This document shows, one piece after another, positions 1 through 64,000 of a DNA stretch of 64,000 bases. The translations under genes were made by a program, and so were the position numbers. Positions within the stretch are counted from its first letter, which is position 1, and each line of letters begins with the position of its first letter. The DNA comes from Minisyncoccota bacterium (lineage in GTDB: Bacteria > Patescibacteriota > Minisyncoccia > Phycocordibacterales > JAACPR01), in assembly GCA_041674225.1 (NCBI GenBank), contig JBAYWG010000001.1, positions 169,401 to 233,400 on the forward strand, written 5' to 3'. The notes under the pieces were generated by a model. The model ran no database searches. It had not been told where the DNA came from and saw only the letters and a list, made by a program, of their open reading frames with translations.

Positions 1-695
1 GTTGAAGGTAGCTTATTTCTGTCGATCTGATATCCGTTCTCATGAACTCGATCAAAGACTTCCTCTCCAAACACTCGAATGAGTGTTTCAGAACTGAGCC
101 GTGAACGACCCGGCGCATCCGTCACCGTAAAGTGATAGGACTTGAGACCAGTTTTCACGATACTTGCAGCCGTAAGGTAAGCAGCAGCGAAAAGACCGTA
201 TTGAGGATCTTCATCAGTGTCTCCACCTTCTGATTCAGGCACCATCATGCGAAGTTCTTCCGCAATTTTGATATCCATCTCAGCCTGACTCCTTTGAAGA
301 ACGTAGTTATCCACCACATCTCCAAAAATAGAACTGATGATCTGCAAATCGTAACGAGCCAAAGGTGCACCAACAGCCTCCATCAAAAGATGGTAAGCTC
401 GAGGCAATGAATCGAACGCAAGTTGAACATTGTGTCCCATGGACCCTGTAGTATCAAACAGAGTTTCAAGCAACATCGCTTGCGCGACATTGAGCCGAAA
501 CCACTTTTCCAACACATGCTCAAAACGATTCCTTGAGAACCTAATTCCGCCAAATCCTTTCGGATCGACTAGTTCATGCAGACCTTTGCCTTCCCGGTGA
601 CGCTGTTTACCGATTAAGGTTGCATCGCCACCACTTCTCTTTACTTCTTCAAAAACTTCAGCAAATGCAGCCTTAGTTGGTTTATTTTCTCCCAT
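1..695 (-). CDS. vWA (von Willebrand factor A) domain protein, N-terminal 231 codons only; the C-terminus lies outside the window
   Basis: Hand translation from ATG 695..693 stays open to nt 1. It is absent from the ORF track because there is no stop in the window. Sequence: MGENKPTKAAF...LFDTTGSMGHN...SIFGD...GGDTDEDPQYG. A DxTxS MIDAS-type motif followed by GGxT fits a vWA fold. Confidence 0.55.
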   Translation of the reverse strand, partial: MGENKPTKAAFAEVFEEVKRSGGDATLIGKQRHREGKGLHELVDPKGFGGIRFSRNRFEHVLEKWFRLNVAQAMLLETLFDTTGSMGHNVQLAFDSLPRAYHLLMEAVGAPLARYDLQIISSIFGDVVDNYVLQRSQAEMDIKIAEELRMMVPESEGGDTDEDPQYGLFAAAYLTAASIVKTGLKSYHFTVTDAPGRSRLSSETLIRVFGEEVFDRVHENGYQIDRNKLPS

Positions 696-731
696 AATTT
701 TATTTTTGGTTTTTGGTTTGTTTTTGTATAT

Positions 732-1556
732 TCACGGCAGGATAGAATAAGCCGTAAAATTATGAAATCCAGAAGGCCAGAGTTCAAGTACTGTTGTGTA
801 AAATTGCGTATGCGCTTTTCCAGCATCAGACTCGACACCCTTAGTAAACTTCATGAGAAGTTTTTCATAGACATCACTGCCACCGTATTGATCATCAGCT
901 GGAAGTTTTCCAGTTTTCAAATCTCCACCTAGTGCAGTGATTGTAAGTTGTGCAGCTCGTGCAATCTGTTCAGAAACCCTTTTAGGTTCCAAAACCATGT
1001 TTGAAACAATTGAATTGCTCCAATCAAAAACAACAACACGATGGTTGTCTCGATTGATTAGAACATTGTCTCCACTGAACTGAACACTCACACCAATGTT
1101 GCATGCAAAATCAAGAAGCTTAAGTTGCTTCCCCATAATCCATACACTTGTTTTGGGATCTACACGAATTTTCTCACGAGCAGAAAGATGACCGAGTGGC
1201 ACAAGGTCACTCAGACTTTTCGCTACTCTTGATAAATCCAAGATAAGAACGTTTCTGTCTCCCTGCTCCTTCGAAATAAAACTTTCGAGAAGAAAAGGGA
1301 AAGACTTGTCGTACTGAAACGTATTTTCTGGATCAATTCTTTCGACACCATCCTGCAGAGTTTGCAGAACAAATGCCTCTAGATCAAGTTTTCCATTGTG
1401 CGTCTTTTCACGAGCAATCTTCAGGATTCCGGGTTTACAATCTTCCAGAATACACTCGTAAAGGGTAAAACTTTCTGTTTGACCCAAACGCTCACCAACT
1501 TCGTACTGAGCCGTGGGGCTTTGTATAAACTGAGCCGTAAAAGGTTTAGTTTTCAT
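732..1556 (-). CDS. atypical protein-kinase-like fold protein
   Basis: 274-aa ORF ending 36 nt upstream of the vWA gene start. The motif order is kinase-like: YEVGERLGQTESFTLYE (Gly-loop-like), GILKIARE (VAIK-like Lys), LEAFVLQ (helix-C Glu), SGDNVLIN (catalytic D-x4-N), VVFDWSNS (DFG-like). There is no HRD His. Confidence 0.5.
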   Translation of the reverse strand: MKTKPFTAQFIQSPTAQYEVGERLGQTESFTLYECILEDCKPGILKIAREKTHNGKLDLEAFVLQTLQDGVERIDPENTFQYDKSFPFLLESFISKEQGDRNVLILDLSRVAKSLSDLVPLGHLSAREKIRVDPKTSVWIMGKQLKLLDFACNIGVSVQFSGDNVLINRDNHRVVVFDWSNSIVSNMVLEPKRVSEQIARAAQLTITALGGDLKTGKLPADDQYGGSDVYEKLLMKFTKGVESDAGKAHTQFYTTVLELWPSGFHNFTAYSILP

Positions 1557-1645
1557 TGAGTTTTTGATTCTTTGGTTGATTATTAAAGATCTATTTTTAG
1601 GTTAAATTTTAGCTCTTTATATATATAAAATGGTGTTTTGTCAAT

Positions 1646-2929
1646 ATGAGCCATATCACAAAAAATAAACAATATGCTACGATACCAGCAATGAGCGCGG
1701 ATGTATGGGATGTAATAGTAATAGGTGGCGGACCAGCCGGAATGATGGCGGCGGGTCGTGCTGCAGAGCGAGGAAAAAAAGTCCTACTAATAGAGAAAAA
1801 TGATTCGCTTGGAAAAAAACTACTTATCACAGGAGGTGGTCGTTGTAATGTGACAAATGCAGAGCTCGACACCAGAAAATTATTATCAAAATTCAAAGAC
1901 GGAGGAAAATTTCTTTTTTCATCTTTTGCAGAATGGAATGTGCAAAATACTTTGGATTTTTTTCATACTAGAAATATGCCAACTAAAATTGAAAAAGAAT
2001 TGCGCGTCTTCCCTGTTTCCGACAAAGCACAATCAGTTTGGAATGTTTTAGTTGATTATATTAAAAAAAATAAAGTCACAATTCTTTCTGATTCCCCTGT
2101 TTCAGATTTTGTTTTAGAAGACGGAAAAATAGTTGGGGTGAAAGTGAAAAAAGATATTATCAAAGGTAAAAGTTTTATCCTGGCCACAGGAGGAACATCT
2201 AGACCGGAAACAGGTTCTACAGGTGACGGTTTCAAATGGCTTAAAAAAATTGGTCACACTGTAATAGAACCGGTTCCTTCTCTTGTGCCAATCGCCGCAA
2301 AAGATATTTGGATAAAAAGATTGTCTGGTGTGAGTCTGAATGACATAAAATTAACAGTCACACAAAACGGCGAGAAACAAAGTGTTCAAAAAGGAAGAAT
2401 TCTTTTTACTCATGTCGGCATTAGTGGACCAACAATTTTAAATATGTCCAAAGATATCGGTGAACTTCTGAAATATGGAGAGGTAAAAATTCTTTTGGAT
2501 CTTTTGCCAAATCATGATCACGCCAAATTAAATTCTACTCTTCAAGAAATTTTTAAAGAGAACGACAAAAAGAATTTCAAAAATTCCCTTTCAGGATTAA
2601 TTCCTTCTGCAATGATTCCAATAATTACTGAACTTTCAAAAATAGATCCGGATATCAAATGCAACAGCATCACTCGAGAATCACGAATGAAATTGATTGA
2701 ACTTCTAAAAAATATTCCACTAAATGTGCATAAATTACTTGGGGTTGATAAAGCAATTATTTCAAGCGGTGGAGTTTTACTCGACGAAGTAGATTTCAAA
2801 ACAATGTCATCGAGAATTTACCCGAATCTATTTTTAATTGGAGACATTCTAAACATCGACAGACCGAGTGGTGGCTATAGTTTGCAGTTGTGTTGGACAA
2901 CGGGTTTTGTCGCTGGGAATTCTATTTAA
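1646..2929 (+). CDS. HI0933/BaiN-family NAD(P)/FAD-dependent oxidoreductase
   Basis: The dinucleotide fold DVIVIGGGPAGMMAAGRAAERGKKVLLIEK is followed by ITGGGRCNVTN, the hallmark of HI0933-like flavoproteins. An alternative start is ATG 1691. Confidence 0.85.
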   Translation: MSHITKNKQYATIPAMSADVWDVIVIGGGPAGMMAAGRAAERGKKVLLIEKNDSLGKKLLITGGGRCNVTNAELDTRKLLSKFKDGGKFLFSSFAEWNVQNTLDFFHTRNMPTKIEKELRVFPVSDKAQSVWNVLVDYIKKNKVTILSDSPVSDFVLEDGKIVGVKVKKDIIKGKSFILATGGTSRPETGSTGDGFKWLKKIGHTVIEPVPSLVPIAAKDIWIKRLSGVSLNDIKLTVTQNGEKQSVQKGRILFTHVGISGPTILNMSKDIGELLKYGEVKILLDLLPNHDHAKLNSTLQEIFKENDKKNFKNSLSGLIPSAMIPIITELSKIDPDIKCNSITRESRMKLIELLKNIPLNVHKLLGVDKAIISSGGVLLDEVDFKTMSSRIYPNLFLIGDILNIDRPSGGYSLQLCWTTGFVAGNSI

Positions 2930-2961
2930 TAAAGAAAACTCACACGAATGTGAGGGTGACT

Positions 2962-3213
2962 TTAGCGCAAAAAATCTTGCACTAAAACCAAAAGATCTGA
3001 TTCGACTTTTTCAGGATTACTTGCGCAACGCAAAATTTCCCCAAGTGAAACGATAGCGACAGCCTGACCTTCCGACCAGACTTTCATAACTGCCTTGCCT
3101 TTCGAATCAAGGATATTGTATCCGCCGCCTTCTCCACCTTTCCACGAATGGTCGGTGGCAGACAGAATGCATTCCACCAACTCTAAATGTTCCAATTGAT
3201 TTTTAGTTCTCAT
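2962..3213 (-). CDS. hypothetical small protein
   Basis: 83-aa ORF filling the gap downstream of the hydrolase gene on the same strand. No recognisable motif; it may be non-coding. Confidence 0.3.
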   Translation of the reverse strand: MRTKNQLEHLELVECILSATDHSWKGGEGGGYNILDSKGKAVMKVWSEGQAVAIVSLGEILRCASNPEKVESDLLVLVQDFLR

Positions 3214-3253
3214 TTAAAACCAACCTACAACAAAATTTACAGAAAGTGAATAG

Positions 3254-3811
3254 CTATATATTTTTCACAAACATTTTTTCTAACTCCTCCAAAACTTCAG
3301 GAAGTTTTTTCCAACCAGCAGATCCATTCAAGTGAACTCCGTTCGGGATAATAATAGGTTCTTTGTCTAATTTGTCTCCAAGTTTATAAGCATTTTCTAC
3401 AACAACCAAAGTGTCATTATCTCCATGAATTATCGACACGTCTTTTAGATTTGATTTTATAATTTCAAAATCAAAGTCTTTATAAAAATTTTCAGTAAGC
3501 GGGTTATTTGATTTTTCAAATCTACCTGCAACCAGAACTGCTCCCGGAAAACTTTTATCAGAATTTTGCAGATAATTTAAAATAGCAGCAACACCTAAAC
3601 TATGCCCAACAAAATATATTTCATCATTTTTATTTAAACCCACATGTCTAGAAATTTCATTAACCCACTCTGAACATATCGGAGCCTCTGGATTTGGCAT
3701 AGCCAAAGAACAGGCGTATACATCTTTTAATTTTAATTCCCCCATAAGCCAAGGAATCCAACTACTGTTTGGGCAACTATTAAAACCATGAATTATAAAT
3801 ACTTTTTTCAT
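3254..3811 (-). CDS. small alpha/beta serine hydrolase (YdeN/RBBP9-like)
   Basis: 185 aa with KVFIIHGF at the N-terminus, the nucleophile elbow GHSLG and IHGDNDTLV. The size and motif order match the small Ser-hydrolase family. Confidence 0.75.
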   Translation of the reverse strand: MKKVFIIHGFNSCPNSSWIPWLMGELKLKDVYACSLAMPNPEAPICSEWVNEISRHVGLNKNDEIYFVGHSLGVAAILNYLQNSDKSFPGAVLVAGRFEKSNNPLTENFYKDFDFEIIKSNLKDVSIIHGDNDTLVVVENAYKLGDKLDKEPIIIPNGVHLNGSAGWKKLPEVLEELEKMFVKNI

Positions 3812-3872
3812 AAAAATAGTTTAACACAAACAAAAAAAGCCTTGAAACAAGACCCCTTTTGTTTTTTATAAA

Positions 3873-4013
3873 TTACTTTCCGTTAAGAGCCTTTTTTCGA
3901 GCTGCTGGTTTTAATGCTTTGATTCTTAGCATTTCCTTCTTTTTTGCAATTCGTGTTGGGCCTCTCTTAATAAAGCTTGTCTTTGCTTTGATTGATCCTG
4001 ATCTTTTTGCCAT
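3873..4013 (-). CDS. small highly basic protein (46 aa), family unassigned
   Basis: Below the ORF-track size cutoff. ATG 4013..4011 to TAA 3875..3873 gives MAKRSGSIKAKTSFIKRGPTRIAKKKEMLRIKALKPAARKKALNGK. The composition is ribosomal-protein-like, but I cannot match it to a named family. Confidence 0.35.
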   Translation of the reverse strand: MAKRSGSIKAKTSFIKRGPTRIAKKKEMLRIKALKPAARKKALNGK

Positions 4014-4059
4014 AGGTAAATGAGTATATATTAAATTTAATTAAAATGCCACAGCGGGT

Positions 4060-4605
4060 TTAATTACGAACTTTTTCAGGAGACAAGAAAGTGAGTGCCA
4101 TTTCAATCCCTCTCATTTCACCCTTTAAACCTAGAGCAGTTTTTTGAGTCTCTTCGAATGTGTCTAAAGAACCTCCCGCTGGCACATTTTCTTTACCACC
4201 ATAACTTTCAATTTGAGCTTCTCTGTTGTAACGAACATCCGGTGCAGCAATAAGTCTTTCCTGCATTTTTATAATAGAAGCATACAAATTATTCAAACCA
4301 GCACCGCCTCCTGTTTGCTCAAACAATTCAAAAATTGATTTTACATTCACTTCAAATGCAGATAATTTTTTAAGCAATTCCGCAAACGCTTTTCTATGTA
4401 TCATATCGCTATAGACATTTCCATCAGTATAATTATGCGGACTCGTCATCTCAAACTGATGCAAAGCCGGCGCCACTTCTTTTTCAAATTCTTTTGTTAT
4501 TCCTTCCAAAACTTCAATTCTTTCGTTCAAGCTCTCAAATGACTCAGCCTTTGCTGGCTCTAATTCTTGTGGTAATTGATCTCTGCCAAATTTAAAGTTT
4601 TCCAT
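4060..4605 (-). CDS. hypothetical protein
   Basis: 181-aa ORF in the co-directional gene string. No recognised motif. Confidence 0.5.
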   Translation of the reverse strand: MENFKFGRDQLPQELEPAKAESFESLNERIEVLEGITKEFEKEVAPALHQFEMTSPHNYTDGNVYSDMIHRKAFAELLKKLSAFEVNVKSIFELFEQTGGGAGLNNLYASIIKMQERLIAAPDVRYNREAQIESYGGKENVPAGGSLDTFEETQKTALGLKGEMRGIEMALTFLSPEKVRN

Positions 4606-4624
4606 AATCGAATTATATTATGTT

Positions 4625-5170
4625 TTACTTATTCCACAACGGCTTTTTCTTTAAAGTTTTAGCGTAAATTGGGCAGTCTTTTGTATGTGCTCTAGGCAAA
4701 ATTCCGATACTCATCAAAAATTCATTCACTATTTCCCCGCCGGTAAATTTAAAAGTTTTCTTAAACAATTTCACCCATTCATCTTTTGTTTTGGGGTGAT
4801 TTATTTTTAACCAATTCTCAAAACTTTCAAAATCTTTTTGAATTTGAATAATTGTTTTTGCGTTTTCAATTGCTGCATTTATTTTTAGTCTATTGCGAAT
4901 AATTCCAGCATCATTCATAAGTCGCATTCTATCTTTCTCTGTATATTTCGCAATTTTTTTAATATCAAAATTACTATACGCTTTTCGAAAGGTTTCTTCT
5001 TTTTTCAAAATAGTTTCCCAACTCAAACCAGCTTGATTGATTTCTAAAATTAATCGACAAAATAATTCATTATCATCATGAATTGGAAAACCATACTGAG
5101 TATCGTGATATTTTTTGTGAATATTTTTCTTCGCTTCTGGAGCGGTGAGTATAAATTGACAGTATGACAT
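4625..5170 (-). CDS. tag: DNA-3-methyladenine glycosylase I
   Basis: YHDTQYGFP...ELFCRLILEINQAGLSWETILKK...GIIRNRLKINA matches the Tag family. The start is moved to ATG 5170 (MSYCQF). The GTG extension to 5242 crosses a terminator hairpin and overlaps the upstream gene. Confidence 0.85.
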   Translation of the reverse strand: MSYCQFILTAPEAKKNIHKKYHDTQYGFPIHDDNELFCRLILEINQAGLSWETILKKEETFRKAYSNFDIKKIAKYTEKDRMRLMNDAGIIRNRLKINAAIENAKTIIQIQKDFESFENWLKINHPKTKDEWVKLFKKTFKFTGGEIVNEFLMSIGILPRAHTKDCPIYAKTLKKKPLWNK

Positions 5171-5191
5171 TACTAGATTGTAACAAAAAAT

Positions 5192-5224
5192 AAAAAAGAC
5201 CCCATCCAAAATTGGACGGGTCTT
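5192..5224 (-). terminator. rho-independent terminator after the PilC-like gene
   Basis: Minus strand reads AAGACCCGTCCAA-TT-TTGGATGGGGTCTT followed by TTTTATTTTTT. Confidence 0.6.
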
Positions 5225-5238
5225 ATTATAGAACAATA

Positions 5239-6066
5239 TCACACGGGGAGACCGGACTTTTGATACCCCTTGAGTATCAATTCCCTACATCGATTGAATG
5301 ATTTTTCAAAATCACCACTCAATTCTCCATCTTTCATAATTGAGATAAAGTGAGGTGGAAAATATTGAGTCCTGGTAGAAATTATTTCAGAGAAACTCTT
5401 CGTTTTAGTCTCTTCAGACATTCCCCAAAAAACCTCCGCGGCTTCAAAATTTTGTTTTGATTCAAACCAATAACCAAGATAGGAAAAAATTCTTTTAGGG
5501 TTGACGCGTTGATGAACCAGCATTCCGCCTATTTCAGTAAAAACATAAGCAAAATCGTCTTGAAGGTTTTTGTTTGGTTGAAATTTACCCAACACAGACA
5601 AAACTTCAACCAGATTTCCCATTTCTTCGCCAACGGTCAACGCCAATAATTCATAGGCCGGAACTTTTTCATTAAAAGCAATTGAGAATGAATCTCCTGC
5701 CCTGATTTTGTCATAGACTTCGATTAGAAGGGCTTTATGTTCTTCGAAAGAAACCTTTTCACTAATGAGCTTCAGGTTGGTCAGGATTGGTACATCCGAC
5801 CTAATTCCTTCGGCAATCAGGTTATACATTTTCCTCCGATCTTGATCCAGATCTTTTTCTCTAACCAGTTTTTGAAGATGATAGCTGATAAGAGGTCCTT
5901 GTGAATGATCTTCCAAACCTTCTTGGGAGATCTCGGTAACCGATGTCGGGTAAATAGACTTAGACCTCAAAGCTTCACAGACCTTGTCCATATCCTCCGC
6001 ATCCATTATTCCTTCCACCAAACCACCTCCATCGGATTTAAATCCAGTATATTTGAATCTTTTCAT
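5239..6066 (-). CDS. soluble PilC/GspF-like protein (T2SS-F domain, no transmembrane helices)
   Basis: The N-terminus FKYTGFKSDGGGLVEGIMDAEDMDKVCEALRSKSIYPTSVTEI matches the GspF/PilC N-terminal pattern. The stretches IRSDVPILTNL...IRAGDSFSIAF...VGEEMGNLVEVL and FPPHFISIMKDGELSGDFEKSF resemble T2SSF cytoplasmic domains. I saw no 20-aa hydrophobic stretch. Confidence 0.5.
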   Translation of the reverse strand: MKRFKYTGFKSDGGGLVEGIMDAEDMDKVCEALRSKSIYPTSVTEISQEGLEDHSQGPLISYHLQKLVREKDLDQDRRKMYNLIAEGIRSDVPILTNLKLISEKVSFEEHKALLIEVYDKIRAGDSFSIAFNEKVPAYELLALTVGEEMGNLVEVLSVLGKFQPNKNLQDDFAYVFTEIGGMLVHQRVNPKRIFSYLGYWFESKQNFEAAEVFWGMSEETKTKSFSEIISTRTQYFPPHFISIMKDGELSGDFEKSFNRCRELILKGYQKSGLPV

Positions 6067-6257
6067 CTGTTTTCTCTATATTTGATTATTTCTTTACTTA
6101 AAGGTAGCCACTTGGAAACCTATTTCAATTTTGAGGTTAAACCTTTTGTAAGTGGTCGTCAAGGATTGAAATCAAATCCACTGAACCATTAAAGCAACTG
6201 GTCTTTGGCTTCAAAATATGTAATATAGTGCCAGAACAGAACTTCGCATAATAAAAA

Positions 6258-6938
6258 ATGATAAACCTAGAAGAATTAAACTCCGAATTGGAGGTTTTAC
6301 CACCGACAGACATTGTCCGTCACGCATTCAAAAACTTATTTGGAGACAGGCTTGTAGTAGCGTCTTCTTTTGGTGCTGACTCTGCTGTCATGCTTCACAT
6401 GGCAACACAAATCAATCCTCGGATACGAGTAATAATGATCGATACTGGATATCTTTTTCCGGAGACTCACGAGTATGTAATTACGCTTAAAGAAAGATTA
6501 AAGCTCAATCTGCACGTGTTTTATGGAAAAGAAACTCCCGAGGAGATGGAACGCAACCATGGGCAGCTTTGGGAATATGGTGAGGAAGGATTAAGCCTCT
6601 ACCACTCAATTCGAAAAGTTGAACCACTCAGGAGAGCGATTCAACAATTGAAAGTGAAAGGTATCCTCCATGGAGTCAGAAGAGATCAGACGGAACATCG
6701 TTCAAATTTGAACGTTATTGAAAGAGGATATGATGGAACATTCAAAATTCATCCGATTCTGAAATGGACTTCGCGAGATATTCGCAGCTACAATAAGACT
6801 CACAACCTACCGGAACATCCACTGTTTCTTCAAGGTTACGAATCAATTGGTGACATTCATAGCACAAAACCAGGTGAACGCCGCAGTGATCGAGATCTCG
6901 GAGAGAGTGATGAATGTGGGATAAATTATCAGATTTGA
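6258..6938 (+). CDS. cysH: phosphoadenosine phosphosulfate (PAPS) reductase
   Basis: PP-loop-type VVASSFGADSAVMLHM, then IDTGYLFPETHEY, and a C-terminal SDECGINYQI that matches the ECG(L/I)H-type redox Cys tail of CysH. Confidence 0.8.
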   Translation: MINLEELNSELEVLPPTDIVRHAFKNLFGDRLVVASSFGADSAVMLHMATQINPRIRVIMIDTGYLFPETHEYVITLKERLKLNLHVFYGKETPEEMERNHGQLWEYGEEGLSLYHSIRKVEPLRRAIQQLKVKGILHGVRRDQTEHRSNLNVIERGYDGTFKIHPILKWTSRDIRSYNKTHNLPEHPLFLQGYESIGDIHSTKPGERRSDRDLGESDECGINYQI

Positions 6939-6961
6939 TTTGTGATTCAATTTCACAAATC

Positions 6962-6992
6962 AAAAAGCGCACGACTTCGTCGTGCGCTTTTT
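6962..6992. terminator. bidirectional terminator between convergent cysH and the yvlD-like gene
   Basis: AAAAAGCGCACGAC-TTC-GTCGTGCGCTTTTT, with A- and T-runs on both sides. Confidence 0.7.
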
Positions 6993-7005
6993 TTCTTTTT
7001 AATTT

Positions 7006-7341
7006 TTATTTATCCCCTTTCCCAAACACCATCGAAATCAGAGCAAGCAAAACTCCAAAGAATAAAGCTGACCAAAATCCTGCAACTTCAAATCCAGACA
7101 CAACGTAATCAGTTAGCATCACCATTAATGCAGTGATCACCAATGAGAAAAGTCCCAAGGTCACAATGTTTATCGGCAAAGTTAAAATTGTAATTATAGG
7201 TCTTACAAAAGTGTTAACGATTGCTAAAACTACAGCTACAATAAGTGCGGTAAAGAAACCACCAACAAAAACTCCTGGTAACAAATATGCGGCAATTATC
7301 ACAGCAAGTGCGGACAAAATAAGATTAATTATTATTTTCAT
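7006..7341 (-). CDS. YvlD/phage-holin-4-2 family small membrane protein
   Basis: 111 aa with about four hydrophobic helices. FVRPIITILTLPINIVTLGLF is typical of the DUF360/YvlD family. Confidence 0.7.
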   Translation of the reverse strand: MKIIINLILSALAVIIAAYLLPGVFVGGFFTALIVAVVLAIVNTFVRPIITILTLPINIVTLGLFSLVITALMVMLTDYVVSGFEVAGFWSALFFGVLLALISMVFGKGDK

Positions 7342-7433
7342 ATTGTTTATATTATTGATTAATTAGTTATATATCCATTATAGCAAATTTAAACCATATA
7401 ACTTTTATCTCCAAAATATAATAGAATACAACT

Positions 7434-8294
7434 ATGCAAATAAAACGCCTTCTAAAAATAAGCCGACCGAGATTTTGGATTTATGAAATAGGTCCTTATA
7501 TTGTAGGAATTGCAGCAGCAGCGGGTATAACACTGAACGCGTGGCTTTTAATCCCCGCGATCATATTTTTCTTTTTTTTCACATATCCAGCAAATATTTT
7601 TATCTACGGAATTAATGACATTTTTGATTACGAAACAGATAAATTAAATCCAAAAAAAATATCCTACGAATCTCTTGTAATGCCGGAAGAGTGGCCAAAG
7701 CTTTGGAAAAATATTATTTTGTTTTGTGCGCCTTTTTTAGTCTATGGATTTTTTGTTTTAAATATTCAAAGCTTCATCGCGCTTCTGGCTTTCTTTTTCT
7801 TTGCGGGATTTTATTCATCTACACCGATCCGTGCAAAAGCTCGTCCTTTTTTAGACAGTATTTTTAGTGCAGGACATTATGTTGCTACAGCCGTGTTTTC
7901 ATATTTGATGATTAATTATTTTTTAAATCAAGAAATTACTTGGGTTAATCTCGCGATTGGCACACTTGCAGGAATGTTTTGGGCTATAGCTATGCATGCA
8001 TATTCCGCAGTTCCGGATATTCAAGCAGACAGAGATGCAAAACTAGAAACCATTGCTACAAAGTTAGAAAAAAATAAAACAATAATTTTATGCTCAGTTC
8101 TTTATGCACTTTCTGGAATTCTTGCTTTCAAATTTTTAGGGATAGTCAGCATTATCCTTTCACTTGTTTATGTTGTATTTATGATCAAATCAATCAAAAC
8201 AACAGACGAACAACTTTTCAAAATTTATACTTATTTCCCAAAAATAAATTCTCTTTCAGGAATGATTATTTTCTTTTCAGTTTTACTTAATTAG
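7434..8294 (+). CDS. UbiA-family prenyltransferase, lycopene-elongase-like (CrtEb/LyeJ type)
   Basis: The N-terminal SRPRFWIYEIGPY and the Asp-rich NDIFDYETDKLNPKK are UbiA motifs. The protein is polytopic and its gene converges on crtI with a 4-nt overlap. Confidence 0.6.
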   Translation: MQIKRLLKISRPRFWIYEIGPYIVGIAAAAGITLNAWLLIPAIIFFFFFTYPANIFIYGINDIFDYETDKLNPKKISYESLVMPEEWPKLWKNIILFCAPFLVYGFFVLNIQSFIALLAFFFFAGFYSSTPIRAKARPFLDSIFSAGHYVATAVFSYLMINYFLNQEITWVNLAIGTLAGMFWAIAMHAYSAVPDIQADRDAKLETIATKLEKNKTIILCSVLYALSGILAFKFLGIVSIILSLVYVVFMIKSIKTTDEQLFKIYTYFPKINSLSGMIIFFSVLLN

Positions 8295-9796
8295 ATTTCT
8301 TTTAGTGGTTCTGCGTCTTGTATATTTTCTAATCTTTTATAAACCAACTCTGCAGAAATTAAACAAATAGGCATACCGATTCCTGGATTTGTACCGGCAC
8401 CCACATAATAAAGATTCTTAACCTTCTTGCTAACATTATTCGGTCGAAAAATTGCAGTCTGACTCAATGAGTGTGCAAAACCTAGTGCAGTACCTTTAAA
8501 TGCATTGTAGTCCTTGATGAAGTCTTTTACAGAATAAAGCTTTTTATACACAATTCTATTTTTGAAATCTGGAATATCCATATTTTCTGCCATTTGATTT
8601 ATTACAAACTCAGAATATTCTTCTAGTGATTCATCAGTGTGATCTAAACCAGAAGCAATTGGCACAAGTACAAACAAATTTTCTTTATCAGCTGGCGCTA
8701 CATTTGCATCAGTTTTTGATGGACAACAAACATACAGAGAAGGATCTGTTGGCCATGTAGGTTTTTTAAATATTTGTGAAAAGTTTTCTTCCCAATTTTC
8801 AGCAAACAAAAGATTGTGGTGTTGCAGAGACGGAATTTTTCCTTCTACTCCCATGTACATAATAAATGCAGATGGTGCAAGCAATCGTGATTCCCAATAT
8901 TTTTTACTTTTCTCCCGGTGTGGCTCATCCAAAAGATGCATATCTGTGTGAGCAGTATCTGCATTTGAAATCACAATATCAGCTCGAAATTCTTGTCCGT
9001 TTTCCAATCTCACTCCCACAGCAGTTTTATTTTCAACAATAATTTTATTTACAGGACTGTTTAACAAAATCTCAACTCCGTGTTTTTTGGCAATAGTTTC
9101 CAACGCTTCTATGATTTTATAAATACCTCCTTCTGGATACCAAATTCCCTCCACAAAATCTACATAATTCATCATGCTATAAATCCCCGGCGCATCTCCA
9201 GGAGAAGTTCCAAGCAAAACAGTTTGATATTGCATTACTTTTCTCAGAATTTCGCTTTTGAATTTTTTCTCGATGATAGACTTCACACTTGAGAAGAGCG
9301 GGAGTTTTCTTCCTTCTTTCATTACTCTTTTGTTGAAGAAGTCAAAAATAGTATCGTAGTTTTTAAACATGAATTCATTTTTTGCGATTTCATATTGATA
9401 CTTTGTACTATCCATATATTTTCTCAAAACATCACCAGAACCCGGCTCCAAACTTTCAAAAGTTTCGATTGTTTTTTCTAAATCAGAATAAAAATCATAA
9501 TGTTTCTTTTCGCTTTTTAGAAAAATCCGGTACGAAGGAGAAAGTCTTTTTAATTTTAAATATTGAGTAATATCTTCACCCATCAATTTAAAAAAGTGCT
9601 CAAAAATATCTGGCATCATGTACCAAGACGGCCCCATATCAAAAACAAAACCATCTTCGGAATAGATTCTGGCTCTACCGCCGACTTGATCATTTTTTTC
9701 AATCATCTTCACCTTGTATCCCTTTTTAGCCAACATACAAGCCGTAGAAAGGCCTCCGATACCTGTTCCTATTATGATTACTTCTTTTTGACTCAT
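8291..9796 (-). CDS. crtI: phytoene desaturase
   Basis: EVIIIGTGIGGLSTACMLAKKGYKVKMIEKNDQVGGRA FAD fold, 501 aa, C-terminal YYVGAGTNPGIGMP. Located in the crt cluster. Confidence 0.85.
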   Translation of the reverse strand: MSQKEVIIIGTGIGGLSTACMLAKKGYKVKMIEKNDQVGGRARIYSEDGFVFDMGPSWYMMPDIFEHFFKLMGEDITQYLKLKRLSPSYRIFLKSEKKHYDFYSDLEKTIETFESLEPGSGDVLRKYMDSTKYQYEIAKNEFMFKNYDTIFDFFNKRVMKEGRKLPLFSSVKSIIEKKFKSEILRKVMQYQTVLLGTSPGDAPGIYSMMNYVDFVEGIWYPEGGIYKIIEALETIAKKHGVEILLNSPVNKIIVENKTAVGVRLENGQEFRADIVISNADTAHTDMHLLDEPHREKSKKYWESRLLAPSAFIMYMGVEGKIPSLQHHNLLFAENWEENFSQIFKKPTWPTDPSLYVCCPSKTDANVAPADKENLFVLVPIASGLDHTDESLEEYSEFVINQMAENMDIPDFKNRIVYKKLYSVKDFIKDYNAFKGTALGFAHSLSQTAIFRPNNVSKKVKNLYYVGAGTNPGIGMPICLISAELVYKRLENIQDAEPLKEI

Positions 9797-10701
9797 GATT
9801 TTTTAATTAATGTTAAAAACGCTAACTTAAGTTTTTCTCCAAAACTTAAATGAACTCTGCCAGCGAAAATGTCGTATTTTACAACCTCTATCTTAACAAT
9901 AATTTTTGAATATAAAACTCGTGCTACTTTTATCGCTTTCGCCTCTCTTTTAGGCAACATTTGCAATCCGATATCAGCTTTTTTATAAAGATCTTCAGTT
10001 CTAGCAATTTCAAATTTCATCAAATCAATAAAATTTTGATTTATATTTTTATTAACTAAATCATCTTTTGTCACCCCAAACTTTTGCATTTCATCTTGTG
10101 GAAGATAAACTCTATCTCTTTGTATTACATCTTCATAAATATCGCGCAAAAAATTTGTCATTTGAAATGCTTCGCCAAGCGCTTTTGCATGATCTAGAAT
10201 TTTATTTCTATAATCTAAATCTGTAACAAATCTTTTATCTTTTGAACAAACTATATAAACCATCATATAACCCACTACTACAGCCGAACCATACATATAG
10301 TCTTCCAATTCTTTATAATTTTGATACTCAGTTTTTGAAGTATCTTGAATCATAGCCGAAATAAAATCTTCACTATATTCAAAAGAAATTTTGTATGTGT
10401 CAAAAACATATTTTGTGGCACGTAAAACTTTTAATTCATCTCCTTCGGCAAAATATTCTTCACCGCGATAACACTTACCCCACACCTCCTTCCACTCATT
10501 TAATTTTTCTAAAGCTAAATCTTTTTGATCTTTATATGTAGTATCTATATATTCATCTGGTAAACGAAAAAATGCATACAAAACACAGATCGCATCACGA
10601 TACTCCGCACCCATTAACAAAGTTCCAAAATAAAAACTCTTCCCATATTCTCGATGAACTCCTCTGCAAAACTCTAAATCTAAATTATATTCTGGGTACA
10701 T
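9793..10701 (-). CDS. crtB: phytoene synthase
   Basis: YAFFRLPDEYIDT and LGEAFQMTNFLRDIYEDVIQRDRVYLPQDE are the squalene/phytoene synthase signatures. The gene overlaps crtI by 4 nt. Confidence 0.85.
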   Translation of the reverse strand: MYPEYNLDLEFCRGVHREYGKSFYFGTLLMGAEYRDAICVLYAFFRLPDEYIDTTYKDQKDLALEKLNEWKEVWGKCYRGEEYFAEGDELKVLRATKYVFDTYKISFEYSEDFISAMIQDTSKTEYQNYKELEDYMYGSAVVVGYMMVYIVCSKDKRFVTDLDYRNKILDHAKALGEAFQMTNFLRDIYEDVIQRDRVYLPQDEMQKFGVTKDDLVNKNINQNFIDLMKFEIARTEDLYKKADIGLQMLPKREAKAIKVARVLYSKIIVKIEVVKYDIFAGRVHLSFGEKLKLAFLTLIKKS

Positions 10702-11804
10702 TAAGATTTTCTCTTATCAAGCAATATCACAAAATCAAACCACACGTCTTTGATCATTGGTTTAAGATTTGATTTCAAAATTATTTTGTTGGCTTTATCT
10801 AATTGAGAATGAATTTCCTTTTCAGCATAATCAATTGCGCCTGTTTCTTGAAAAAGTTTTTGCAATACAAGTACTGAATATTCATCAATTTCTTTTCCAA
10901 AAAGTGCTAAGAATATATTTCTATCATTTTCTTTGGCGTTTTCAAAAATATATTGCGTCAAAATTGTGTGTTGACCGTCTTGCACATCCAGCAACCTTTT
11001 CTTTCCTGTTTTTTTAGGATCTCCCACAATATCCAAAAGGTCGTCTTGTATTTGAAAAGCCTGACCCAAGCACAACCCCAATTCCTTATAAAAATCTTTG
11101 TTAATATTTTTTCCAGTCAAATTTGCACCGATCAACATTGGATTAACAAAAGAATAAAAGGCTGTTTTGTATTCATTTTTAAGAAAAATATCTTTCATCT
11201 CTACTTCGTACTGAAGCATAAAAGATACATCTAGTATTTGTCCTGCGACCACTTCCTCAATCATTCTAAAAAATATTTGCTGTACTTTTTTATTATTCAA
11301 ACTAGAAATAACTTCATGCGACCAACTAAAAATTAAATCTCCCGCCAAAATAGCAATGGATTCTGCAATGTGTTTTTTATCGCCTCGAGGATACGATGAA
11401 ATAAATTTTTCTAAATAAACATGCGTCGTGTCTTTGGAATGTCTTTCTACACCTTTATCAATAATATCATCATGAATCAAAGCAAACGCATGAAATAATT
11501 CTAAAGCAATTCCAGCTCGCAAAACTTCTTCTTGGTTCACACCACCTTCTGTAGAGTACGCCAAAAAAGCCATATATGGACGAACTCTTTTTCCACCTTC
11601 ACGTACCAAAGACACAGCATAGTCCACTGCTTCCAAACTTAATTTATTATCAGAAAAGTTTTTATAGTTTAAAACTTTGTCATCCAAATACTCATTTAAA
11701 CGAATATTAAAAATATCTTGAAAAGATTTCAGATCATACGCTTTTACAACAGGAATAAAGTTGATTTTTTCTAAGTGAAGGAAAGAAAGAATGTTTTTAA
11801 TCAT
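10701..11804 (-). CDS. crtE: polyprenyl (geranylgeranyl) diphosphate synthase
   Basis: First Asp-rich motif LIHDDIIDKG and second motif FQIQDDLLDIVGDPKKTGK. The stop and start abut crtB. Confidence 0.8.
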   Translation of the reverse strand: MIKNILSFLHLEKINFIPVVKAYDLKSFQDIFNIRLNEYLDDKVLNYKNFSDNKLSLEAVDYAVSLVREGGKRVRPYMAFLAYSTEGGVNQEEVLRAGIALELFHAFALIHDDIIDKGVERHSKDTTHVYLEKFISSYPRGDKKHIAESIAILAGDLIFSWSHEVISSLNNKKVQQIFFRMIEEVVAGQILDVSFMLQYEVEMKDIFLKNEYKTAFYSFVNPMLIGANLTGKNINKDFYKELGLCLGQAFQIQDDLLDIVGDPKKTGKKRLLDVQDGQHTILTQYIFENAKENDRNIFLALFGKEIDEYSVLVLQKLFQETGAIDYAEKEIHSQLDKANKIILKSNLKPMIKDVWFDFVILLDKRKS

Positions 11805-11824
11805 GGTAGTGATTATAGCATTTT

Positions 11825-12460
11825 TTATTTATTCCCCGCTAAAGCAACTTTAATTCCAAGCGCGATAAGCACAGCGCCAGTAACTCTTTCTACGTAGTGT
11901 TGTACTTTTCCAATTTTGGTTCGTATAAGTGAGTTTGAGAAAAAGAGAGCAACTAAAACAAACCAAACAAAGGTAATCAGCATCATTTCTATTCCATAAG
12001 CGAACTGAATTATTTTAGGAGTTGAGAGATCAATTATTTGAGTGAACAATGCTAAAAAGAAAAGTGTAGCTTTTGGATTGAGTGCGTTTGTAAGAAATCC
12101 AATTTTAAATGATGACCAAAGACTTATATCTTGCTTTGCGACATTATCTTTTGTTTCAGTGTGCACCGCAGGCTTTGCTCTCAGAGATTTGTACCCGATG
12201 TAAATCAAATATCCCGCACCGATAAATTTAACAATATTAAAAATGATAACTGATTTAGAAATAACAAATCCAATTCCCAAAAGTGAATACGCCACATGCA
12301 CCAAAATTCCCACAGCAATTCCAATCGCTGTGTAAATTCCAGTCTTTCGAGAATAAATAATACTGTTACGAGCAACCATCGCAAAATCTGGACCTGGACT
12401 TACAACAGCCAAAAGATGCACTATTGCTACGGTTATAAACTGCGCAAGAAATATTGTCAT
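11825..12460 (-). CDS. LysE/RhtB-family amino-acid exporter
   Basis: 211 aa with six hydrophobic segments. The N-terminal VSPGPDFAMV motif is typical of the LysE family. Confidence 0.75.
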   Translation of the reverse strand: MTIFLAQFITVAIVHLLAVVSPGPDFAMVARNSIIYSRKTGIYTAIGIAVGILVHVAYSLLGIGFVISKSVIIFNIVKFIGAGYLIYIGYKSLRAKPAVHTETKDNVAKQDISLWSSFKIGFLTNALNPKATLFFLALFTQIIDLSTPKIIQFAYGIEMMLITFVWFVLVALFFSNSLIRTKIGKVQHYVERVTGAVLIALGIKVALAGNK

Positions 12461-12481
12461 TTTTTGATTATAACAGAAATT

Positions 12482-14371
12482 TTACTCCTCCAAACCAAAA
12501 TATCTTGGAAACAATACCGGTGTACTATCCGCCGTTATACCATCTCTTGTAATAGGAAGTTGTTGAGAAGTCGCGGGCCATGGCAGGGGAAGTTTTCCAA
12601 CAAAAGGTTTATCTCCAAAAAGCACATCCGCCACACCTTGCCCTTCACTACCAGGAAGCCACGCCGCCACAAGCGCATCCCAAGAAGAAATTTCGTTCGC
12701 AATAAGCAAAGGTCGTCCTGAAATTATTACTACCAAAACTTTTTCAGAAACTGCTTGAAGTTTTTTGATCGCCATCAAATCTTCAGAATATAAAATTGGA
12801 TATTCTCTATCGCCCACTCCTTCTGCATAAGGTTGCTCACCTACAAATGCAATTCCTAAATCAGCTTTCGTACCATCATCCACAAAATTACCTAGTGTTC
12901 GATAATCCACTCTGGTATTTTCGCTTACAGCATTTTTTATTCCATCTATTATAGAAGTCGCTCCTGGCAAATCATTTCCATTTATTCCTTGCCAATTTAC
13001 AGTCCAGGCTCCTGATTGATTTCCAATATTATTTGCAGCACTTCCAACAATACGAATATGTTTTATATTTTTATCAATTGGTAAAACTGAATTATCATTT
13101 TTTAACAGAACCAAAGATTGCGACACGGCATCTCTTGCAAGCGCACGATGTTCTACTGAACCAACAACTTCAGTTGAAATTTTATTTTCATTTTTATCAA
13201 AAAGACCTAGCTCAAATTTTGCATATAAAATTCTCCGCACAGCATCATCTATTCTGTCTTCGGAAACTTCTCCAACACGCACAGCTTTGGAAACATTTTT
13301 AACAAAAGGTTTGTAATCAAAAGGCAACATCACCATATCTACTCCAGCATTAATAGCCGTAATCACAGATCTATAATCACTCCCAGGAATTTCATAAACA
13401 CCATACCAATCAGAAACAACAAAACCTTTAAATCCAAGTTCTTTTTTTAGGACATCAGTAATCAAATATTCACTCGCAGACAATTTAGTTTCACCCCAAG
13501 TATTCAATCCAATCATTACACTTTTCACACCAGCATCTACAACGGCTCTAAATGGAACTAGATATTCTTCTCTAAGTAATTCTTCGTCAGCCAAAGTAGC
13601 ACCTTGATCTATTTTGTAATTTTCATTTGAAGAAGTGTCCCAAAGCATTCCACCAAGTCCAACAAAATGTTTTGCTGTACCTATCACAGAATTTCCCTGT
13701 AATCCTTTTATATATGCAACACCTAAATCAGATACGAGAGCAGGATCATCAGAAAAAGTTTCGTAAACTCTTCCCCAACGAATGTCGCGAGGCATATCAA
13801 GTGTTGGTGAAAAACTCCAATGCACATTTGTTGCTAAAAGTTCTTTTGCAGTAGCAGATGCAATATCTTCGACAAGCTTTGGATCCCTAGTCGCGCCAAG
13901 TCCAATAGAGTGCGGAAAAACTGTAGCTCCAGGAATATTTGAATGCCCATGAATGGCATCAACTCCATAAATTATCGGAATACCGAGACGACTATTTTTG
14001 GATTCATTTATAAAATCTGAAACCATTTTGTTCCAACCTTCAGGGGTATTATTTTCTGGATTCGCTCCAGCGCCACTTAGAAGTGCACCGAGTCCGTACA
14101 AAGAAACATCTTTCATTTCTTCAACACTTTTATTTTCAACAAGAGCCATCTGTCCAATTTTTTCTTCAAGTGTCATATAAGACAAAAGATCTTCAACACG
14201 TTCTTCTACAGAATTATTTGGATTTAAATACAAAGATTCTTTTGTTGGATTTCGTACAATCTTTGTTTCTTCATTCCGAAATAAAAATGATAAAAAATAA
14301 AAAATTCCCACCAAAATAATTAAAAATAAAAATAAGTACACAAGTTTAGCGTTCACTTTAAAATCATCCAT
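12482..14371 (-). CDS. glycoside hydrolase family 3 (beta-glucosidase / beta-hexosaminidase-like), membrane-anchored
   Basis: N-terminal TM segment, then GIPIIYGVDAIHGH, KHFVGLGG and the GFVVSDW nucleophile motif, plus a C-terminal GH3 domain. Confidence 0.85.
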   Translation of the reverse strand: MDDFKVNAKLVYLFLFLIILVGIFYFLSFLFRNEETKIVRNPTKESLYLNPNNSVEERVEDLLSYMTLEEKIGQMALVENKSVEEMKDVSLYGLGALLSGAGANPENNTPEGWNKMVSDFINESKNSRLGIPIIYGVDAIHGHSNIPGATVFPHSIGLGATRDPKLVEDIASATAKELLATNVHWSFSPTLDMPRDIRWGRVYETFSDDPALVSDLGVAYIKGLQGNSVIGTAKHFVGLGGMLWDTSSNENYKIDQGATLADEELLREEYLVPFRAVVDAGVKSVMIGLNTWGETKLSASEYLITDVLKKELGFKGFVVSDWYGVYEIPGSDYRSVITAINAGVDMVMLPFDYKPFVKNVSKAVRVGEVSEDRIDDAVRRILYAKFELGLFDKNENKISTEVVGSVEHRALARDAVSQSLVLLKNDNSVLPIDKNIKHIRIVGSAANNIGNQSGAWTVNWQGINGNDLPGATSIIDGIKNAVSENTRVDYRTLGNFVDDGTKADLGIAFVGEQPYAEGVGDREYPILYSEDLMAIKKLQAVSEKVLVVIISGRPLLIANEISSWDALVAAWLPGSEGQGVADVLFGDKPFVGKLPLPWPATSQQLPITRDGITADSTPVLFPRYFGLEE

Positions 14372-14514
14372 AACATCTATTATACCTTGTGAATCAATTA
14401 ATGACTGCCGAACTTCAACGATTTAATTATCGATGAATACAAGAAAGATAAAAATATCATCGTGGGATGAGTAAGTTGAAGGTGTTGTATAGGAAGTAAA
14501 GAAATCTTAATCTA

Positions 14515-14542
14515 TTTACAAAAAATTATAGTGTTGTATAAT
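14515..14542 (+). promoter_or_regulatory. sigma70-type promoter candidate
   Basis: TTTACA (14515-14520), a 16-nt spacer, then TATAAT (14537-14542), about 60 nt upstream of ATG 14602. Confidence 0.4.
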
Positions 14543-14601
14543 ATAAAAAGACATGCCCCAACTAAATTCAAACAAATCAGGCATGAAAACCTAGTACACT
14601 G

Positions 14602-15114
14602 ATGAAAAATATAGTTATCATTCTGTTAACTCTCACCATATTGATTCCAACTTTAACATTGGCCGATCGCGACCCAGTTGCGAGAGAAAAAATTGAAGAA
14701 ATCGAGAGAGTAATTCGAATCAATGGCTCTGAGAAATTTCTGAACGTCAACAATAACAAATCACTCGCAATCCAATTCTACGAGAACACCGAGCTCATGC
14801 TAATTGATCTCGATAAAGACGGCATCGCGGAATTTGTGAGGTTTAGGAATGAACGGGATATGTCTTCAAGAGACTTCTCTCGTAGAATCTGCACCTGGTT
14901 TATAACGGCCTGCACACCAACAGGTAATCCTGTCGGTGAGTGGGAAATCCGATACGACAACCAAGAACAAGGGCAGATTATTGCACTACTCTTCTTTTGC
15001 GAAAATGCCGAGTCTGCAGGTGTGAAGTCACTCCTATCGCCGATGCTTGTAACGAGTACCGGTATAATCAAAAAGGAACCTCTGGCTTTTCAGCTGAGTA
15101 AAGTCGATTGGTAA
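14602..15114 (+). CDS. hypothetical secreted protein
   Basis: 170 aa with a signal-peptide-like N-terminus MKNIVIILLTLTILIPTLTLA. GC-rich relative to its neighbours. Confidence 0.45.
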   Translation: MKNIVIILLTLTILIPTLTLADRDPVAREKIEEIERVIRINGSEKFLNVNNNKSLAIQFYENTELMLIDLDKDGIAEFVRFRNERDMSSRDFSRRICTWFITACTPTGNPVGEWEIRYDNQEQGQIIALLFFCENAESAGVKSLLSPMLVTSTGIIKKEPLAFQLSKVDW

Positions 15115-15220
15115 GTCTCAAACAAAAGTTAGTACGGACCTGTCAGGAAGTAAAATTTCTGACAGGTTTTTTGTTTTCATAAAACCAACCAAAGCAAGCT
15201 AAATTTGATATTATTGATTC

Positions 15221-16078
15221 ATGAAAATCGCCATCATCACAGGAGGAGAAACAGGTGAACGAGAGGTCTCAATTAGATCAGCGAACAATGTTCGCAAAAT
15301 TGTAGATTTTGCAGAAACAACTATTTTCACATTTCCTGAAGACACAAAAAATTTTATTGAATCAGCGAAAGAATTTGATTTAGCAATACCAGTCATTCAC
15401 GGTATCGGAGGTGAAGACGGGAGTGTTCAAGGCTTATTCAAAAATTTACATATTCCTTTTATTTTTTCCGACATAAGCACGCATGCAATTGCGATAGATA
15501 AAAAATTTACAAAGGAAATTGCAGCATCACTTGGTATTACCTCTCCGAAAGAAACAAATGACTTCCCTCTCTTTGCAAAACCACGACACGGAGGTTCTTC
15601 TGTCTCTTCAAAATTTTGTGAATCTCAAAAAGATTTAGATGAACTTTTAAATACAAGTCCGGAAACAGATTTTCTTAAAGAAGAACCTATACGAGGAAGA
15701 GAATTTACAGTGGGTATCATCGATAATGGAGATGAGACAATTCCCTTGCCTGTTGTTGAAATAATAACCAACGGAGAATTTTTTGATTTTGAAAATAAAT
15801 ATAATCCCGAAAAACTAGCAACGGAAGTTTGTCCTGCAGAAATTGATATTTCACTTTCACAAGAATTACAAAGACAAGCGTTGTTAATTCACACTCATTT
15901 AAATACAAAATATTTATCTCGCTCTGACTTCATCGTAACTCCAGATAACAAAATATACTTTCTAGAAATAAATACTATTCCAGGAATGACCAACACCTCA
16001 CTGATTCCTAAAATGACGTCTGCCGCAAATCTTGATTTAAAAGAGATTTTTAAGTCTTGGTGTAGCAAACTGATCTAA
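15221..16078 (+). CDS. ddl: D-alanine--D-alanine ligase
   Basis: MKIAIITGGETGEREVSIRSA N-terminus, ATP-grasp core, and C-terminal EINTIPGMT. Confidence 0.85.
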   Translation: MKIAIITGGETGEREVSIRSANNVRKIVDFAETTIFTFPEDTKNFIESAKEFDLAIPVIHGIGGEDGSVQGLFKNLHIPFIFSDISTHAIAIDKKFTKEIAASLGITSPKETNDFPLFAKPRHGGSSVSSKFCESQKDLDELLNTSPETDFLKEEPIRGREFTVGIIDNGDETIPLPVVEIITNGEFFDFENKYNPEKLATEVCPAEIDISLSQELQRQALLIHTHLNTKYLSRSDFIVTPDNKIYFLEINTIPGMTNTSLIPKMTSAANLDLKEIFKSWCSKLI

Positions 16079-16093
16079 ACTAATAAAAGAAAA

Positions 16094-16121
16094 AGCCGGT
16101 TCGAGATGAGTCGAACCGGCT
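16094..16121. terminator. bidirectional terminator between ddl and the Ubl gene
   Basis: AGCCGGTTCGA-GATGAG-TCGAACCGGCT, preceded by an A-run. Confidence 0.65.
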
Positions 16122-16151
16122 AAGTAAGTTAAGCCTGTTTGTTGGTAAGGC

Positions 16152-16457
16152 TTAGTTACCGCGAATCTTTGAAAAGATCAACACCTGTGCTCCTTCTTCG
16201 AGCACCTCCTCAAAATTGGAGATTGTCTGTCCGTTCAAACGAACCTCTCCTTCAATTTTGTCTCGATAACCGGCAATTACCAGCGCCTGTCTGATTGTGG
16301 TTCCAGAGTCCACCTCGAAAGGTTTGATCTGTCCACCGGGGAAAGCACCGACTTTCACGTTGATTTTCTCAACTTGTGCCGGAGTCTCCTTTTTGGAAGT
16401 TGCTTTCTTTGCAGCGGGTTTCTTGGTGGTTGCTTTCTTTGTGGTTCCTTTTTTCAT
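16152..16457 (-). CDS. ubiquitin-like beta-grasp (ThiS/MoaD-like) protein with a Lys-rich N-terminal tail; C-terminus ...KIRGN
   Basis: The start is the first ATG (16457). The tail is MKKGTTKKATTKKPAAKKATSKK. The core is INVKVGAFPGG..FEVDSGTTIRQAL...VRLNGQTISNFEEVLEEGAQVLIFSKIRGN, which follows the ThiS/MoaD pattern (v.vNG..v....l.eGd.v.i....G). It lies directly downstream of the E1 gene. Confidence 0.6.
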   Translation of the reverse strand: MKKGTTKKATTKKPAAKKATSKKETPAQVEKINVKVGAFPGGQIKPFEVDSGTTIRQALVIAGYRDKIEGEVRLNGQTISNFEEVLEEGAQVLIFSKIRGN

Positions 16458-16497
16458 GGTTCTTTTCTTTTGGTTTGTTTGTTGTTTACAGATTTTT

Positions 16498-17205
16498 TTA
16501 ACTGAACGACGAACCCACAATCATCATGGGTTGAAGTGAGAATATCAATTCATGCTCGAACTCATCGGTCGGTTCTTTACCTTCCTTAAGTTTCTGCATT
16601 TTCTGATACCATCGGATGAATTGCCACACAGCAAATCCCGAGACCATTTCTGCCGTCGGACCTACTGTGATAGTTGCTCCGCAAGCGGAGACTTCAGCAA
16701 CGTCATCACCATACAGAGTTTTTTCCCATCCCGAAACTTCTACGGGACTTGATGGATTCACTGTATAGATACGACCACTATTGGAACCCATACGAGTCTC
16801 AATAATAACCTCAACGTGAGGTCTGTAACGAAGTGATCCTTTCCAGATTTCTTGTCGTGAAGACATTGTATCTGTCAGCAGGAAAACAATCTGACCGAGA
16901 CGTTGTGTTCCATCAACTCGTTCATTGTGCACCGAAACTTCGGTACCTGTCTGCACGAGAATAATATCTTTCAACGCCTCAACCTTGAGTTGTCCATTGT
17001 GATTGTTACCGAATATTTGGTTTGGGACGTTGTGGGGTTCCACTACATCCGGATCCCAAATGTGAATGTTACGGATACCGAGCTTCGCCAACGAAAGGGC
17101 GATTCTAGATCCTGTAGCACCCACACCTATGATATCGATACGTCTATCACCAAATTCTTGCGGTGAAAACACATCAAGGTGTCTTATTACGTCTAGTTCT
17201 GGCAT
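16498..17205 (-). CDS. ThiF/MoeB-type E1-like adenylyltransferase (minimal, 235 aa)
   Basis: IDIIGVGATGSRIALSLAKLGIRNIHIWDPDVVEPHNVPNQ is the nucleotide-binding motif. EVSACGATITVGPTAEMV is the Cys-bearing segment. A good SD (AAGGAG) lies 5 nt upstream of the ATG. Confidence 0.8.
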   Translation of the reverse strand: MPELDVIRHLDVFSPQEFGDRRIDIIGVGATGSRIALSLAKLGIRNIHIWDPDVVEPHNVPNQIFGNNHNGQLKVEALKDIILVQTGTEVSVHNERVDGTQRLGQIVFLLTDTMSSRQEIWKGSLRYRPHVEVIIETRMGSNSGRIYTVNPSSPVEVSGWEKTLYGDDVAEVSACGATITVGPTAEMVSGFAVWQFIRWYQKMQKLKEGKEPTDEFEHELIFSLQPMMIVGSSFS

Positions 17206-17237
17206 TCTCTCTCCTTCTAGTTTTTATTGGTTATATC

Positions 17238-18023
17238 TTAACGAAACCTTTTCCGGAAAAACCGGGGTTTATATTTTCCTCCAAAACCCTTGAAAAAGGG
17301 TGGTGAATACGGAGCGAACCGCAAAGCAGTAACTTTCCGTTTCATTTCCTCCCGAAGATCATTACGAATTTCATCCAGTTTGTCCCAGTCATCTATGTCT
17401 TCTTCTGTCCATTTCCATGGAACAGAATGAAAAGCGAAACCCTTCTCCCAGTCATAAATTCCGAAATTGATATCTCCTTGACGATTTAAGATACCGCGCA
17501 AGAAAAAATCAGTACCGAAACTTTGAAAGATTTTCATCTGATCATTATCTTGACCAGATGGGTAAGTTCCACCATTTCCATGTGAATGTCCCCAGAAGCG
17601 TATGTTGTTGAAGATTTCGTCACCACCTTCTTTCGAAAGGATTTCCATGACAAATTCTTGAAGAGCTTCTGGAAGAATTTCAGTATGGCCACCGCTCACA
17701 GTCTGAGGAAAGAGGAACACGTCATCGATGATGAAGTCTTCTCCTAGTCGCCGAGCAGTTCCAAGCCACCCCACTTCAATATTGATTGCACCTACAATAA
17801 CGTACATCTTGAAGAGGGCCAATGGACTGACAAATACAGTCGGAATATGGTGTTTCAACGTCAGAACTTCCAGAGTTGTATGGAAAACATCCGACGGAGC
17901 AAAAAATTGTCCGTCTGTCTCTGCGAATTCCCATTGGTAAGGCTGCGGAGGGGTTGGAGTATATGGGCGAGGAGCACCAACAATTTTTGCTGGCAGAGGG
18001 AGTTTAGTATTGTTTTTTTTCAT
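17238..18023 (-). CDS. JAB/MPN (JAMM) metalloprotease
   Basis: E83 lies in NIEVGWLGT, and H146-S-H148-GNGGTYP-S156-GQ-D159 gives a complete E...HxH-x7-S-xx-D JAMM motif (nt 17547-17588). There is a Pro-rich N-terminal extension and a basic C-terminal tail. Confidence 0.85.
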   Translation of the reverse strand: MKKNNTKLPLPAKIVGAPRPYTPTPPQPYQWEFAETDGQFFAPSDVFHTTLEVLTLKHHIPTVFVSPLALFKMYVIVGAINIEVGWLGTARRLGEDFIIDDVFLFPQTVSGGHTEILPEALQEFVMEILSKEGGDEIFNNIRFWGHSHGNGGTYPSGQDNDQMKIFQSFGTDFFLRGILNRQGDINFGIYDWEKGFAFHSVPWKWTEEDIDDWDKLDEIRNDLREEMKRKVTALRFAPYSPPFFKGFGGKYKPRFFRKRFR

Positions 18024-18124
18024 TTAGATTCGATTGTGAAGGTTCTTTTTATACTACTTCTGTAATTCTTTTATTATATTTTAAGGGTTTTGTCAATACC
18101 CCACCCCTTTTTATCTAATATAAA

Positions 18125-18155
18125 AAACCGCTCTCAGAAACTCTGAGAGCGGTTT
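18125..18155 (-). terminator. rho-independent terminator after the E2-like gene
   Basis: Minus strand reads AAACCGCTCTCAG-AGTTT-CTGAGAGCGGTTT followed by TTTTATATT. It separates the E2-like gene from the JAB-E1-Ubl unit. Confidence 0.7.
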
Positions 18156-18167
18156 GACTTAAAGCCA

Positions 18168-19799
18168 TTATTTGATAGCAAGACTGCCATCAAATTCCTT
18201 CAAGAATTCCAGGACCAGCTCGATTACTGTTTCCAGATCGAGTTCTCCAAGAAGTTCCGGCAATGTCGCATGAAGAGGACCTATGGGTAGCCCTCCATCC
18301 CACATTGGGTGCAAATGAGGAATATTAATATCCGGCTCCATTTCGTTACCGATCGGAGAAATACTAACTAATCCTTTCAACACGTTGCACAAAATACGAA
18401 ACGATCCGATGTTGTGAATTTTTTCGGTTGAAATGTCCCTGCTTTTGATAGATCTAGTATCAACAACGAAGACATCATCTCCCTTGAAAAAGACACCCGA
18501 GACTTCCGGCCAGGCACTCACCCTTTGGATACGTTCATTGAACAAATCAGTGGTCACAGCAGCAGGAACCTTTACAAGGTTTTGGATAAAAACGTTTTGC
18601 GCTATCATCATCTGATTGCGACGAATATTATTCATCAACTTTTTCAGTTCATTTTCCTTATCCTGCTTCTGTGCTGCTCGTTCATCTACGAACAGATTAC
18701 GGAAAGCCGAGATCACGACAGGATCTTTAAGCGGTGGCTTTTTTGGATAATCGATACTTTTATCAACAACAGGAAACTTCCTCAAAACAGTGAGGTAATC
18801 TCCGTAATGAATTTCGTTTATCGTTCCAATTGCTTTAATGGCAACAAGGATGGACGCTTCGAACTCATAATCCTTGAGTAAAGGAAGAATAACCTTTCCT
18901 TCCCCCATACAAAATTGATTCGTGTACCGATCCACATGAGGATGACCAAAAGTGTGTCTTTCATACTCAACTCGACGAGTGAGGTTTTTAAACACAGCAG
19001 GTGTTTCTTCACCACCTCCAAAGAGAAGCTTGATCTCAAATTGTCCAAATTCATGAAGAATTTTAGTTCCGGGATCAACAGCATACATGGTCTGTGTGGT
19101 GAAAATGATTCTTCTACCATCCACTCTAATGTTCTGAATCTCAGGAATATTCCAAAGAGTTTGAAGCACCTTATCAGCTTCTTCGTAAGCTTGCTGGTTG
19201 TCATCATTCTTTGATACCAAAGAAGAAGTCAAAACAATATCGTTTTGAATCAGCCGACGATTTTCTGTAAGCTGTTTTTGAAGATCAACATCTTTCTTGG
19301 ACTTAGGAATTTTGAATTTCCCATTCTTGATTTGAACAAGACTAGGCAAATCTCCCCTGATGAGATTCATTGCTTCTGTAAGAATGTGTTTATACACATC
19401 CACGTTCGGCTTATTACAGCAATTGTTAGAAGCATCGTAAAGCAAATACAGATTATTTTTTCCAACGAGTTCTGCAACAGCATAATTGCTTTCAGGATCC
19501 ACAATAACAATCCCTCTACCAGAAGGTTGATATAGAGTACGATTACATGTACGAACTCTTTGTTTCCACAACTCGTCTGGAAGCGTCAATTCGACCTTAT
19601 CACCATCAGCAGTACCGAAGACGTTAAGAAAAAATGTAGTTGAAAAACGACGTACATCTCTTTGTCTTCCTTGACAGTTGTACAGTTGAATTTCATTGAA
19701 CCCCAATATTTCCAATGCATCACCCAAAACATCTCGGGTAGCTGATTCAAAAGAATCCGCAACACGAAAATCCCAATTTGTTTTTTCTATTCTTATCAT
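18168..19799 (-). CDS. large tandem E2/UBC-like protein (HPH...Cys297 module plus a Cys-less UEV-like module, with coiled-coil linkers)
   Basis: Residues ~205-335: WNIPEIQNIRVDGRRIIFTT...FGQFEIKLLF...FGHPHVDRYTNQFCMGEG...ILVAIKAIG. This parallels the UBC order GxFxLxLxF...HPNVxxxGxIC...VLLSIQALL. Residues ~425-540 repeat the module (WPEVSGVFFKGDDVFVVDT...IGSFRIL...IPHLHPMWDGG...VIELVLEFL) but have no Cys. Confidence 0.55.
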   Translation of the reverse strand: MIRIEKTNWDFRVADSFESATRDVLGDALEILGFNEIQLYNCQGRQRDVRRFSTTFFLNVFGTADGDKVELTLPDELWKQRVRTCNRTLYQPSGRGIVIVDPESNYAVAELVGKNNLYLLYDASNNCCNKPNVDVYKHILTEAMNLIRGDLPSLVQIKNGKFKIPKSKKDVDLQKQLTENRRLIQNDIVLTSSLVSKNDDNQQAYEEADKVLQTLWNIPEIQNIRVDGRRIIFTTQTMYAVDPGTKILHEFGQFEIKLLFGGGEETPAVFKNLTRRVEYERHTFGHPHVDRYTNQFCMGEGKVILPLLKDYEFEASILVAIKAIGTINEIHYGDYLTVLRKFPVVDKSIDYPKKPPLKDPVVISAFRNLFVDERAAQKQDKENELKKLMNNIRRNQMMIAQNVFIQNLVKVPAAVTTDLFNERIQRVSAWPEVSGVFFKGDDVFVVDTRSIKSRDISTEKIHNIGSFRILCNVLKGLVSISPIGNEMEPDINIPHLHPMWDGGLPIGPLHATLPELLGELDLETVIELVLEFLKEFDGSLAIK

Positions 19800-19839
19800 T
19801 TTGTACTAGGTATAATTTTAAAACAACTTCTGGCAGAAG

Positions 19840-19866
19840 AATATAACACAAATCAAGACATGTCAA
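19840..19866 (-). promoter_or_regulatory. promoter candidate for the E2-like gene
   Basis: Minus strand reads TTGACA (19866-19861), a 15-nt spacer, then TGT-TATATT (extended -10, hexamer 19845-19840). Confidence 0.45.
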
Positions 19867-19876
19867 TTATTAAAAT

Positions 19877-19906
19877 AAAAAGCCGCCACCCAACCAGGGT
19901 GGCGGC
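19877..19906 (-). terminator. rho-independent terminator after the flavoprotein gene
   Basis: Minus strand reads GCCGCCACCC-TGGTT-GGGTGGCGGC followed by TTTTTATTTT. Confidence 0.75.
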
Positions 19907-19913
19907 ATACACA

Positions 19914-21467
19914 TCAGCGAGCGAGCTGATATTCCGCGCTTCTCATAACAACACCAAACAAAACATCTCCAATCCGATGAAGCATGCCAGGAATGACGAT
20001 GGCATTCGGGTTGTGAGGAGTTTCCAACACAGACCCAAAGCCGTAATAACCAGACAAAATCCGCTTCTTAGGATCAGGACTGTGTTTGACGATAAACTCT
20101 CCATCGTAATCAAACAAAGGACACTTATCTACAGGATCGTAGGTGCAGCCCATGCTTTTCATAACTTCCGGCGAATTACCATACCCAATGAGTGTCATGA
20201 TCTTCCCAAAGGGAATTTTTTCAACCTCAGAGTGCTCTTTACGAAAGACGTAGACTTCCTTTCCAGCAACTTCCCAACGATTGACTCCATAAAGAATTTT
20301 TCCATTGTGAAGCGCACGGTAGTAATCACTACGACTTCTCGCAAGATCTCCCTGAAAATCAACCAGATTAGGAAGGGATACATCCCGAAATAATCTGCGT
20401 GCAACTCCATCAACGACAACAGTCGTGTTTGGATTATAAACACATTCTTCAGGGTAGTGAGTAAGAACACGATAGTCCACAGCCGCACCTCGATCAATCA
20501 GATTATGAATCTGAAAAAGCATCTCTGCCGTTGAATTACCGAGTCCGACGAGGATAATTCTCTTACCCTCAACTTCATCGCGATCAATAACCTTCTGCCA
20601 ACGTGAACCGGCTTGGGCAGTGGTCGCTTCAGTAGTCATGCGACTTGGATCAGAAAGCGGTTTTGGTTTACCGAGACCAATCGTATTAATAACGATTGGA
20701 AAAGTTTCTTTTTTTCCATTAGCGAAATGAAGCACGTGCTTCAACTTACCAGGAACAATCTTGACCACCGTCTCCTTTTTAGAACGGTAAGCTAGATTAT
20801 CTAGGAACCGGCGAACTTCTTCACCATCTCCAGGTGCAGGCCGCAAGATTCTATCAAAGAATTGTAGCTGACGTGGATTATTCCTAGACAGTCCAAAGAC
20901 ATTGTTCTGACTCCAGATACCCAGCGGCTTAGACTTCTCATATATGGTAATGTTATTAAAACCAAGTTGTCTGAGCGCGTAAGTGATAAGAATCCCCGCA
21001 GCCCCATAACCGACAACGGCAATTGGAACTCGAGACAAGGAATTTGGAATAGTAGATTGGCTGACAAAAAAAGTTGCCGCACCCTCTCCTAAAAACTGTT
21101 CCGGACTCCGAAGACCGCTATTGGCAAGAGCCAAATCGATACGACGATTCTGCAAATGTTCACCTCGATATTCAGGAAGATTATCTTCACTGTCGATAAA
21201 AGGAAGTGCTTGGGCATAACCATTAAGAACTCCTCCAACATCACCGACTCGAAGAACCAATTCAGAAAAAAGGTTACCCCAACGTCCTGTGTTTGACATT
21301 TCTTGGACAGCATCAAGACTGAATCCTTTCTCGTCAATCCATCTTCTCAGAACACCCAGCGAAACCTTTTTCATAAAAGAATCTCCTAGGGTCTTGAGCT
21401 TTTCACAAGCAGTCACTAAGTCACGAGGAGTTCTTTTTGAACTCATTCTTTTTGAAGCGGTATTCAT
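19914..21467 (-). CDS. flavoprotein with two dinucleotide-binding folds (class-B monooxygenase / pyridine-nucleotide oxidoreductase-like) and a ~150-aa N-terminal extension
   Basis: IAVVGYGAAGILITYAL is FAD-type GxGxxG and IILVGLGNSTAEML is the second GxGxxA fold. TLIGYGNS is ATG-like. No CxxC redox pair is present. Confidence 0.6.
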   Translation of the reverse strand: MNTASKRMSSKRTPRDLVTACEKLKTLGDSFMKKVSLGVLRRWIDEKGFSLDAVQEMSNTGRWGNLFSELVLRVGDVGGVLNGYAQALPFIDSEDNLPEYRGEHLQNRRIDLALANSGLRSPEQFLGEGAATFFVSQSTIPNSLSRVPIAVVGYGAAGILITYALRQLGFNNITIYEKSKPLGIWSQNNVFGLSRNNPRQLQFFDRILRPAPGDGEEVRRFLDNLAYRSKKETVVKIVPGKLKHVLHFANGKKETFPIVINTIGLGKPKPLSDPSRMTTEATTAQAGSRWQKVIDRDEVEGKRIILVGLGNSTAEMLFQIHNLIDRGAAVDYRVLTHYPEECVYNPNTTVVVDGVARRLFRDVSLPNLVDFQGDLARSRSDYYRALHNGKILYGVNRWEVAGKEVYVFRKEHSEVEKIPFGKIMTLIGYGNSPEVMKSMGCTYDPVDKCPLFDYDGEFIVKHSPDPKKRILSGYYGFGSVLETPHNPNAIVIPGMLHRIGDVLFGVVMRSAEYQLAR

Positions 21468-21535
21468 TTGTATGTAATATGGGTTTAAAATTGAACAGTA
21501 TTCGTTTTCGAAATTAACATTATTTTATGCTATTG

Positions 21536-22462
21536 TCAATTTTTTTGGAATTTAATAGTTTGTTCTGTCCAATCAAAATATGGCCAGCTCACAATATTAT
21601 TTCTAGCAAGAATTCTAGGACCCCAATATGATAAGAAGAAAGTTCCAGAGACAATAAGAAGTACAGCAGTAAGGATTACCACACGATTAGTTTTAGCATT
21701 AAGCCATTTTTCAAATCTACCTCCAGTTCCATAGAAAAGAATCAAAAACAATACTGCCATTACAATAATATTTCCAATCCCCTGAAGAACAAAAGCGAGG
21801 CTACCATAAAATGGATTATGAGTTGAGGCCGCGTATTCAAACATTTTTCTAAAAAGTGGAAAGGGACGACCAATTAAAAATGCACCTATAGTTGCACCCA
21901 TGATAAAAGGAGCGGCCCACACATGTTTTGCAAAAAACTTCGAGAATGGATTAGGAATTACTTTAATAGTTCCCAATCCCCAAATAATATAAGTGATTCC
22001 AATCAAGCAGAATACAACAACCGACTGCAAGAGTCGCACTGGCATTCCATTTGAAAGTTGCTCGGTTGAAAGCTGAGGAAGGTTCGAGCCAATCAAAGCA
22101 CCTATCCCGCCATAAAGCGCAGCTACAACAATTAGACCAAGTGACAAAAATCCTAAAGGCTTCAAGACACTTCCAGTTGATCTCTTTCCACTTGAAAGTG
22201 GAGCGATCGCACTAAAAGCACAAATGTTGCAAGCAGTGAAAGTTCCTGCCAAACCTGAAACAAAGGCAAATAATGCACCCATAATTATTCCAGTAATTGG
22301 AGTAGTCTTAGCATCATATCCAAGAAGATTATTAGCTATAGGATCTCCAAGATCACTATCCACAAATGAAGCTGACCAAAATACACTTATAAGAAAACCC
22401 AACAAAACGCTACCTACCACTATTAAAGTTTTTTGTTTTCGGCTTATATTAATTTGTTCCAT
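21536..22462 (-). CDS. polytopic membrane protein, CcdA/DsbD-like, with an intramembrane CxxC
   Basis: 308 aa with about 8 hydrophobic helices. FVSGLAGTFTACNICAFSAIAPL resembles the CcdA first-helix motif (GLLSFLSPCVLPL). Confidence 0.4.
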   Translation of the reverse strand: MEQINISRKQKTLIVVGSVLLGFLISVFWSASFVDSDLGDPIANNLLGYDAKTTPITGIIMGALFAFVSGLAGTFTACNICAFSAIAPLSSGKRSTGSVLKPLGFLSLGLIVVAALYGGIGALIGSNLPQLSTEQLSNGMPVRLLQSVVVFCLIGITYIIWGLGTIKVIPNPFSKFFAKHVWAAPFIMGATIGAFLIGRPFPLFRKMFEYAASTHNPFYGSLAFVLQGIGNIIVMAVLFLILFYGTGGRFEKWLNAKTNRVVILTAVLLIVSGTFFLSYWGPRILARNNIVSWPYFDWTEQTIKFQKN

Positions 22463-22504
22463 ATTTCTAAACTACAATTTTAATATGAACATGTCAATTT
22501 TAGG

Positions 22505-22575
22505 TTGCCCGACAGGGATTCGAACCCCGATTAATGGCTCCAGAAACCACTGTCCTACCATTAGACGATCAGGCA
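22505..22575 (-). tRNA. tRNA-Gln (CTG)
   Basis: Hand fold: TGCCTGA TC GTCT AATGGTA GGAC A GTGGT TTCTGGA GCCAT TAAT CGGGG TTCGAAT CCCTG TCGGGCA A. It has a U1:A72 pair. CCA is not encoded. Confidence 0.85.
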
Positions 22576-22613
22576 ATGTGTGAATATTATCAGTAAACTA
22601 GTTCGTTTCCAAC

Positions 22614-23522
22614 CTATTGAGTTTCCAACGGCTCATTCGTAAAAGGATCTCTAGGACCAGTGTATTCTGGTGGAGCTGGTTCTGCAGGCGCTTCATCTTC
22701 TACTTTTATTAGTTGATCTAAAATTTCAGATGATTGTTCATCTGTTTTATTTAAAAAGAAAAACCAAAAGAAAAATAATCCAATCAAACCTAACAAAACT
22801 ATTAGAACAAAAATCATAGGCCATGGACTTTTTTCAATTTTCTTTTGCTGTTCTTCCGCTAAAACTTTTTCCATTTCTGGCATTCCTGCAAAACCAACAT
22901 TTATATATTGTTGTGCCTGCACTTTTGTTGGCATGAATGGAACACTTGAAACTGGAGCTTCACCTTCTACTGATCCAGTTTCATTTAGAACTTTTGGAGT
23001 CGAGTTCTCTTTTTGATTTGCAATTTCATTTGGCAGAAGTGTCGTTCCGGGAGCTGGCAATCTTTGCCCACCACTTGCCATCAAATGTGCAGCGGTCTGC
23101 GTATTCGTTCCAACATTCATAAAAGTCTGTGCTGAATCTTTTACAGCAGATTGTGCAGAACCTTCTTTTTCAAAACCTACAGGGACGAAACCTTTTTTAA
23201 TTTCCGGATGAACAAAATCATGTTTAAACAATTTTTCTTTTGCTTTTAAATTTTCTTCTGCAGGAGCAACGACAGACGGTGCAACATTTGTCTGACTTTT
23301 TATTAATCCTAAATCTGTATCGACTTCAGGTGATGTTGTTGTTCCAATTGTGGGTACAGGGTTTTTCACTGCCGGTTCACTCCCACGATACTGAGAAAAC
23401 AATTCACTAATGTCTGCATCTTGAAAACCTTGTTTCATCAAAACATCACGAATATCTTCATAATCGCGCCCCTCGGCCAAACTACTCTCAATCAATACTT
23501 GTAATTGTTTTGTTAAAATCAT
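22614..23522 (-). CDS. hypothetical protein with a C-proximal TM segment
   Basis: 302 aa, low-complexity middle region, TM segment PWPMIFVLIVLLGLIGLFFFWFFF. Confidence 0.5.
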   Translation of the reverse strand: MILTKQLQVLIESSLAEGRDYEDIRDVLMKQGFQDADISELFSQYRGSEPAVKNPVPTIGTTTSPEVDTDLGLIKSQTNVAPSVVAPAEENLKAKEKLFKHDFVHPEIKKGFVPVGFEKEGSAQSAVKDSAQTFMNVGTNTQTAAHLMASGGQRLPAPGTTLLPNEIANQKENSTPKVLNETGSVEGEAPVSSVPFMPTKVQAQQYINVGFAGMPEMEKVLAEEQQKKIEKSPWPMIFVLIVLLGLIGLFFFWFFFLNKTDEQSSEILDQLIKVEDEAPAEPAPPEYTGPRDPFTNEPLETQ

Positions 23523-23540
23523 TATTTATTATTCTACTAT

Positions 23541-25172
23541 CTATTTCTTTTTTGCCACTCTCACAAACTCTGTAAAAAGTGGATGAGGAGAAAGAGGTCG
23601 TGCCTTAAACTCTGGATGAAATTGTGTTCCTAGCATAAACGGATGAGATTTTTTTGAAAGTTCTGCAATTTCCATCAATCTTTTATCTTTTGAAGTTCCA
23701 GAAAAAATCAATCCAGAATCTTCGAGTTGAGCAATATATTCTGGATTCACTTCATATCGATGACGATGTCTTTCTGAAATTAACGATTTCCCATACGCTT
23801 TTTCTGCAATTGTTCCCTTTCTCAAAAAACACGGATATTCACCAAGTCTCATTGTGCCACCAAATTCCCCTCTCGCAATTTTTTCTTTTTGATCTGGCAT
23901 CATATCTATCACACAATTTTTTCCATCAGGATTTATTTCTGCAGTCTGAGCATCTTTGATTCCCAAGACATTTCGCGCGTATTCAATTGTCATCAATTGC
24001 ATTCCATAACAAAGTCCTAGATACGGAATTTTATTTTCTCGCACAAATTTTATCGCAGCCATTTTCCCTTCGATACCAGTTTCTCCAAAACCTCCAGGCA
24101 CAATCACTCCATCAAAATCAGCCAGTTCTTTTACAAGCTTCGGATTGTCATCGTATTTTTTAGAATTTATCCAAGTCAATTCCGCTTTTACACCTTCATA
24201 ATATGAAGAATATTTTATCGCTTCAATCACTGACAAATACGAATCCGACAAAACAAAATCCCCAGTATCAAAATATTTTCCAACCACAGCAATCTTCAAA
24301 GCTTTCTTTGTATTTTTTGTTTTTGAAACAAACTTTTTCCAATCAGTTAAATTCGCTTTCGGATTTTTCAAATTCAACTCTTCCGCAATCATTTCTCCAA
24401 TTTTGTCTTTTTCAAAATTAATTGGAACATCATAAATACTTTCAATATCGGGCGCTGAGATTACATTTTCTTTTTGCACATTACACTGAATTGCTAGCTT
24501 TTCTTTTCTTCTTGCATCAAGCGGAACAGAGCTTCTGGCGATAATAAAATCTGCTTGAATCCCGTAAGAGTTCAATTGTCGAATCGCATTTTGAGTTGGC
24601 TTTGTTTTCATTTCTCCCAAAGTTTGTGGAATCGGCAGATAACTCACCATAATAAATAAAACATCTTTCGGATTTTTTAATTTCAAAACACGCGCCGCTT
24701 CCATGAACATAATGTTTTGATAATCCCCAATCGTCCCTCCAATTTCTACAATAGTTACATCTGATTTATTTAATACTCCAGACTTTTCATATCGCCGTAG
24801 TATTTCATCTCTAATATGCGGAATCGCCTCTACACAATTTCCTCCATACTTTCCTTGTCGTTCACGATCGATAACATGTTTATAAACCATTCCAGAAGTT
24901 AGATAATCCGCTGTCGACAAATCGCGATTTAAAAATCTTTCATAATTCCCCATGTCCTGATCTGTTTCTAAACCAGAGTTCATCACAAAAGTTTCTCCGT
25001 GCTCTTTTGGATTCATCGTACCTGCGTCCACATTCAAATAAGGATCAACTTTCATCAAGTTGACCTTATTTCCCATAGATTGAAGTATAGTACCAATAGA
25101 GGCGGTGCTTATACCTTTGCCGACTCCTGACATCACTCCTCCTACGACAAAAATATATTTGTGGCCTTTCAT
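23541..25172 (-). CDS. pyrG: CTP synthase
   Basis: KYIFVVGGVMSGVGKGI N-terminus and a glutamine amidotransferase domain with GLCYGMQ and HRHRYEVN. Confidence 0.95.
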   Translation of the reverse strand: MKGHKYIFVVGGVMSGVGKGISTASIGTILQSMGNKVNLMKVDPYLNVDAGTMNPKEHGETFVMNSGLETDQDMGNYERFLNRDLSTADYLTSGMVYKHVIDRERQGKYGGNCVEAIPHIRDEILRRYEKSGVLNKSDVTIVEIGGTIGDYQNIMFMEAARVLKLKNPKDVLFIMVSYLPIPQTLGEMKTKPTQNAIRQLNSYGIQADFIIARSSVPLDARRKEKLAIQCNVQKENVISAPDIESIYDVPINFEKDKIGEMIAEELNLKNPKANLTDWKKFVSKTKNTKKALKIAVVGKYFDTGDFVLSDSYLSVIEAIKYSSYYEGVKAELTWINSKKYDDNPKLVKELADFDGVIVPGGFGETGIEGKMAAIKFVRENKIPYLGLCYGMQLMTIEYARNVLGIKDAQTAEINPDGKNCVIDMMPDQKEKIARGEFGGTMRLGEYPCFLRKGTIAEKAYGKSLISERHRHRYEVNPEYIAQLEDSGLIFSGTSKDKRLMEIAELSKKSHPFMLGTQFHPEFKARPLSPHPLFTEFVRVAKKK

Positions 25173-25174
25173 AA

Positions 25175-26101
25175 TTATCTGATGCGCAAGTATCTTTTAA
25201 TTGCTAAGAAGCTTGAAACTGAACCAATGAATATTCCTGAACCAACTATTATCAAGAACATTTCCCCAAAAGAGCTAATGTAGTATTCAAAAATATTTGT
25301 CTCTACAAAAAATCTTTCTGTGATTGGACCAAGCCAAAATGTTACCGGCCAGAATATTATCAGTGTAATAACAGAAGAAACGATTCCGTACATTGCACCT
25401 GTTACCAAGAATGGCCCTGTGATAAAGTTGCTCGAAGCTCCAACTAGTTTCATTACATTAATTTCATCTTTTGAAATAAACATCGCAAGACGAATTGTGT
25501 TTAGCGTAATCAAAATTGAAATGATTATGAATATTATTGTAACAATCGCACCAAGTTTTTCTCCTGCATCAATAATCTGACCAAGCTGATCAATAGCTTG
25601 CTTGTTTTGGAAATAATTTACTTTCTCCACAATACTCACTCCATCTCCAATTGGATAATTTTGTTCCAAGAAATTTGCTACACCCTCGTACTGAGAAGGT
25701 TCTTTAGCTTTAATATTTAGCACTGCCCCAAGAGGGTTTGCGTCAAGCTCGTCTAGAGCTTCTAGAGTTTTTTGATCATTCTTGTGTCTTTCTCGGAAAT
25801 TTTCTAGCGCAACATCTTTTGAAACATAAGAAACAAAATCAACTTCTGGCAATTCTTCGATAGAAGATTTAACACTCAAAATATCCATCTCTACAGCATC
25901 TGGTACAAAATAAACATTGATATCAACTTTGTCTTCAATAGAAACTAAAGATTTTTTCAAAAGAGCTGAAGAAAAAATCACACTTCCGATAACAAACAAA
26001 GTAATAATCATCACCAACACCGCAGAAAGTGAAACCACACCGTTACGCCAAAACTGCACAAAACCTGTTCTAAATATTCTTCTTAAATTAAGCATTAACA
26101 T
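25175..26101 (-). CDS. ftsX: cell division permease-like protein FtsX
   Basis: 308 aa with TM1, a large extracytoplasmic loop and three C-terminal TMs. It lies directly downstream of ftsE. Confidence 0.8.
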   Translation of the reverse strand: MLMLNLRRIFRTGFVQFWRNGVVSLSAVLVMIITLFVIGSVIFSSALLKKSLVSIEDKVDINVYFVPDAVEMDILSVKSSIEELPEVDFVSYVSKDVALENFRERHKNDQKTLEALDELDANPLGAVLNIKAKEPSQYEGVANFLEQNYPIGDGVSIVEKVNYFQNKQAIDQLGQIIDAGEKLGAIVTIIFIIISILITLNTIRLAMFISKDEINVMKLVGASSNFITGPFLVTGAMYGIVSSVITLIIFWPVTFWLGPITERFFVETNIFEYYISSFGEMFLIIVGSGIFIGSVSSFLAIKRYLRIR

Positions 26102-26104
26102 AAA

Positions 26105-26785
26105 TTACAAAATATATTTTCCTGAAAATTCGTCACGAATAATTTTACCATTATCGACAGTGATAACGCGACGCTGTAGTTGATCGATAATATGTTTATT
26201 GTGAGTTGTCAAAATCACAGTTGTACCAAGGTCGTTAATTTTCTTTAGAATTTGAATAATATCGTGAGTGTTTAGAGGATCTAGATTTCCTGTTGGCTCA
26301 TCAGCCACTAAAATATCTGGTTGATTCACAATAGCTCGTGCGATAGCAACACGCTGTTGTTCTCCTCCTGAAAGTTCATGAGGAAAATTCCATGCCTTTT
26401 TTGTAAGACCAACAAGTTCAAGCGCATGCGGAACATCTTCTCGAATCTCTTCTTCTGTTCGTCCTGCGACTTCCATAGCAAAAGCAATATTTTCGAAAAT
26501 AGTTTTATTAGAAATCAATCTGAAATCTTGAAAAATTGTTCCGATGTTTCTTCTCAATCGACAAACTTCATTTCCTTTCAAACAATGAATATCTACAGAT
26601 TCAAAAAACACACGACCATCAGTCGGAGTTTCTTCTGCCAAAAGCAATTTAATTAATGTTGTTTTCCCAGCACCAGAGTGACCAACTATAGAGACAAATT
26701 CACCTGGTTCGATTTTTAAATCAACATTTTCTAATGCAATCGTGTCGTCAGAATATATTTTTGTAACATTATCAAAGTAAATCAT
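26105..26785 (-). CDS. ftsE: cell division ATP-binding protein FtsE
   Basis: Walker A GHSGAGKTT, signature LSGGEQQRV, Walker B ILVADEPTG. Confidence 0.9.
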   Translation of the reverse strand: MIYFDNVTKIYSDDTIALENVDLKIEPGEFVSIVGHSGAGKTTLIKLLLAEETPTDGRVFFESVDIHCLKGNEVCRLRRNIGTIFQDFRLISNKTIFENIAFAMEVAGRTEEEIREDVPHALELVGLTKKAWNFPHELSGGEQQRVAIARAIVNQPDILVADEPTGNLDPLNTHDIIQILKKINDLGTTVILTTHNKHIIDQLQRRVITVDNGKIIRDEFSGKYIL

Positions 26786-27656
26786 TTTGTTTTGCTGATT
26801 CTATAAATCCATCAATATCTCCTCCTAAAACTTTTTCAATATCTCGTACTTCGTAATCTGTTCTGTGATCTTTTACCATTTGATATGGATGTAATACATA
26901 AGAACGAATTTGATTACCCCACTTGGCATCAGTTGTTTTTGAAATCTGCATACCGCGTTCTTTTTCTAATCGTTCTTGTTCTCTAAGATTATACACTTTT
27001 CCTCGGATGAGTTCCAATGCTTTTTCCTTGTTTTGTAATTGGCTTCTCTCTGTATCGATAAAAGCCGATAATTTACTAGGTTTATGCACCACTCGCACTG
27101 CTGTTTCTCTTTTATTTACGTTTTGTCCTCCTGGACCACTAGATTTTGTGAAATCAATTTCAAGTTCGTCTTCTGGAATTTCATAGTCTGTAACTTTTTC
27201 TAATTTAGGAATTACCTCCACCATTATAAAAGAAGTGTGTCTTTGCGATGCTGAATTAAAAGGTGAAATTCGTACGAGCCGATGAACACCGGATTCAAAT
27301 TTCAAATTGCCGTAAACATTTTTTCCATCTATTTCATAAGTGATATTTCTGTATCCGCCGACTGTGTTTTTATTTTCATGGAGCACGTGTATCAACCAAT
27401 TTTTTGATTGAGAGTAAGACACATACATTTCTGCAATCATTCTCGCAAAATCTTCTGCATCATCTCCGCCCGCTCCCGCGAAAATTGTTAAGTGAGCTCC
27501 ACCTCTGTCGTATTTTCCAAAACCTTGCAACTCGTCTTTTAATTCTTGAAGTTCACGAATCATTTGTTGTGCTTTGTCTTTATCAGACCAAAAATCTCCT
27601 TGCGTCATCGCAGTCTCAATTTCTTTTATTCGTACTTCGACGTCGGCTTTTTGCAT
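26772..27656 (-). CDS. prfB: peptide chain release factor 2 (short form, single ORF)
   Basis: SPF tripeptide (RISPFNS, residues 131-133) and GGQ (residues 176-178). Only 294 aa. Confidence 0.85.
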   Translation of the reverse strand: MQKADVEVRIKEIETAMTQGDFWSDKDKAQQMIRELQELKDELQGFGKYDRGGAHLTIFAGAGGDDAEDFARMIAEMYVSYSQSKNWLIHVLHENKNTVGGYRNITYEIDGKNVYGNLKFESGVHRLVRISPFNSASQRHTSFIMVEVIPKLEKVTDYEIPEDELEIDFTKSSGPGGQNVNKRETAVRVVHKPSKLSAFIDTERSQLQNKEKALELIRGKVYNLREQERLEKERGMQISKTTDAKWGNQIRSYVLHPYQMVKDHRTDYEVRDIEKVLGGDIDGFIESAKQNDLL

Positions 27657-27665
27657 TGTAAAAAA

Positions 27666-28340
27666 CTACTGATTAGAATTTAATCTAGACCTTATTTCAG
27701 ATAATTCTTTTTCTTTATCAAGATCTGATTGATTTAATTCTTCTAAATCTTTTTTATATTCCTCAATATTAGCTTCGTCAGAATCTGAAAGTTTGTCTCC
27801 ATACTTTTCAGGAGCACTTGCAACTTCAAGTTGTTTTTCAAGTGATTCTCTCGGACCCCAATCTATTTGTGGTTTTGAAAAATGCAGGGGTTGAATAAAA
27901 GCAAGATTTTCATTTTCATCTTTAATAAAAACAGTTGCATAACCTACCTTTTCATACCCCAAAGTTTCAGCTACATTTGTATGAGCATTTTCATGAGCTA
28001 AATATTTTCCAACCCAATCTCGATACTTGCCAAATCTGTCTCCTAATTGATCTAGCATTTCTTTAAATTCTACAATTGTGTCAGCAATGGCACTGGAAGC
28101 AAATATCTCTTTCTCTATACTATCTTCATCATCAATTTCAGGACTTTCCCTATAACCTTTTTTCAAAAAATTTTCTTTTAAATTCTGTAATTGTAATTCC
28201 AACTCAGAGAATCTTTCTTCAGAAATAGGATTATTAATAGCTCTATCCAATCTTCCAGAAATCTCCTCCTTCATCTCCTGAATAATTCTCTCGTTTGAAT
28301 TAATAGGTGGTGGTGATTCCTGCGACTTAGAAAAATTCAT
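27666..28340 (-). CDS. hypothetical protein with an HExxH motif
   Basis: The start is moved to ATG 28340 (MNFSKSQE) because the GTG extension overlaps tRNA-Thr. Contains YLAHENAHTNV (HExxH). Confidence 0.5.
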   Translation of the reverse strand: MNFSKSQESPPPINSNERIIQEMKEEISGRLDRAINNPISEERFSELELQLQNLKENFLKKGYRESPEIDDEDSIEKEIFASSAIADTIVEFKEMLDQLGDRFGKYRDWVGKYLAHENAHTNVAETLGYEKVGYATVFIKDENENLAFIQPLHFSKPQIDWGPRESLEKQLEVASAPEKYGDKLSDSDEANIEEYKKDLEELNQSDLDKEKELSEIRSRLNSNQ

Positions 28341-28363
28341 GTGTGCATTATAACAAAATATTG

Positions 28364-28435
28364 AGCCGTTATCGAGGATTGAACTCGAGGCCTCCCCATT
28401 ACCAATGGAGTGCTCTACCACTGAGCTATAACGGC
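28364..28435 (-). tRNA. tRNA-Thr (GGT)
   Basis: Hand fold: GCCGTTA TA GCTC AGTGGTA GAGC A CTCCA TTGGTAA TGGGG AGGCC TCGAG TTCAATC CTCGA TAACGGC T. Confidence 0.9.
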
Positions 28436-28519
28436 ATAGTACAGAGCATATAGTATATAAAATTTTGATAAAAGAAAATTAAAATAATAGTGTTATTTAT
28501 ATTTAAGCCTTTGTTTAGG

Positions 28520-29404
28520 CTATATGATGTCTTTCAGAGCTTCTTCGATATTTTTATACTTAAAATCAAACCCATCAATTTCAGTCTTTATTTTCTGACT
28601 CACAGCGATCTCGTTGGCGAACCCTCCATACAACACCTTCAAAGCGAATATTGGTATAAATAAAAAGTGCGGTCTGTGTAAAATCTTTGCAAAAGTTTTT
28701 GAAAATAATTTATTCTGAATTTTTTCTGGCGCAACTGCATTAATAACACCTTGATTCAATTCTCCGACAGACGCTTTAATATAAAGTTCTGCACAATCTT
28801 CTACATGAATCCAAGGCATCCATTGTTTTCCGTTTCCAATCGGTCCACCAATTCCCCATTCATAATACGGTCTCAAAACTTTTATTAATCCGGATTTTCC
28901 TAAAATTAATCCATTTCGAATAATTGTAGTTTTTATATTGAAATTTTTCGCTTGCAAAACTTCCTTCTCCCAATCCAAACAAACGTCCGACAAAAATCCG
29001 CTACCTTTTTCTGTGTTGATTGTAATTTCTTTTTCACCTTGTTCTCCATAAAAACCAACAGCCGAAGCGGATACAAAAACTTCAGGACGAAATTCTGTAT
29101 CCTCAAACAAAGAAACTAAATTTCTTGTTCCCAAAATTCTCGAATCATAAATTAATTTCTTTTTTTCTTTATTCCATTTTCCAAAAATTGGAGTGCCAGC
29201 CAGATTGATAACTGATTTTGGATTTTTTAGCAATTCATCTTTTGGAATTGATTCCGATAAATTTGCTTTTACAAAATTTAAAGTTGAATCTCGAGGCGGG
29301 ATGATGTCTAGGATTACGACGAAATAGCCGCGCGCCTTTAGGCGCGCGGCTATTTCACTCCCTAAAAAACCAGATCCTCCTGTGATAATAATTTTTTTAG
29401 ACAT
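28520..29404 (-). CDS. TIGR01777/YfcH-family SDR epimerase-like protein
   Basis: KIIITGGSGFLGSEIAARL Rossmann fold and GNGKQWMPWIHVED, typical of the YfcH (DUF1731) family. Confidence 0.8.
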   Translation of the reverse strand: MSKKIIITGGSGFLGSEIAARLKARGYFVVILDIIPPRDSTLNFVKANLSESIPKDELLKNPKSVINLAGTPIFGKWNKEKKKLIYDSRILGTRNLVSLFEDTEFRPEVFVSASAVGFYGEQGEKEITINTEKGSGFLSDVCLDWEKEVLQAKNFNIKTTIIRNGLILGKSGLIKVLRPYYEWGIGGPIGNGKQWMPWIHVEDCAELYIKASVGELNQGVINAVAPEKIQNKLFSKTFAKILHRPHFLFIPIFALKVLYGGFANEIAVSQKIKTEIDGFDFKYKNIEEALKDII

Positions 29405-29425
29405 AAAATATTATCAGCTAAAAAA

Positions 29426-30382
29426 TTATTGTTCTCGGATGTCAGGGTTCACTAGACATCGAACAGGTCCTCCTGTCACAGAAAATTCTGTTTCTGGATT
29501 TTCACAACGAATTGTATAAGTACCTGGCTCCACGTCCATATCTACAGATGTAGTATTTTCTAATTCCAAACTTTCCAAATCCATAGGTACACTGTTTCTG
29601 TAAAGAATACATGAATCGGCACTATCAACTACCCAACTCAATCCACAAGTTCCACCTTCATTTGCAACACCAGTAGTCAAAGTTAGAGGAGAAGTAAATA
29701 CCGGTGGTGGCAATTCACAAGTGAAACTACTCTGACTACAGAATAATCCTTCAGCGCATTCATCATCCACCATACATTCTCTTATAAAAATCGAACAATA
29801 ACCTGTAGAAACATTGCTAGTGTCTGGATCGGTTATTCTCACACTTGCTGTTTTTGATTCGCCTTTTACAGCATAGTCAACAGGTCCAACATTTTGGTTA
29901 TTTTCTACACCAGTAATCGCAGTTCCTCCCCACAAATAATCAAATGGACCTTCTCCATTTGCTGCACTTGATTTCCAGTAGACATCTTCACCAACATTAA
30001 AAAATGTTTTTGGGACAGTAGCACTTAAAGAAGAATAAGCTGCACATGAAGCTTTGAACTCATCGACTTCTTGTATATGTGAACAAGACGCCATATTTGA
30101 AACCACTTCGCCAGTTCCAACAATCCTTGCTTCTACATTAACCAAATATTCTGTTGTTTCTTCAGGGTCATCATAAACAATATCGTATGCCCCACCATCA
30201 ACAGATCCGGAAGTAACTACTTCATTATCATTATTTTGAGCAAGTACGGTTGAGAAAACATTATTGGCAATTACATAAATTATTATTACAGCAACCACAA
30301 AAAATAATTGTTTAAATTCTTTACTTTCGATTTGCCATTTTTTTAATTTATTTTTTGTCATTTTTTTAAATTGTCTCATCAA
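29426..30382 (-). CDS. secreted/anchored Cys-containing surface protein
   Basis: 318 aa with the N-terminal anchor LFFVVAVIIIYVIANNVFSTVLA. It overlaps the upstream giant gene by 4 nt. Confidence 0.55.
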   Translation of the reverse strand: MMRQFKKMTKNKLKKWQIESKEFKQLFFVVAVIIIYVIANNVFSTVLAQNNDNEVVTSGSVDGGAYDIVYDDPEETTEYLVNVEARIVGTGEVVSNMASCSHIQEVDEFKASCAAYSSLSATVPKTFFNVGEDVYWKSSAANGEGPFDYLWGGTAITGVENNQNVGPVDYAVKGESKTASVRITDPDTSNVSTGYCSIFIRECMVDDECAEGLFCSQSSFTCELPPPVFTSPLTLTTGVANEGGTCGLSWVVDSADSCILYRNSVPMDLESLELENTTSVDMDVEPGTYTIRCENPETEFSVTGGPVRCLVNPDIREQ

Positions 30383-33300
30383 TTATTAGATGGGTAATAA
30401 TGCTCAGGACCATAACAAGGGTACTCCTCACCGTCGTAACTCTCACCAGGAGCGTCATAGGTACAAACACAACTTCCATCATCATAATTATATTTGGGAC
30501 CTGCAATTGAATCAAAATTGTCAGCCCAAGACACACGACATCCTCCACCATAATCACATCCATCGTATGCGCCTGTGTAAGGATTAACATAAGTAGGGTG
30601 TGTAGCCTGGGAGTTATAACTAGGATGAAGTGGGTCTCTACATCCAAAAATAACAGTTGTAGTAGGAGGATAAAATTGACACGCTTCATTCTTTCCATAA
30701 TTAGAAGATGGCCAACCTTGAGCGTTAAACTCTTCTTCACAAGCCGTACAAGGACACATCTCCAAAGAAACCGATTCTGAATCGTAAACAGTTCTAGTTA
30801 CTCCTTGATTAATACGGCTGCTACGTGTCCAACCATCAACAGTAACCGTATCTGAATCTTCAGCATCACTCAAATAACCAGATCTATTAATTGGAGCATC
30901 CCAACTATCACCATGTTTTCTTGTATCAGTTCTGATTCGACTCCCATTAAAATTTGTATTTATAAACCAAAGTTCTCCAGTGTTACAAGGATCCCTTAAA
31001 GATAAGGTTGCACCGATAACTGTGTAGCTTTTTCCATAATATAATCCTCCACACATATCTTTTTCATGTTCATAACAAGCTTGCAAGGTGGTAGCAACAT
31101 TCGTGATAGTAACTGAGGCTGGGGTTGTACATTTTGGTGTTTCAGCTGGCGGTTCAGTTGGAGGAGTATAAATTACACCACCAGAACTAGGACTTCCAGA
31201 TTCAGGCTCAACATCACCAGTCCAAACATATTCTAGTTCTTCTTGTGTATGGTCATCTGAATAGAAATTATCAATATACCAACCCACTCCTGGATTAGCC
31301 GCACAAGAAAGAGTCACAGGATACAAATTTTTTATTCCCACTCTAGATTTTAGAATTTCTCCAGCAGCAACAGGGAAATAACTGTTCCCCGGACTATATT
31401 CTGTATACCAAGCATCATTAAAGAAGTACTCTACACCAGTCTGAATCCAACCAAAACTGTTTGATGGATCTAACTTTGCAATATAATTCCCAAAATCAAC
31501 TGTTTTGAAAAAATAAGGAATATCATCAGGAGAATTACAATCCTGTGGAATCAGACCACCTAAAATACTTTCAGAAAATTGTTTTTGCACAGCACCCAAT
31601 GGAAGTCCTTCAACTCCTATACAATAAGAAGTCGCGTTGTTTGATTTTATATACGGCTCATCACTGTCTTTAAGACCGTCCTCACTGTAATCCAAATAAA
31701 AGCTCGATTGTATTTCAGAATCCAAAGCACACATCATTTGTCTATCGCTTCGACTTACATCTGTAAATTCTAAATTTTGTCTTGAATCTCCTTGTTCAAA
31801 ATCAACTCGACAATAGTCTCCCCCAAAGTCTGCTCTAGCCTCCAAACGATATGTTTGACTCAAGACTCCATTAGTTTCTACTCTTTGTGGATGATCAACA
31901 TCAAAACAAAATTCCTCCACAAATGGGCCAAAGATCCACTCGTTAACGCTAGTACTAGAGGTTGTATTCATATTCCAAGTTTTTGTTTTTGCAGGATCAA
32001 CAGTATCATTATAAAAATCAACAGTTACATCTACAGGTAAATTACCGCACGCTTTACAACTAACCTTCACATAAAATTCAACATCAGAACAACTGTTTTC
32101 ACCAGAACAAAGACCTTGATATCCTTCAGGTTCACCATCTGGAACAGACCAAATATCTATAAGATCTCCATATAGTATTGGTTTTGTTTGATTGCTATTA
32201 CCATCATTACTATCACCAGCGTCTTGGTAATATAGACATGTTCCATCGTTCACATTAGCTTGGTAGTTATAATTAGAAGCACTAGGATCAGTACAACCCC
32301 AATAAGTAATATATTCCTGGGCAGAAGCTAAATTATTTTTTGAATCAATTATAGTTCCTCCAACAAAAAGGAGTGCAATCGCAATACTTACAAGTGTAAA
32401 ATTAGTTTTCTTTTTTAAGAAAGCAAGCAATCCCACAACTACAACCAAGGCAAGCAGACTCCATAAAAGATTTCTAAGTAGATTAGATTTTGGGTATTCA
32501 AATATTTTATTTGGATCCATTGTTACAACTTGAGTATCTAAAATATTTCCATTCTCATCAGATAAAATCAATTCTATTTCATCAATCAAAGTTTTAGATT
32601 TTATTTTTTTGTCACTAAAGTCGACGTCAACGTCTGTTCCTTGAAAAGTCCCATTTAAATCAATCTCTTTTTCAACTTCTTGTATTACTTCACTTTTACT
32701 TTTAAATATTGCTTTTAGTGTAGCTTTTTTTGCCATCGGATCACCTGCCACAATTGTATTCACAATCAAACTAATAGGTTCACCTTTTCTGTACGAATTT
32801 ATATTTGTTTGAGTTTCATAAATTCTTCCAATCAATCCTCTATATAAAAGGCGAACTGATATATTTTCTGAAATTTGTTCCCCTCTAGCATTTTTAAAAG
32901 AAATAAAAGCAGTGTGTGAACCAGATAAAATATTTTCCCAAGGATCTATTTTGAACTCCAAAGCTTCACCGTCTTCTCTTATTAAATCTTCTAAGAGAAT
33001 ATTATTTTCTTCATAAACTATTTTAGCGTTATCCGATATGTGGGAAATTTTTATATCAGAATAAATATCTTCTCTAGCGATAGCATCAAACAATTCTTGA
33101 TTGGTGCTCTCTGGAAACGAAACAATATAGGATTTATCTTTTTCCAAAGTTGGACCCTCCATCAATTGATAAGAATTCTTAGTTTCCACATCCACGAGGG
33201 ACGCTTGTTTGTTAGAAATAAAAGTTCCTCTACCTGTCAGACGTAGAGGTTCTTTTGTATATGTAATTCCGTAATAAGAAAGTTCTTCATTAAAAACAGT

Positions 33301-33711
33301 TCCTCTTATAAAATAACTCCCCCCAGGGATGGTAGGCGGTAATTCATATTGAATAGTTTGTCTTCCGGATTCTCCAGGAGCCAATCTTGGAAAAGTATCA
33401 GACGTAGAAACTATATAGTCCAAATTTCTGAATAATAAACCTGTGGTTTCTAATTTTTCTCCATTATAAAATTCAAAACTATATTTCAAATTGTCGACAA
33501 AAGTTGTGGAGTTGTTTTGTACACTAAAATCTATACTTACCAATCTCTTATCAGATGAATACGCCGTGTTGTGTATTTCTACGACCAAAGGAATAGTCTC
33601 TTGTCTTACAACTTCTGAGGTTTGTGCAAAAATTTCTGCAGGAAATACAGAAGATAGAATTAAAGATAAAGATAGAATAGTAAAAAATTTACTACAAACT
33701 TTTTTAAACAT
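30379..33711 (-). CDS. giant (1110 aa) surface protein with a central TM hairpin and a Cys-rich C-terminal half
   Basis: Signal peptide, TM segments at ~412-432 and ~438-455, and three copies of a GC[TR]DP..NYN..DDGSC-like motif. Confidence 0.6.
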   Translation of the reverse strand: MFKKVCSKFFTILSLSLILSSVFPAEIFAQTSEVVRQETIPLVVEIHNTAYSSDKRLVSIDFSVQNNSTTFVDNLKYSFEFYNGEKLETTGLLFRNLDYIVSTSDTFPRLAPGESGRQTIQYELPPTIPGGSYFIRGTVFNEELSYYGITYTKEPLRLTGRGTFISNKQASLVDVETKNSYQLMEGPTLEKDKSYIVSFPESTNQELFDAIAREDIYSDIKISHISDNAKIVYEENNILLEDLIREDGEALEFKIDPWENILSGSHTAFISFKNARGEQISENISVRLLYRGLIGRIYETQTNINSYRKGEPISLIVNTIVAGDPMAKKATLKAIFKSKSEVIQEVEKEIDLNGTFQGTDVDVDFSDKKIKSKTLIDEIELILSDENGNILDTQVVTMDPNKIFEYPKSNLLRNLLWSLLALVVVVGLLAFLKKKTNFTLVSIAIALLFVGGTIIDSKNNLASAQEYITYWGCTDPSASNYNYQANVNDGTCLYYQDAGDSNDGNSNQTKPILYGDLIDIWSVPDGEPEGYQGLCSGENSCSDVEFYVKVSCKACGNLPVDVTVDFYNDTVDPAKTKTWNMNTTSSTSVNEWIFGPFVEEFCFDVDHPQRVETNGVLSQTYRLEARADFGGDYCRVDFEQGDSRQNLEFTDVSRSDRQMMCALDSEIQSSFYLDYSEDGLKDSDEPYIKSNNATSYCIGVEGLPLGAVQKQFSESILGGLIPQDCNSPDDIPYFFKTVDFGNYIAKLDPSNSFGWIQTGVEYFFNDAWYTEYSPGNSYFPVAAGEILKSRVGIKNLYPVTLSCAANPGVGWYIDNFYSDDHTQEELEYVWTGDVEPESGSPSSGGVIYTPPTEPPAETPKCTTPASVTITNVATTLQACYEHEKDMCGGLYYGKSYTVIGATLSLRDPCNTGELWFINTNFNGSRIRTDTRKHGDSWDAPINRSGYLSDAEDSDTVTVDGWTRSSRINQGVTRTVYDSESVSLEMCPCTACEEEFNAQGWPSSNYGKNEACQFYPPTTTVIFGCRDPLHPSYNSQATHPTYVNPYTGAYDGCDYGGGCRVSWADNFDSIAGPKYNYDDGSCVCTYDAPGESYDGEEYPCYGPEHYYPSNN

Positions 33712-33746
33712 ACAAAAATTGTATCATACAAAAAGTTCAGTTTTTT

Positions 33747-35525
33747 TTATTCGCTTTGGATATCCACAAGTGTCTTGTATGGCAAGCATTCTTTATATAG
33801 AGTCTCGTGATCTCCAATACCTGCAATCTTTCCTCCATCAAGGCAGATTATTTTATCTGCATGACGAACAGTTGAAAGTCTGTGAGCAATCACAATCACA
33901 GTTCTATTCTTAAACGCTTCTTTCATAGCATCGTGAATTGCTTTTTCATTTTCACCATCCAGAGAGCTTGTAGCTTCATCGAAAATTAAAATCTCAGGAT
34001 TTACAGAAAGAGCACGGGCGATACCCACTCTTTGTCTTTGACCTCCTGAAAGTTTTATACCTCTTTCACCCACCACTGCTTCAAAAGGTTTTTCACCAAG
34101 CCTTTCAAAAAATTGATCAATTCGTGTGATTTTTGCTAGTTCAACTAATTTCTCATCTGTCCATTTTTCTTTTTCTTCATCAGAAAGTCCAAACAAAATA
34201 TTTTCGCGCAGAGTTGTGTTTTGCAGGATTACTTCTTGTTCAACAATTCCGATATTTTTTCGGTGAGCTTCTAGTGAAAGTTTTTTCAACTCAACATCCT
34301 CAATTTTTATTTTTCCATTATCTGGATCAAATGCTCGCAGAAGGAGATTTATAATTGTAGTTTTCCCAGCACCAGAGCGACCAACAATTGCACACACTTC
34401 TCCAGAATTAATTTCAAAAGAAACATCATCGAGTGCTTTCAAAATTTTCTTTTCCTCACCTTCATCGTTGGCATGTGAGAAATTTACATTTTCAAATTTG
34501 ATTGAATACCCACCTTCTTTTGATTCTAAAATTTTTGGATTTTTTACTTCTTTAATATCATTTTCAATTTCTAGAATTTCAAAGAATTTTTCAACTCTAG
34601 GCCATAAAAATGCTAACCTTCTAAATCTTCCAAAAACATGATCAACCATTACAATTTGCCTCATTCCATAAGTAAGTAAAGTAACGAAAGCTCCCACAGT
34701 CAATGTATTCCAGTTTGTAATAGATAAAACAGAGAGAAAAATCAAAACAATTAAGTTCACGTCTCCCATTAAATTTATTGCAGCGGTTTTTACTTCATAA
34801 GGAGTCCAAGTCTTTTGATAGTGTTTTTTCAAATCTTCTAATTTGTCATTTTGTTCTCCAACAACATTTTTAGTTGCACCTCTAAAAATAATAGTTGTTA
34901 TGATTCTAATTATTTCACCATTCCATCTATCAACTTCCACTCGATGATCTCTGAATTCTCTGAATCTTTTCATGAACACCTTATTGCAGTATTGATAAAG
35001 TGAAAAATGAATCAAACTTATTCCAAAAGTTACTAACCCTATCAACGGAGAAACAAAAATCATCGCAACAAGAATAAAAAGATACCTCAAAACATTTGGA
35101 AAAATATCATAATTCATCATGAAGAAAATCTCTGAAACGGAATTCTTTCCTTGATCAAGAACACTTTGCTTAAAACCACTATCAGATCTAATATGTTGAC
35201 CAACCGACAAGTCAGACATCTTTTTTAAAGAGACTTGATTTAAAAGATTTTCGGATTGAAGCTGAATATTTTGAGTTTCATTATATCCACGAATAAAATT
35301 AATCAGAGAATTCAATAATAGTGAACCTGCTAATATAAAAATATAATTTTGTATTTCAAAAAAAGATTGACCCTGTGTGATACCATCAATAATCTTTCCG
35401 AAATAATAAGGCCAAATCAACGAAGAAATCGAGAATAAAACTATAAGTAGCAACTGTACAACAATAACCACTCTAAGTGGTTTAAAGAATTTAAATATTT
35501 TAATTAGGTTTGATGTTAGATTCAT
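33747..35525 (-). CDS. ABC exporter, fused permease/ATPase (MsbA-like)
   Basis: Six-TM N-terminal domain, Walker A GRSGAGKTT, signature LSGGQRQRV, Walker B ILIFDEATS. Confidence 0.85.
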   Translation of the reverse strand: MNLTSNLIKIFKFFKPLRVVIVVQLLLIVLFSISSLIWPYYFGKIIDGITQGQSFFEIQNYIFILAGSLLLNSLINFIRGYNETQNIQLQSENLLNQVSLKKMSDLSVGQHIRSDSGFKQSVLDQGKNSVSEIFFMMNYDIFPNVLRYLFILVAMIFVSPLIGLVTFGISLIHFSLYQYCNKVFMKRFREFRDHRVEVDRWNGEIIRIITTIIFRGATKNVVGEQNDKLEDLKKHYQKTWTPYEVKTAAINLMGDVNLIVLIFLSVLSITNWNTLTVGAFVTLLTYGMRQIVMVDHVFGRFRRLAFLWPRVEKFFEILEIENDIKEVKNPKILESKEGGYSIKFENVNFSHANDEGEEKKILKALDDVSFEINSGEVCAIVGRSGAGKTTIINLLLRAFDPDNGKIKIEDVELKKLSLEAHRKNIGIVEQEVILQNTTLRENILFGLSDEEKEKWTDEKLVELAKITRIDQFFERLGEKPFEAVVGERGIKLSGGQRQRVGIARALSVNPEILIFDEATSSLDGENEKAIHDAMKEAFKNRTVIVIAHRLSTVRHADKIICLDGGKIAGIGDHETLYKECLPYKTLVDIQSE

Positions 35526-35604
35526 ATCATTGATATTAATACTAAAAAATAAAAAACACCAATTAAAGTCTTCAGGGCCTAATCTAGCTCGACCCTATTG
35601 GTCG

Positions 35605-36858
35605 CTAGGAATATATTTTAGGTATATCTTCCCAAGAAGTTGTAAACTCGCCGGAAATAAATTTAGTGTTTGGTGCCCATTTTTTATCAACACCTTCAGA
35701 CGCTAGCCTCACTGTACCCTTTCCATAAATCAAATTCAGCGAATCAATTGATTTCATCAGTTTCTCAGTATCAAAAGTTTTTTGTCCAAATAAATCTTCG
35801 CTCTGACATGAATCTATTGGAACAAAATCTCCAAGCATGACGCCCGTCTTTTTATATTCAAAACCATCTTGATACATTGATTTCAAAATTTTATTTGCAA
35901 TTTTTGTTAGTTCAATCGTGTCCGACACAGGTTTGTCTAAAACAATTGATTCCGTTTGATAATACTGGGCAGTGTTAGTAAAACGATTTGTCGAAATTGT
36001 GATACTCAAAAATTTTGTTGCACTTCCTTCTTCTCTCATTTGTTGAGCACAGTTTGAGACATGATGTGACACCGACTGAAATAAAGTTTTAAAGTCTGAT
36101 ACATTTTTCCCGAAAGAACGCGAACTAATAATCGATTTTCGAGATTCTTTTTGAGCATCCATTAAAAGGCACGACTCACCTTTTAATTCTCTAGAAATCC
36201 GCAATAAACCAATTCCAAAGTTTTTTTGAATCCACTGATCATTTTGTTTAGTTAAATCAAGTGCCGAGTTGATCCCAAATTTTGATAGCGACAAAGAAAT
36301 CCTCGAACCAATTCCCCAAATCTTTCCAACAGAAACATCTTCCAAAATTTTATTGAGATTATTATCTTTTTCGATTTGATATACGACAGTTTTGTTATCC
36401 TTTGAAATTCTATTTGCGAGTTTAGCTAAAGTTTTTGTTGGAGCTATTCCAATTGAAACTGGTATTCCTGTGTATTGTCTTATTTTTGCGTGCAACTCCT
36501 CACAAAATTTTTTAGGATCACTCACGTCAGTCAAATCAATAAAAGCCTCATCGATAGAATATACTTCCATTTCATTTGAAAATTCTTGAATAATATTCAT
36601 TACCCGGTCTGACATATCTCTATATAATTTAAAATTGGTTGAGAAGATAGCGATTTTTGACATGTCATAATTATTTTTCATTTTAAAATGAGGAATACCC
36701 ATCGGGATCCCCATGTCTTTTACTTCTTGTGAACGAGAAATCACACAACCATCATTACTCGAAAGAATTAGTGTGGGCTTATTTTGTATTGAAGGATTAA
36801 AAACCCTCTCACACGATACAAAGAAATTATTACAATCAACAAGCGCGTAGGTTTTCAT
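35605..36858 (-). CDS. umuC: Y-family translesion DNA polymerase, UmuC-like
   Basis: YALVDCNNFFVSCERVFNPSIQNKPTLILSSNDGCVISRSQEVKDMGIPMG closely parallels the UmuC N-terminus. Confidence 0.85.
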   Translation of the reverse strand: MKTYALVDCNNFFVSCERVFNPSIQNKPTLILSSNDGCVISRSQEVKDMGIPMGIPHFKMKNNYDMSKIAIFSTNFKLYRDMSDRVMNIIQEFSNEMEVYSIDEAFIDLTDVSDPKKFCEELHAKIRQYTGIPVSIGIAPTKTLAKLANRISKDNKTVVYQIEKDNNLNKILEDVSVGKIWGIGSRISLSLSKFGINSALDLTKQNDQWIQKNFGIGLLRISRELKGESCLLMDAQKESRKSIISSRSFGKNVSDFKTLFQSVSHHVSNCAQQMREEGSATKFLSITISTNRFTNTAQYYQTESIVLDKPVSDTIELTKIANKILKSMYQDGFEYKKTGVMLGDFVPIDSCQSEDLFGQKTFDTEKLMKSIDSLNLIYGKGTVRLASEGVDKKWAPNTKFISGEFTTSWEDIPKIYS

Positions 36859-36859
36859 T

Positions 36860-37153
36860 TTAAATTAGTTTATGCACGACATGACAAACAACACCCCAAA
36901 CTTCTTGATCTTCTTGCTGTGAAAATTTTTGAATTACAAATTCTCCGTCTAGATTTACTAAAACAATACTTCCAATTTTTGGCGACACCGAACGATCTAT
37001 CACCAGTACATCATTTTTTGCAATAAGAAGTTCTGGCAAATCAAAACCTTCATATCTAAAATAAAAAGTTGCGTGTGGATGAAGTGTAACAAGATTATAT
37101 AAATCCAACCTATCGTGACTAACATTTTCTGCAGATTGAAATAACGGTGTCAT
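36860..37153 (-). CDS. UmuD'-like S24-fold protein lacking the N-terminal arm and the Ser nucleophile
   Basis: SAENVSHDRLDLYNLVTLHPHATFYFRYEGFDL aligns with UmuD [34 protein letters not shown]. GDSM is replaced by GFDL. The Lys is retained in VIQKF. Confidence 0.65.
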   Translation of the reverse strand: MTPLFQSAENVSHDRLDLYNLVTLHPHATFYFRYEGFDLPELLIAKNDVLVIDRSVSPKIGSIVLVNLDGEFVIQKFSQQEDQEVWGVVCHVVHKLI

Positions 37154-37199
37154 CCGTATATTGTATCTTTTATTTTTCTAGTCTGTCAACTTTTCTAGT
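37154..37199 (-). promoter_or_regulatory. strong promoter positioned for a leaderless umuD'-umuC mRNA, with flanking direct repeats
   Basis: Minus strand reads ACTAGAAAAG-TTGACA-G-ACTAGAAAAATAAAAGA-TACAAT-ATACGG-ATG. The -35 is at 37189-37184 and the -10 at 37165-37160, 6 nt before the start codon. ACTAGAAAA occurs twice. Confidence 0.55.
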
Positions 37200-37207
37200 T
37201 TTAAGTT

Positions 37208-37618
37208 TTAAACGACCTTACTCAAATCTCCCTCTATTAAAGTCGGATTAAAGCCAATAATCTCATCTTTTAGAATTCCTTCTGGAATATTAGCAAACAA
37301 AAATATTTTTTTATTTAATTTAAACGCATCATACATTTCCAAAAAAGTTGCGCCTCCAATGTAGTTTTGAATTCCATGTTTTTCAAAATTCAAAACAAGC
37401 ACTGCATCCTGATTATTTATCACACTCTCACTGTGTTTAATCATCGAAGATTTCCATTTTGAGTGTTCATCAAATCCAAGATCTCTGTATCTAGCCTCTG
37501 TCCCTGGATCATCAAAGCAATTCGGAAGTGTTACAACATGACCAGCGTCTTCTAGTTCATTTTTTATTTCAGGTATTTTATCGTAAAAGACCTTGCTGCA
37601 AATTAAAAATAATTTCAT
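37208..37618 (-). CDS. nucleoside 2-deoxyribosyltransferase-like Rossmann protein
   Basis: The start is moved to ATG 37618 (MKLFLICSKVFY). GGATFLEMYDAFKLNKKIFLF resembles the NDT-family sGt.fE.G.A motif. The longer ORF overlaps the upstream gene by 143 nt. Confidence 0.5.
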   Translation of the reverse strand: MKLFLICSKVFYDKIPEIKNELEDAGHVVTLPNCFDDPGTEARYRDLGFDEHSKWKSSMIKHSESVINNQDAVLVLNFEKHGIQNYIGGATFLEMYDAFKLNKKIFLFANIPEGILKDEIIGFNPTLIEGDLSKVV

Positions 37619-37625
37619 ACTAGAA

Positions 37626-38132
37626 TTATAACCCCCTACTATCATATGCCCAATGTAACACAGCTTGCCTTTGCCTAGCACGACAACTCTCGTCACCTTT
37701 CCTGCAATTTTTAACGATTTGCGCAATGTGTCGACTAATCGCCTTCCATCTCTTGATTTGTCTTGCATCCTCTTTTGGAATCCGACGTCCTAAATAATAT
37801 CTACAATACCATTGAAACCAACCTCGCGGATCTTCGTTATAAATCCAACCTTTCTTTTGCCATTCTTCCAAAGACTGCGATGCTTTTATACCAAAATAAT
37901 TTTTATCTTTCTCGTATTTTCCAGATACAGACAGGCTCGCTCCCTTAAACCAATCTTTCGGAAATTCATCATGCTCTCCATCAAAATATTTTCCTCCAAA
38001 TATTCCCAGTTTCAACATTTGCTTCGGTGTCAGATCCGGTTTGAATTCAGGATCAAAATTCTTCCCCTCTTTTTCAGTGAGTGTGTATTTGTAGTTTTTT
38101 TGATATCTATCGTTTACTTTTACTTCTTTCAC
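37626..38132 (-). CDS. conserved hypothetical protein
   Basis: 168 aa with a GTG start. The motifs FGGKYF and PRGWFQWYCRYYLGRR...DARQIKRWK look like a conserved family that I cannot name. Confidence 0.5.
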   Translation of the reverse strand: MKEVKVNDRYQKNYKYTLTEKEGKNFDPEFKPDLTPKQMLKLGIFGGKYFDGEHDEFPKDWFKGASLSVSGKYEKDKNYFGIKASQSLEEWQKKGWIYNEDPRGWFQWYCRYYLGRRIPKEDARQIKRWKAISRHIAQIVKNCRKGDESCRARQRQAVLHWAYDSRGL

Positions 38133-38135
38133 ACT

Positions 38136-38186
38136 AAAAATATACCACCTCCCAAAACAAAAAACACCTCAATATTGAGGTGTTTT
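38136..38186 (-). repeat. repeated terminator + extended -10 promoter module, copy A
   Basis: Plus strand: AAAAATATACCACCTCCCAAAACAAAAAACACCTCAATATTGAGGTGTTTT. On the minus strand the hairpin is followed by a T-run and then TGGTATATT 6 nt before the GTG. Confidence 0.7.
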
Positions 38187-38198
38187 GGGAACTAATCC

Positions 38199-39095
38199 TT
38201 ATAAAGATTCAATCATTTTCCCATAAGCATCAAAAGACTTTTCCGCATTAACACGATCTTTACCTCCCTTTTTATAGTCCTCAACATTATCAATCAATCC
38301 TGATAAAAATGAATTTGTGATCAATCTAGCCAATGAAAGTTTGTTATTACTCTCCTCTTCATAAGAGTCAATAATATGTTGGAAGTGATTTGGAAAATCT
38401 CTAATATATCTAGAAAACTCTCTTGCAGTTTCACCATATTCGGAATTACCAAAATCGATAAAACCAGATATTTTTTTATCTTTTATTAAAACATTTTCGT
38501 GATGAGCATCGTTGTGAATAAATTGAAAAACAGACTGATCCAAAGTTGTGTCAAAAATACTTTTTGCTTTCTGAGCTAAATCTATCATATTTTTTGGCAA
38601 AGACTCATCAGAAATAATTAAATGATAATCTGCTAACACTTCTAAATGAAGTCCTGTAGAGTCGTCAACCAAGACACCCATTTCATTTGCGTTTTGTTTA
38701 CTAATTATTTTACCGATTTGGGCATGAAAATATCCAAGATTTCGCAAAATATCAATTCTTTCTTCTTCTGATAAATCTTTCCAAACATTACGCAGAGTAT
38801 CACCCTCAATAAATGAATATCCATACATGTCTGGATCTTGGGAAACAAAAATAACTTCAGGAACAGGAATTGTTAAATTTGATTCATATAATTTCTGTGC
38901 AACTTTTGCTTCAATAACTAAACTGTTTTGAGGAGTAAATTCTTGAATTTCTTTTTCCACTTTTACAATACATTTTTTACCAGTCTTAGTTTCCAAATAA
39001 TATGCGTTGTTAACAAACCCTGACGCTTTTAATTCAAATTTAGTAATTTTCTCTTTTATTATTTTTTCAATATCACCCCTTAAGTCTTCTGACAT
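38199..39095 (-). CDS. aminoglycoside/choline-kinase-type phosphotransferase (APH family)
   Basis: Brenner motif FIHNDAHHENVLI and IDFGNSEYG. Confidence 0.75.
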   Translation of the reverse strand: MSEDLRGDIEKIIKEKITKFELKASGFVNNAYYLETKTGKKCIVKVEKEIQEFTPQNSLVIEAKVAQKLYESNLTIPVPEVIFVSQDPDMYGYSFIEGDTLRNVWKDLSEEERIDILRNLGYFHAQIGKIISKQNANEMGVLVDDSTGLHLEVLADYHLIISDESLPKNMIDLAQKAKSIFDTTLDQSVFQFIHNDAHHENVLIKDKKISGFIDFGNSEYGETAREFSRYIRDFPNHFQHIIDSYEEESNNKLSLARLITNSFLSGLIDNVEDYKKGGKDRVNAEKSFDAYGKMIESL

Positions 39096-39098
39096 ACA

Positions 39099-39146
39099 AA
39101 AAATATAGCACTTCCCAAAACAAAAAACACCTCAATCTTGAGGTGT
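39099..39146 (-). repeat. repeated terminator + extended -10 promoter module, copy B
   Basis: Plus strand: AAAAATATAGCACTTCCCAAAACAAAAAACACCTCAATCTTGAGGTGT. The minus strand gives TGCTATATT 6 nt before the ATG at 39095. Confidence 0.7.
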
Positions 39147-39170
39147 CGATAAGTTAAGTTGTTGTATATA

Positions 39171-39950
39171 TTAAATTTTCTTTTTCCAAAACACTCTACT
39201 ATTCACAGGCTCACCTTCTTCTCTTGATAATGAAATTTCATTTGTTTCAACTCTTTCAAAATCAATACTTTCTGGAACCGTCTCATACAAAAGCTTGGCT
39301 TTTGTATCCTTCATTAAACCCGCATATTGTTCTAAAATTGTTTCAGAAGTCGGCATAAGAAACACATCAACGCCAATTTCTTTTGCAGCTGACTTAACAT
39401 CTTCCAACAATTCCTTTTGATAATTTGGAATACTACCGGCACCAAAGCACTTATTACATTTTACATATTCTGTTTTAGTAACATTCACACCCCCTTTTCC
39501 ATTGCACATCTCACACTTATCACGACTTACTTCTTTAAGTTTCTTATTCTTGGTTTTTTGTAATAGATCAGATTGAATCTCCTCGATAAGCCAAGCCTTT
39601 TCAAATACACCTAAATCGCTTACAACATTTCTTTGACTTATTTTCATCCAAGAGTAAACCTCCAGAGGTTTATCTGTTCTGAAATGTGAACTCGTATGCA
39701 TATAATCTAACTCGGCGTCACCTAATTCATAAACATTAATCATTTCTTCTAACGAAGCTTCTTTGATTATTATTATTCTATCTCCTTCACCTCTTTTAAC
39801 ATAAGGCAAAATATCCGAAGAAAATGCTTTTAATCCATCTTTCAAAATACCATTATTTAATCTTTTTACAGTCTCATTAATATCTTCTATACTTTCAATA
39901 TCATTCTCTATTTCATCATCAAAAATAGTTTGAGGAAATTTTTCTTTCAT
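39171..39950 (-). CDS. hypothetical protein with a DnaJ-type CxxCxGxG zinc-finger pair
   Basis: The start is taken at ATG 39950 (MKEKFPQ). CEMCNGKGG...CNKCFGAGS is the zinc-finger pair. Confidence 0.5.
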   Translation of the reverse strand: MKEKFPQTIFDDEIENDIESIEDINETVKRLNNGILKDGLKAFSSDILPYVKRGEGDRIIIIKEASLEEMINVYELGDAELDYMHTSSHFRTDKPLEVYSWMKISQRNVVSDLGVFEKAWLIEEIQSDLLQKTKNKKLKEVSRDKCEMCNGKGGVNVTKTEYVKCNKCFGAGSIPNYQKELLEDVKSAAKEIGVDVFLMPTSETILEQYAGLMKDTKAKLLYETVPESIDFERVETNEISLSREEGEPVNSRVFWKKKI

Positions 39951-39954
39951 ATAC

Positions 39955-40009
39955 AAAAATTCTACCACTCTCCTAAAACAAAAAACACCTCAATCTTGAG
40001 GTGTTTTTT
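39955..40009 (-). repeat. repeated terminator + extended -10 promoter module, copy C
   Basis: Plus strand: AAAAATTCTACCACTCTCCTAAAACAAAAAACACCTCAATCTTGAGGTGTTTTTT. The hairpin starts 6 nt after the tRNA-Asp 3' end. The minus strand gives TGGTAGAAT 8 nt before the ATG at 39950. Confidence 0.7.
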
Positions 40010-40015
40010 GAACTG

Positions 40016-40089
40016 CGCGAGTGATGGGACTCGAACCCACGACCTTCCGCGTGACAGGCGGACGCTCTAACCAGCTGAGCTACACCCGC
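40016..40089 (-). tRNA. tRNA-Asp (GTC)
   Basis: Hand fold: GCGGGTG TA GCTC AGCTGGTTA GAGC G TCCGC CTGTCAC GCGGA AGGTC GTGGG TTCGAGT CCCAT CACTCGC G. Confidence 0.9.
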
Positions 40090-40170
40090 AAATGTGTAAG
40101 CAAATTACATAACAAATGCGTTTCGCTACTTTACCAAATAAAGCTCTGTTTATCAAATACCCCTAACGTG

Positions 40171-40244
40171 TCCCGAGGGACGGAATTGAACCGTCGACCT
40201 TAGCTTTATGAGTGCTACGCTCTAACCAACTGAGCTACCCCGGG
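40171..40244 (-). tRNA. tRNA with CAT anticodon (elongator Met, or Ile2 if lysidine-modified)
   Basis: Hand fold: CCCGGGG TA GCTC AGTTGGTTA GAGC G TAGCA CTCATAA AGCTA AGGTC GACGG TTCAATT CCGTC CCTCGGG A. The 1:72 pair is Watson-Crick, so it is not an initiator. Confidence 0.85.
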
Positions 40245-40292
40245 ATTCTACAAAACCTTTGCAGAACACACTATAATAGTATCAGTCAATTT

Positions 40293-41264
40293 TTACAAGT
40301 CGGAGTCCAATTCCACACTTTCATTAACCAAAAACTCAACCTCTTGCTCTAGTCTTATTCTCACAGAACTATCTAAAGTTGTTGAAGCATTAGTGAAATC
40401 AGATCCCAATATCTCCTCTTTTGCTTCCAGCACGATATCGTCTACAAGAGACTCGACCTCTTCAACTCGAGTATTTGAAATATCTTCCACATGTTTAGAT
40501 AGAGCATCTAGCGCAACATTTCTTAATGAACGAAATTTTTCTCGCATTTCTTTTTTATCGTTTTCTTTTTCTGTTTCTTCTTTTAGCTCAACTAATTCAA
40601 CTTGTTCATCTTCGGCTTTTTTTTCATCAATATCTTTATCATCAACTTCTTCTTTTGTTTCAATTTCAGATATGATAGAGAAAGATACAGAAGCATCTAG
40701 TTCTCCGGTTTCTTCAGACAACCCCAAGACATCTTCACTAATATCTAGAGCAGCGACAACCACTTGATGATCTTCCAATGTATCTTCTTCCGAATCTTCA
40801 GAAACTTCCAAAGCCAAAATTACATCAGAAACATTTTCTTCCAAAGCCTCTTCAAAATCTACAAGTGCATCCTTTTTTATTTCACCCTCCCTAGCAAGAA
40901 TTTTTATTTCACTCACTCTTTTTGTTAAAAGAGATTGATAGTATTCGTTCTTCTCTTCTTTAGGAACAAATGCAGCTTTTACTTCTTCATTTATATTTGT
41001 TTTTACTTTATACAAAACATCCCCGGGCAAACTTCTTTCAGCAGCAAAAGAAACAGGCGCTCCAATAATTGCAAACATTATCAAAGCCGCTGGTACTGCG
41101 CGTAAATAAAAAGACCAAGCAAAGAAAGGTGACGGTTGTGCAACTGGTGTAATTCTCCCAAAAATATTTGATTTTAGATTTTCTTTTTCAGAAACACTCA
41201 AAGACACTTGCTTGTACGCATTTTCAAAATTTTCAATATCTTTTTGTAATTTTGGGTTATTCAT
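40293..41264 (-). CDS. putative anti-sigma factor (single TM, acidic extracytoplasmic domain)
   Basis: 323 aa overlapping the sigma gene by 8 nt (ATGAATAA coupling). TM segment AVPAALIMFAIIGAPVSFA and a highly acidic C-terminal half. Confidence 0.45.
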   Translation of the reverse strand: MNNPKLQKDIENFENAYKQVSLSVSEKENLKSNIFGRITPVAQPSPFFAWSFYLRAVPAALIMFAIIGAPVSFAAERSLPGDVLYKVKTNINEEVKAAFVPKEEKNEYYQSLLTKRVSEIKILAREGEIKKDALVDFEEALEENVSDVILALEVSEDSEEDTLEDHQVVVAALDISEDVLGLSEETGELDASVSFSIISEIETKEEVDDKDIDEKKAEDEQVELVELKEETEKENDKKEMREKFRSLRNVALDALSKHVEDISNTRVEEVESLVDDIVLEAKEEILGSDFTNASTTLDSSVRIRLEQEVEFLVNESVELDSDL

Positions 41265-41808
41265 TTTTTTCTTTTTTATTATATAAATCTTCTAACTGTG
41301 CGAGTGCTCTATGCAATCTCACAGAAATAACATTTTCACTTACACCATGTATATCAGCAATTTCTTTTACAGAAAAGCCTTCAATGTGTCTCAATAAAAT
41401 CAGATCGGAATCTTTCTTTTCTATAAGACCGAGCATCTGATTTAGATCTGAAGCAATTATTGTTTTTGAAATATCTTGGCTATTATCCGCGATATCAAAA
41501 CCTGCTTCAGACAGCGTATCCAATGAAGAATGATGCACATCTCTCTCGTAGCTATTCACCAAAAGATTATGAGCGATTCTATATAAAAGAGCTTTTGGGA
41601 ATTCCACATCTTTCCCTTTTCCAAGATACGATTGCCACATCCGAACAAACACCTCTTGAGTCAAATCAAGTGCTTTTTCTTTGTCTCGAATACGAAACAT
41701 CAAATATCTGAAAATGTCATCAACATAAGCGTCGTACAACATTTCCATATTTTTTCGGCTTTTATTATTCATTGAATATGTACGTATTCGCAACTGGTAA
41801 CCCTGCAA
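41257..41808 (-). CDS. ECF-type RNA polymerase sigma factor
   Basis: Region 2 DLTQEVFVRMWQ and region 4 ILLRHIEGFSVKEIADIHGVSENVISVRLHRA. The start is more likely ATG 41772 (MNNKSRK). Confidence 0.8.
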   Translation of the reverse strand: MQGYQLRIRTYSMNNKSRKNMEMLYDAYVDDIFRYLMFRIRDKEKALDLTQEVFVRMWQSYLGKGKDVEFPKALLYRIAHNLLVNSYERDVHHSSLDTLSEAGFDIADNSQDISKTIIASDLNQMLGLIEKKDSDLILLRHIEGFSVKEIADIHGVSENVISVRLHRALAQLEDLYNKKEKNE

Positions 41809-41956
41809 ATACTGATTTCTTACATTCTATGTAAGATTTTAGCTCCTGCGGTGTCATTAATAGTGGAACCCCATGTACTCTGACAATTAAATATTACTCA
41901 GAAAAGCATGGAGTTATTATAGTTAACAACACACTTATAAGTATAACAATATTACT

Positions 41957-43981
41957 ATGAATCAATCTAATCAAAAATTTGATGTGGTTTGGCACTCAAG
42001 AATCAGCCGCACATTAAAGAAACTAAAGAAAAGTACTGCCCAAATGACAGTAGCTTTAGTGATGGCAGCAATTATTGCTGTTCCATCAGTAAGCGCACTA
42101 ACATCAAGCGATGTAGAATTATTAATCGCACTTGGAATCATTCCAGCTGATAAAGCCGCTGTAGCACGAGCTGCTGTTTCAGGAAATTCAAACACAGTAT
42201 CATGTGGTGTTTTCATGAGAGATTTAACTCTTGGATCAACAGGATCTGATGTAGTCTCTCTACAAACATTTCTTGAATCAAAAGGAAAACTAACAATGCC
42301 AGTTGGAGTTTCAAAAGGATATTTTGGACAACTAACAAGACAAGCTCTTGCGAGTTACCAAGCTTCAGTTGGAATTGCTCCAGCTGTAGGATATTTTGGA
42401 CCAATCACTAGATCAAATGTTGCTCTAGCATGTGCTCCAGGAAATCCAAATCCAGGTACACCTAACAATCCAAACCCAGAACTTTCAAATAAGGAAGCAA
42501 GACTTTCTGATTACGACCGAGAGAACTCATATTCAAATGAAACTCTTGAGGAAGGAGAAACAGCAAAAGTTTTTGCTGCTGAATTTTCTGTGGAAGATGG
42601 AGATGTAAAAATAGACCGTGTAGATATTGCTCTTGAAGCAGTGTCAGAAACTAACGAGGATGAACCTTGGAAACAAATTGAATCTATTACTTTGTTCATC
42701 AACGGTGACGAAGTTGATTCAATGGATGTAGATAGCGAAGATGATTGGTCACGAGAATCAAGTACAGAAACTCCTACAACTAGCCGAGCCTACGAAGTAA
42801 GATTCGCTGGATTGGATACTGTAGTTGAAGAAGGTGATGACGCTCTAATCGAAATTGAAATCAAAACATCAGACCGAATTGATGACAACGATCTAACACA
42901 ATCATGGAAAATTTGGATCCCAACAGATGGAATCCGAGCCGTGGATGGAAAAGGAATTGATCATTATGAAGGTTCAAACTCAGAATCAACAGAATTCGAA
43001 ATCGAAACTGCTGATGATGGTGATGTATCAATTCGTTCAAGTGATGATGATCTAGATGCATCTATCTTGGTTGTAGATACTGACACTAAATCTTCATCAT
43101 ACGAAGTGTTTAGATTTGAAGTTGAAGCAGATGATGCTGATATTTTCCTAAACACTCTTACAATCGTAGCTTCAACTTCTGATAACAACATTAATGATGT
43201 TGTATCAGAACTTACAGTTGAAATTGACGGAGACGAATTTGATTTCGACTCAGTATCAACTACAGCTAACGTAGGAGAATACCTATTCGACTTTGAAGAT
43301 AACAACGATGACGTTGGTGTGGACAAAGACGATACTGTTGAAGTAGTTGTATTTGTAAGATTCCACAAAAATACAGGAAACTATGCAGATGGTACTACTG
43401 TACAATTTGGAATCGGAAAAATTGATGGTTCTGACTACGGTGATATTGGAATCACAGCAGAAGGACAATCAACTGGAGACAATGCTGATGTAACAGGACG
43501 ACAAGAAGGTTCTCTACACACATTGAGAACAGAAGGAATTTCAACTACCTCAACTGGTAATACATTCACTTACCGAGACAACCTAACAGGTACATTGTCA
43601 GACGATGAAGGAATTTACAAATTCCAAATAAGAGTTACAGCTCTAGAAGAGGATGCTTGGATCGACAACAGTGTTGCGACAACATCATCAACAACAGCTG
43701 GATTTGTAGCGACTGTCACAGGAGATACATTCAATGGTGAATCATCAGCGAGAATTGCTGACACAACAGCAGATGTATTAACTAATAATCGATACAAAAT
43801 TTCAGAAGGAACTTCAGAGACATTCGAGATTGTAGTAGAACTTGATCCAGCTACTGCAGGAGCATATGGTTTGACACTTTCAAACATCAACTTCGCAATC
43901 AGCTCAAATGGAACACAAGTAGAATACGTTGTACCGAATGAAACTCAATACAGAATTTCAAGTAAAACAATCAAAAATTAA
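41957..43981 (+). CDS. secreted acidic protein with a peptidoglycan-binding (PG_binding_1-like) domain
   Basis: Signal/anchor MTVALVMAAIIAVPSVSA, then LTLGSTGSDVVSLQTFL...GYFGQLTRQALASYQ...GYFGPITR, then a ~480-aa Asp/Glu/Thr-rich region. Confidence 0.65.
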   Translation: MNQSNQKFDVVWHSRISRTLKKLKKSTAQMTVALVMAAIIAVPSVSALTSSDVELLIALGIIPADKAAVARAAVSGNSNTVSCGVFMRDLTLGSTGSDVVSLQTFLESKGKLTMPVGVSKGYFGQLTRQALASYQASVGIAPAVGYFGPITRSNVALACAPGNPNPGTPNNPNPELSNKEARLSDYDRENSYSNETLEEGETAKVFAAEFSVEDGDVKIDRVDIALEAVSETNEDEPWKQIESITLFINGDEVDSMDVDSEDDWSRESSTETPTTSRAYEVRFAGLDTVVEEGDDALIEIEIKTSDRIDDNDLTQSWKIWIPTDGIRAVDGKGIDHYEGSNSESTEFEIETADDGDVSIRSSDDDLDASILVVDTDTKSSSYEVFRFEVEADDADIFLNTLTIVASTSDNNINDVVSELTVEIDGDEFDFDSVSTTANVGEYLFDFEDNNDDVGVDKDDTVEVVVFVRFHKNTGNYADGTTVQFGIGKIDGSDYGDIGITAEGQSTGDNADVTGRQEGSLHTLRTEGISTTSTGNTFTYRDNLTGTLSDDEGIYKFQIRVTALEEDAWIDNSVATTSSTTAGFVATVTGDTFNGESSARIADTTADVLTNNRYKISEGTSETFEIVVELDPATAGAYGLTLSNINFAISSNGTQVEYVVPNETQYRISSKTIKN

Positions 43982-44005
43982 TAATTTCTGATTAGTTGAA
44001 AGAAA

Positions 44006-44037
44006 GCAAAAGGCCGCCCGTAAGGGCGGCCTTTTGC
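44006..44037. terminator. strong bidirectional terminator
   Basis: GCAAAAGGCCGCCC-GTAA-GGGCGGCCTTTTGC, a perfect 14-bp stem. Confidence 0.85.
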
Positions 44038-44069
44038 TTTGTCTGTTTTATTAGCTTCAATCTAACTTG

Positions 44070-44140
44070 TTGCGGGGCCCGGAATTGCACCGGGGTCTAG
44101 AGGTTATGAGCCTCTCGAGGTACTACTCCTCTACCCCGCG
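44070..44140 (-). tRNA. initiator-type tRNA-fMet (CAT) with atypical D- and T-loops
   Basis: Hand fold: CGCGGGG TA GAGG AGTAGTA CCTC G AGAGG CTCATAA CCTCT AGAC CCCGG TGCAATT CCGGG CCCCGCA A. It shows a C1xA72 mismatch and A11:U24. The D-loop lacks GG and T-loop position 55 is G. Confidence 0.65.
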
Positions 44141-44207
44141 ATATATTTACCAACTTTTTGGATGCCCAAAATACTACACGAAAAAACCTGTTTAGTCAAT
44201 TTCAATC

Positions 44208-45215
44208 CTAAATATAATAAAACTCTTCAAAAACTTGTCGATACAAATTAATCACTCTTTCAGCTTCAGATTTTGAGAAAGTAAAATCACCTCCTCTGTG
44301 AGCAATATGATTTCTAATCTTATGAGCCTCCCATGCTTTATTCAAAGTAATAAAATCTGACTCCTCAATTTGTTTTAATTTGTCACCAATAGAATCTCCG
44401 TCGTAATTCATTCGAGAAAGCATTTCATCTAAAATAATATCCGCCTCAATAATAGCTTGTCTCCAATCACTTGAACTATGAGATTGAATTAAATTTTCAA
44501 CTCTAATCCATCTTTCATTTTTGGGACCAGTTGGAGTTTGTTCTTCTACTTCAAAAGAAAATCCCAACGCGCTAGCATCTCCGGTCGGCAAGTTTGAAGG
44601 CAATCCGAAACTTGCCAAACTAACTGGTTCAGAAAATTCTTCATTCTGTTTAATTTTTCTTTGCAAAGATTGGAATTCTAAACTTTTTTTATTCTGAGAA
44701 AGAATAGTGGCTTTCTTTTGTTTTTTAGAAATATTAAAAATCAAAAATAAAAACACAATCGCTAAAATTAATCCAATTGGTCTAAATATATCTAGAAAAA
44801 TTGGTACAATATTTAAAGCTCTGAAGAAACCTATTTCACTTGTTAGATCTTTTGCAGAAACCCAACCGTCAGGAGTTTCTTGATAATCAACTCTAAACCA
44901 TTTCTGTCCGTACAAATCTACAGGGCCCTCTAAAATTTTTCCAATAGCACCTTTTATTTGTTCACCAATAATCGCACCAGCTGGGGTTTGTCTTACCTTT
45001 GTATCCCAAATATTTGCAACTTTTTTTCCTACAGATAAATCTCCTACAGGAACAATTCTCAAATCCCCTTCAGTGATTCCCACTTCCAAATTTTGTTCTT
45101 CTACTTTGTTTGTAAATTTATTTACAAAACTTCCAAAAATAAAAACTATCGCAATCATTGCGACAACTGTCCAAAGTAATCCTGAGTCAGTGCTTTCAAC
45201 TGGTTTATCTGCCAT
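44208..45215 (-). CDS. hypothetical membrane protein with an SH3b-like segment
   Basis: Two TM segments. WFRVDYQETPDGWVSAKDL is SH3b-like. The C-terminal helical domain ends ...AHKIRNHIAHRGG. Confidence 0.5.
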   Translation of the reverse strand: MADKPVESTDSGLLWTVVAMIAIVFIFGSFVNKFTNKVEEQNLEVGITEGDLRIVPVGDLSVGKKVANIWDTKVRQTPAGAIIGEQIKGAIGKILEGPVDLYGQKWFRVDYQETPDGWVSAKDLTSEIGFFRALNIVPIFLDIFRPIGLILAIVFLFLIFNISKKQKKATILSQNKKSLEFQSLQRKIKQNEEFSEPVSLASFGLPSNLPTGDASALGFSFEVEEQTPTGPKNERWIRVENLIQSHSSSDWRQAIIEADIILDEMLSRMNYDGDSIGDKLKQIEESDFITLNKAWEAHKIRNHIAHRGGDFTFSKSEAERVINLYRQVFEEFYYI

Positions 45216-46631
45216 CTATTTTATTTTCTCAAATTTTTTACCAATCTCAAAGAGTTTTTTTTCATTATACTGCGCAGAAATAAATTGCATTCCAACTGGA
45301 AGATTTTTTCCATCACGATTTACTTCATTTCCAGGTACAGAAATAGCGGGAACGCCAGCAACATTAGCAAGAACCGTAAAAATATCATTCAAATACATCT
45401 TCAAAGGATCACTAGATTTTTCACCAATTTTAAAAGCAGGAGTTGGAGCAACAGGCATTGCAATCACATCAACTTCTTTAAAAACGTTTTCGACTTTTTT
45501 TCTAATCATATTTCGCACTTGCCAAGCTTTTCTATAAAATTGATCAGCATAACCAGCAGACAAAACATAAGTCCCTAGCATGATTCTTCTTTTCACCTCA
45601 GAACCCAAGAGTTGTCCCCGAGTTTTCATATAAGTATCCAACAAGTCTTTTCCTTCAATTCTTTCACCAAACTTTACTCCGTCATATCTAGACATATTTG
45701 AAGAAACTTCAGCTGGCACCAAAACATAATAAACAGCTAGAGAATGTTCAATCCCAGGAATTTTAATATCTTTTATTTCATACCCTTCAGATTTCAATTT
45801 TTCAATTCCATCATTAAAAGATTTCAATACATCTTCATCAATTCCTTCTTTCAAAAAATCATAAGGGACTCCGATTGTTTTCACACTTGAATCTTCGTTT
45901 AAAATTGAGTGACTTGTTGAGTCCATTTCATCTTTTCCTCGCACAGCATCAAAAAGGATTTCTACATCATCGACATTTTTTGCAGTTGGACTAATCACGT
46001 CAAATGAACTCGCCATCGCAATCAATCCATATCTAGAAACACTTCCGTATGTTGGTTTCAATCCAACCACTCCACAAAAACTCGCAGGCTCTCGAATCGA
46101 ACCACCTGTATCAGAACCGAATCCTCCAGCCGCCATTTCCGCAGCTACAGAAGCAGTCGCACCTCCAGAAGAACCTCCTGCAACTCTTTCAGTATCATGA
46201 GGATTTTTTGTCACACCATATGCACTGTTTTCAGTTGAAGCACCTTGAGCAAATTCGTCAGTGTTTGTTTTTCCTAAATACACAGGACAATGTTCATCCA
46301 ATTTTAAAATAGCTGTAGCAGAATATGGAGCAACATAATTTTCTAAAATTTTTGAACCAGCAGTAGTGCGTCGATCTTTCATACACATATTGTCTTTCAT
46401 TGAAATCGGAATACCTGTCAGAAGTGTTGCAGTACCAGCATCAATTTTTTCTTGAGCTTTTTTTGCTTGCTCCATCACATCATCAAAAATAGTTAAATAC
46501 ACATTCAATTCAGGATTTTTTTCTTGAATATTTTTTAAATATGCATTCGCCAAATCTACAGCCGTAATTTCTTTTGCGACTAATTTTTTGTGAGCTTCTT
46601 TAATTGTTAGTTTAGTTAGATCCATTGTCAT
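45216..46631 (-). CDS. gatA: Asp/Glu-tRNA amidotransferase subunit A
   Basis: Amidase signature GGSSGGATASVAAEMAAGGFGSDTGGSIR. Confidence 0.95.
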   Translation of the reverse strand: MTMDLTKLTIKEAHKKLVAKEITAVDLANAYLKNIQEKNPELNVYLTIFDDVMEQAKKAQEKIDAGTATLLTGIPISMKDNMCMKDRRTTAGSKILENYVAPYSATAILKLDEHCPVYLGKTNTDEFAQGASTENSAYGVTKNPHDTERVAGGSSGGATASVAAEMAAGGFGSDTGGSIREPASFCGVVGLKPTYGSVSRYGLIAMASSFDVISPTAKNVDDVEILFDAVRGKDEMDSTSHSILNEDSSVKTIGVPYDFLKEGIDEDVLKSFNDGIEKLKSEGYEIKDIKIPGIEHSLAVYYVLVPAEVSSNMSRYDGVKFGERIEGKDLLDTYMKTRGQLLGSEVKRRIMLGTYVLSAGYADQFYRKAWQVRNMIRKKVENVFKEVDVIAMPVAPTPAFKIGEKSSDPLKMYLNDIFTVLANVAGVPAISVPGNEVNRDGKNLPVGMQFISAQYNEKKLFEIGKKFEKIK

Positions 46632-46929
46632 TGTTTAAAATTTTCTGCACTTGGATAAAATCATCTTTCGTTTTTGGAGCGCATTTCAAAAGTGAATCTT
46701 TATAAGTTTCTGGTTCATCGGCATTTGTGTCTTCTCGAAAAACGTTTCTATCTCCAGAATTTTCAATCAAATTGAAGTCTCCTTCTGATTCTCCGATAGC
46801 AGAGTTAATTTGTTCAATATAGCCCAAAATAGAGCCTATTTCTTGGCTATATTTATCCACTTCATTTTCAGTTAGTTCTAGGCGAGCTAGTTTCGCCAAG
46901 TTGATTATGTCTTCTTTATTCATAGGCAT
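46612..46929 (-). CDS. gatC: Asp/Glu-tRNA amidotransferase subunit C
   Basis: INLAKLARLELTENEVDKYSQEIGSILGYIEQI. The gene overlaps gatA. Confidence 0.85.
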   Translation of the reverse strand: MPMNKEDIINLAKLARLELTENEVDKYSQEIGSILGYIEQINSAIGESEGDFNLIENSGDRNVFREDTNADEPETYKDSLLKCAPKTKDDFIQVQKILNNDNGSN

Positions 46930-46937
46930 ATCCTAGC

Positions 46938-48953
<2,016 letters not shown>

Positions 48954-49559
48954 TTATGAACGATACTGTAACACAAGTCCTCTTTGTACTGCACGTTCGT
49001 CTCCTTCAGGGTCACAGGTGTTTAAACCTTGAGAAGTGATAATTGTATACGACTCATTTTCTTCACCCTCTGTAGCAACAGTTTTCTCTACTGTAACTTC
49101 TGCACAAGACAAAATATTTCTTGTATTATCTCCATTATTTGAGATAGCAATTCTGAAAACAGTTGAGCTTTCTGCAGTATCCCATCCACCTTGTGTGTAT
49201 GATTGCTCATAAACCGAGACCCCTGTCGCTATATTTGTTCCAGAACATTCAAAAGCATTTGTGTCAGTTCTTCTCAAACCTTCTTCACCTCCGGGAGGAA
49301 ATACATACTGAGCTACACCAGTGTTAGGATCTACAATAGTTCCATTTAAATCCCAATACAATGCACATTCCATTCCTGTGTTTGCAGCATAAAAAGCAAA
49401 CTGCGACTCTCTTCCTGCACCAGAAAGAATAACTTGTTTCAAAGCAATATTAATAATTGAAGCGCCCACAGCAAGCACCATCACCGAAACCAAAACTGCG
49501 AAAAGCAAAGCAAATCCTTTTTCTTTATTATCTATTTTTTTAAACGTAAATTTTTTCAT
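48954..49559 (-). CDS. pilus minor component, PilX-N-like
   Basis: KGFALLFAVLVSVMVLAVGASIINIAL hydrophobic N-terminus with no Glu5. Last gene of the pilin block. Confidence 0.4.
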   Translation of the reverse strand: MKKFTFKKIDNKEKGFALLFAVLVSVMVLAVGASIINIALKQVILSGAGRESQFAFYAANTGMECALYWDLNGTIVDPNTGVAQYVFPPGGEEGLRRTDTNAFECSGTNIATGVSVYEQSYTQGGWDTAESSTVFRIAISNNGDNTRNILSCAEVTVEKTVATEGEENESYTIITSQGLNTCDPEGDERAVQRGLVLQYRS

Positions 49560-49562
49560 ATC

Positions 49563-50156
49563 TTATGGTGTTGTTGGTGCTATGTTTGGAATCCAATTAA
49601 AAATATTTTCTTGCACCACAATTCTTGAATCTCCGACACGAACATTTGAAGTCCAAGTCATCTCAACAACTATTTGCAACTCTGCTCCCGGGACCACTTC
49701 AGTAAGATAAATATTTCTTGTAAATCTAGAATCAGAAGAATCGTTTATAGAAAAGTTATAACCAAACCTTCCGCTTGCATCAGTTTTTAAAGGAGGACAG
49801 GTTCCTGAAGTACAAATATCAATTTCAGGAGTGGTCGTACTCATTGTGGTATCAATAGAAATCAAACAAGTTGGATTCAAGTTTTGATCACAAGCAAAAA
49901 TACCGTCTAGCCAATTGTTTGCACCATTTAAAGCATTATTGTCTCTCATGTTTTTAATTGTCTCAACTGCATCTTGAGCTAAAAAGAAAGATGTGATTTG
50001 ATCTCTAGCCAAAAAAGCTGTTCTCAACCCTGATTGAGCAAAAACCATCGGACCTGTAATAGAAAGAACTAAAATAAAAATTGCGACAAGAGTTTCTAAA
50101 ATTGTAAAACCTCTATCTCTTTTTTCGTTTATTATTTTTTTAATAAAATTTTTCAT
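49563..50156 (-). CDS. prepilin-type minor pilin
   Basis: RDRGFTILETLVAIFILVLSITG class III signal (G/FTxxE). Confidence 0.7.
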   Translation of the reverse strand: MKNFIKKIINEKRDRGFTILETLVAIFILVLSITGPMVFAQSGLRTAFLARDQITSFFLAQDAVETIKNMRDNNALNGANNWLDGIFACDQNLNPTCLISIDTTMSTTTPEIDICTSGTCPPLKTDASGRFGYNFSINDSSDSRFTRNIYLTEVVPGAELQIVVEMTWTSNVRVGDSRIVVQENIFNWIPNIAPTTP

Positions 50157-50159
50157 ATT

Positions 50160-50777
50160 TTATGGTGCTATATCAAGCTCACTACCAGTAATGTTCAATC
50201 TTCTTTGAGAAACAGATGTCTGCAAAGAAAACGAAGATGATATTTTTTCGTTAACCTGAACTGTTCCAGAAATAACAATTTGGGTTCTGGGTTGAGTTAA
50301 GTCATTATTTACACCACCACCCACAACTAAAACTTCAAAACTTTCAATATCAACTAAATCTGATGTGATAGGAACCCACTGATTAGCATCACACAATTCA
50401 TCATCGTAATCAGTATCTACACATTGTACAATGTATCCTCTTTGTCGACCCGCAACAGTGTCGTCTGTCACTAGTCGATATCTAGTTTTTTCTCTTTGAA
50501 AACCTGCCTCATCTAAAACAATTGCACTCACATGCAAAATTCTATTTGAAGATTCGTAGTTTGGCTCAACTCCTGTTTTCAAAGATCTTGTAATCATTTC
50601 AACAGAAAAGTTTAGATTGTTCATCACTTCTGTCAGAGTACGAGCTTTTCTATTTGCATCTAAAATTGTAAGAATTGCACCCAACGCAATCATCACCACA
50701 ATAGAAAAAATTGCAACGGACACCATCATCTCCACCAGAGTAAAACCTTTATTATTCTGTAATTTGTTTTTATTCAT
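50160..50777 (-). CDS. prepilin-type minor pilin
   Basis: The start is moved to ATG 50777 (MNKNKLQNNKGFTLVEMMVSVAIFSIV). The ATGAATAA overlap with the upstream stop suggests coupling. Confidence 0.7.
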   Translation of the reverse strand: MNKNKLQNNKGFTLVEMMVSVAIFSIVVMIALGAILTILDANRKARTLTEVMNNLNFSVEMITRSLKTGVEPNYESSNRILHVSAIVLDEAGFQREKTRYRLVTDDTVAGRQRGYIVQCVDTDYDDELCDANQWVPITSDLVDIESFEVLVVGGGVNNDLTQPRTQIVISGTVQVNEKISSSFSLQTSVSQRRLNITGSELDIAP

Positions 50778-51510
50778 TTGAATTACCAGAGTCACCACCT
50801 GAGCTTGGGCTTGGACTAGAACTTGAACTTGAACCACAAATATCATTTCCAGAAACTGAAATCTGACCATTTTTTCTTATTAAGACATAACTAGGATTTG
50901 TCTCTGTGGCTGGGGCTTCAACCTTTAATTGCAAAAATCCAAAACCATCAACAAAATTATCTTGTCTTCTAATTCGAGCTTCCGGACTAGGTCTTTTAAA
51001 TGTCACAGCAGCAGCAGTTACATGAGTTACACTTCCAACCACCTCATTTACACAACTATCGTTTCCGACTTCGATTTCAGTAATTCTAATATTTCTTTGT
51101 AATGTAAGTCGATTGATACACTCATCTCCAGCCGCACAAACACAACTTGAAAAACCTGAGCTCTCGGTACCAGTACCACAACGCTTATCATCGTTTCTAT
51201 CTACAAAAAATACAAAGTCTCTAGATGGTCCATCATTTAAATAAAAATAAACTCCATAAGGATAACCAAAACCCCTGTCACCATCTAATTCAAAACCACG
51301 AACTCCAACTCCAAAAGCTTGTGCCTGTCTTGTTGTAAGAGCTATCTCATAAGCCATGTTTGTTACCAGAAGGTTTGAAGTAAAGTCTCCATATTTTACC
51401 ACCACAATCACAGTTAGAATCGCAAAGATTGCTGCAACAATTGTCATTTCAACCAAAGTAAAACCTCGAGAGGTATTTTCTTTTATTTTTTTATTAAAAA
51501 GTTTAAACAT
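50770..51510 (-). CDS. prepilin-type minor pilin with a Ser/Pro/Gly-rich tail
   Basis: SRGFTLVEMTIVAAIFAILTV, with the C-terminus CGSSSSSSPSPSSGGDSGNSNE. Confidence 0.7.
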   Translation of the reverse strand: MFKLFNKKIKENTSRGFTLVEMTIVAAIFAILTVIVVVKYGDFTSNLLVTNMAYEIALTTRQAQAFGVGVRGFELDGDRGFGYPYGVYFYLNDGPSRDFVFFVDRNDDKRCGTGTESSGFSSCVCAAGDECINRLTLQRNIRITEIEVGNDSCVNEVVGSVTHVTAAAVTFKRPSPEARIRRQDNFVDGFGFLQLKVEAPATETNPSYVLIRKNGQISVSGNDICGSSSSSSPSPSSGGDSGNSNE

Positions 51511-52330
51511 TTAAGTTGAAAAACAATGTTAGCCCTAAAATATCTATTGGAACAAAAAACAAAATCAGGGTTCCAATAATTAAAAACGGAGCAAAAGGAA
51601 TTTCAGACTTAATTGTAATATTTTGGCCGCGTATATTCAATCGAGAAAGCAACATAATTAAGATTCCAAAAATTGCACCAATCCAAAAAGATAAAATAAT
51701 AGCCGATATTCCCGAAATAAATCCTAGCAAAAATCCAATTCCCAAAGCCAGCTTCCCATCACCAAGTCCAATCCACCTTCCAGAAGAAAAAAACCACAGA
51801 CAAAAGAAAGGTACGAAGAAAATGAATCCGGAAACAATATCTAAAGCAAATGGAAACTGAAACCATAAATCATAAGGTGTACTTATCACAGCGTATAAAA
51901 AAGAAATTCCAGCAAAAGTATATACAAGCGAGTTTGGAATAATAGTATGTTTGATGTCATAAACAAAAATTACAATCAGAAGACTCCAAATAATAAAATA
52001 TGCAATCATCCCAATAATTGCGAGAAGTGGTGCGTAAGTAAAAACGGAAAGTTGTTTCAGAAAAATTCCAAGAAACATTAGCCCAGTAGAAATTTCTACC
52101 AAGCAGTACTGCCAAGAAATTTTCGAAAGACAACCTGAACATCTTTTCTTTAAAAGAAAAAAAGAGACTACGGGAATTAATTCATGCCAGTGCAATTTTT
52201 TATTACAACTCAAGCATCCAGATCTACCATTTAAACCTTTTCCTGTATTAAATCTTAAAATTACAACATTCAAAAAACTTCCAATGATAATTCCTAGTAT
52301 TAAAAATATAATTGAGAAAAATAAAGTCAT
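51503..52330 (-). CDS. pilD: prepilin peptidase (A24 family)
   Basis: GRSGCLSCNKKLHWHELIPVVSF Cys-box, polytopic, with conserved Asp contexts VYDIKHTIIPN and GLGDGKL. Confidence 0.85.
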   Translation of the reverse strand: MTLFFSIIFLILGIIIGSFLNVVILRFNTGKGLNGRSGCLSCNKKLHWHELIPVVSFFLLKKRCSGCLSKISWQYCLVEISTGLMFLGIFLKQLSVFTYAPLLAIIGMIAYFIIWSLLIVIFVYDIKHTIIPNSLVYTFAGISFLYAVISTPYDLWFQFPFALDIVSGFIFFVPFFCLWFFSSGRWIGLGDGKLALGIGFLLGFISGISAIILSFWIGAIFGILIMLLSRLNIRGQNITIKSEIPFAPFLIIGTLILFFVPIDILGLTLFFNLNV

Positions 52331-52741
52331 TTAATTACAAGATGTGTCATCTTCTCCGAGTGTATCACCAATACTGTCGTACTCTTTTGCGACACCGTCG
52401 GCATCTACACAAAAAGCTCCGTCTGGTATAACAGAAGAAATAGCCCAACTAGATCTACCGTCATAACACAGGGGAGCAGTTCCGCCATTTAGTCTTTGAG
52501 CTTCTGACATTGCCCGAACAATTATAGAATCCGAACAAACCCCCTCAAAACTATACCCGCTCGCAAAAACTAATTCCGCCTGAGTACGCACATTAACGAG
52601 TGTCGACTTGATCGCTGCAGTGTTTCCCTTTCCTTTTGCATCAGACAAAGAGGCTAACACAATAGAGCCAAGTAAACCTATTATAGAAATCACAACAAGC
52701 AACTCAATCAATGTAAAACCTCTTTTTCCGACTAATTTCAT
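52331..52741 (-). CDS. type IV pilin (paralog 2)
   Basis: KRGFTLIELLVVISIIGLLGSIVLASL, with C-terminal Cys pairs. Confidence 0.8.
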   Translation of the reverse strand: MKLVGKRGFTLIELLVVISIIGLLGSIVLASLSDAKGKGNTAAIKSTLVNVRTQAELVFASGYSFEGVCSDSIIVRAMSEAQRLNGGTAPLCYDGRSSWAISSVIPDGAFCVDADGVAKEYDSIGDTLGEDDTSCN

Positions 52742-52790
52742 TAATAAAATTGTACCATATTAAATATTATTGAATAAGATTGGTAAAACA

Positions 52791-52814
52791 AAAAACCGAC
52801 TTGCGCCGGTTTTT
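52791..52814 (-). terminator. weak terminator after pilin paralog 1
   Basis: Minus strand reads AAAAACCG-GCGCAAGT-CGGTTTTT followed by TGTTTT. Only 3 GC pairs. Confidence 0.4.
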
Positions 52815-52842
52815 TGTTGATTATAACTTAGGAAGTTAAACC

Positions 52843-53247
52843 TTATGAACAAGCATCTGCTAGTTCCCAATCTGTACCATTAGCAACAGGTGTTGTAGTT
52901 GTTGCAGAAGCACCAGTACTATCTACACAGAAGTAAGTTCCTGCTGTATCTAATTCTGCAGTAGCTGTCCATCCATCTTCTGAATCAAGACAAGTTGCTC
53001 CTGCTGCTTCAACAGCAGACGCGATACCTGCAGCTGAAACACAAACTCCAGCATATGATGTTGGGGCATTATCATAAAATAGTTCCGCTTGAGCTCTTGC
53101 GTTTGCAAGGTTTGCTTTGATAGCTGCATCTTGTCCCTTTCCTCGAGCTGTGTTTAGCGAAGCCAAAACAACTGAAGATAGAATTCCGATGATTGCAATC
53201 ACAACCAACAACTCAATCAATGTAAAACCTCTATTTGTATTCTTCAT
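52843..53247 (-). CDS. type IV pilin (paralog 1, likely the major pilin)
   Basis: NRGFTLIELLVVIAIIGILSSVVLASL. It has its own terminator. Four Cys in the C-terminal half. Confidence 0.8.
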   Translation of the reverse strand: MKNTNRGFTLIELLVVIAIIGILSSVVLASLNTARGKGQDAAIKANLANARAQAELFYDNAPTSYAGVCVSAAGIASAVEAAGATCLDSEDGWTATAELDTAGTYFCVDSTGASATTTTPVANGTDWELADACS

Positions 53248-53356
53248 AAATTTTATTTATTTATAATTAGTTAACTAATAATAGATTTGAGTAAATCAAA
53301 ATCTACTGGTTTTAATTATAGACCTGTTATATATTACAATCTATTCTTTTCCACAC

Positions 53357-54262
53357 TTAATTTTCTAAAGATTTTCTAGCCAGACTTATAGCGCCCTCCA
53401 AACTTTTTGCAATTGCTAAAAATATTCCTCTGTGGCAAAAAACAGCATCACCCACTCCTGAAACTTTTTGTAATTCTAAATCAGACAATCCCGCCCATTC
53501 TTTTGGAAAAGGTTTTCTTGAAGGGAAATCATCTGGTTTTATTCTCATCGCTTTTACACTCCATTGATCATGCTCTTCACGATATTTCAAAAAATATAAA
53601 ACTTCCGGCTTTGAAAATAAAGCTCTCGAAATATCTTCGTCAGAAAAACTGTATCTTTTATCTAGAACAACAATTCTTTTATCTTCTGATTTTTCATAAT
53701 CTCTTAAAATAATTTCTTCAGATTCAAAAGAGTGTTCTGCTCGAACGATTTCTCTTTGTAATATTTTTTTAACCATTTCCACTGCTTCAAAAAAACCTTC
53801 ATCAAAAGTAAATTTTTCTTTCCAACTAGGCATCAAAGAATAAAGCATGTTTGGAACAATATAAGGAAAAACTCCAAAATCTTGATTAACAGAAAATGTA
53901 GTCAGACCATTATCTCCAGCATCGATTGGTTGCACGATTTTCTCTTCAATATGTTTACAGACCTTTTCGTTACAAATTCTTGAACCAAAATGCTTCCAAA
54001 TTAATCCAAAACTGGCATAAGGAATGCCATTTTCCCTTATTCCTGCACCTTCTTTTTGATGATGATCAAATCTGTTTTTTTCAGCATCATAAACGCCTCC
54101 AATATCCAAGACGATGTCTGCCTCATTAATCAACTTTTCATCTCTAGTTCTAGTAACCTTTATTTTTCCTTTAAAAACTATATCCAAGACAGCTACAGAA
54201 AAAATATCATCAGCATGAAATCTAGAATCATGAGTTACAATTTTTATTTTTTTACCAAACAT
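53357..54262 (-). CDS. MYG1/UPF0160-family metal-dependent hydrolase
   Basis: KIVTHDSRFHADDIFSVAVL N-terminus and FDHHQ, typical of the MYG1 family. Confidence 0.75.
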   Translation of the reverse strand: MFGKKIKIVTHDSRFHADDIFSVAVLDIVFKGKIKVTRTRDEKLINEADIVLDIGGVYDAEKNRFDHHQKEGAGIRENGIPYASFGLIWKHFGSRICNEKVCKHIEEKIVQPIDAGDNGLTTFSVNQDFGVFPYIVPNMLYSLMPSWKEKFTFDEGFFEAVEMVKKILQREIVRAEHSFESEEIILRDYEKSEDKRIVVLDKRYSFSDEDISRALFSKPEVLYFLKYREEHDQWSVKAMRIKPDDFPSRKPFPKEWAGLSDLELQKVSGVGDAVFCHRGIFLAIAKSLEGAISLARKSLEN

Positions 54263-54275
54263 TTTTATTTATTAG

Positions 54276-55442
54276 TTATTTATTTACAACACTCCCCCAA
54301 CGTACTTTTTCATACAAATAAAACCAAACCGAACCAAAGGCAGCTAAAATAAATACAAATCTTGTAATATCTCCAAGTACTGGAACAAATTGCAGAAGAG
54401 TTAGTACAATCACACCAAGAGTAGCTGTCTGGAATGAAACTTCAAGATTTTTATTTTTAGAGAAAGTTTTTTTCATGATCGCACCCAAGGTTATTCCCGC
54501 GATTGAAGTAGAAATTATAAATACACCCACATAAACCATTCCTAATAAAATTGCGATTGGGAACAAAATCAAACTAGCTAAAAATATCACCACCGCAACA
54601 GGAATAAATATAAATGAAACTAAACCAATCAATAAACTTTTCCAAAAAGATTGAAGGCTTCTTAATGCAGTTTTTTGAGAGAAGATTTTAAATACATAAA
54701 CGAGAACAAAAGTTAAAATAAGAGTAGTAACAAATCTAAATAACATCCAGAAATTCAAGAAGCTCACAATTGTGTGCTGAACCAAACCATTTTCTCGAAG
54801 AGAATCTACTTTATTAAAACTCACCGAACCAGAAATTTTAGAACCCTCTTCCAAAATAGCTTGCCTAGGAGAAAAATAACTTATATCACCAGACACTTCT
54901 GCATCTTTTAAGATATCTATTTTTTCAGAAGTTATATTTGCTGTGCCTGCAAGTTTACCTGAAATCAATGTCATACCTGAAATTATTCGAACGTGGGTAT
55001 TCGTTTCATTTTCTAAACTCACACTCGCACCAATCAAAATCAAATCCCCACCCACCACAGCACCTGGTAGAATTTTTATTTCAGAACCAATCACAACAAG
55101 ATCTCCTGAAATACTTTTCTCAACCACAACAATACCACCCACAACTCTCACATCTCCGTTCACATCTCCTTTAATATTTAAATTTCCACCAGCAGAAAAA
55201 ACATCTCCGTTCACATCTCCGGCGATTTCGATATTATTCCCCACAACCACCACATCTCCTTCAATGTTTCCTAAAAACTTTGGTTCGGCACCAGCTAAAT
55301 AAATATTTCCTAAAATAGACTCACCTTGAGCCACACTAGCCGCTTTATCAGTTCGTATTGTAGCGGCCGACAAATCAAAAGGTGCAGTAAATATGGTAAA
55401 AACAAAAAGGATTAAAGCTATTTTTATATAAGCTTTTTTCAT
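54276..55442 (-). CDS. membrane protein with a bactofilin-like beta-helical repeat ectodomain
   Basis: Signal peptide, repeated GDVxGDV/GG(N/I)(L/V)xI(K/A)G units, and about 5 C-terminal TM helices. Confidence 0.5.
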   Translation of the reverse strand: MKKAYIKIALILFVFTIFTAPFDLSAATIRTDKAASVAQGESILGNIYLAGAEPKFLGNIEGDVVVVGNNIEIAGDVNGDVFSAGGNLNIKGDVNGDVRVVGGIVVVEKSISGDLVVIGSEIKILPGAVVGGDLILIGASVSLENETNTHVRIISGMTLISGKLAGTANITSEKIDILKDAEVSGDISYFSPRQAILEEGSKISGSVSFNKVDSLRENGLVQHTIVSFLNFWMLFRFVTTLILTFVLVYVFKIFSQKTALRSLQSFWKSLLIGLVSFIFIPVAVVIFLASLILFPIAILLGMVYVGVFIISTSIAGITLGAIMKKTFSKNKNLEVSFQTATLGVIVLTLLQFVPVLGDITRFVFILAAFGSVWFYLYEKVRWGSVVNK

Positions 55443-55474
55443 AGCCTAATGCTAACATTATTCGACTTAGATTT

Positions 55475-57982
55475 CTAGCTTTTTAGAGTCCACCCATCAT
55501 TCAACATTTCTTCTGCTTTTTTCCATTTTACCTCTTTTTCTTCACCGTCTTTTTCAATTTTTACAATATCATTCCTACCAAATTTTGGAGATGTGCTTTG
55601 ATTATTTTCAGAAGTTTGATCTTGGTTAGAAATCATTTGAGCTTTTTTCATTGTCTCTTTCAATTTTTCTTCTTCTTTTTGAAAAGCTCCAGCTCCAATG
55701 TGAGGTAAAAGATTAATTATATTCTCATCAATACCAGCAAGCATTTCATTAAACACTCGCAAACCTTCTTTTTTATACTCAATTAAAGGGTCTCTTTGAC
55801 CATAGGCTCTCAGACCTACACTTGAACGCAAATAACTCATCAGTTCCAAATGATCTATCCAAAAATTATCAATAGATTGCAACATCAATCTTCTCAATGC
55901 AGCGATTAATTCTTCCTCATTTAAAATTGCCTTTTTTTCTTCAACAATTTTTGAAACTTTTTCATCCAAACTAGCAAGTCTTTTCAATTCTGACTCTATA
56001 TAAGGAACATCTCCCAGAAGTAGTTTTCTTCTTCTTTCATAAATAGACTTTCTTTGTGTATTTAAAACGTTATCGAATTCTAAAATATGTTTTCGTGAAT
56101 CAAAGTTAAAACCTTCAATTTTTGTTTGAGCAGATTCTAGAGATTTTGTGATAATTTTATTTTCAATAGGTTGATCTTCTGGCAGGCCTAGTTTACTCAT
56201 CAAAGTTTTTACACCTGAAGAAGCAAAAATTCTCATTAAGGAATCATCCAAAGAAACAAAGAATTGTGTCTCTCCTGGATCTCCCTGACGTCCAGAACGA
56301 CCTCGTAACTGATTATCGATTCTGCGAGCGTCGTGTCTTTCTGTACCAACTACAAATAATCCCCCCAAAGATTTTATCTCTTTATAAGCATCTTCTTCAT
56401 ATGGTGCACCTCCCAAAATAATATCTACTCCACGACCAGCCATGTTTGTGGCAATAGTCACAGAACCCTTTCGTCCAGCTTGTGCGATTATTTGACCTTC
56501 TTGTTCGTGATTTTTTGCATTCAAAACTTGATGAGGAATTCCTTCTGAAGCAAGAAAAGTTGAGAGTAGTTCGTTTGTTTCAATAGAAACAGTACCAATC
56601 AAAACCGGTTGACCTGTTGAGTGGATTTCTTTTACTTTTTTTGCAATCGCTTTAAACTTTCCTATTTGAGTTTGAAAAATTAAATCATCTCTATCCAAAC
56701 GAATAGTTGGCGAGTTTGGAGGAACTGTTACAACATCCAGATTGTAAACTTTCAAAAACTCCTCTCCGTTAGTTTTTGCTGTACCAGACATACCAGAAAG
56801 TTTTTCATACATTCTAAAATAATTTTGATATGTGATAGAAGCGTAAGTTCTAGACTCTTGTTGAATCTTTACACCCTCCTTCGCCTCGATAGCTTGATGA
56901 AGTCCTTCAGACCATCTTCGTCCTGGTTGCATTCTTCCAGTAAATTCATCCACAATAACAATTTCATTATCTTTCACCACATATTGTTTATCTTTTTTGA
57001 AAAGAGATTTAGCTCGAACAGCAGTTTCCAAATGATGCACATATTTAACACCTTTTTCTGTATAGATATTTTCAACTCCAAGTGCTTTCTCTGCTTTATC
57101 AATTCCAGAATCATTTATCGAAACGGCTTTTAATTTTTCATCAACTGTAAAATCCTCATCTTCTTTTAACTGTTCTGCAATCTGTGAAAAAATACCATAA
57201 AGGTCTTGTGAATCCGCCGCCGGAGCAGAAATAATAAGCGGAGTTCTGGCTTCATCAATAAGAATTGAATCTATTTCATCAATAATTGCGAAGTTATGGC
57301 CTCTTTGTCTTAAAGAATTTTCATTATATTCGATGTTGTCTCTCAAATAATCAAAACCAAATTCACTGTTTGTTCCATATGTAATGTCCGCGGCATAAGC
57401 TTCTTTTCTTGTAACTGGTCGCAAAAATTCGTGAACTATTTTAAATGAACCTTCCTCATCTCTTTCTTCATCCAAATTTTGATGTGCTGAGTCATAAATA
57501 AAAGAACCAGCTTGAGCAATCACACCCACACTCAATCCAAGGAAGTCATGAATTTGTCCCATCCAAACAGCATCTCTTTGTGAAAGATAATCGTTTACCG
57601 TCACAACATGAACTCCTTTTCCACTAAGTGCATTTAAATAAGAAGGCAGAGTCGCCATCAAAGTTTTTCCTTCACCAGTACGCATTTCTGCTAAGTTACC
57701 ATCATTCAAAATCATTCCTCCAATAAGTTGAACATCGAAGTGTCTTTTTTCTGAAACTCTTTTCGAAGCTTCGCGCACAACAGCAAAAGCTTCTGGCAAA
57801 ATATCATCTAAAGTTGAACCTGATTGCAATCTGTTTTTAAATTCTTCAGTTTTAGATCTTAATTCTGCGTCGCTTAGTTTTTGAAGGTTTTCTTCAAAAG
57901 AATTAATAAGAGGAACACGCGCTTCGTAGCGTTTTAGCATCTTTTCGTTTTCGTCTTTAAACAGACCCGATAAAAATCCCAT
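55475..57982 (-). CDS. secA: preprotein translocase ATPase SecA
   Basis: Walker A MRTGEGKTL, DEAD-like IIDEIDSILIDEARTPLIIS, 835 aa. Confidence 0.95.
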   Translation of the reverse strand: MGFLSGLFKDENEKMLKRYEARVPLINSFEENLQKLSDAELRSKTEEFKNRLQSGSTLDDILPEAFAVVREASKRVSEKRHFDVQLIGGMILNDGNLAEMRTGEGKTLMATLPSYLNALSGKGVHVVTVNDYLSQRDAVWMGQIHDFLGLSVGVIAQAGSFIYDSAHQNLDEERDEEGSFKIVHEFLRPVTRKEAYAADITYGTNSEFGFDYLRDNIEYNENSLRQRGHNFAIIDEIDSILIDEARTPLIISAPAADSQDLYGIFSQIAEQLKEDEDFTVDEKLKAVSINDSGIDKAEKALGVENIYTEKGVKYVHHLETAVRAKSLFKKDKQYVVKDNEIVIVDEFTGRMQPGRRWSEGLHQAIEAKEGVKIQQESRTYASITYQNYFRMYEKLSGMSGTAKTNGEEFLKVYNLDVVTVPPNSPTIRLDRDDLIFQTQIGKFKAIAKKVKEIHSTGQPVLIGTVSIETNELLSTFLASEGIPHQVLNAKNHEQEGQIIAQAGRKGSVTIATNMAGRGVDIILGGAPYEEDAYKEIKSLGGLFVVGTERHDARRIDNQLRGRSGRQGDPGETQFFVSLDDSLMRIFASSGVKTLMSKLGLPEDQPIENKIITKSLESAQTKIEGFNFDSRKHILEFDNVLNTQRKSIYERRRKLLLGDVPYIESELKRLASLDEKVSKIVEEKKAILNEEELIAALRRLMLQSIDNFWIDHLELMSYLRSSVGLRAYGQRDPLIEYKKEGLRVFNEMLAGIDENIINLLPHIGAGAFQKEEEKLKETMKKAQMISNQDQTSENNQSTSPKFGRNDIVKIEKDGEEKEVKWKKAEEMLNDGWTLKS

Positions 57983-58000
57983 AGGAGAGCATCATAACAT

Positions 58001-58034
58001 AAAACACCTGCCACGGCGACATGTCAGGTGTTTT
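58001..58034 (-). terminator. hairpin after the H1-like gene, upstream of secA
   Basis: AAAACACCTG-14 nt-CAGGTGTTTT. On the minus strand it is followed by TGT-TATGAT 8 nt before the secA ATG. Confidence 0.45.
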
Positions 58035-58059
58035 ATGTATTTGAGATTGAAAGAATCGA

Positions 58060-58215
58060 TTATCGTTTCTTTGTTGTCTTCTTTTTAGCAGCTGGTCGTT
58101 TTGTTGCTTTTTTAGCTGTCTTTTTTACTGTCTTCTTAACAGCTTTTTTTACAACTTTTTTAACAGCCTTTTTCTTTGGAGCTGCTTTTTTTGTTGCTTT
58201 TTTCTTTGTTGCCAT
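58060..58215 (-). CDS. histone-H1-like lysine/alanine-rich small protein (51 aa)
   Basis: Below the ORF-track cutoff. ATG 58215..58213 to TAA 58062..58060 gives MATKKKATKKAAPKKKAVKKVVKKAVKKTVKKTAKKATKRPAAKKKTTKKR. Confidence 0.6.
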   Translation of the reverse strand: MATKKKATKKAAPKKKAVKKVVKKAVKKTVKKTAKKATKRPAAKKKTTKKR

Positions 58216-58469
58216 TTGTCTTGATTAATTATTGTATTTAAATAATACTCGACCTCTATGTATTAATTATCGGACACATGAAAACTACTTACAATATTTT
58301 TTTTACAAAATGTGTGGATAAACTTTTTTAAAAAAATAAAAAAATATTTTTTTATTTTTGTTTTTTAAATTAAAAAACTTTTTTATTTTTGTTTTTGTGA
58401 AAATTTTATTTTTATTTCGAAGAAAATTTAATTTTATTTTTTTAAAAAAACTACGGTAAAATTAAGTAG

Positions 58470-58597
58470 ATAAAATAAAAAACTCTCAGCAAGCTGAGAG
58501 TTTTTTATTTCACAATCCGAAACGGCCGGCAGGTACGAGCTCCAAAATGAATATCTAATGTGAGTGTAGCTGTCGGCCATTTCGAATAACGAATCTA
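58470..58597 (-). ncRNA. candidate small structured RNA (unknown family)
   Basis: Minus strand reads TTGTGG (58631-58626), a 16-nt spacer, then TATAAT (58609-58604). Downstream is a 17-bp stem with one mismatch (58516-58532 pairing with 58570-58586) enclosing ~37 nt, followed by the 58477-58506 terminator. Confidence 0.3.
58477..58506. terminator. bidirectional terminator hairpin
   Basis: AAAAAACTCTCAG-CAAG-CTGAGAGTTTTTT. Confidence 0.65.
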
Positions 58598-58680
58598 GGA
58601 CAAATTATAGCGGATAGAAATAAATCCACAACAGCCAATTTAGTGTTTATTTAAAAAATATTTATTCAAATTTTAAAATG

Positions 58681-58706
58681 AAAAGACCCACTTTCGTGGG
58701 TCTTTT
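58681..58706. terminator. terminator after the O-antigen-ligase-like gene
   Basis: AAAAGACCCAC-TTTC-GTGGGTCTTTT. Confidence 0.65.
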
Positions 58707-58786
58707 CACAGATATTCATTTTTGGCGCTGCGTACTGCAACACTCACAATTACTAATATAGCATATAAATCAGATAATGCAATAGC

Positions 58787-60922
58787 TTAAAATACTTCTT
58801 CGCCTGCTTTTATTTTTTCGATGATTAATTCAGATTGAGTTTTTGATTGTGGAAATTTCAAAATAATATCATTTAAAATTTCAATGGCTCTTTCAGGATT
58901 ACCCGCTCGATAATGCGCTACTGCCAAAGATGCGTGTGCTTGTGCGCTCTCCGGGTTTCTTTCCAAATTATATTCTGATAGATAAATCACACGATCCCCT
59001 CTTCCTGTTGCAAAAGCTTCTTCAATCAAAGAATTGTATAAAGCTTCATCACCACTTCTAATAGCAGATCTAACATAAGTTCCCCATACCAAAGTATTGT
59101 CTGTATTGATCTCGTAAACTCTTTTTATCAATTCAAGTGCTTCGGTATTTTTACCTTGTTGAAATAATATTTCTACAACAGGTTGATACATAAATTGTTT
59201 CTGTGGAGATATGTTTATAGCAGAATCAAAAAACTTTAAGGAAGTTTCTAGATTACCTGTCTGTGCTAAAAATTGTCCGGCAATCAACATTGTCCTAGAA
59301 TCTGTAGGATTTTCATTAATATATTTTTGTATTTCTACCGCAGACAAGTCCACAAAAGACTGCTTCACCTCCATACTTACGTTATCTGTTCTAATTATCC
59401 GACTTGTGAAATCAATCAACTGCATCAAAACTTCTTGATTACCATAAGTATTACGAGCTAAAGATTTTTCAAATAAATCTCTGCTGACACTAACTTCTTC
59501 CACAGTAGCAGGACGAATAGCTTTCATCATTTCTGTATTTTGGAAATATCCATTTGAATTTATTGCCCAAGCTACAAATGGTGTTGATATTAAAACCAAA
59601 CTCGCAATCGCAATCGTAACATTTCGAGGAAAACTAATTTTTTCTAGAGACGGAATTGGTTTTGCAACTTGTGAATGTATGAAAGCAAATATAAAGAATA
59701 AAATTAAATAACTTGTAAGACTGTCGAATACAAACATCACATGCACAAAATATGCAGCAAACAATGCAGTGAAAGAAGCTTTCGTTGCATTAGAAAAATT
59801 ACTTGAAGACTTCCATAAATAATAAAGAGTTGAACCAATTATAGACAAGTAAGAAAGTAGTCCTAAAAATCCAGCAGCAATTAACCAATCAAAGAATAAA
59901 TTGTGAACACGATCAAACCATTGTTCTTGATTCCACATTCGAGAATCGTAATTATTATCAAAAATAATTCCGTAATTTCCCTGACCATATCCCAAAAGAG
60001 GTTTTTCTTTTATTGCACTCCAAGATATTCCCCAGTTGATAACTCTAGCAAGAACTGTACCACTATCTAAAGAAATTTCTGAAAGTCTTTGTAAAGGAAC
60101 AGTTTGTTGAACGAGATTAGATTCTTTAAAACCAAAAACTAAACTTACAAAAAGAACAATCGCAATCAACGCCCCGCCAACACTCCATCTAAGAAACTTT
60201 TTCTTTGGTTCTAAAATAGCTAGAATTAAAATGGCTAGAAACAATCCCCCAATCACCGCAATAAAAGTACCTCTAGTAGCTGTAAAAAAAACTGTAACTA
60301 CTTGCAATACAATCGCTGATATATAGAAGTATTTTGCCTTTGCATAAGAGCTTCCCTTTGTTAATAGATAGAAGGCCACAAATACACCAAACATCATGTA
60401 TGCCGCAAGATAAGTTGCGTTTCCAAAAGTTCCATCGATACGATCAGCAGAAAGACCGACTTTTAAAACTCCAGTAATTTGCAAGATAGAGTAAAAAGAT
60501 TGAACAACAGTTATTCCAACAAAAGAATTCAAGAAAATATCCCAAATCTTTTTTGTGTTAAACACAGAAGATATTACCAAGAAGTATCCAAACAAGTGTG
60601 CAAGTGTCACATAACCTTCCATTCTTTCGTAATTACTCCAAAAACTGTAATCCGGATTTGTTCCCTGCAGATTAGCAATTAAAACAATCACCATGAAAGA
60701 AATCGAGCTCCATAGTATGCAAGATTTCTTAGGACGAGCAGATGGATCAAAAAGAGTCAGAGCAATCCAAACGATAAACATTACTTCTGTTAAGATTCTA
60801 AATGTAAAAGCTTTACCTGTAATAAATGGGAAATATAAACTAGAATCTACGATAAAAGGGATTAGTAATGTTGCAAAAATACCGACTATTAAAATTCTTC
60901 TCAAAATTGTTTGAATTGTCAT
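58787..60922 (-). CDS. O-antigen-ligase/oligosaccharyltransferase-like polytopic membrane protein with a C-terminal TPR domain
   Basis: About 12 TM helices with a Wzy_C-like loop (TRGTFIAVIGG; NLFFDWLIAAGFLG). The C-terminal ~250 aa look like TPR repeats. Confidence 0.55.
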   Translation of the reverse strand: MTIQTILRRILIVGIFATLLIPFIVDSSLYFPFITGKAFTFRILTEVMFIVWIALTLFDPSARPKKSCILWSSISFMVIVLIANLQGTNPDYSFWSNYERMEGYVTLAHLFGYFLVISSVFNTKKIWDIFLNSFVGITVVQSFYSILQITGVLKVGLSADRIDGTFGNATYLAAYMMFGVFVAFYLLTKGSSYAKAKYFYISAIVLQVVTVFFTATRGTFIAVIGGLFLAILILAILEPKKKFLRWSVGGALIAIVLFVSLVFGFKESNLVQQTVPLQRLSEISLDSGTVLARVINWGISWSAIKEKPLLGYGQGNYGIIFDNNYDSRMWNQEQWFDRVHNLFFDWLIAAGFLGLLSYLSIIGSTLYYLWKSSSNFSNATKASFTALFAAYFVHVMFVFDSLTSYLILFFIFAFIHSQVAKPIPSLEKISFPRNVTIAIASLVLISTPFVAWAINSNGYFQNTEMMKAIRPATVEEVSVSRDLFEKSLARNTYGNQEVLMQLIDFTSRIIRTDNVSMEVKQSFVDLSAVEIQKYINENPTDSRTMLIAGQFLAQTGNLETSLKFFDSAINISPQKQFMYQPVVEILFQQGKNTEALELIKRVYEINTDNTLVWGTYVRSAIRSGDEALYNSLIEEAFATGRGDRVIYLSEYNLERNPESAQAHASLAVAHYRAGNPERAIEILNDIILKFPQSKTQSELIIEKIKAGEEVF

Positions 60923-60968
60923 ATGGAAAAGACTATATCAAAAAACTAGGCATAAAAATAGCAAAGAC

Positions 60969-62018
60969 CTAACGTGAGTTAATATACTCCATCTTTTTTT
61001 TGAAAAAATCTGCTTCAATCAAATCAAAATCAACCATCATCTTTACAAGCTCATCGATTCCTACTTTTGGTTTCCACCCCAACACTTTTTGAGCCTTAGA
61101 TGAATCCCCACACAAGTCACTTGTCTCTACCGGTCTATATAGATTTTTATCTACCTTAATTATTATGTTTCCCTCTGAATCTTTTCCGATTTCATCTACA
61201 CCTTCGCCTTCCCATGTGATAGGCATATCTAAATAATCAGCTACCTTATTTACAAACTCTCTCACAGAATACATTTCTCCAGTAGCAATAACATAATCAT
61301 CAGGAACTTCCTGTTGAAGCATAGTCCACATAAGATTCACATAATCTCCAGCAAATCCCCAATCTCTTTTTGCATCAAGATTTCCAAGTTCTAAATGTTT
61401 TTGTAGTCCTAATTTTATTTTTGATAAACCAAAAGTAATTTTTCTAGTCACAAAAAGCTTACCTCTTTTCGGCGACTCATGATTGAACAAAATTCCAGAA
61501 CAAATGAAAACATTGTTTTCTTTTCTATATTTCAAAACTACAGACTGATGAGCCTTCAACTTAGCCTCCGCATAAGGACTAACGGGATCAAATTTTGTAT
61601 TCTCATTTTGAGGAGGTTGAGACGCACCAAACATTTCACTTGTTGAAGCTTGATAAATTTTTACATTAGGATTTTTTAAAACAGCATGTCTCACTAATCT
61701 TTCCAAACCATTGTAATTTACATCCCAAGTCTCTTCTGGACACACAAAGGAAGTGTCGACATGTGACTGCGCAGCTAGATTATAAATTTCATCAGGAACG
61801 AAATTTTGAAATAATCTCTCTATTGTTCCTTCGTCTCTCAAATTACCGTACACTAGCTTAATTTTGCTCGATATATTTGGATCATCAAAATTACTAAAAG
61901 GATCAGAGCTTTTTCTTCTTAAGAAACCACATATCTCGTAACCTTTATCTAATAAAAATTCAACCAAATAAGATCCATCTTGTCCGGTGAAACCTGTTAC
62001 TAAAGCTTTTTTTGACAT
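60969..62018 (-). CDS. gmd: GDP-mannose 4,6-dehydratase
   Basis: KALVTGFTGQDGSYLVEFLLDKGYEI, the catalytic SPYAEAKL, and NHESPKRG. Confidence 0.9.
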   Translation of the reverse strand: MSKKALVTGFTGQDGSYLVEFLLDKGYEICGFLRRKSSDPFSNFDDPNISSKIKLVYGNLRDEGTIERLFQNFVPDEIYNLAAQSHVDTSFVCPEETWDVNYNGLERLVRHAVLKNPNVKIYQASTSEMFGASQPPQNENTKFDPVSPYAEAKLKAHQSVVLKYRKENNVFICSGILFNHESPKRGKLFVTRKITFGLSKIKLGLQKHLELGNLDAKRDWGFAGDYVNLMWTMLQQEVPDDYVIATGEMYSVREFVNKVADYLDMPITWEGEGVDEIGKDSEGNIIIKVDKNLYRPVETSDLCGDSSKAQKVLGWKPKVGIDELVKMMVDFDLIEADFFKKKMEYINSR

Positions 62019-62090
62019 AATTAATTAATGTAATACTTAAAATATAATCTCACCATTCATGATAATTAGAGGCAATCTTAGCACAATCAT

Positions 62091-63932
62091 TTAAGACTTT
62101 ACATCCAGTATTTCTTTCAGTTCATCTGATGAAATTTCGTTTGATTTTGCTTGAGGAGTTGAGGCTAGAGCTTGGGCTTGAGTTTCATTTTTAGCCTTAT
62201 TTTCAGGCATATTTGCGAGCACAGCAGCCAAAGCATTTTTTAAGCTATTTTTGTTTTCACTACTAATCTGTTTTGGATCTTGAAATACTCTTTTTTTACT
62301 TTCCAAAGACTTCAAAGATAGAGATTCTTCCTCCAAAGAAATTTCCGGCTCTGGTGGCAATTCTTCCATTTGTTTTTTCATCATTTGTCTGTGTGCAGAT
62401 TCTTCCAGTTCTCGACGAGTTTTTTCATCAATCATTGGGCGAGGTGAAGTAGGTTGAGGACGAGGTTGTGATTGTTGCTGTGGTTGTGAAGAATTATTAT
62501 TTTGAGGATAATTTTTCGGAGCAGATTGATTTTGAGGTTTGTTTTCGCGAGGCTTGTTGTCGTAATTACTTTTTGGTTTATCAAAACTGTTCTTTTTATT
62601 GAAATCAGGTTTTTTATCTTCAGTTTTCTTAGGTGCATCACGACCTTCTTCCAAAAGTTCTTTTACTCTAGCTTCCACAGAGTCTCGAGGTTGAGCATAT
62701 TGTTTTCTAGACGCCTCAATAATCTCTTTTACATAATTAGTGTCTTCTTTTGCAATTGGAGGAAGAGTTCTAGCAGAAAAAGGTTGAGAACCAATTCCAT
62801 CAATCATCAATCTCAAATATGTTTGAGTAAAACCAAGGTTCACAATATCCTGTGCCAAGAAAACTGGAGCGAATTCTTTTTCCAAATATTCGGCGTCAGT
62901 CGCACCTACACGGAAAGTAATAAAAGTACCAACGTTTCCGAAAACGGCAGCACGAACCTCTTCTGGCATCTGTTCAATGTATTGGTGAGCAATCGTTAAG
63001 TTCAATTTATATTTTCGAGCTTCAGACAAAATGTCCGCAAAGGATTCATTGGCAAAAGATTGAAACTCATCCACAAATAAATAAAAGTTCGGAAGCTTTT
63101 TTAAATCTTCTTCGTTTGTATCAGCGCGACTCATCGCAGCAAGATAAATTTTTGTCACAATCATACTTCCCAAAAGCTGTGCGTTAATTTCACCTATTCG
63201 CCCTTTAGATAAGTTGATGATTACGATTTTTCTTTGATCCATCAATTCACGAATATCGAAACTCGAATTTGGTTGACCAACAATATTTCTAATCAAAGGA
63301 TTCGATGTAAACTGACCAATTTTGTTTTGAATCGCAGGAGTAGCTTCGGCAGCAAATCTTTCTGTATATTTTGCAAACTCATCCACCCAAAAAGATTTAA
63401 CAGACGCATCGGTAATATTGTCCACCACTTTCTGACGGAAATTTTTATCTGACAACATTTTGTTTACAGAAAGCAAAGTAGAATCTGGATATTCCAAAAG
63501 CGCCAAAAGCGTATTCGAAAGAATGTATTCCATTCTCGCAGACCAAGCATCTTGCCAAATCTTTTTGAAAGTAGACATCAAACCAGAAACAACAAGGTGC
63601 CGCTTATCGTATCCCACATCTTCCATTACGTTAAAAGAAATTGGGAAATCAGTATCAAAAGGAGCGAAATAAACCACATCATTGATTCTTTCTTTTGGAA
63701 TATATTCTAAAAGTAGGTCTGCAGTCTTTCCGTGAGGGTCCATAAAACAAACCCCATTTCCGTTTCTCAAATCCTGCACGGCAAGATTTTCTAGCAGAGT
63801 AGATTTACCCATACCAGTTTTCCCAATCACATACATGTGACGTGAACGATCTTTTGCTTTTATACCAAACGGAATGCGTTTATTTCTCGCATCTGTTTCT
63901 GCAAAATATGTAATTTGCTCAGGGTTCTCCAT
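62091..63932 (-). CDS. FtsK/HerA-superfamily ATPase, TraD/VirD4 coupling-protein-like, with a Q/P-rich tail
   Basis: Walker A VIGKTGMGKST and Walker B FYLFVDEFQSF. The C-terminal ~190 aa are low complexity (NNNSSQPQQQSQPRPQPTSP). Confidence 0.65.
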   Translation of the reverse strand: MENPEQITYFAETDARNKRIPFGIKAKDRSRHMYVIGKTGMGKSTLLENLAVQDLRNGNGVCFMDPHGKTADLLLEYIPKERINDVVYFAPFDTDFPISFNVMEDVGYDKRHLVVSGLMSTFKKIWQDAWSARMEYILSNTLLALLEYPDSTLLSVNKMLSDKNFRQKVVDNITDASVKSFWVDEFAKYTERFAAEATPAIQNKIGQFTSNPLIRNIVGQPNSSFDIRELMDQRKIVIINLSKGRIGEINAQLLGSMIVTKIYLAAMSRADTNEEDLKKLPNFYLFVDEFQSFANESFADILSEARKYKLNLTIAHQYIEQMPEEVRAAVFGNVGTFITFRVGATDAEYLEKEFAPVFLAQDIVNLGFTQTYLRLMIDGIGSQPFSARTLPPIAKEDTNYVKEIIEASRKQYAQPRDSVEARVKELLEEGRDAPKKTEDKKPDFNKKNSFDKPKSNYDNKPRENKPQNQSAPKNYPQNNNSSQPQQQSQPRPQPTSPRPMIDEKTRRELEESAHRQMMKKQMEELPPEPEISLEEESLSLKSLESKKRVFQDPKQISSENKNSLKNALAAVLANMPENKAKNETQAQALASTPQAKSNEISSDELKEILDVKS

Positions 63933-64000
63933 TACTCTTTATTGTATCAAACAACTTTAAAATATTGGAGTTGAAAACTTTTACAAAATAAAAAACCGAT

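Follow-up and report, generated by a model that had tools for sequence, protein, structure and literature searches.

Two co-oriented and tightly linked genes, the first encoding a kinase-like protein and the second a vWA protein, are located at the edge of a 64,000-nucleotide stretch of DNA from a Minisyncoccota bacterium, a MAG placed in Paceibacterota within Patescibacteria (this whole stretch is called the window below), and they raise the question of which kind of system they belong to and what it does for the cell. A first-pass annotation of the window had described the two ORFs, with a gap of 36 nt between them, and had brought them together with TerY-P triads and vWA-centred conflict systems. 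Both ORFs are real and the gap (696-731) is exact; the elevated GC content that had been noticed is likewise found (0.41 for the kinase-like gene and 0.46 for the vWA gene, vs 0.355 for the window). Together they open a cluster of five genes whose conservation spans Patescibacteria. The relevant features are the following (L001 denotes the window locus):

1..695, minus strand: vWA/MIDAS gene, first 231 codons of 380 aa, cut by the window edge, with its ATG at 695
438-455: MIDAS motif D81-T-T83-G-S85-M of the vWA protein
Source contig, outside the window: remaining 149 vWA codons, the gene corresponding to 10862-12004 of L001
696..731, minus strand: spacer from the stop of the kinase-like gene to the start codon of the vWA gene, 36 nt, read from the sequence
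732..1556, minus strand: kinase-fold gene, first of the cluster, ORF of 274 aa
1557..1645, no strand: intergenic region of 89 nt that separates the kinase-like gene from the divergent gene for an HI0933-like flavoprotein
1646-2929, plus strand: HI0933-like flavoprotein gene, divergent neighbour of the kinase-like gene

The vWA ORF of the window reads MGENK...LFDTTGSMGHN. In related loci the junction between the two genes amounts to ~2-45 nt, counted from the ends of the kinase-like ORFs to the starts of the vWA matches. In this genome the promoter of the cluster presumably lies in the 89-nt divergent region upstream of the kinase-like gene, although no site resembling a promoter stands out there.

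The kinase-like and vWA proteins

Searches of sequence libraries by themselves scarcely reveal either domain, and no significant match to the kinase-like protein came from Pfam, NCBIfam or PADLOC. Its kinase fold, as proposed earlier and here of the bilobal Hanks type, is corroborated by an AF2 model (pLDDT 94.3, pTM 0.90) for which Foldseek returns 1825 matches in the PDB (E<=1e-3). Protein kinases head the list, with PknB (7.8e-9), GAK and phosphorylase kinase at the top (E ~1e-8, TM ~0.6). The profile of the family also matches CK2α (E 2e-5) over a region that takes in the DWG motif as well as the catalytic loop, and PHROG 3043 ('kinase') matches the protein at 1.3e-8. The window protein possesses a β3 Lys (K46), an αC Glu (E60), a catalytic-loop Asn (N164) and a DFG equivalent (D178-W179), and K46, E60, N164 and D178 are all conserved within its close subfamily. 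Here the motif assignments of the first-pass annotation stood in part: the DW was rightly taken for the DFG equivalent, the FDW sequence aligning to the DWG of CK2, whereas its D-x4-N, read literally as D163..N168, is shifted relative to the alignment, N164 being the catalytic-loop Asn by homology and D163 and N168 both varying within the family.

Across the wider family (34 sequences), the β3 Lys position is occupied by K in 16 members, by Q in 12, by R in 4 and by A in 2; the αC Glu is present in 20/34, the catalytic-loop Asn in 28/34 and the DFG Asp in 30/34, and D133, W139, G142, H172 and Y253 are invariant elsewhere in the proteins. The lack of HRD that had been claimed is borne out, as regards its aspartate, by the alignment with CK2α, in which the HRD Asp position falls in a variable or gapped column of the family, and by the residue census, in which no conserved Asp column corresponds to it among the 34 members (Q159 or a gap in the window protein). 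A phage homologue has HGA at this position. Because the catalytic HRD Asp is missing, the protein is likely a pseudokinase or an atypical nucleotide-binding subunit; since the four residues named above are conserved in the close subfamily, it may nevertheless possess an atypical catalytic activity.

For the window vWA protein, Pfam yields VWA_4 at E 0.18, and none of the families in Pfam, NCBIfam (including its TerY families) or PADLOC reaches significance or its cutoff. The search of PDB sequences with the family profile was also empty, and the vWA fold is therefore shown via structure, by the AF2 model (pLDDT 91) of P0002, a homologue 66% identical to the window protein. The interpretation of DTTGSM as a MIDAS motif holds, as D81, T83 and S85 are invariant in 30 homologues together with D193, and D159 is nearly so; D159 stands where most vWA domains have Thr and integrin β I-like domains have Glu. 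A conserved C-terminal Trp follows a disordered tail in the vWA proteins.

A five-gene cluster in Patescibacteria and its phage counterpart

It had further been suggested that the pair is coupled within a larger unit continuing beyond the window edge. This proved correct, the contig extension giving PurA-family, SAM-domain and Polβ partners. In the complete contig, genes for a PurA-family paralogue and a SAM-domain protein (~400 aa) come after the first two on the same strand, and next to them is a convergent gene for a nucleotidyltransferase protein of 550-620 aa with a C-terminal Polβ (MNT-type) domain. This order recurs in ~80 species-level loci of Patescibacteria. Conservation was counted in one phmmer search that took in 79 CPR loci, L001 and a phage locus (L002), and the order was the same throughout: the vWA protein was found 80 times, the PurA-like protein 80 times (one being from the phage), the kinase-like protein 68 times (again with one from the phage), the nucleotidyltransferase protein 67 times and the SAM-domain protein 49 times. 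When the ORFs of related loci were clustered, the five families of the cluster were the only conserved ones, the flanks being variable. Identities amount to 40-66% across classes of the phylum and fall in step with taxonomy.

The association of these genes extends to divergent members, distant vWA relatives (E 1e-15 to 1e-38) being still encoded between kinase-like and PurA-like genes. The metagenomic fusion protein P0203, which unites kinase-like residues 52-204 with vWA residues 341-664, backs a natural partnership of the putative pseudokinase with the vWA protein. The PurA-like protein is always encoded with the vWA protein. A kinase-like gene precedes them, except in one side branch, where a gene for a PK-barrel-like protein takes that place. 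In a side branch of 8 loci, a classical AAA (PF00004) protein, for which no MoxR-class Pfam family was matched, adjoins a second vWA copy. The cultivated saccharibacterium Southlakia appears to be without the cluster, which is therefore not universal; neither PF00709 nor adenylosuccinate occurs among the entries of its Tn-seq tables.

The cluster is apparently undescribed. Full-text literature searches (adenylosuccinate, vWA, kinase, phage, Patescibacteria, pseudokinase) returned no description of it, and in an oral-microbiome kinase survey vWA appears only in an unrelated context. Much of bacterial diversity is accounted for by Patescibacteria, whose conserved genes are mostly without known function, and the present unit combines strong conservation with a wide distribution in the phylum.

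Cluster C mycobacteriophages also carry the kinase-like/vWA/PurA-like trio. In Cane17, gp250 is matched by the CPR profile of the kinase-like family (alignment A2) at E 3.4e-21, the intein-split gp251 by the vWA profile at 3e-9, and gp253 by the PurA-like profile at 3e-125. The phage vWA homologue emerged only via synteny combined with profile search, tblastn of the vWA protein against phage genomes giving nothing. Cane17 gp3, named 'nucleotidyltransferase', was rejected as a homologue of the cluster nucleotidyltransferase (hhalign probability 0.2), and PncB is absent from the mycobacteriophages carrying the trio. Scans of IMG/VR yielded 1 and 3 loci, probably CPR fragments, and the trio is therefore not a general phage module.

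Concerning the last two proteins of the cluster, no significant match was found for the window-locus SAM-domain protein in Pfam, NCBIfam, PADLOC or PHROGs, and a SAM-like domain is matched in 18/39 members of its family. Pfam Polbeta is matched by 31/39 members of the nucleotidyltransferase-protein family, the domain of which matches HI0073 (1.7e-5) and keeps the MNT-type motif GSRxKG...SDxD. The retained motif and the SAM-like interaction domain are consistent with a protein-modification or signalling cascade, in which the Polβ nucleotidyltransferase and/or the kinase-fold protein would nucleotidylylate the SAM-domain or PurA-like protein (the candidate targets) and the vWA protein would serve as docking subunit. 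SelO and GlnE nucleotidylylate proteins, and AMPylation is performed by some kinase folds without a catalytic Asp. The C-terminal Trp of the vWA protein, placed after its disordered tail, resembles a docking motif, and an ADP-ribosylglycohydrolase gene adjoins the cluster in 5 loci. However, nothing points to a target, the SAM-domain protein is missing from some CPR branches, and neither this protein nor the nucleotidyltransferase was detected in the phage regions searched. Such a cascade would also leave the obligate PurA-like partnership unexplained, and we regard it as very improbable.

The PurA-like enzyme and a proposed NAD link

The PurA-like protein matches Pfam Adenylsucc_synt at 2e-34, and its profile aligns over the full length to solved PurA structures in the PDB (2e-34). 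It retains D16, K19 and H45, the equivalents of D13, K16 and H41 of E. coli PurA (P-loop, catalytic Asp and His). Patescibacteria rely on nucleotide salvage. One reading of these similarities would be ordinary purine salvage, where the PurA-like protein is the organism's own adenylosuccinate synthetase, working from IMP to AMP, with the kinase-like and vWA proteins as its lineage-specific regulators or chaperones. Yet the scores lie far under every NCBIfam PurA equivalog cutoff (88.5 bits vs 402 for NF002223; 81 vs 395 for TIGR00184), and the residues binding the phosphate and base of IMP and those binding aspartate are replaced (N38->Q, T129->V, Q224->H, R143 lost, TTRVG->xIRHG) by others that are themselves invariant. 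On both these grounds canonical PurA was rejected as an identity for the protein. Adenylosuccinate lyase, moreover, is not among the conserved neighbours, and normal PurA works without a vWA or kinase partner, all of which makes ordinary purine salvage unlikely. PurZ (succino-amino-deoxyadenylate synthase) was rejected as well, with 14.5 bits vs a cutoff of 300. The protein could still be just a divergent adenylosuccinate synthetase. The cluster supplies a member of the PurA family whose substrate pocket is remodelled. Note also that its catalytic core is routinely annotated "adenylosuccinate synthetase", and metabolic reconstructions are therefore probably distorted.

The only recurrent neighbours of the cluster are NAD-salvage genes, namely nrtR, pncA, pncB, nadE and the gene for ADP-ribosylglycohydrolase, which flank 20/79 loci in differing arrangements. 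A 21-bp palindrome, TTAGTGTA-N5-TACACTAA, occurs 32 times at <=2 mismatches vs 0.2 expected; 22 sites precede the kinase-like gene by 100-380 nt, spread over 19/66 loci (~30%), and ~70% of loci carry no recognisable operator of this consensus. The palindrome is also present upstream of nrtR, pncA and nadE, and it possesses the GT-N7-AC architecture of the 21-bp NrtR operators (Rodionov et al., 2008; PMC2330246). From its sequence, the palindrome upstream of the cluster is predicted to be an NrtR-type operator. It is absent at the window locus: the best match in the stretch scanned around the kinase-like start (L001 9701-10100) differs at 6 positions and falls within coding sequence, and no NAD genes were found in the window or in L001; for this locus the link to NAD therefore comes from its relatives only.

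A conflict (defence or counter-defence) system has to be weighed against the same observations. In such a system the vWA and kinase-like proteins would sense invasion, and the PurA-like and nucleotidyltransferase proteins would be nucleotide-modifying or nucleotide-depleting effectors. Pairs of vWA and kinase proteins, as well as nucleotide-centred enzymes, are common in conflict systems. The trio is present in lytic phages, the genomic contexts of the cluster are variable, and its GC content is above that of the genome. NAD and ADP-ribose, furthermore, are a known battlefield contested between phages and their hosts (PMC13464706). Against this, genes for PP2C, MoxR, Ter, nuclease, TIR, Sir2 or another effector are found neither on the contig nor among the ORF clusters of the 80 related loci, and PADLOC is without a match for any of the five proteins (PADLOC-DB 2.0 giving for the CPR cluster proteins noise only: PglW, E 0.056; Can1, E 0.016). 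Next to the cluster lie metabolic NAD genes, copies are almost lacking in IMG/VR, and the fixed order, with an identity that tracks taxonomy, looks like vertical inheritance under purifying selection rather than a patchy defence island. The earlier proposal of a TerY-P triad or MoxR-type vWA conflict system is thus not sustained, the extended contig containing none of the adjacent PP2C, MoxR ATPase or effector genes that had been suggested as a check, and a conflict function in general appears quite improbable to us.

We favour the reading that the cluster is an NAD/ADP-ribose-linked nucleotide-processing module, and we consider its chances of being right or wrong to be about even. In such a module the kinase-fold protein would be a non-phosphorylating, possibly nucleotide-binding subunit in complex with the vWA protein, the MIDAS metal of the latter clamping an acidic ligand, and this pair would scaffold or regulate the PurA-like enzyme. 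With GTP or ATP as donor, the PurA-like enzyme would act on a nucleotide substrate other than IMP, first phosphorylating one of its oxygens (carbonyl or hydroxyl) and then coupling an amine to it. The module would be switched on together with NAD salvage once ADP-ribose relieves NrtR repression, and this joint induction would imply a role in adenine/pyridine-nucleotide homeostasis in bacteria that are without de novo nucleotide synthesis; the phage copy would perform the same job during infection.

A bolder version, to which we attach only a slight probability, holds that the trio constitutes an unrecognised NAD+/ADP-ribose pathway common to Patescibacteria and large mycobacteriophages. PurA-type chemistry, in which an oxygen is activated and a nitrogen then coupled, would operate on an ADP-ribose- or dinucleotide-type substrate, with the pseudokinase-vWA pair as an obligatory subunit, and phages would thereby withstand NAD-depleting immunity. 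Examples of reactions in such a pathway would be the rebuilding of NAD+ from ADP-ribose and nicotinamide, or the re-amination of a deaminated dinucleotide. The predicted NrtR control and the mycobacteriophage copy make a new NAD/nucleotide-salvage reaction directly testable.

Comparison with known systems

TerY-P triads reportedly consist of a TerY vWA protein, a PP2C phosphatase and a Ser/Thr kinase. The cluster resembles them in that a cytoplasmic MIDAS-vWA protein is encoded beside a kinase-fold protein, but it is without PP2C, ter genes and the catalytic Asp, and its obligate third partner is a PurA-family enzyme. PP2C is absent from the Pfam list of the contig ±10 kb and is not among the families that recur in the 80 loci, and the Pfam list of the window's contig ±10 kb is also without a TerD-type gene; with no PP2C, no ter genes and no TerY family above cutoff, the triad was rejected. 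The vWA-MoxR (and VMAP) systems are said to be NTP-dependent conflict systems. Like the cluster, they are vWA-centred and tied to NTP-dependent enzymes, whereas the architecture found at the window includes neither a MoxR AAA+ ATPase nor a variable effector, and an ATPase occurs only in one side branch, where it is of the classical AAA type (PF00004). The vWA-MoxR system was rejected, MoxR-class AAA+ proteins being absent from the contig and from the main architecture.

PrkA/YeaG, the vWA-like YeaH and YcgB/SpoVR are encoded by a conserved non-defence operon. This operon likewise brings together a kinase-like and a vWA-type protein, but it comprises other families, PrkA having an AAA+ domain, and is not known to include a PurA-like enzyme; no sequence similarity to it surfaced in any of our searches. 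With PurA and PurZ the cluster enzyme has in common the fold, the P-loop and the catalytic Asp and His, and like PurZ it is also found in phages. It differs from them by scoring under both cutoffs, by the replacement of substrate-binding residues and by its constant association with the vWA gene.

The last comparison is with the NrtR regulon (PMC2330246) and with the phage NAD-reconstitution pathways NARP1-3 (PMC13464706). Differently from these, all five proteins lie outside the known families of NAD-pathway enzymes, and the NAD link is not seen at the window locus or in the phage regions examined. In relatives of the window locus the cluster nevertheless shares with the NrtR regulon the 21-bp GT-N7-AC palindrome, common to it and to the upstream regions of nrtR, pncA and nadE, as well as NAD-salvage neighbours, and it is similar to NARP1-3 in that a phage-borne version of its trio exists.

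Gene pair at the window edge and the cluster it opens

At the left edge of the window, a kinase-like and a vWA open reading frame (ORF) lie 36 nt apart, and both have raised GC (0.41 and 0.46, respectively, versus 0.355 for the window), as the first-pass annotation had described; in other loci the spacer measures roughly 2-45 nt. The same annotation held that the vWA C-terminus lies beyond the window edge and that the pair is part of a larger unit. Both points were borne out on the source-contig locus L001, of which the window is the reverse complement (window position 1 corresponds to L001 position 11556): window and L001 sequence together give a complete vWA protein of 380 aa, and the pair opens a five-gene cluster.

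Genes of the cluster in the window and on L001
Window 732-1556, minus strand: kinase-like ORF, 274 aa (ORF reading)
Window start 695, minus strand, running off the left edge: vWA ORF, 231 codons inside the window
L001 10001-10825, plus strand: kinase-like gene (AlphaFold2/Foldseek fold, CK2α profile match)
L001 10862-12004, plus strand: vWA gene (homologue alignment, MIDAS residues, model of the homologue P0002)
L001 12090-13481, plus strand: PurA-family gene (Pfam Adenylsucc_synt, 2e-34)
L001 about 13646-14857, plus strand: gene for a ~400-aa protein with a SAM-like N-terminal domain (SAM_TNK match in 18/39 members)
L001 14907-16568, minus strand: gene for a 553-aa protein with a C-terminal MNT/HI0073-type Polβ nucleotidyltransferase domain (PDB match, 1.7e-5; Pfam Polbeta match in 31/39 family members)

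A scan of GTDB species genomes yielded 79 loci from Paceibacteria, Saccharibacteria, Falkow-, Moran-, Sungii-, Ryan-, Wildermuth-, Yanofsky-, Jorgensen- and Nomurabacteria groups and others; in one cultivated saccharibacterium with Tn-seq data the cluster is apparently absent. When six-frame ORFs of these loci, of L001 and of the mycobacteriophage Cane17 locus L002 were searched with phmmer, the vWA protein was found in 80 loci, the PurA-like protein in 80 and the kinase-like protein in 68 (the phage being counted in both of the latter), the nucleotidyltransferase protein in 67 and the SAM-domain protein in 49, with the same order and strands in every locus. In all-against-all ORF clustering the five cluster families alone are conserved, together with divergent versions of the SAM-domain and first genes, and the flanks vary from locus to locus. 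Searched with a vWA profile, a set of 1.84 billion representative proteins gave 490 clusters at E<=1e-3; the three distant members examined (E 2.6e-38, 1.3e-17 and 6.7e-15) are each encoded directly downstream of a kinase-like gene, and in the two of three loci where the contig continues downstream (L088, L089) a PurA-like gene comes next.

Some further features of these loci may be mentioned here. Between the vWA stop (12004) and the PurA-like start (12090) on L001, outside the window, lies a strong terminator-like hairpin (12018-12045; 12-bp stem with 8 G-C pairs, T-rich tail) with a possible role in attenuating transcription from the first two genes into the remainder of the cluster. Third-position GC is 0.40 in the vWA gene and 0.49 in the SAM-domain gene, versus about 0.25 in the neighbours, and is not elevated in the PurA-like gene (0.27); the raised values are compatible with high expression and also with a distinct origin. 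Eight loci (L049, e.g. 2735-12567, L057, L058, L061, L066, L067, L071, L072) have, in place of the kinase-like and SAM-domain genes, genes for a protein of 240 aa, a classical AAA ATPase of 660 aa (PF00004), another vWA paralogue and a pyruvate-kinase-barrel/HpcH-like protein of 308 aa, followed by the vWA, PurA-like and convergent nucleotidyltransferase genes.

Elsewhere in the window, Pfam identifies a polyprenyl synthase, a phytoene/squalene synthase (SQS_PSY), an amino-oxidase-type desaturase and a UbiA prenyltransferase (ORF 7434-8294) at about 7430-11550 (L001 1-4123), a carotenoid-like isoprenoid cluster that is unexpected for a Paceibacterota genome. An Rfam scan of the window gave five minus-strand tRNA genes (22505-22575, 28364-28435, 40016-40089, 40171-40244 and 44070-44140) and no other family above gathering threshold.

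Kinase-like and vWA proteins

For the window pair, Pfam returned a sole match (VWA_4, E 0.18), NCBIfam and PADLOC gave only noise, and PHROGs gave 'kinase' phrog_3043 (1.3e-8) and the unannotated phrog_2971. The kinase fold proposed earlier is upheld by an AlphaFold2 model of the kinase-like protein (pLDDT 94.3, 25 homologues in the alignment), whose Foldseek matches in the PDB are mostly Hanks-type kinases, PknB, GAK and phosphorylase kinase (E about 1e-8, TM about 0.6). The profile of the 34-member family matches CK2α (E 2e-5), placing the CK2 segment that ends in LIDWG opposite lLKllaFlhsqgilvekltgeNiLiepeqHrvvifDWs. From this alignment it follows that the family FDW is the counterpart of the CK2 DWG, that N164 is the catalytic-loop Asn and that the HRD Asp column is variable (a gap or Q159 in the window protein), in agreement with the DFG-like DW and missing HRD reported in the first pass. 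The D-x4-N motif reported with them is literally present (D163..N168) but out of register. Across the 34 sequences the β3 Lys position holds K16/Q12/R4/A2, and the αC Glu is kept in 20; the family invariants sit elsewhere (D133, W139, G142, H172, Y253), and K46, E60, N164 and D178 are kept throughout the window protein's close subfamily. Alignment and model thus describe a kinase fold lacking the catalytic base, probably that of a pseudokinase or else of an atypical nucleotide-binding protein.

The vWA protein has 673 homologues of 49-66% identity, all unannotated and all from Patescibacteria MAGs. D81, T82, T83, S85, M86, G157, G158, E162, D163, P164, T175 and D193 are invariant in their alignment, D159 and a penultimate C-terminal Trp nearly so; judged from these residues and from the model of the 66%-identical homologue P0002 (pLDDT 91), the MIDAS is complete. 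Like integrin β subunits, the protein carries an acidic residue where most vWA domains have Thr. We would also point out that its NCBI record (P0001, locus tag WC087_00895) starts at M86 (window 438-440), inside the DTTGSM MIDAS motif, so that 85 conserved N-terminal residues are missing from the public annotation; the homologue alignment favours the upstream ATG at window 695. In the metagenomic protein P0203 (679 aa) a kinase-like domain (52-204) is naturally fused to a vWA domain (341-664), and the P0203 gene adjoins a homologue of the SAM-domain protein; this fusion supports a putative pseudokinase-vWA complex.

PurA-like enzyme and phage counterpart

The PurA-like profile matches PurA proteins of known structure along its whole length (E 2e-34). 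The protein has retained the P-loop GDxGKG with D16 and K19, H45 as the catalytic His (H41 in E. coli) and D362 (D333 there), and its phosphotransfer chemistry is probably intact. Other PurA positions are changed (N38 to Q, T129 to V, R143 lost, Q224 to H, Asp-loop TTRVG to xIRHG), and the substituted residues are themselves invariant; at 88.5 bits the protein falls below the PurA equivalog cutoff (402 bits), and at 14.5 bits below that for PurZ (300 bits). These pocket replacements and sub-cutoff scores make it a distinct PurA-family paralogue, whose substrates probably differ from those of PurA. A divergent yet ordinary PurA accompanied by regulators, which would agree with the retained catalytic residues and not with the invariant replacements, is in our view unlikely.

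In tblastn, matches to the kinase-like protein were limited to 203 records of cluster C (Bixzunavirus) mycobacteriophages, in which the gene matched is annotated as a Ser/Thr kinase. The order in Cane17 is gp250 kinase, gp251 hypothetical, gp252 small and gp253 '2-aminooxy adenylosuccinate synthetase'.

Phage Cane17 counterparts
gp250 (gp250-gp251 at L002 5644-8534): matches the Patescibacteria (CPR) kinase-like profile, E 3.4e-21
gp251: matches the CPR vWA profile, E 3e-9, in two pieces (75-160, 227-319) split by a Hint/intein module
gp253: matches the CPR PurA-like profile, E 3e-125, with the family signatures Q42, RHG and WQGK

The catalytic Asp is absent from gp250 as well (VHGAITPDN), whose N-terminal segment is J-domain-like and contains an HPD motif (Pfam DnaJ, E 0.012). 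The SAM-domain and nucleotidyltransferase proteins were not detected in the 52 kb of phage genome searched. A protein-nucleotidylylation cascade, to which the nucleotidyltransferase of the bacterial loci would lend itself, seems to us quite improbable.

NAD context and proposed role

Pfam was applied to the few families recurring in the flanks of cluster loci, and 20/79 loci are flanked, on either side and either strand, by five NAD-related ones.

NAD-related flank families
NrtR (NUDIX + NrtR_WHD, 2e-20): 14 loci
Isochorismatase/PncA: 10 loci
NAPRTase/PncB: 8 loci
NadE: 7 loci
ADP-ribosylglycohydrolase: 5 loci

In six loci nrtR lies immediately upstream of the kinase-like gene. A count of inverted repeats upstream of genes gave TTAGTGTA-N5-TACACTAA, which occurs upstream of the kinase-like gene and likewise of nrtR, pncA and nadE. 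In 1.18 Mb of CPR loci it has 54 sites at <=3 mismatches, and 32 at <=2 mismatches versus 0.2 expected from first-order Markov simulations; 22 sites are located 100-380 nt in front of the kinase-like gene (19/66 loci), and in four loci the nucleotidyltransferase gene is preceded by a site. NrtR operators are 21-bp palindromes with a GT-N7-AC core, and ADP-ribose frees NrtR from DNA (Rodionov et al., PMC2330246); the CPR motif has both the length and the core. Given this architecture and the upstream sites, the cluster is a predicted member of the NrtR regulon in a sizeable minority of lineages; neither the palindrome nor NAD genes were found in the window or L001. The perfect palindrome GAGTGTAAGCGAAACACTC, present twice between small early genes of Cane17 (L091 10974-10994 and 11493-11513), surfaced solely as a 3-mismatch match to the CPR motif and probably serves the phage as a regulatory element or terminator.

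Phylum-wide spread, fixed order, identity declining with taxonomic distance and metabolic neighbours lead us to argue for a conserved physiological module rather than a mobile defence island. We give about even chances to a pseudokinase-vWA heterocomplex that stands alongside an NTP-dependent ligase of PurA type whose nucleotide substrate is not IMP. Such a module would be co-regulated with NAD salvage through the ADP-ribose-sensing NrtR and would serve adenine/pyridine-nucleotide homeostasis in organisms that lack de novo pathways; the phage would have borrowed it.

The pairing of a kinase-like with a vWA protein had suggested a TerY-P triad or a MoxR-type conflict system in the first pass. 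This identity fails on its defining features: PP2C, MoxR and Ter genes are absent from the window's contig around the pair (Pfam), the kinase is predicted to be non-catalytic, and PADLOC gave no defence-system match for the cluster proteins; a conflict system is accordingly rated improbable. In the freely accessible full-text literature, queried for combinations of the components, a description of the cluster was not found. The component folds are already known and what is new is their combination; since it matches no system known or found, we rate the cluster as categorically new as a system.

Follow-up and report, generated by a model that had tools for sequence, protein, structure and literature searches.

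The bacterioruberin cluster of the haloarchaeon Haloarcula japonica has the gene order crtI/crtD(c0507)–lyeJ(c0506)–cruF(c0505) (Yang, 2015; Yatsunami, 2024, PMC11946383), and bifunctionality of the two CrtI/CrtD enzymes of this species was shown experimentally (PMC11946383). In Candidatus Patescibacteria from Lake Baikal, lyeJ, crtD, and cruF were reported in a Saccharimonadia genome and in "Baikalibacteria" read bins (Haro-Moreno et al., 2023, PMC9948471). The decaprenoxanthin cluster of Corynebacterium glutamicum is crtE–cg0722–crtBIYeYfEb (PMC3598387). The cluster described here, at positions 7434–11804 of the window (the whole 64-kb stretch of DNA analyzed), comes from a MAG of Candidatus Paceibacterota, ultra-small bacteria of the candidate phyla radiation (CPR/Patescibacteria). 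It is a new example, not a new kind, given the Baikal genes published in 2023; calling pigment genes unexpected in such a host, as an earlier note on this DNA did, is thus an overstatement.

As in the haloarchaeal cluster, the candidate LyeJ-type UbiA gene stands directly beside a CrtI desaturase gene that falls in the same NCBIfam clade, and crtB is close by (plasmids of Halocatena and Halarchaeum carry such a UbiA–CrtI pair as well); the LyeJ family motifs are common to both. Here, however, the proteins are only 31–45% identical to the haloarchaeal ones; the UbiA gene is convergent, whereas haloarchaeal lyeJ is co-directional; cruF is not linked; the operon contains a GGPP synthase-like gene; and the host is bacterial, its genome being very small. 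The Baikal loci, set against ours by description, share with it the superphylum, the gene families, a lyeJ adjoining the desaturase gene, and a non-adjacent cruF; they differ in coming from Saccharimonadia and "Baikalibacteria" rather than from a Paceibacterota-labelled genome, and the module described here is seen with crtB and, in about half of the loci, with a prenyl diphosphate synthase gene. The clusters of C. glutamicum and Arthrobacter (locus L054) have the same crtE–crtB–crtI order followed by a UbiA-type lycopene elongase; unlike the window, they encode C50 cyclase subunits and yield cyclic C50 products, and their CrtEb belongs to NF009608, a model whose cut-off the window protein fails. 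Two fusion clusters, one on a CPR contig with genetic code 25 (L060) and one on a contig with 67% GC (L061), encode the same four enzyme functions, with crtB and the elongase gene fused and CruF within the cluster, whereas in the window the genes are separate and CruF is lacking; the CrtI of L060 is sister to the Paceibacteria-type CrtI clade (bootstrap 68%).

The four-gene cluster is real: all four open reading frames were recovered at the coordinates first proposed, with Pfam matches far beyond those of chance ORFs. The UbiA-family prenyltransferase gene (7434–8294, plus strand; 286 aa; Pfam UbiA, E 4.1e-21) faces three minus-strand genes, for a CrtI-like desaturase (8291–9796; 501 aa; Amino_oxidase, 3.7e-33), a presumed phytoene synthase, CrtB (9793–10701; 302 aa; SQS_PSY, 1.4e-62), and a short-chain (E)-prenyl diphosphate synthase (10701–11804; 367 aa; polyprenyl_synt, 2.1e-46). 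The overlaps claimed between these genes were likewise verified: read directly from the sequence, the UbiA stop TAG (8292–8294) meets the stop of CrtI, TAA (complement of 8291–8293), in a convergent 4-nt overlap; crtB and crtI meet in a 4-nt ATGA overlap at 9793–9796; and TAATG at 10701 is a 1-nt overlap of the prenyl diphosphate synthase stop with the crtB start. Genes for a PF04020 membrane protein and a LysE-family protein directly adjoin the cluster, with no free ORFs between it and these flanks. The AT-rich 92-bp spacer at 7342–7433 (no strand), between the UbiA gene and the divergent PF04020 gene, is the presumed UbiA promoter; a scan of this spacer found promoter sites no more numerous than in shuffled sequence. 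We read the cluster as a carotenoid operon of the chromosome. Its base composition is native, in agreement with the AT-rich native composition described before: GC is 0.324 vs. 0.355 for the whole window, and GC3 is 0.20–0.28 in the four genes vs. 0.249 ± 0.042 in 12 other window genes.

The UbiA protein matches PF01040 over residues 21–255 (75.9 bits; gathering score 34.2). It passes the curated cut-off of the LyeJ-type NCBIfam model NF009516 (220.7 bits, E 2e-65; cut-off 205) by a small margin of 16 bits, two haloarchaeal prenyltransferases encoded between crtI/D and cruF scoring 426 and 397 bits; it stays below the cut-off of NF009608, the model for CrtEb-type lycopene elongases (EC 2.5.1.149) (139.6 bits vs. 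217), on which an actinobacterial (Arthrobacter) CrtEb-type fusion reaches 469 bits; the reference sequences of both types were assigned by gene context alone. Models for quinone, chlorophyll, and tocopherol prenyltransferases give E 7e-9 to 7e-3. Membership among quinone, heme, or lipid enzymes, the outcome that the earlier note had set against its own proposal, is not borne out by the family models (E 1e-5 to 1e-9 vs. 2e-65 for the LyeJ type). The likeness to CrtEb or LyeJ suggested there holds for LyeJ and fails for CrtEb: the protein is of LyeJ type, not CrtEb type, and a candidate lycopene elongase/1,2-hydratase (EC 2.5.1.150).

The Asp-rich motifs N61-D62-x2-D65-x3-D69 and D195-x3-D199 do not vary among 31 aligned sequences and line up with those of E. 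coli UbiA and MenA; the two peptides quoted previously, SRPRFWIYEIGPY and NDIFDYETDKLNPKK, are both present in the translation, with most residues invariant in the 31-sequence alignment. The motifs SRPRFW, YGxNDxxDxxxDxxNPKK, YSxPPxRxKxRPxLDS, and MHxxSAxPDIxxD are common to the protein and haloarchaeal LyeJ, at an overall identity of only 31–32%. The AlphaFold2 model (pLDDT 92.3, pTM 0.90) has about nine long helices, in keeping with the all-helical ApUbiA and AfUbiA, and Foldseek aligns it with 4tq3, 7bpu, 6m31, and 4od5 (TM-scores 0.66–0.72; E down to 6.5e-7), confirming the UbiA fold for the predicted structure. In neighbor-joining trees, the protein groups with its closest relatives, only some of them CPR-labelled (bootstrap 60%), and the haloarchaeal relatives make up a clade of their own (100%); support at the deep nodes is under 50%, and the references are defined by context. 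Due to the 31–32% identity, the 16-bit margin, and the weak deep nodes, neither a hydratase activity nor how many C5 units are added can be read from the sequence. In two relatives, UbiA is fused to phytoene synthase, and the fusion genes lie beside genes of the Amino_oxidase (CrtI) and Caroten_synth (CruF) families; this links the UbiA family to carotenoids without recourse to any annotation. Twelve CPR species genomes and three further contigs (two of them of 0.79 and 0.98 Mb) retain the arrangement of crtB–crtI converging with UbiA. A lycopene-elongase-like UbiA enzyme attached to a crtE/crtB/crtI operon, as originally proposed, is thus supported by family models, synteny, gene fusions, and fold.

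The CrtI-like protein strongly matches TIGR02734 crtI_fam (509 bits; cut-off 238) and falls just short, by 8 bits, of the NCBIfam equivalog NF058655, "CrtID bifunctional phytoene desaturase/3,4-desaturase" (632.1 bits vs. 640); on this model, related CPR copies score 554–611, haloarchaeal proteins about 750, and flavobacterial Olleya 721. The flavobacterial CrtI that passes NF058655 (721 bits) comes from a lineage that usually has a separate CrtD, so a high score on this model is no proof of 3,4-desaturation. The protein is 45% identical to the Halocatena CrtI encoded next to a LyeJ-type gene, and the CPR copies form one clade (neighbor-joining bootstrap 99%). It is a putative phytoene desaturase and, we infer, also a 3,4-desaturase (CrtI/CrtD), because its gene is the sole desaturase gene of the module and because of the Ha. 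japonica precedent (PMC11946383).

The SQS_PSY (PF00494) match of CrtB spans 261 of the 263 profile positions; the motifs DEYID and DIYED are present, identity to haloarchaeal CrtB is 33–35%, and every related CPR locus has crtB next to crtI. The protein misses each of the NCBIfam equivalog cut-offs for CrtB and HpnC/HpnD (e.g., 160.7 bits vs. 550 for cyanobacterial CrtB and 157.3 vs. 278.6 for HpnD), hence, the presumed C40 product is deduced from context. The prenyl diphosphate synthase also reaches no NCBIfam equivalog cut-off; its best relatives of solved structure are named GGPP synthases (3lk5, 1.4e-36; 1wy0, 1.1e-27). Its first Asp-rich motif, FHAFALIHDDIID (DDIID), has Phe at −5, Ala at −4, and no insertion, a pattern that we assign, by the chain-length rules of Ohnuma and Wang, to GGPP synthases of the archaeal type; the second is DDLLD. 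The motif pattern and the relatives make it probably a GGPP synthase in the CrtE role. Its gene lies upstream of crtB in nine related CPR loci, about half.

CruF (PF04240, Caroten_synth), the C50 carotenoid 2'',3''-hydratase, was not found in the whole 64-kb window by Pfam, tblastn, or a CruF profile, nor in 16 CPR loci within 8–10 kb of the module; the profile did recover its positive controls. The window contains no detectable lycopene cyclase, Blh/Brp, or rhodopsin gene. The connection to retinal and rhodopsin raised in the earlier note is therefore left without support, the more so because a LyeJ pathway consumes lycopene without making the beta-carotene needed for retinal.

Judged from the sequences, the operon most likely leads to an acyclic C45/C50 carotenoid of the bacterioruberin series, a reading that we hold with good though not full confidence. 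GGPP would be supplied by the prenyl diphosphate synthase, as its motif pattern and relatives suggest; two GGPP would be joined to phytoene by CrtB, and phytoene converted to lycopene by the CrtI-family flavoenzyme, the family of both being established and the C40 product of the former presumed. The LyeJ-type UbiA enzyme, also of established family, would then add a DMAPP-derived C5 unit at C-2 and water across C-1,2 of one lycopene end, an elongase/hydratase chemistry assumed because of Ha. japonica LyeJ. The same CrtI-family enzyme may introduce the 3,4 double bond, like Ha. japonica CrtI/CrtD, and repetition of the cycle at the other end would give bisanhydrobacterioruberin (C50). Since no CruF hydratase is linked, the pathway would stop at this point if the rest of the genome has no cruF either. 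In the membrane, the pigment may act as a photoprotectant, an antioxidant, and a stiffening "rivet". In related loci, photolyase, MsrA/B, TspO, or YceI genes adjoin the module, neighbors that fit a role in light or oxidative stress.

A full route to bacterioruberin, with cruF outside the window on the rest of the 476-kb contig or of the genome, is a possibility of some weight, though not the one we favor: in a closed 724-kb Saccharimonadia genome, cruF was reported far from the adjacent lyeJ and crtD (PMC9948471), and on a CPR contig reading TGA as glycine (genetic code 25) CruF is inside the cluster; against this, CruF was not found in the 64 kb or in the surroundings of the module in the 16 CPR loci. 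A CrtEb-like enzyme, elongating without 1,2-hydration toward a flavuxanthin-like C50 carotenoid, is improbable. CrtEb and LyeJ are sister families, we know of no sequence determinant of LyeJ hydratase activity, and the UbiA protein also matches the CrtEb-type model at 1.1e-40, but its LyeJ-type score is 81 bits higher and it does not reach the CrtEb-type cut-off; moreover, none of 160 family representatives shares more than 33% identity with Arthrobacter CrtEb, which lacks the SRPRFW motif, and no crtYe/crtYf-like small cyclase genes are linked to the cluster, which is tightly flanked.

Even less credit is due to the view that only lycopene or another C40 carotenoid is made and that the UbiA protein is an unrelated quinone, heme, or lipid prenyltransferase alongside. 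Its gene is indeed a separate convergent transcription unit, annotated merely as "prenyltransferase" (NCBI) or often as "4-hydroxybenzoate polyprenyltransferase" (JGI); however, the arrangement is kept in at least 15 loci despite 47–68% protein identity, UbiA relatives are fused to phytoene synthase, MenA, UbiA, and MqnP models match at E 6e-5 or worse, and no quinone or heme pathway genes occur in the 64-kb window. That the cluster is foreign to the CPR organism, through misassembly or misbinning or because it was acquired very recently, can hardly be entertained. The nearest CrtI sequences beyond CPR are from haloarchaea and Bacteroidota (38–45% identity), and Bacteroidota-like crtI–crtB is present in two "Saccharibacteria" MAGs; yet the CPR CrtI sequences form the single clade noted above, the GC3 of the cluster agrees with that of housekeeping genes, and the cluster sits inside a 476-kb NCBI contig encoding the identical UbiA protein (exact protein match). 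ENA and Logan contigs encode the same protein with the same neighbors, as read from the neighboring genes, and this agreement of three contig collections argues against a chimeric assembly.

The acyclic C45/C50 product remaining our preferred reading, we consider tentatively, and with considerable doubt, a vertically inherited minimal C50 pathway in CPR, in which one CrtI-family enzyme would perform both phytoene and 3,4-desaturations without CruF, the end product being bisanhydrobacterioruberin or a new C45/C50 relative. If so, the pigment would be a membrane-spanning brace as well as a photoprotectant, and one of the few membrane components made by lipid-scavenging CPR cells themselves.

The carotenoid cluster at 7434–11804 comprises a UbiA prenyltransferase gene (7434–8294, +) and three genes on the opposite strand, encoding a CrtI-like desaturase (8291–9796, −), an SQS_PSY protein (crtB; 9793–10701, −), and a polyprenyl synthase (IDS; 10701–11804, −). 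All four ORFs lie exactly where the earlier note placed them, each with a strong Pfam match (E-values from 4e-21 to 1e-62). The overlaps described there, including the 4-nt convergence on the UbiA gene, are also seen in the sequence: the IDS/crtB junction reads TAATG, the crtB/crtI junction reads ATGA, and the stop codons of the convergent crtI and UbiA genes overlap by 4 nt. The GC content is 0.324 in the cluster vs. 0.355 in the window, and GC3 of the four genes (0.20–0.28) equals that of 12 other window genes (0.249 ± 0.042), hence, the cluster composition is native, as had been proposed. Scans for promoters and terminators yielded no more sites than in shuffled sequence.

An exporter gene of the LysE/RhtB family and a gene for a GH3 glycoside hydrolase (11825–14371, −) are located upstream of the carotenoid operon; given the shared strand and the gap of only 20–21 bp, co-transcription with the operon is possible. 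Neither of the two adjoins the module in other loci. The divergent neighbor of the UbiA gene (7006–7341, −) encodes a 111-aa, four-TM protein of PF04020 ("phage holin 4_2"). A PF04020 gene adjoins the UbiA gene also in one of the compared loci (L011), and the family is found in three of 16 loci of related CPR bacteria, any functional link being putative. PAPS reductase (CysH; 6258–6938, +; NF002537, 223.8 bits, over the cut-off) represents assimilatory sulfate reduction, unusual given the strongly reduced metabolism of the host.

The three top NCBIfam matches of the UbiA protein are models named just "prenyltransferase". It passes NF009516 (220.7 bits, cut-off 205), fails NF009608 (139.6 bits, cut-off 217), and scores 136.6 bits on NF010119 (cut-off 248). 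The meaning of these unnamed models was calibrated on reference clusters from annotated plasmids. In Halocatena and Halarchaeum replicons, a UbiA homolog is flanked by crtI and cruF, and crtB is close by; the bacterioruberin cluster has been published with this same layout, crtI/D-lyeJ-cruF (PMC11946383). On NF009516, the two homologs reach 426 and 397 bits. In an Arthrobacter cluster, IDS-crtB-crtI are followed by a small ORF and then by a fused elongase, which scores 469 bits on NF009608. By context and scores of these clusters, NF009516 is the LyeJ-type model (haloarchaeal lycopene elongase/1,2-hydratase) and NF009608, the CrtEb-type one (actinobacterial lycopene elongase). The window protein thus fits the LyeJ-type and not the CrtEb-type model. 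No further CrtEb-type references were found in the plasmid search, and when Halarchaeum LyeJ was used as a query for a characterized LyeJ, the matches listed were all from other haloarchaea, with neither Halobacterium salinarum nor Haloarcula japonica among them.

The window protein and the haloarchaeal ones share the motifs SRPRFW, YGxNDxxDxxxDxxNPKK, YSxPPxRxKxRPxLDS, and MHxxSAxPDIxxD, and both Asp-rich motifs of the UbiA protein are invariant in 31 relatives. The AlphaFold2 model (pLDDT 92.3) aligns with the UbiA-fold structures 4tq3, 7bpu, 6m31, and 4od5 at TM-scores of 0.66–0.72; a PDB sequence search found no relative at E ≤ 1e-2.

The earlier note had proposed placing the UbiA protein phylogenetically against CrtEb/LyeJ, MenA, UbiA, and CyoE. 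The protein passes the LyeJ-type cut-off; every NCBIfam prenyltransferase model beyond the three top ones (homogentisate phytyltransferase, ChlG, MenA, and MqnP) matches far more weakly (E from 7e-9 to 7e-3). A neighbor-joining (NJ) tree of 163 UbiA sequences, rooted with E. coli UbiA, MenA, and CyoE, is unstable, with MenA inside the ingroup and deep bootstraps near 0; since the outgroups destabilized the tree, profile scores were used to settle the outgroup question, and no deep branching order is claimed. In a further UbiA tree, the window protein clades with its closest relatives (60% bootstrap), some, not all, labeled as CPR; the haloarchaeal clade is separate from it (100% support), and the deep nodes lack resolution. 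As to other routes for the synthase and desaturase, the HpnCDE squalene route was rejected given the single SQS_PSY gene and an HpnE score of 43 bits (cut-off 283), and the C30 CrtM/CrtN route, given the position of the desaturase firmly within the C40 CrtI clade.

The UbiA family is small: HMMER, run exhaustively against 1.84 billion representative proteins, yielded 206 representatives at E ≤ 1e-30. Two of them are fused to phytoene synthase, and these fusions are an independent tie of the family to carotenoids. The first adjoins CrtI, a prenyl synthase, and CruF, the C50 carotenoid 2'',3''-hydratase (PF04240); the full cluster (prenyl synthase, CrtI, CruF, fusion) occupies 8001–12934 of a 64-kb contig (L060) from Logan SRR10018916. 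TGA is read there as glycine at conserved Gly positions, e.g., in VVIGSGFGGLS of CrtI, hence, the contig uses genetic code 25 and belongs to a Gracilibacteria/SR1-type CPR. The second fusion (630 aa; L061) directly follows CruF and CrtI (871–5296) in a high-GC organism (GCA_034432155.1, GC 67%). Natural CrtB–elongase fusions seem not to be discussed in the literature searched. The C45/C50-type reading of the cluster in the earlier note is thus upheld both by the LyeJ-type model and by these fused relatives beside CrtI and CruF.

A CrtI scan of species-representative genomes revealed the arrangement of crtB-crtI converging on UbiA in 12 CPR genomes, and a thirteenth contig breaks off right after crtI. 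The full set with IDS is found on three further contigs, two of them of 0.79 and 0.98 Mb. As roughly half of the genome loci have the prenyl synthase gene, the core of the module consists of crtB, crtI, and the elongase. CPR CrtI form one clade (99% NJ bootstrap) with code 25 CrtI as a sister (68%), and support for their placement relative to the Bacteroidota and haloarchaeal clades is weak. Two MAGs labeled "Candidatus Saccharibacteria" (L026, L033) have crtI-crtB in the Bacteroidota gene order and CrtI nested within the Bacteroidota clade (87% bootstrap); the cause is either mis-binning or a separate transfer, and there is no relation to the Paceibacteria-type module.

The window CrtI is 45% identical to the LyeJ-adjacent CrtI of Halocatena and, with 632 bits, falls 8 bits short of the cut-off of the "bifunctional CrtI/CrtD" model; as this model also accepts a flavobacterial CrtI, the score alone is no proof of 3,4-desaturase activity. 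CrtI is the sole desaturase in every module, the fusion clusters included, and an experimental precedent for a bifunctional CrtI/CrtD exists in Haloarcula japonica (PMC11946383); from these two observations, we infer that the window CrtI probably performs both phytoene and 3,4-desaturation. In the proposed pathway, GGPP would be converted to phytoene and lycopene, the LyeJ-type enzyme would perform C5 addition and 1,2-hydration, and the same CrtI-family enzyme would then introduce the 3,4-desaturation, the cycle being repeated at the opposite molecular end. This would yield bisanhydrobacterioruberin, or bacterioruberin, if cruF is present elsewhere in the genome.

Pfam scans of every window ORF of at least 150 aa and of the single small free ORF adjoining the cluster, complemented for CruF by tblastn with four sequences and by a profile that recovers positive controls, found no gene for CruF, lycopene cyclase, Blh/Brp, rhodopsin, or isoprenoid precursors in the 64 kb. 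The six-TM ORF at 21536–22462, considered as a divergent CruF, has no CruF similarity. By tblastn and profile, CruF is also absent within 8–10 kb of the module in 16 CPR loci, and a query of a 5.8-billion-protein set with CruF of the code 25 contig, meant to trace CruF on those long CPR contigs, returned nothing. The LyeJ pathway takes lycopene directly and makes no beta-carotene, which is needed for retinal; with the cyclase, Blh/Brp, and rhodopsin genes also absent from the 64 kb, the retinal/rhodopsin connection raised earlier is left without support.

Several genes adjoining the module in related CPR loci, encoding a YceI-like polyisoprenoid-binding protein (L007: 6314–6994), a TspO/MBR protein (L006: 4354–4863), and a DNA photolyase (L063: 14448–15920, with MsrA/MsrB and thioredoxin upstream), are consistent with a role in photoprotection, as antioxidants, or in the membrane, and with a setting of light or oxidative stress.

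CPR/Patescibacteria are regarded as devoid of nearly all lipid and cofactor biosynthesis; hence, a pigment pathway that is complete and conserved would rank among the few membrane-related capacities they have of their own, and it points to light-exposed or oxidizing water, not only dark, host-sheltered niches. As lyeJ, crtD, and cruF have already been reported in Lake Baikal Patescibacteria, with a proposed role in cold-membrane adaptation and, in one Saccharimonadia genome (closed, 724 kb), with lyeJ adjoining crtD and cruF far off (Haro-Moreno et al., 2023; PMC9948471), the window is a further lineage with a system of a known kind; our literature searches found no other report. Its contribution consists of this lineage, the conservation of the gene arrangement, and the consistent lack of cruF linkage. 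With its three to four genes, the compact module, together with the natural fusions of phytoene synthase and elongase in relatives, could serve as a small toolkit for C50 carotenoid engineering.

The UbiA protein is identical to one from a "Candidatus Paceibacterota bacterium" MAG at NCBI (476,459-bp contig) and to those on contigs from ENA (242 kb) and Logan (21 kb) that have the same PAPS reductase and PF04020 flanks. The remainder of the window, with type IV pilins and prepilin peptidase, SecA, NAD-dependent ligase, GatA, Y-family polymerase, and RF2, looks like a typical CPR genome. At 16498–21467 (−), the E1 portion of CBASS "E1-E2" defense models is matched by a ThiF/E1-like protein (7.9e-15), whose neighbors are an ORF with weak JAB similarity and two large ORFs without family matches; the group is possibly a module for ubiquitin-like conjugation or for defense. 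Neither Pfam nor PADLOC matched the ORFs (all −) at 30379–33711 (1110 aa, signal-like N-terminus), 18168–19799 (543 aa), and 21536–22462 (308 aa, six predicted TM segments). Four pilin-like genes with an adjoining prepilin peptidase (48954–52330, −; N-terminal methylation motif in three of the four) and a type IV secretion coupling-protein-like ATPase (62091–63932, −) belong to the surface and DNA-uptake machinery typical of CPR.

Follow-up and report, generated by a model that had tools for sequence, protein, structure and literature searches.

Whether four adjacent genes in a Patescibacteria (CPR) genome encode a ubiquitin-like (Ubl) conjugation system, or another pathway assembled from similar proteins, is the question raised by the 64,000-nucleotide stretch of DNA analysed here (the window). 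The original prediction had read these genes as encoding a Ubl, a minimal E1, a JAB peptidase and a large E2-like protein. A Ubl conjugation cassette with the conserved order E2-like, JAB, E1, Ubl is the best explanation, and one that we hold to be reasonably probable. Most likely the set belongs to none of the classes published so far (6a-6e, Bil, Bub, Cap2/3), and this version of the cassette does not appear to have been described in the earlier literature.

Gene content and conservation of the cassette

An ORF check of the window confirmed the four adjacent minus-strand genes, and all residue numbers and strings quoted for them were exact (E83, H146, H148, S156 and D159 in the JAB protein; H286 and C297 in the E2-like protein; IRGN at the end of the Ubl). 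Homologues of all four genes occur in identical order in 11 other loci, and the four ORFs are therefore considered to be real genes and not chance reading frames. The predicted co-occurrence in other genomes was thus found, the order E2-like, JAB, E1, Ubl being kept in 12/12 loci with enough flanking sequence; this synteny persists at E1 matches down to E 1e-64 (12/12 loci). No computable outcome named beforehand as refuting the prediction was observed. The E2-like family comprises 696 representatives at E <= 1e-3, and the cassette is mainly found in CPR.

Activating enzyme and JAB peptidase

The E1 (16498..17205, minus strand) is a stand-alone ThiF/MoeB-type adenylating enzyme of 235 aa, which scores above the Pfam cut-off for ThiF (PF00899; 63.1 bits against 28.1, E 2.9e-17), as had been expected. 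Its PDB matches are PaaA, MoeB, ThiF, MccB and UBA5. The motifs GVGATGS (residues 27-33) and Asp112 in LLTDTM are present, and the sole cysteine, Cys175 (codon 16681-16683), lies in SACGA; 8 loci show no variation in these motifs or in the A-C dipeptide, and the identity of the protein among CPR loci is 64-69%. The enzyme is indeed minimal and unfused: it starts directly at the Rossmann fold, and the rhodanese domain, the CxxC zinc site, any fusion partner and the N-terminal peptide-clamp domain of MccB are all absent from it.

The JAB/MPN+ metallopeptidase (17238..18023, minus strand, 261 aa) carries the complete JAMM motif as predicted (E83, H146-x-H148, S156, D159). The motifs E(V/I)xWLG, FWGHSH and PSxQD are invariant in the 7 aligned loci, and the JAMM motif is also present in the JAB of 4 further loci. 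The family assignment holds through this motif and through the best PDB sequence matches, Rpn11 (1.7e-5) and CSN5, but not through the Pfam Prok-JAB profile, for which the score (16.3 bits) is below the cut-off of 25.

The E2-like protein

The 543-aa E2-like protein (18168..19799, minus strand) is composed of an N-terminal alpha/beta domain (residues 1-165, 19305-19799), a long helix, a UBC-like module 1 with the motif GHPHVDRYTNQFC297MGEG (residues about 205-350, 18750-19187), a second long helix of roughly 70 residues and a UBC-like module 2 (residues about 412-543, 18171-18566), all on the minus strand. Module 1 models as a UBC fold, as anticipated, with a pLDDT of 92.5 and a pTM of 0.86. 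The predicted internal duplication was recovered by profile-profile comparison (99.1%, E 1.4e-18) and was not detected by BLASTP; the second copy lacks the cysteine. On sequence comparison, the two modules are the product of an internal duplication within this bacterial family.

Aligned by hhalign with eukaryotic E2s, whose reference sequences were entered by hand and not taken from a database, module 1 gave a probability of 60% (E 8.7e-5) and placed (A/H)-P-H over H-P-N and Cys297 over the catalytic cysteine, whereas no sequence method linked the protein to the Pfam UQ_con or Prok-E2 families, and none of 21 members matched a Prok-E2 family. The modest hhalign probability, obtained with these hand-entered E2 sequences, and the missing link to UQ_con or Prok-E2 were both counted against conjugation.

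Cys297 (codon 18909..18911, minus strand), the predicted catalytic, thioester-carrying residue of module 1, is conserved in 146/151 family representatives and in 21/21 full-length relatives. Across the 151 representatives, each of Cys297, Pro287, His288 and Gly299 is kept in no fewer than 146 (about 97% for the first three). The prediction that His286 would be conserved as well stood only for the close clade (21/21 full-length relatives); overall it is found in 39/151, and mostly replaced by Ala in the wider family. The universally conserved histidine is instead His288, which occupies the Asn position of HPN, 9 residues upstream of Cys297, so that the HPN of eukaryotic E2s is here HPH or APH. 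Ala at the canonical HPN histidine in most of the family was likewise counted against conjugation.

The Ubl and its C-terminus

The Ubl (16152..16457, minus strand; NCBI annotation P0159) is a ThiS/MoaD-like beta-grasp protein of 101 aa from the first ATG, or of 122 aa if the alternative TTG ORF (16152-16520) is used. The lysine-rich tail that had been noted is present in the window (10 Lys among the first 25 residues), but is not general, only some homologues having such a tail. A profile of 8 homologues gave weak matches to MoaD (1vjk, 0.013), PF1061, SAMP2 and ThiS, and aligned the conserved Gly of the Ubl with the terminal Gly of these proteins. Some Ubls, such as those of L007 and L011, contain several beta-grasp domains.

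The sequence ends in FSKIRGN, and a C-terminal Gly-Asn was found in every Ubl examined (more than 20); the residue before the Gly varies (RGN, KGN, AGN, QGN), the Asn is constant, and in a di-Ubl it is also retained at the end of the internal repeat. A model in which the Asn is a disposable cap does not obviously explain this constancy, and the invariant Asn, which a simple removable-cap model does not predict, was counted against conjugation. The same constancy argues for a different chemistry, in which the Asn would be kept and the classical activation of Gly would not occur. In a route of the MccB type, the E1 would adenylate the Asn alpha-carboxylate to give a succinimide, as MccB does on MccA, and the cyclic-imide end would be captured by Cys297 or an amine, or a protein-nucleotide phosphoramidate would be formed; in a route of the Pup type, the Asn would be deamidated and the Ubl joined via the side chain (compare Pup GGQ to GGE). 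MccB homologues all act on Asn-ending peptides via a C-terminal succinimide (PMC4010828), and the solved proteins nearest to the E1 include MccB and PaaA. The E1 is, however, no closer to PaaA/MccB than to MoeB/ThiF and lacks the MccB clamp domain, and the invariable JAB and E2-like Cys carrier are directly explained by a trim-then-transfer route, where the constancy of the P1' Asn may reflect nothing more than the cleavage specificity of the JAB. We consider retention of the Asn very unlikely.

Upstream genes and the sulfur-carrier alternative

The original prediction held that no effector is encoded, which has to be amended: just upstream of the cassette, and slightly beyond the coordinates of the original prediction, a conserved neighbour (19914..21467, minus strand) encodes a divergent flavoprotein of 517 aa with weak Pfam matches (NAD_binding_8, Pyr_redox_2, Pyr_redox_3). 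Its two dinucleotide-binding sites (VGYGAAG...YEKSKPLGIW and LVGLGNSTAE) form a pattern that resembles class B flavin monooxygenases; in the PDB, the similarity of its profile is confined to the FAD-binding beta-alpha-beta motif of FMO, L-amino-acid oxidase and amine oxidases. Homologues with 50-66% identity adjoin the E2-like gene, on either strand, in L001, L002, L003, L005, L006 and L010, and the flavoprotein is thus the upstream neighbour in 7 loci, window included. In two others (L004 and L013) this place is taken by a Mpa/ARC-like AAA+ ATPase (TIGR03689, 8.9e-89, full length), a gene absent from the window; the loci showed no 20S proteasome genes. A metabolic role suits the flavoprotein no less well than Ubl conjugation, in which, to our knowledge, such a neighbour has no precedent; this too was counted against conjugation.

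Sets of Ubl, E1 and JAMM peptidase in which the carrier bears a C-terminal extension are known in sulfur pathways (CysO/Mec+, QbsE/QbsD). Read in this manner, the E1 would adenylate the Ubl to yield a C-terminal thiocarboxylate from which a small molecule or tRNA receives sulfur, the JAB would act in carrier maturation like Mec+ on CysO and QbsD on QbsE, Cys297 would carry a persulfide in place of a Ubl thioester, and the flavoprotein would act on the sulfur-containing product. The Ubl resembles MoaD and ThiS, the E1 is as small as ThiF or MoeB and has the ThiS adenylyltransferase ThiF as its best NCBIfam match (3.3e-16, below cut-off), the JAMM gene lies beside a carrier with residues after the Gly, as in CysO/Mec+ and QbsE/QbsD/QbsC, and a flavin oxidoreductase neighbour is conserved in 7 loci. 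This alternative is weakened by the absence of any conserved adjoining rhodanese, cysteine desulfurase, ThiG, MoaE, CysM or TtuA/NcsA-type gene in 12 loci, so that neither the rhodanese nor the sulfur-acceptor enzyme of sulfur-carrier systems is present. The lack of a conserved sulfur-pathway partner in any locus was counted for conjugation. The partner that never varies has a UBC fold and, at the E2 position, a conserved Cys. Rpn11 and CSN5, both deubiquitinases, are the closest matches of the JAB, the carrier has G-N at its end in place of the G-G typical of sulfur carriers, and the wider family lacks the flavoprotein, which an AAA+ unfoldase replaces in two loci. A sulfur-carrier function is, in our judgement, quite unlikely.

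Candidate transcription signals

The promoter and terminators proposed for the E2-like gene were found as consensus matches. The region's best sigma-70-like match (TTGACA, 17 nt spacer, TATTCT; 10/12 consensus matches) lies upstream of this gene (19838..19866); the region has 16 promoter-like sites, no more than chance would give (18.1 expected from shuffling). Terminator-like sites are roughly two-fold above the shuffled expectation (13 against 7.1). They include a hairpin between the E2-like and JAB genes (18125..18155; 14 bp stem and T run, a consensus-level prediction), a strong one after the flavoprotein gene (19882..19906; 10 bp stem, 9 G-C pairs, T run) and one that would close the JAB-E1-Ubl unit (16094..16121), all on the minus strand, like the promoter match. 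The gap between the E2-like and JAB genes is 128-145 nt in CPR-clade loci; in more distant loci the genes abut or overlap.

Genomic context and comparison with known systems

BilABCD (type 6c, 'CEHH') shares all four functions with the cassette, each on its own protein (Ubl, E2, JAB deubiquitinase, E1), and its E2 was proposed to choose targets without an E3 (10.1101/2024.11.21.623953). The cassette might accordingly tag phage proteins with the Ubl and block assembly or infectivity. Its GC content, 0.38-0.45 over five genes (16.0 to 21.4 kb) against 0.31-0.40 in the flanks, would then be the trace of a defence module spreading horizontally; there is a tRNA-Gln at 22503-22575, a serine recombinase is found 3 kb from the cassette in L010, and the accessory genes vary. 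Against this, no PADLOC model matches the E2-like protein, JAB or Ubl, and the E1 hits the E1-E2 models in their generic adenylation part alone; no relatives were found on 72,556 plasmids, in 50,697 phage records or in PHROGs; no att-like repeats flank the cassette; and it is surrounded by housekeeping genes (pyrG, ddl, ribosomal proteins, ruvA/ruvX, recR), with pyrG adjoining it in two different genomes. Bil-type defence is considered unlikely; it is a reading of the biological role, and a conjugation mechanism could hold alongside it. Bil also differs in its multidomain E1 (IAD-AAD-CYS), where the E1 here is a single adenylation domain whose one Cys lies in the crossover region; in the cassette, the Ubl is one ThiS/MoaD-like beta-grasp with G-N at its end, and the E2-like protein is a tandem-module giant.

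Operon type 6d comprises separate Ubl, JAB, E1-like and E2-like genes and an alpha-helical protein (Iyer, Burroughs and Aravind 2006, PMC1779556). Separate genes for a small beta-grasp Ubl whose C-terminal Gly is conserved, a JAB, a rhodanese-free E1-like and a Cys-containing E2-like protein are shared with it. The 6d E2, however, has no His upstream of the Cys but an absolutely conserved one downstream, whereas His288 is upstream here; the JAB-N domain of 6d, with strictly conserved Arg and Trp, is not evident, and the alpha-helical protein is found in 6d only. The E2-like proteins here, of which none among 21 members matches a Prok-E2 family, measure 370-1100 aa and carry an additional N-domain and, within the CPR clade, the second Cys-less copy.

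Bub (type 6e, DUF6527) is likewise a diverged bacterial Ubl, E1 and E2 set, with multi-beta-grasp Ubls such as those of L007 and L011, but its parts are fused (Ubl-E2 or E2-E1, and JAB-E1), and it works with a DUF6527 serine protease and through oxyester (Ser) intermediates; here the parts are unfused, the Cys is conserved and DUF6527 is absent. The loci with an AAA+ gene resemble Pup-Mpa and ubiquitin-proteasome tagging in the Mpa/ARC-type neighbour, in a tag ending in Gly and an amide residue (GGQ in Pup, GN here) and in the Rpn11-like JAB; they differ in that the loci showed no 20S proteasome genes and that activation is by an E1 and E2-like protein, not PafA/Dop. As a large multidomain E2 possibly without a separate E3, the E2-like protein recalls UBE2O, BIRC6 and Ubc13-Mms2/Uev1a, the modules being here, unlike those of the latter, in one chain.

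Proposed mechanism and biological role

We infer the biochemical steps of conjugation, its targets and the role of the cassette from sequence and predicted structure. The Ubl would be made as ...R-G-N, and the Rpn11-like JAB would cut off the terminal Asn to expose the Gly; it probably reverses conjugates too. The ThiF-type E1, presumably a homodimer, would then adenylate the Ubl C-terminus with ATP and may hold the Ubl on Cys175, before it is passed on to Cys297 of module 1, as the fold, position and conservation of this residue suggest. Module 2 would act like a UEV or RWD partner, binding the Ubl or positioning the acceptor, by likeness to Mms2 for Ubc13, and the N-terminal domain and long helices may serve substrate choice or oligomerisation. 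The 543-aa protein, a carrier enzyme of unusual size with one module predicted to be active and the other inactive, would thus be a combined E2/E3 (no target or E3 was found for the cassette), and the Ubl would finally be placed on lysines of target proteins. The product of the upstream gene, flavoprotein or AAA+ unfoldase, may be a partner, a target or a downstream reader; the AAA+ neighbour and the Rpn11-like JAB point to a tag-then-unfold logic.

Protein quality control, regulation and anti-phage defence are all candidate roles. The source organism is a tiny-genome CPR bacterium that carries a conserved four-gene set which looks like a stripped-down ubiquitin tagging system.

Gene content and signals of the cassette

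ORF calling recovered all four minus-strand genes that had been proposed for this part of the window, namely the Ubl (16152-16520 when started at TTG; the NCBI annotation has a 101-aa product that starts at the first ATG, 16152-16457), the ThiF/MoeB-type E1 (16498-17205, 235 aa), the JAMM metallopeptidase, or JAB (17238-18023, 261 aa), and a large E2-like protein (18168-19799, 543 aa) that is 100% identical to the NCBI entry "hypothetical protein WC087_01005". The residue numbers assigned beforehand proved exact, both in JAB (E83, H146, H148, S156, D159) and in the large protein (H286, C297). Predicted hairpin terminators matching the consensus were located on the minus strand at 19906-19882, 18155-18125 and 16121-16094. 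Among the promoter-like sites, also consensus matches, the best one in the region is at 19866-19838 on that strand. Relative to shuffled sequences, terminator-like sites of the region were enriched about two-fold and promoter-like sites were not enriched.

Fold and internal duplication of the E2-like protein

The full-length 543-aa protein was modelled with AF2 (pLDDT 85.5). In the model, an alpha/beta N-domain is followed by a long helix, a first module (module 1, residues ~205-350), a 70-residue helix and a second module (module 2, residues ~412-543), both modules being composed of a beta-meander plus helices. The protein had been described as internally duplicated. No duplication was seen when module 1 was compared with module 2 by BLASTP, and profile-profile comparison with hhalign identified the two as homologous (99.1%, E-value 1.4e-18 on 117 columns); the HMM of module 1 also detects module 2 in most relatives. 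The N-domain, which is unrelated to either module, was used as the control for this test, and its identification as a third UBC copy was ruled out (hhalign probability of ~1%).

Foldseek gave no significant match for the full-length model, and a clear answer was obtained from isolated module 1 only, for which residues 200-350 were modelled by themselves using 79 homologues (pLDDT 92.5, pTM 0.86). The fold matches include RWD domains (Knl1, FANCL, RNF25), the bacterial CdnG-E2, BubB and the UEV protein Mms2. The expected UBC fold is reproduced in this predicted structure, with an N-terminal helix, a four-stranded antiparallel beta-meander, an active-site loop and two to three helices. In an hhalign comparison of the family with six manually entered eukaryotic E2 sequences, the (A/H)PH motif fell on HPN and C297 on the catalytic Cys (60%, E-value 8.7e-5). 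We conclude that module 1 is a UBC-fold domain, divergent in sequence, whose conserved Cys occupies the E2 position. In module 2 another residue stands at the Cys position and the HPH motif is degraded, and we regard it as an inactive copy of UEV/RWD type.

Family extent and conserved residues

A word-indexed protein search yielded 1-2 relatives only, even with a 21-sequence profile, so that an exhaustive HMMER search was required. Performed on 1.84 billion cluster representatives (E <= 1e-3), it returned 696 relatives of the 543-aa protein, about 21 of which are full-length (529-595 aa); the others range from 370 to 1100 aa and have the N-terminal domain and the central module in common. Named carriers are Paceibacterota, Kaiserbacteria, Parcubacteria and Patescibacteria, plus one Verrucomicrobiae bin, and all the proteins are annotated as 'hypothetical'. 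Two scans of genome contigs gave no confirmed relative, and a metagenome scan gave one locus. Nothing was found for the 543-aa protein in Pfam, NCBIfam, PADLOC, PHROGs or PDB sequences; neither this protein nor its 21 relatives matched Pfam UQ_con (PF00179) or Prok-E2_A to Prok-E2_E, even at E <= 5. The Pfam scan of these 21 relatives and an hmmsearch of the family profile against PDB sequences retrieved noise or coiled-coil matches only.

H286 and C297, both predicted to be conserved, are invariant in the 21 full-length proteins, within (Y/F)GHPHVDRxxxxWCxGEG. Over 151 representatives this holds for C297 (146/151), with P287 (150/151), H288 (147/151) and G299 (146/151) similarly kept, but not for H286, present in 39 and replaced by Ala in 107, so that for this residue the claim stands in the full-length proteins only. 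The family motif is (A/H)-P-H-V-x(3-5)-G-x-x-C, in which the Asn of HPN is replaced by His and the Cys follows the HPN-type motif at the distance expected for the UBC/E2 superfamily (~8-11 residues).

A further motif, LYIHHD-x-x-H-x-G, is strongly conserved in the N-terminal domain of the wider family (for example at residues ~190-200 of P0037, one such relative) and is missing from the window protein (NNLYLLYDASNN). This motif may represent a metal-binding or catalytic site that has disappeared from the CPR clade of close full-length relatives.

E1 and JAB peptidase

The E1 scored 63.1 bits with Pfam ThiF (PF00899; cut-off of 28.1), the match beginning at residue 21. It has the features of the ThiF/MoeB/E1 family, with a Rossmann-type adenylation domain, a GxGxxG ATP loop and the conserved Asp/Arg set, and its GVGATGS, HN..NQ and LLTDTMxSR motifs are invariant across 8 loci. 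It is minimal and unfused, as had been noted: 235 aa with one adenylation domain, and neither a fused domain, a rhodanese domain nor a CxxC zinc site. In a PDB sequence search its nearest solved relatives were PaaA, MoeB, ThiF, MccB and UBA5, with similar and weak E-values; the match to MccB reached 3.4e-3 only and covered residues 19-93. The PADLOC E1-E2 models cover the N-terminal adenylation part alone (residues 16-107). The sole Cys, C175, is located in an invariant A-C dipeptide just ahead of the VGPTAE helix. It may be the counterpart of Cys184 of ThiF; in that enzyme, as in UBA5, a Cys located in the crossover loop or past it is able to hold the Ubl.

The JAB carries the complete E...HxH-x7-S-xx-D zinc site that had been read in it (E83, H146, H148, S156, D159), which places it in the JAMM/MPN+ group, and these residues are invariant in the aligned loci. 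It remains under the Pfam Prok-JAB cut-off (16.3 vs 25 bits), and its best PDB sequence matches are the eukaryotic deubiquitinases Rpn11 (1.7e-5) and CSN5.

Gene neighbourhood across loci

Eleven further loci with cassette homologues were gathered and compared with the window proteins. The predicted co-occurrence of the four genes was found in every locus with enough flank (12/12, window included), in the order E2-like, JAB, E1, Ubl. E-values against the window proteins ranged from 1e-64 to 1e-116 for E1 and from 3e-23 to 1e-73 for JAB, with retention of the JAMM and E2 motifs and of the sole Cys of the E1. Loci of the CPR clade have ~130-145 nt between the E2-like and JAB genes, which fits the terminator found there in the window, and at greater distance from this clade the two genes abut or overlap. 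Besides the duplication inside the gene, whole genes of the family have been duplicated, as indicated by side-by-side E2-like paralogues: L004 has two in tandem (9911-11671 and 11693-13453), and L007 has an extra E2-like paralogue upstream (6749-7975).

The position upstream of the E2-like gene is variable and is shared by two main alternatives, a flavoprotein or an AAA+ ATPase. The flavoprotein (510-517 aa, 50-66% identity) lies beside the E2-like gene, on either strand, in seven loci: the window (19914-21467, minus strand, adjoining the E2-like gene), L001 (6678-8216), L005 (6273-7805), L006 (5690-7228), L010 (5326-6858) and, as partial copies, L002 and L003. It is a divergent protein with FAD and NAD(P) dinucleotide motifs resembling class B flavin monooxygenases, and its conservation is above that of the E2-like protein (30-37%). 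In two loci, L004 (8361-9851, plus strand) and L013 (4988-6766, plus strand), it is replaced directly upstream of the E2-like gene by an Mpa/ARC-like AAA+ ATPase, which matches TIGR03689 'proteasome ATPase' over its full length (8.9e-89) as well as Mpa structures; no copy of this ATPase was found within the window. In three loci, L001 (5933-6529), L005 (9829-10395) and L006 (7352-7924), a DUF6008 membrane protein of ~190 aa is encoded together with the flavoprotein and the cassette. The 308-aa membrane protein of the window (21536-22462, CNIC motif) was rejected as its counterpart, no similarity being detected.

Base composition and possible signs of mobility

The GC content of the five-gene block that runs from flavoprotein to Ubl (16.0-21.4 kb) is 0.38-0.45, and that of its flanks 0.31-0.40. 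A tRNA-Gln gene (22503-22575, minus strand) lies ~1 kb past this block. No att-like direct repeats were found around the GC-rich block, so that its horizontal acquisition is no more than possible. The window neighbours are housekeeping genes (ddl, pyrG), and the L004 cassette likewise adjoins pyrG. No relatives were found in plasmid or phage collections (tblastn with a wider-family member) or in PHROGs. In L010 (Patescibacteria), the region ~3 kb upstream of the cassette (2167-3837) encodes an HTH_36 protein and a serine recombinase with Resolvase/Recombinase domains, a possible sign of mobility. The role of the cassette may be in housekeeping or in defence.

Comparison with described systems

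CBASS Cap2/Cap3 systems comprise an E1-E2 fusion beside a CD-NTase and an effector; none of the loci contains a CD-NTase, such a fusion or such an effector, and this assignment was rejected. Sulfur-carrier systems (ThiS/ThiF, MoaD/MoeB, CysO/Mec+, QbsCDE) would be expected to have a sulfur-acceptor enzyme in the neighbourhood, along with a rhodanese or cysteine desulfurase as the donor of sulfur. Neither a sulfur donor module nor a sulfur-acceptor enzyme is conserved across the 12 loci; one Aminotran_5 gene is located 8 kb off, in L006 only.

The classes published for bacteria comprise types 6a-6e (Iyer et al. 2006, PMC1779556), Bil (6c/CEHH) and Bub (6e). In Bil, the E2 is of the CEHH type and the E1 is multidomain, combining an inactive and an active adenylation domain with a mobile domain that bears the Cys (10.1101/2024.11.21.623953). 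The single adenylation domain of the 235-aa E1 excludes a BilABCD system, and no PADLOC model matches the E2-like protein. Bub is defined by a DUF6527 serine protease, by Ubl-E2 or E2-E1 and JAB-E1 fusions, and by a catalytic Cys replaced by Ser; it was rejected since the cassette has no fusions, no DUF6527 in the window or the 12 loci, and a conserved Cys.

Type 6d is the nearest published class in gene content. Its E2 has no upstream His and an absolutely conserved His past the Cys, its JAB-N has a conserved Arg and Trp, and an extra alpha-helical protein is present (PMC1779556). The E2-like family instead has a conserved His upstream of the Cys, on which ground type 6d was rejected; moreover, the N-terminal region of the JAB showed no invariant Arg or Trp when loci were compared, and no conserved fifth gene encodes an alpha-helical protein of that kind. 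By their published definitions, the known classes thus differ from the cassette in E1 architecture, fusions, position of the conserved E2 His and accessory proteins. Owing to these differences in defining features, the cassette was placed in no named family and filed under prokaryotic Ubl-E1-E2-JAB conjugation cassettes. No description of it was found in an incomplete survey of the literature on Patescibacteria.

As an observation, the original prediction of a Ubl conjugation module was confirmed, and as an interpretation it passed each of its computable checks. The analysis demonstrates the gene set, motifs, UBC-like fold, duplication, conservation and synteny. The Ubl would be trimmed by JAB, adenylated by the E1 and transferred as a thioester to the E2-like protein, steps that are inferred, as are the targets and the biological role.

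The Gly-Asn end of the Ubl

The Ubl of the window ends in IRGN, its final G-N being encoded at 16152-16157 (minus strand), and has 10 Lys within its first 25 residues. The Lys-rich tail previously described is present in this protein, and such tails occur in only some homologues. Within the coding sequence of the tail, at 16390-16449, a stretch of 30 nt is imperfectly duplicated in tandem (70% identity), which suggests that local duplication has lengthened the tail.

Weak matches to MoaD (0.013), PF1061 (0.06), SAMP2 (0.08) and ThiS (0.6) were obtained with a profile built from eight Ubl homologues; the alignments with these proteins are collinear to the end and set the conserved Gly on the terminal Gly of MoaD, PF1061, SAMP2 and ThiS. 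The terminus is x-G-N, not the G-G of ThiS/MoaD-type Ubls. It was found in all Ubls examined, in partly overlapping sets of 8 Ubls of loci, 18 database sequences and 4 Ubls of added loci, as RGN, KGN, AGN or QGN, the residue before Gly being variable and the Asn constant; in the two-domain Ubl of L007 (11135-11677), LLSRVQGN closes both repeats.

A removable cap would not require one invariant Asn. This residue can be read either as a strict P1' determinant for JAB or as a participant in the chemistry, and the second reading is based on the invariance of the Gly-Asn end. Pup has a Gly-Gly-Gln terminus. MccB, a relative of E1, acts on substrate peptides that always end in Asn, by a route through a C-terminal succinimide (PMC4010828). 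MccB-type synthetases combine a substrate ending in Asn with an N-terminal peptide-clamp domain on the E1; the Ubls examined here have the invariant final Asn, and the window E1 has no N-terminal domain ahead of the Rossmann fold. By analogy with these two systems, the Asn might, improbably, be the reactive end of a tag and not a cap: adenylation by the E1 would lead to an MccB-like succinimide, or deamidation would occur as in Pup, and an Asn/Asp-derived linkage would be formed to Cys297 and then to targets, coupled to the Mpa-like unfoldase in some CPR bacteria.

Biological significance

The bacterial relatives of ubiquitination, Cap2/3, Bil and Bub, have lately been shown to be working conjugation systems. 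The cassette would add to them a branch of ~700 sequence clusters unrecognised by curated models and concentrated in Patescibacteria, whose genomes are very small and for which few systems of regulation or proteolysis are known. Its parts are reduced and separable, with a ThiF-sized one-Cys E1, an Rpn11-like peptidase and an E2-like fusion of an active and an inactive module as in Ubc13-Mms2, which makes it a good system for the origin of E1-to-E2 transfer and for E3-independent targeting. The Gly-Asn end, together with the alternative flavoprotein and Mpa-like AAA+ neighbours, could indicate a tag-and-unfold pathway in bacteria devoid of a proteasome, or could instead indicate an unusual C-terminal chemistry. 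If the Asn were indeed reactive, this would be a third tagging chemistry beside Gly-thioester ubiquitination and Glu-phosphate pupylation.
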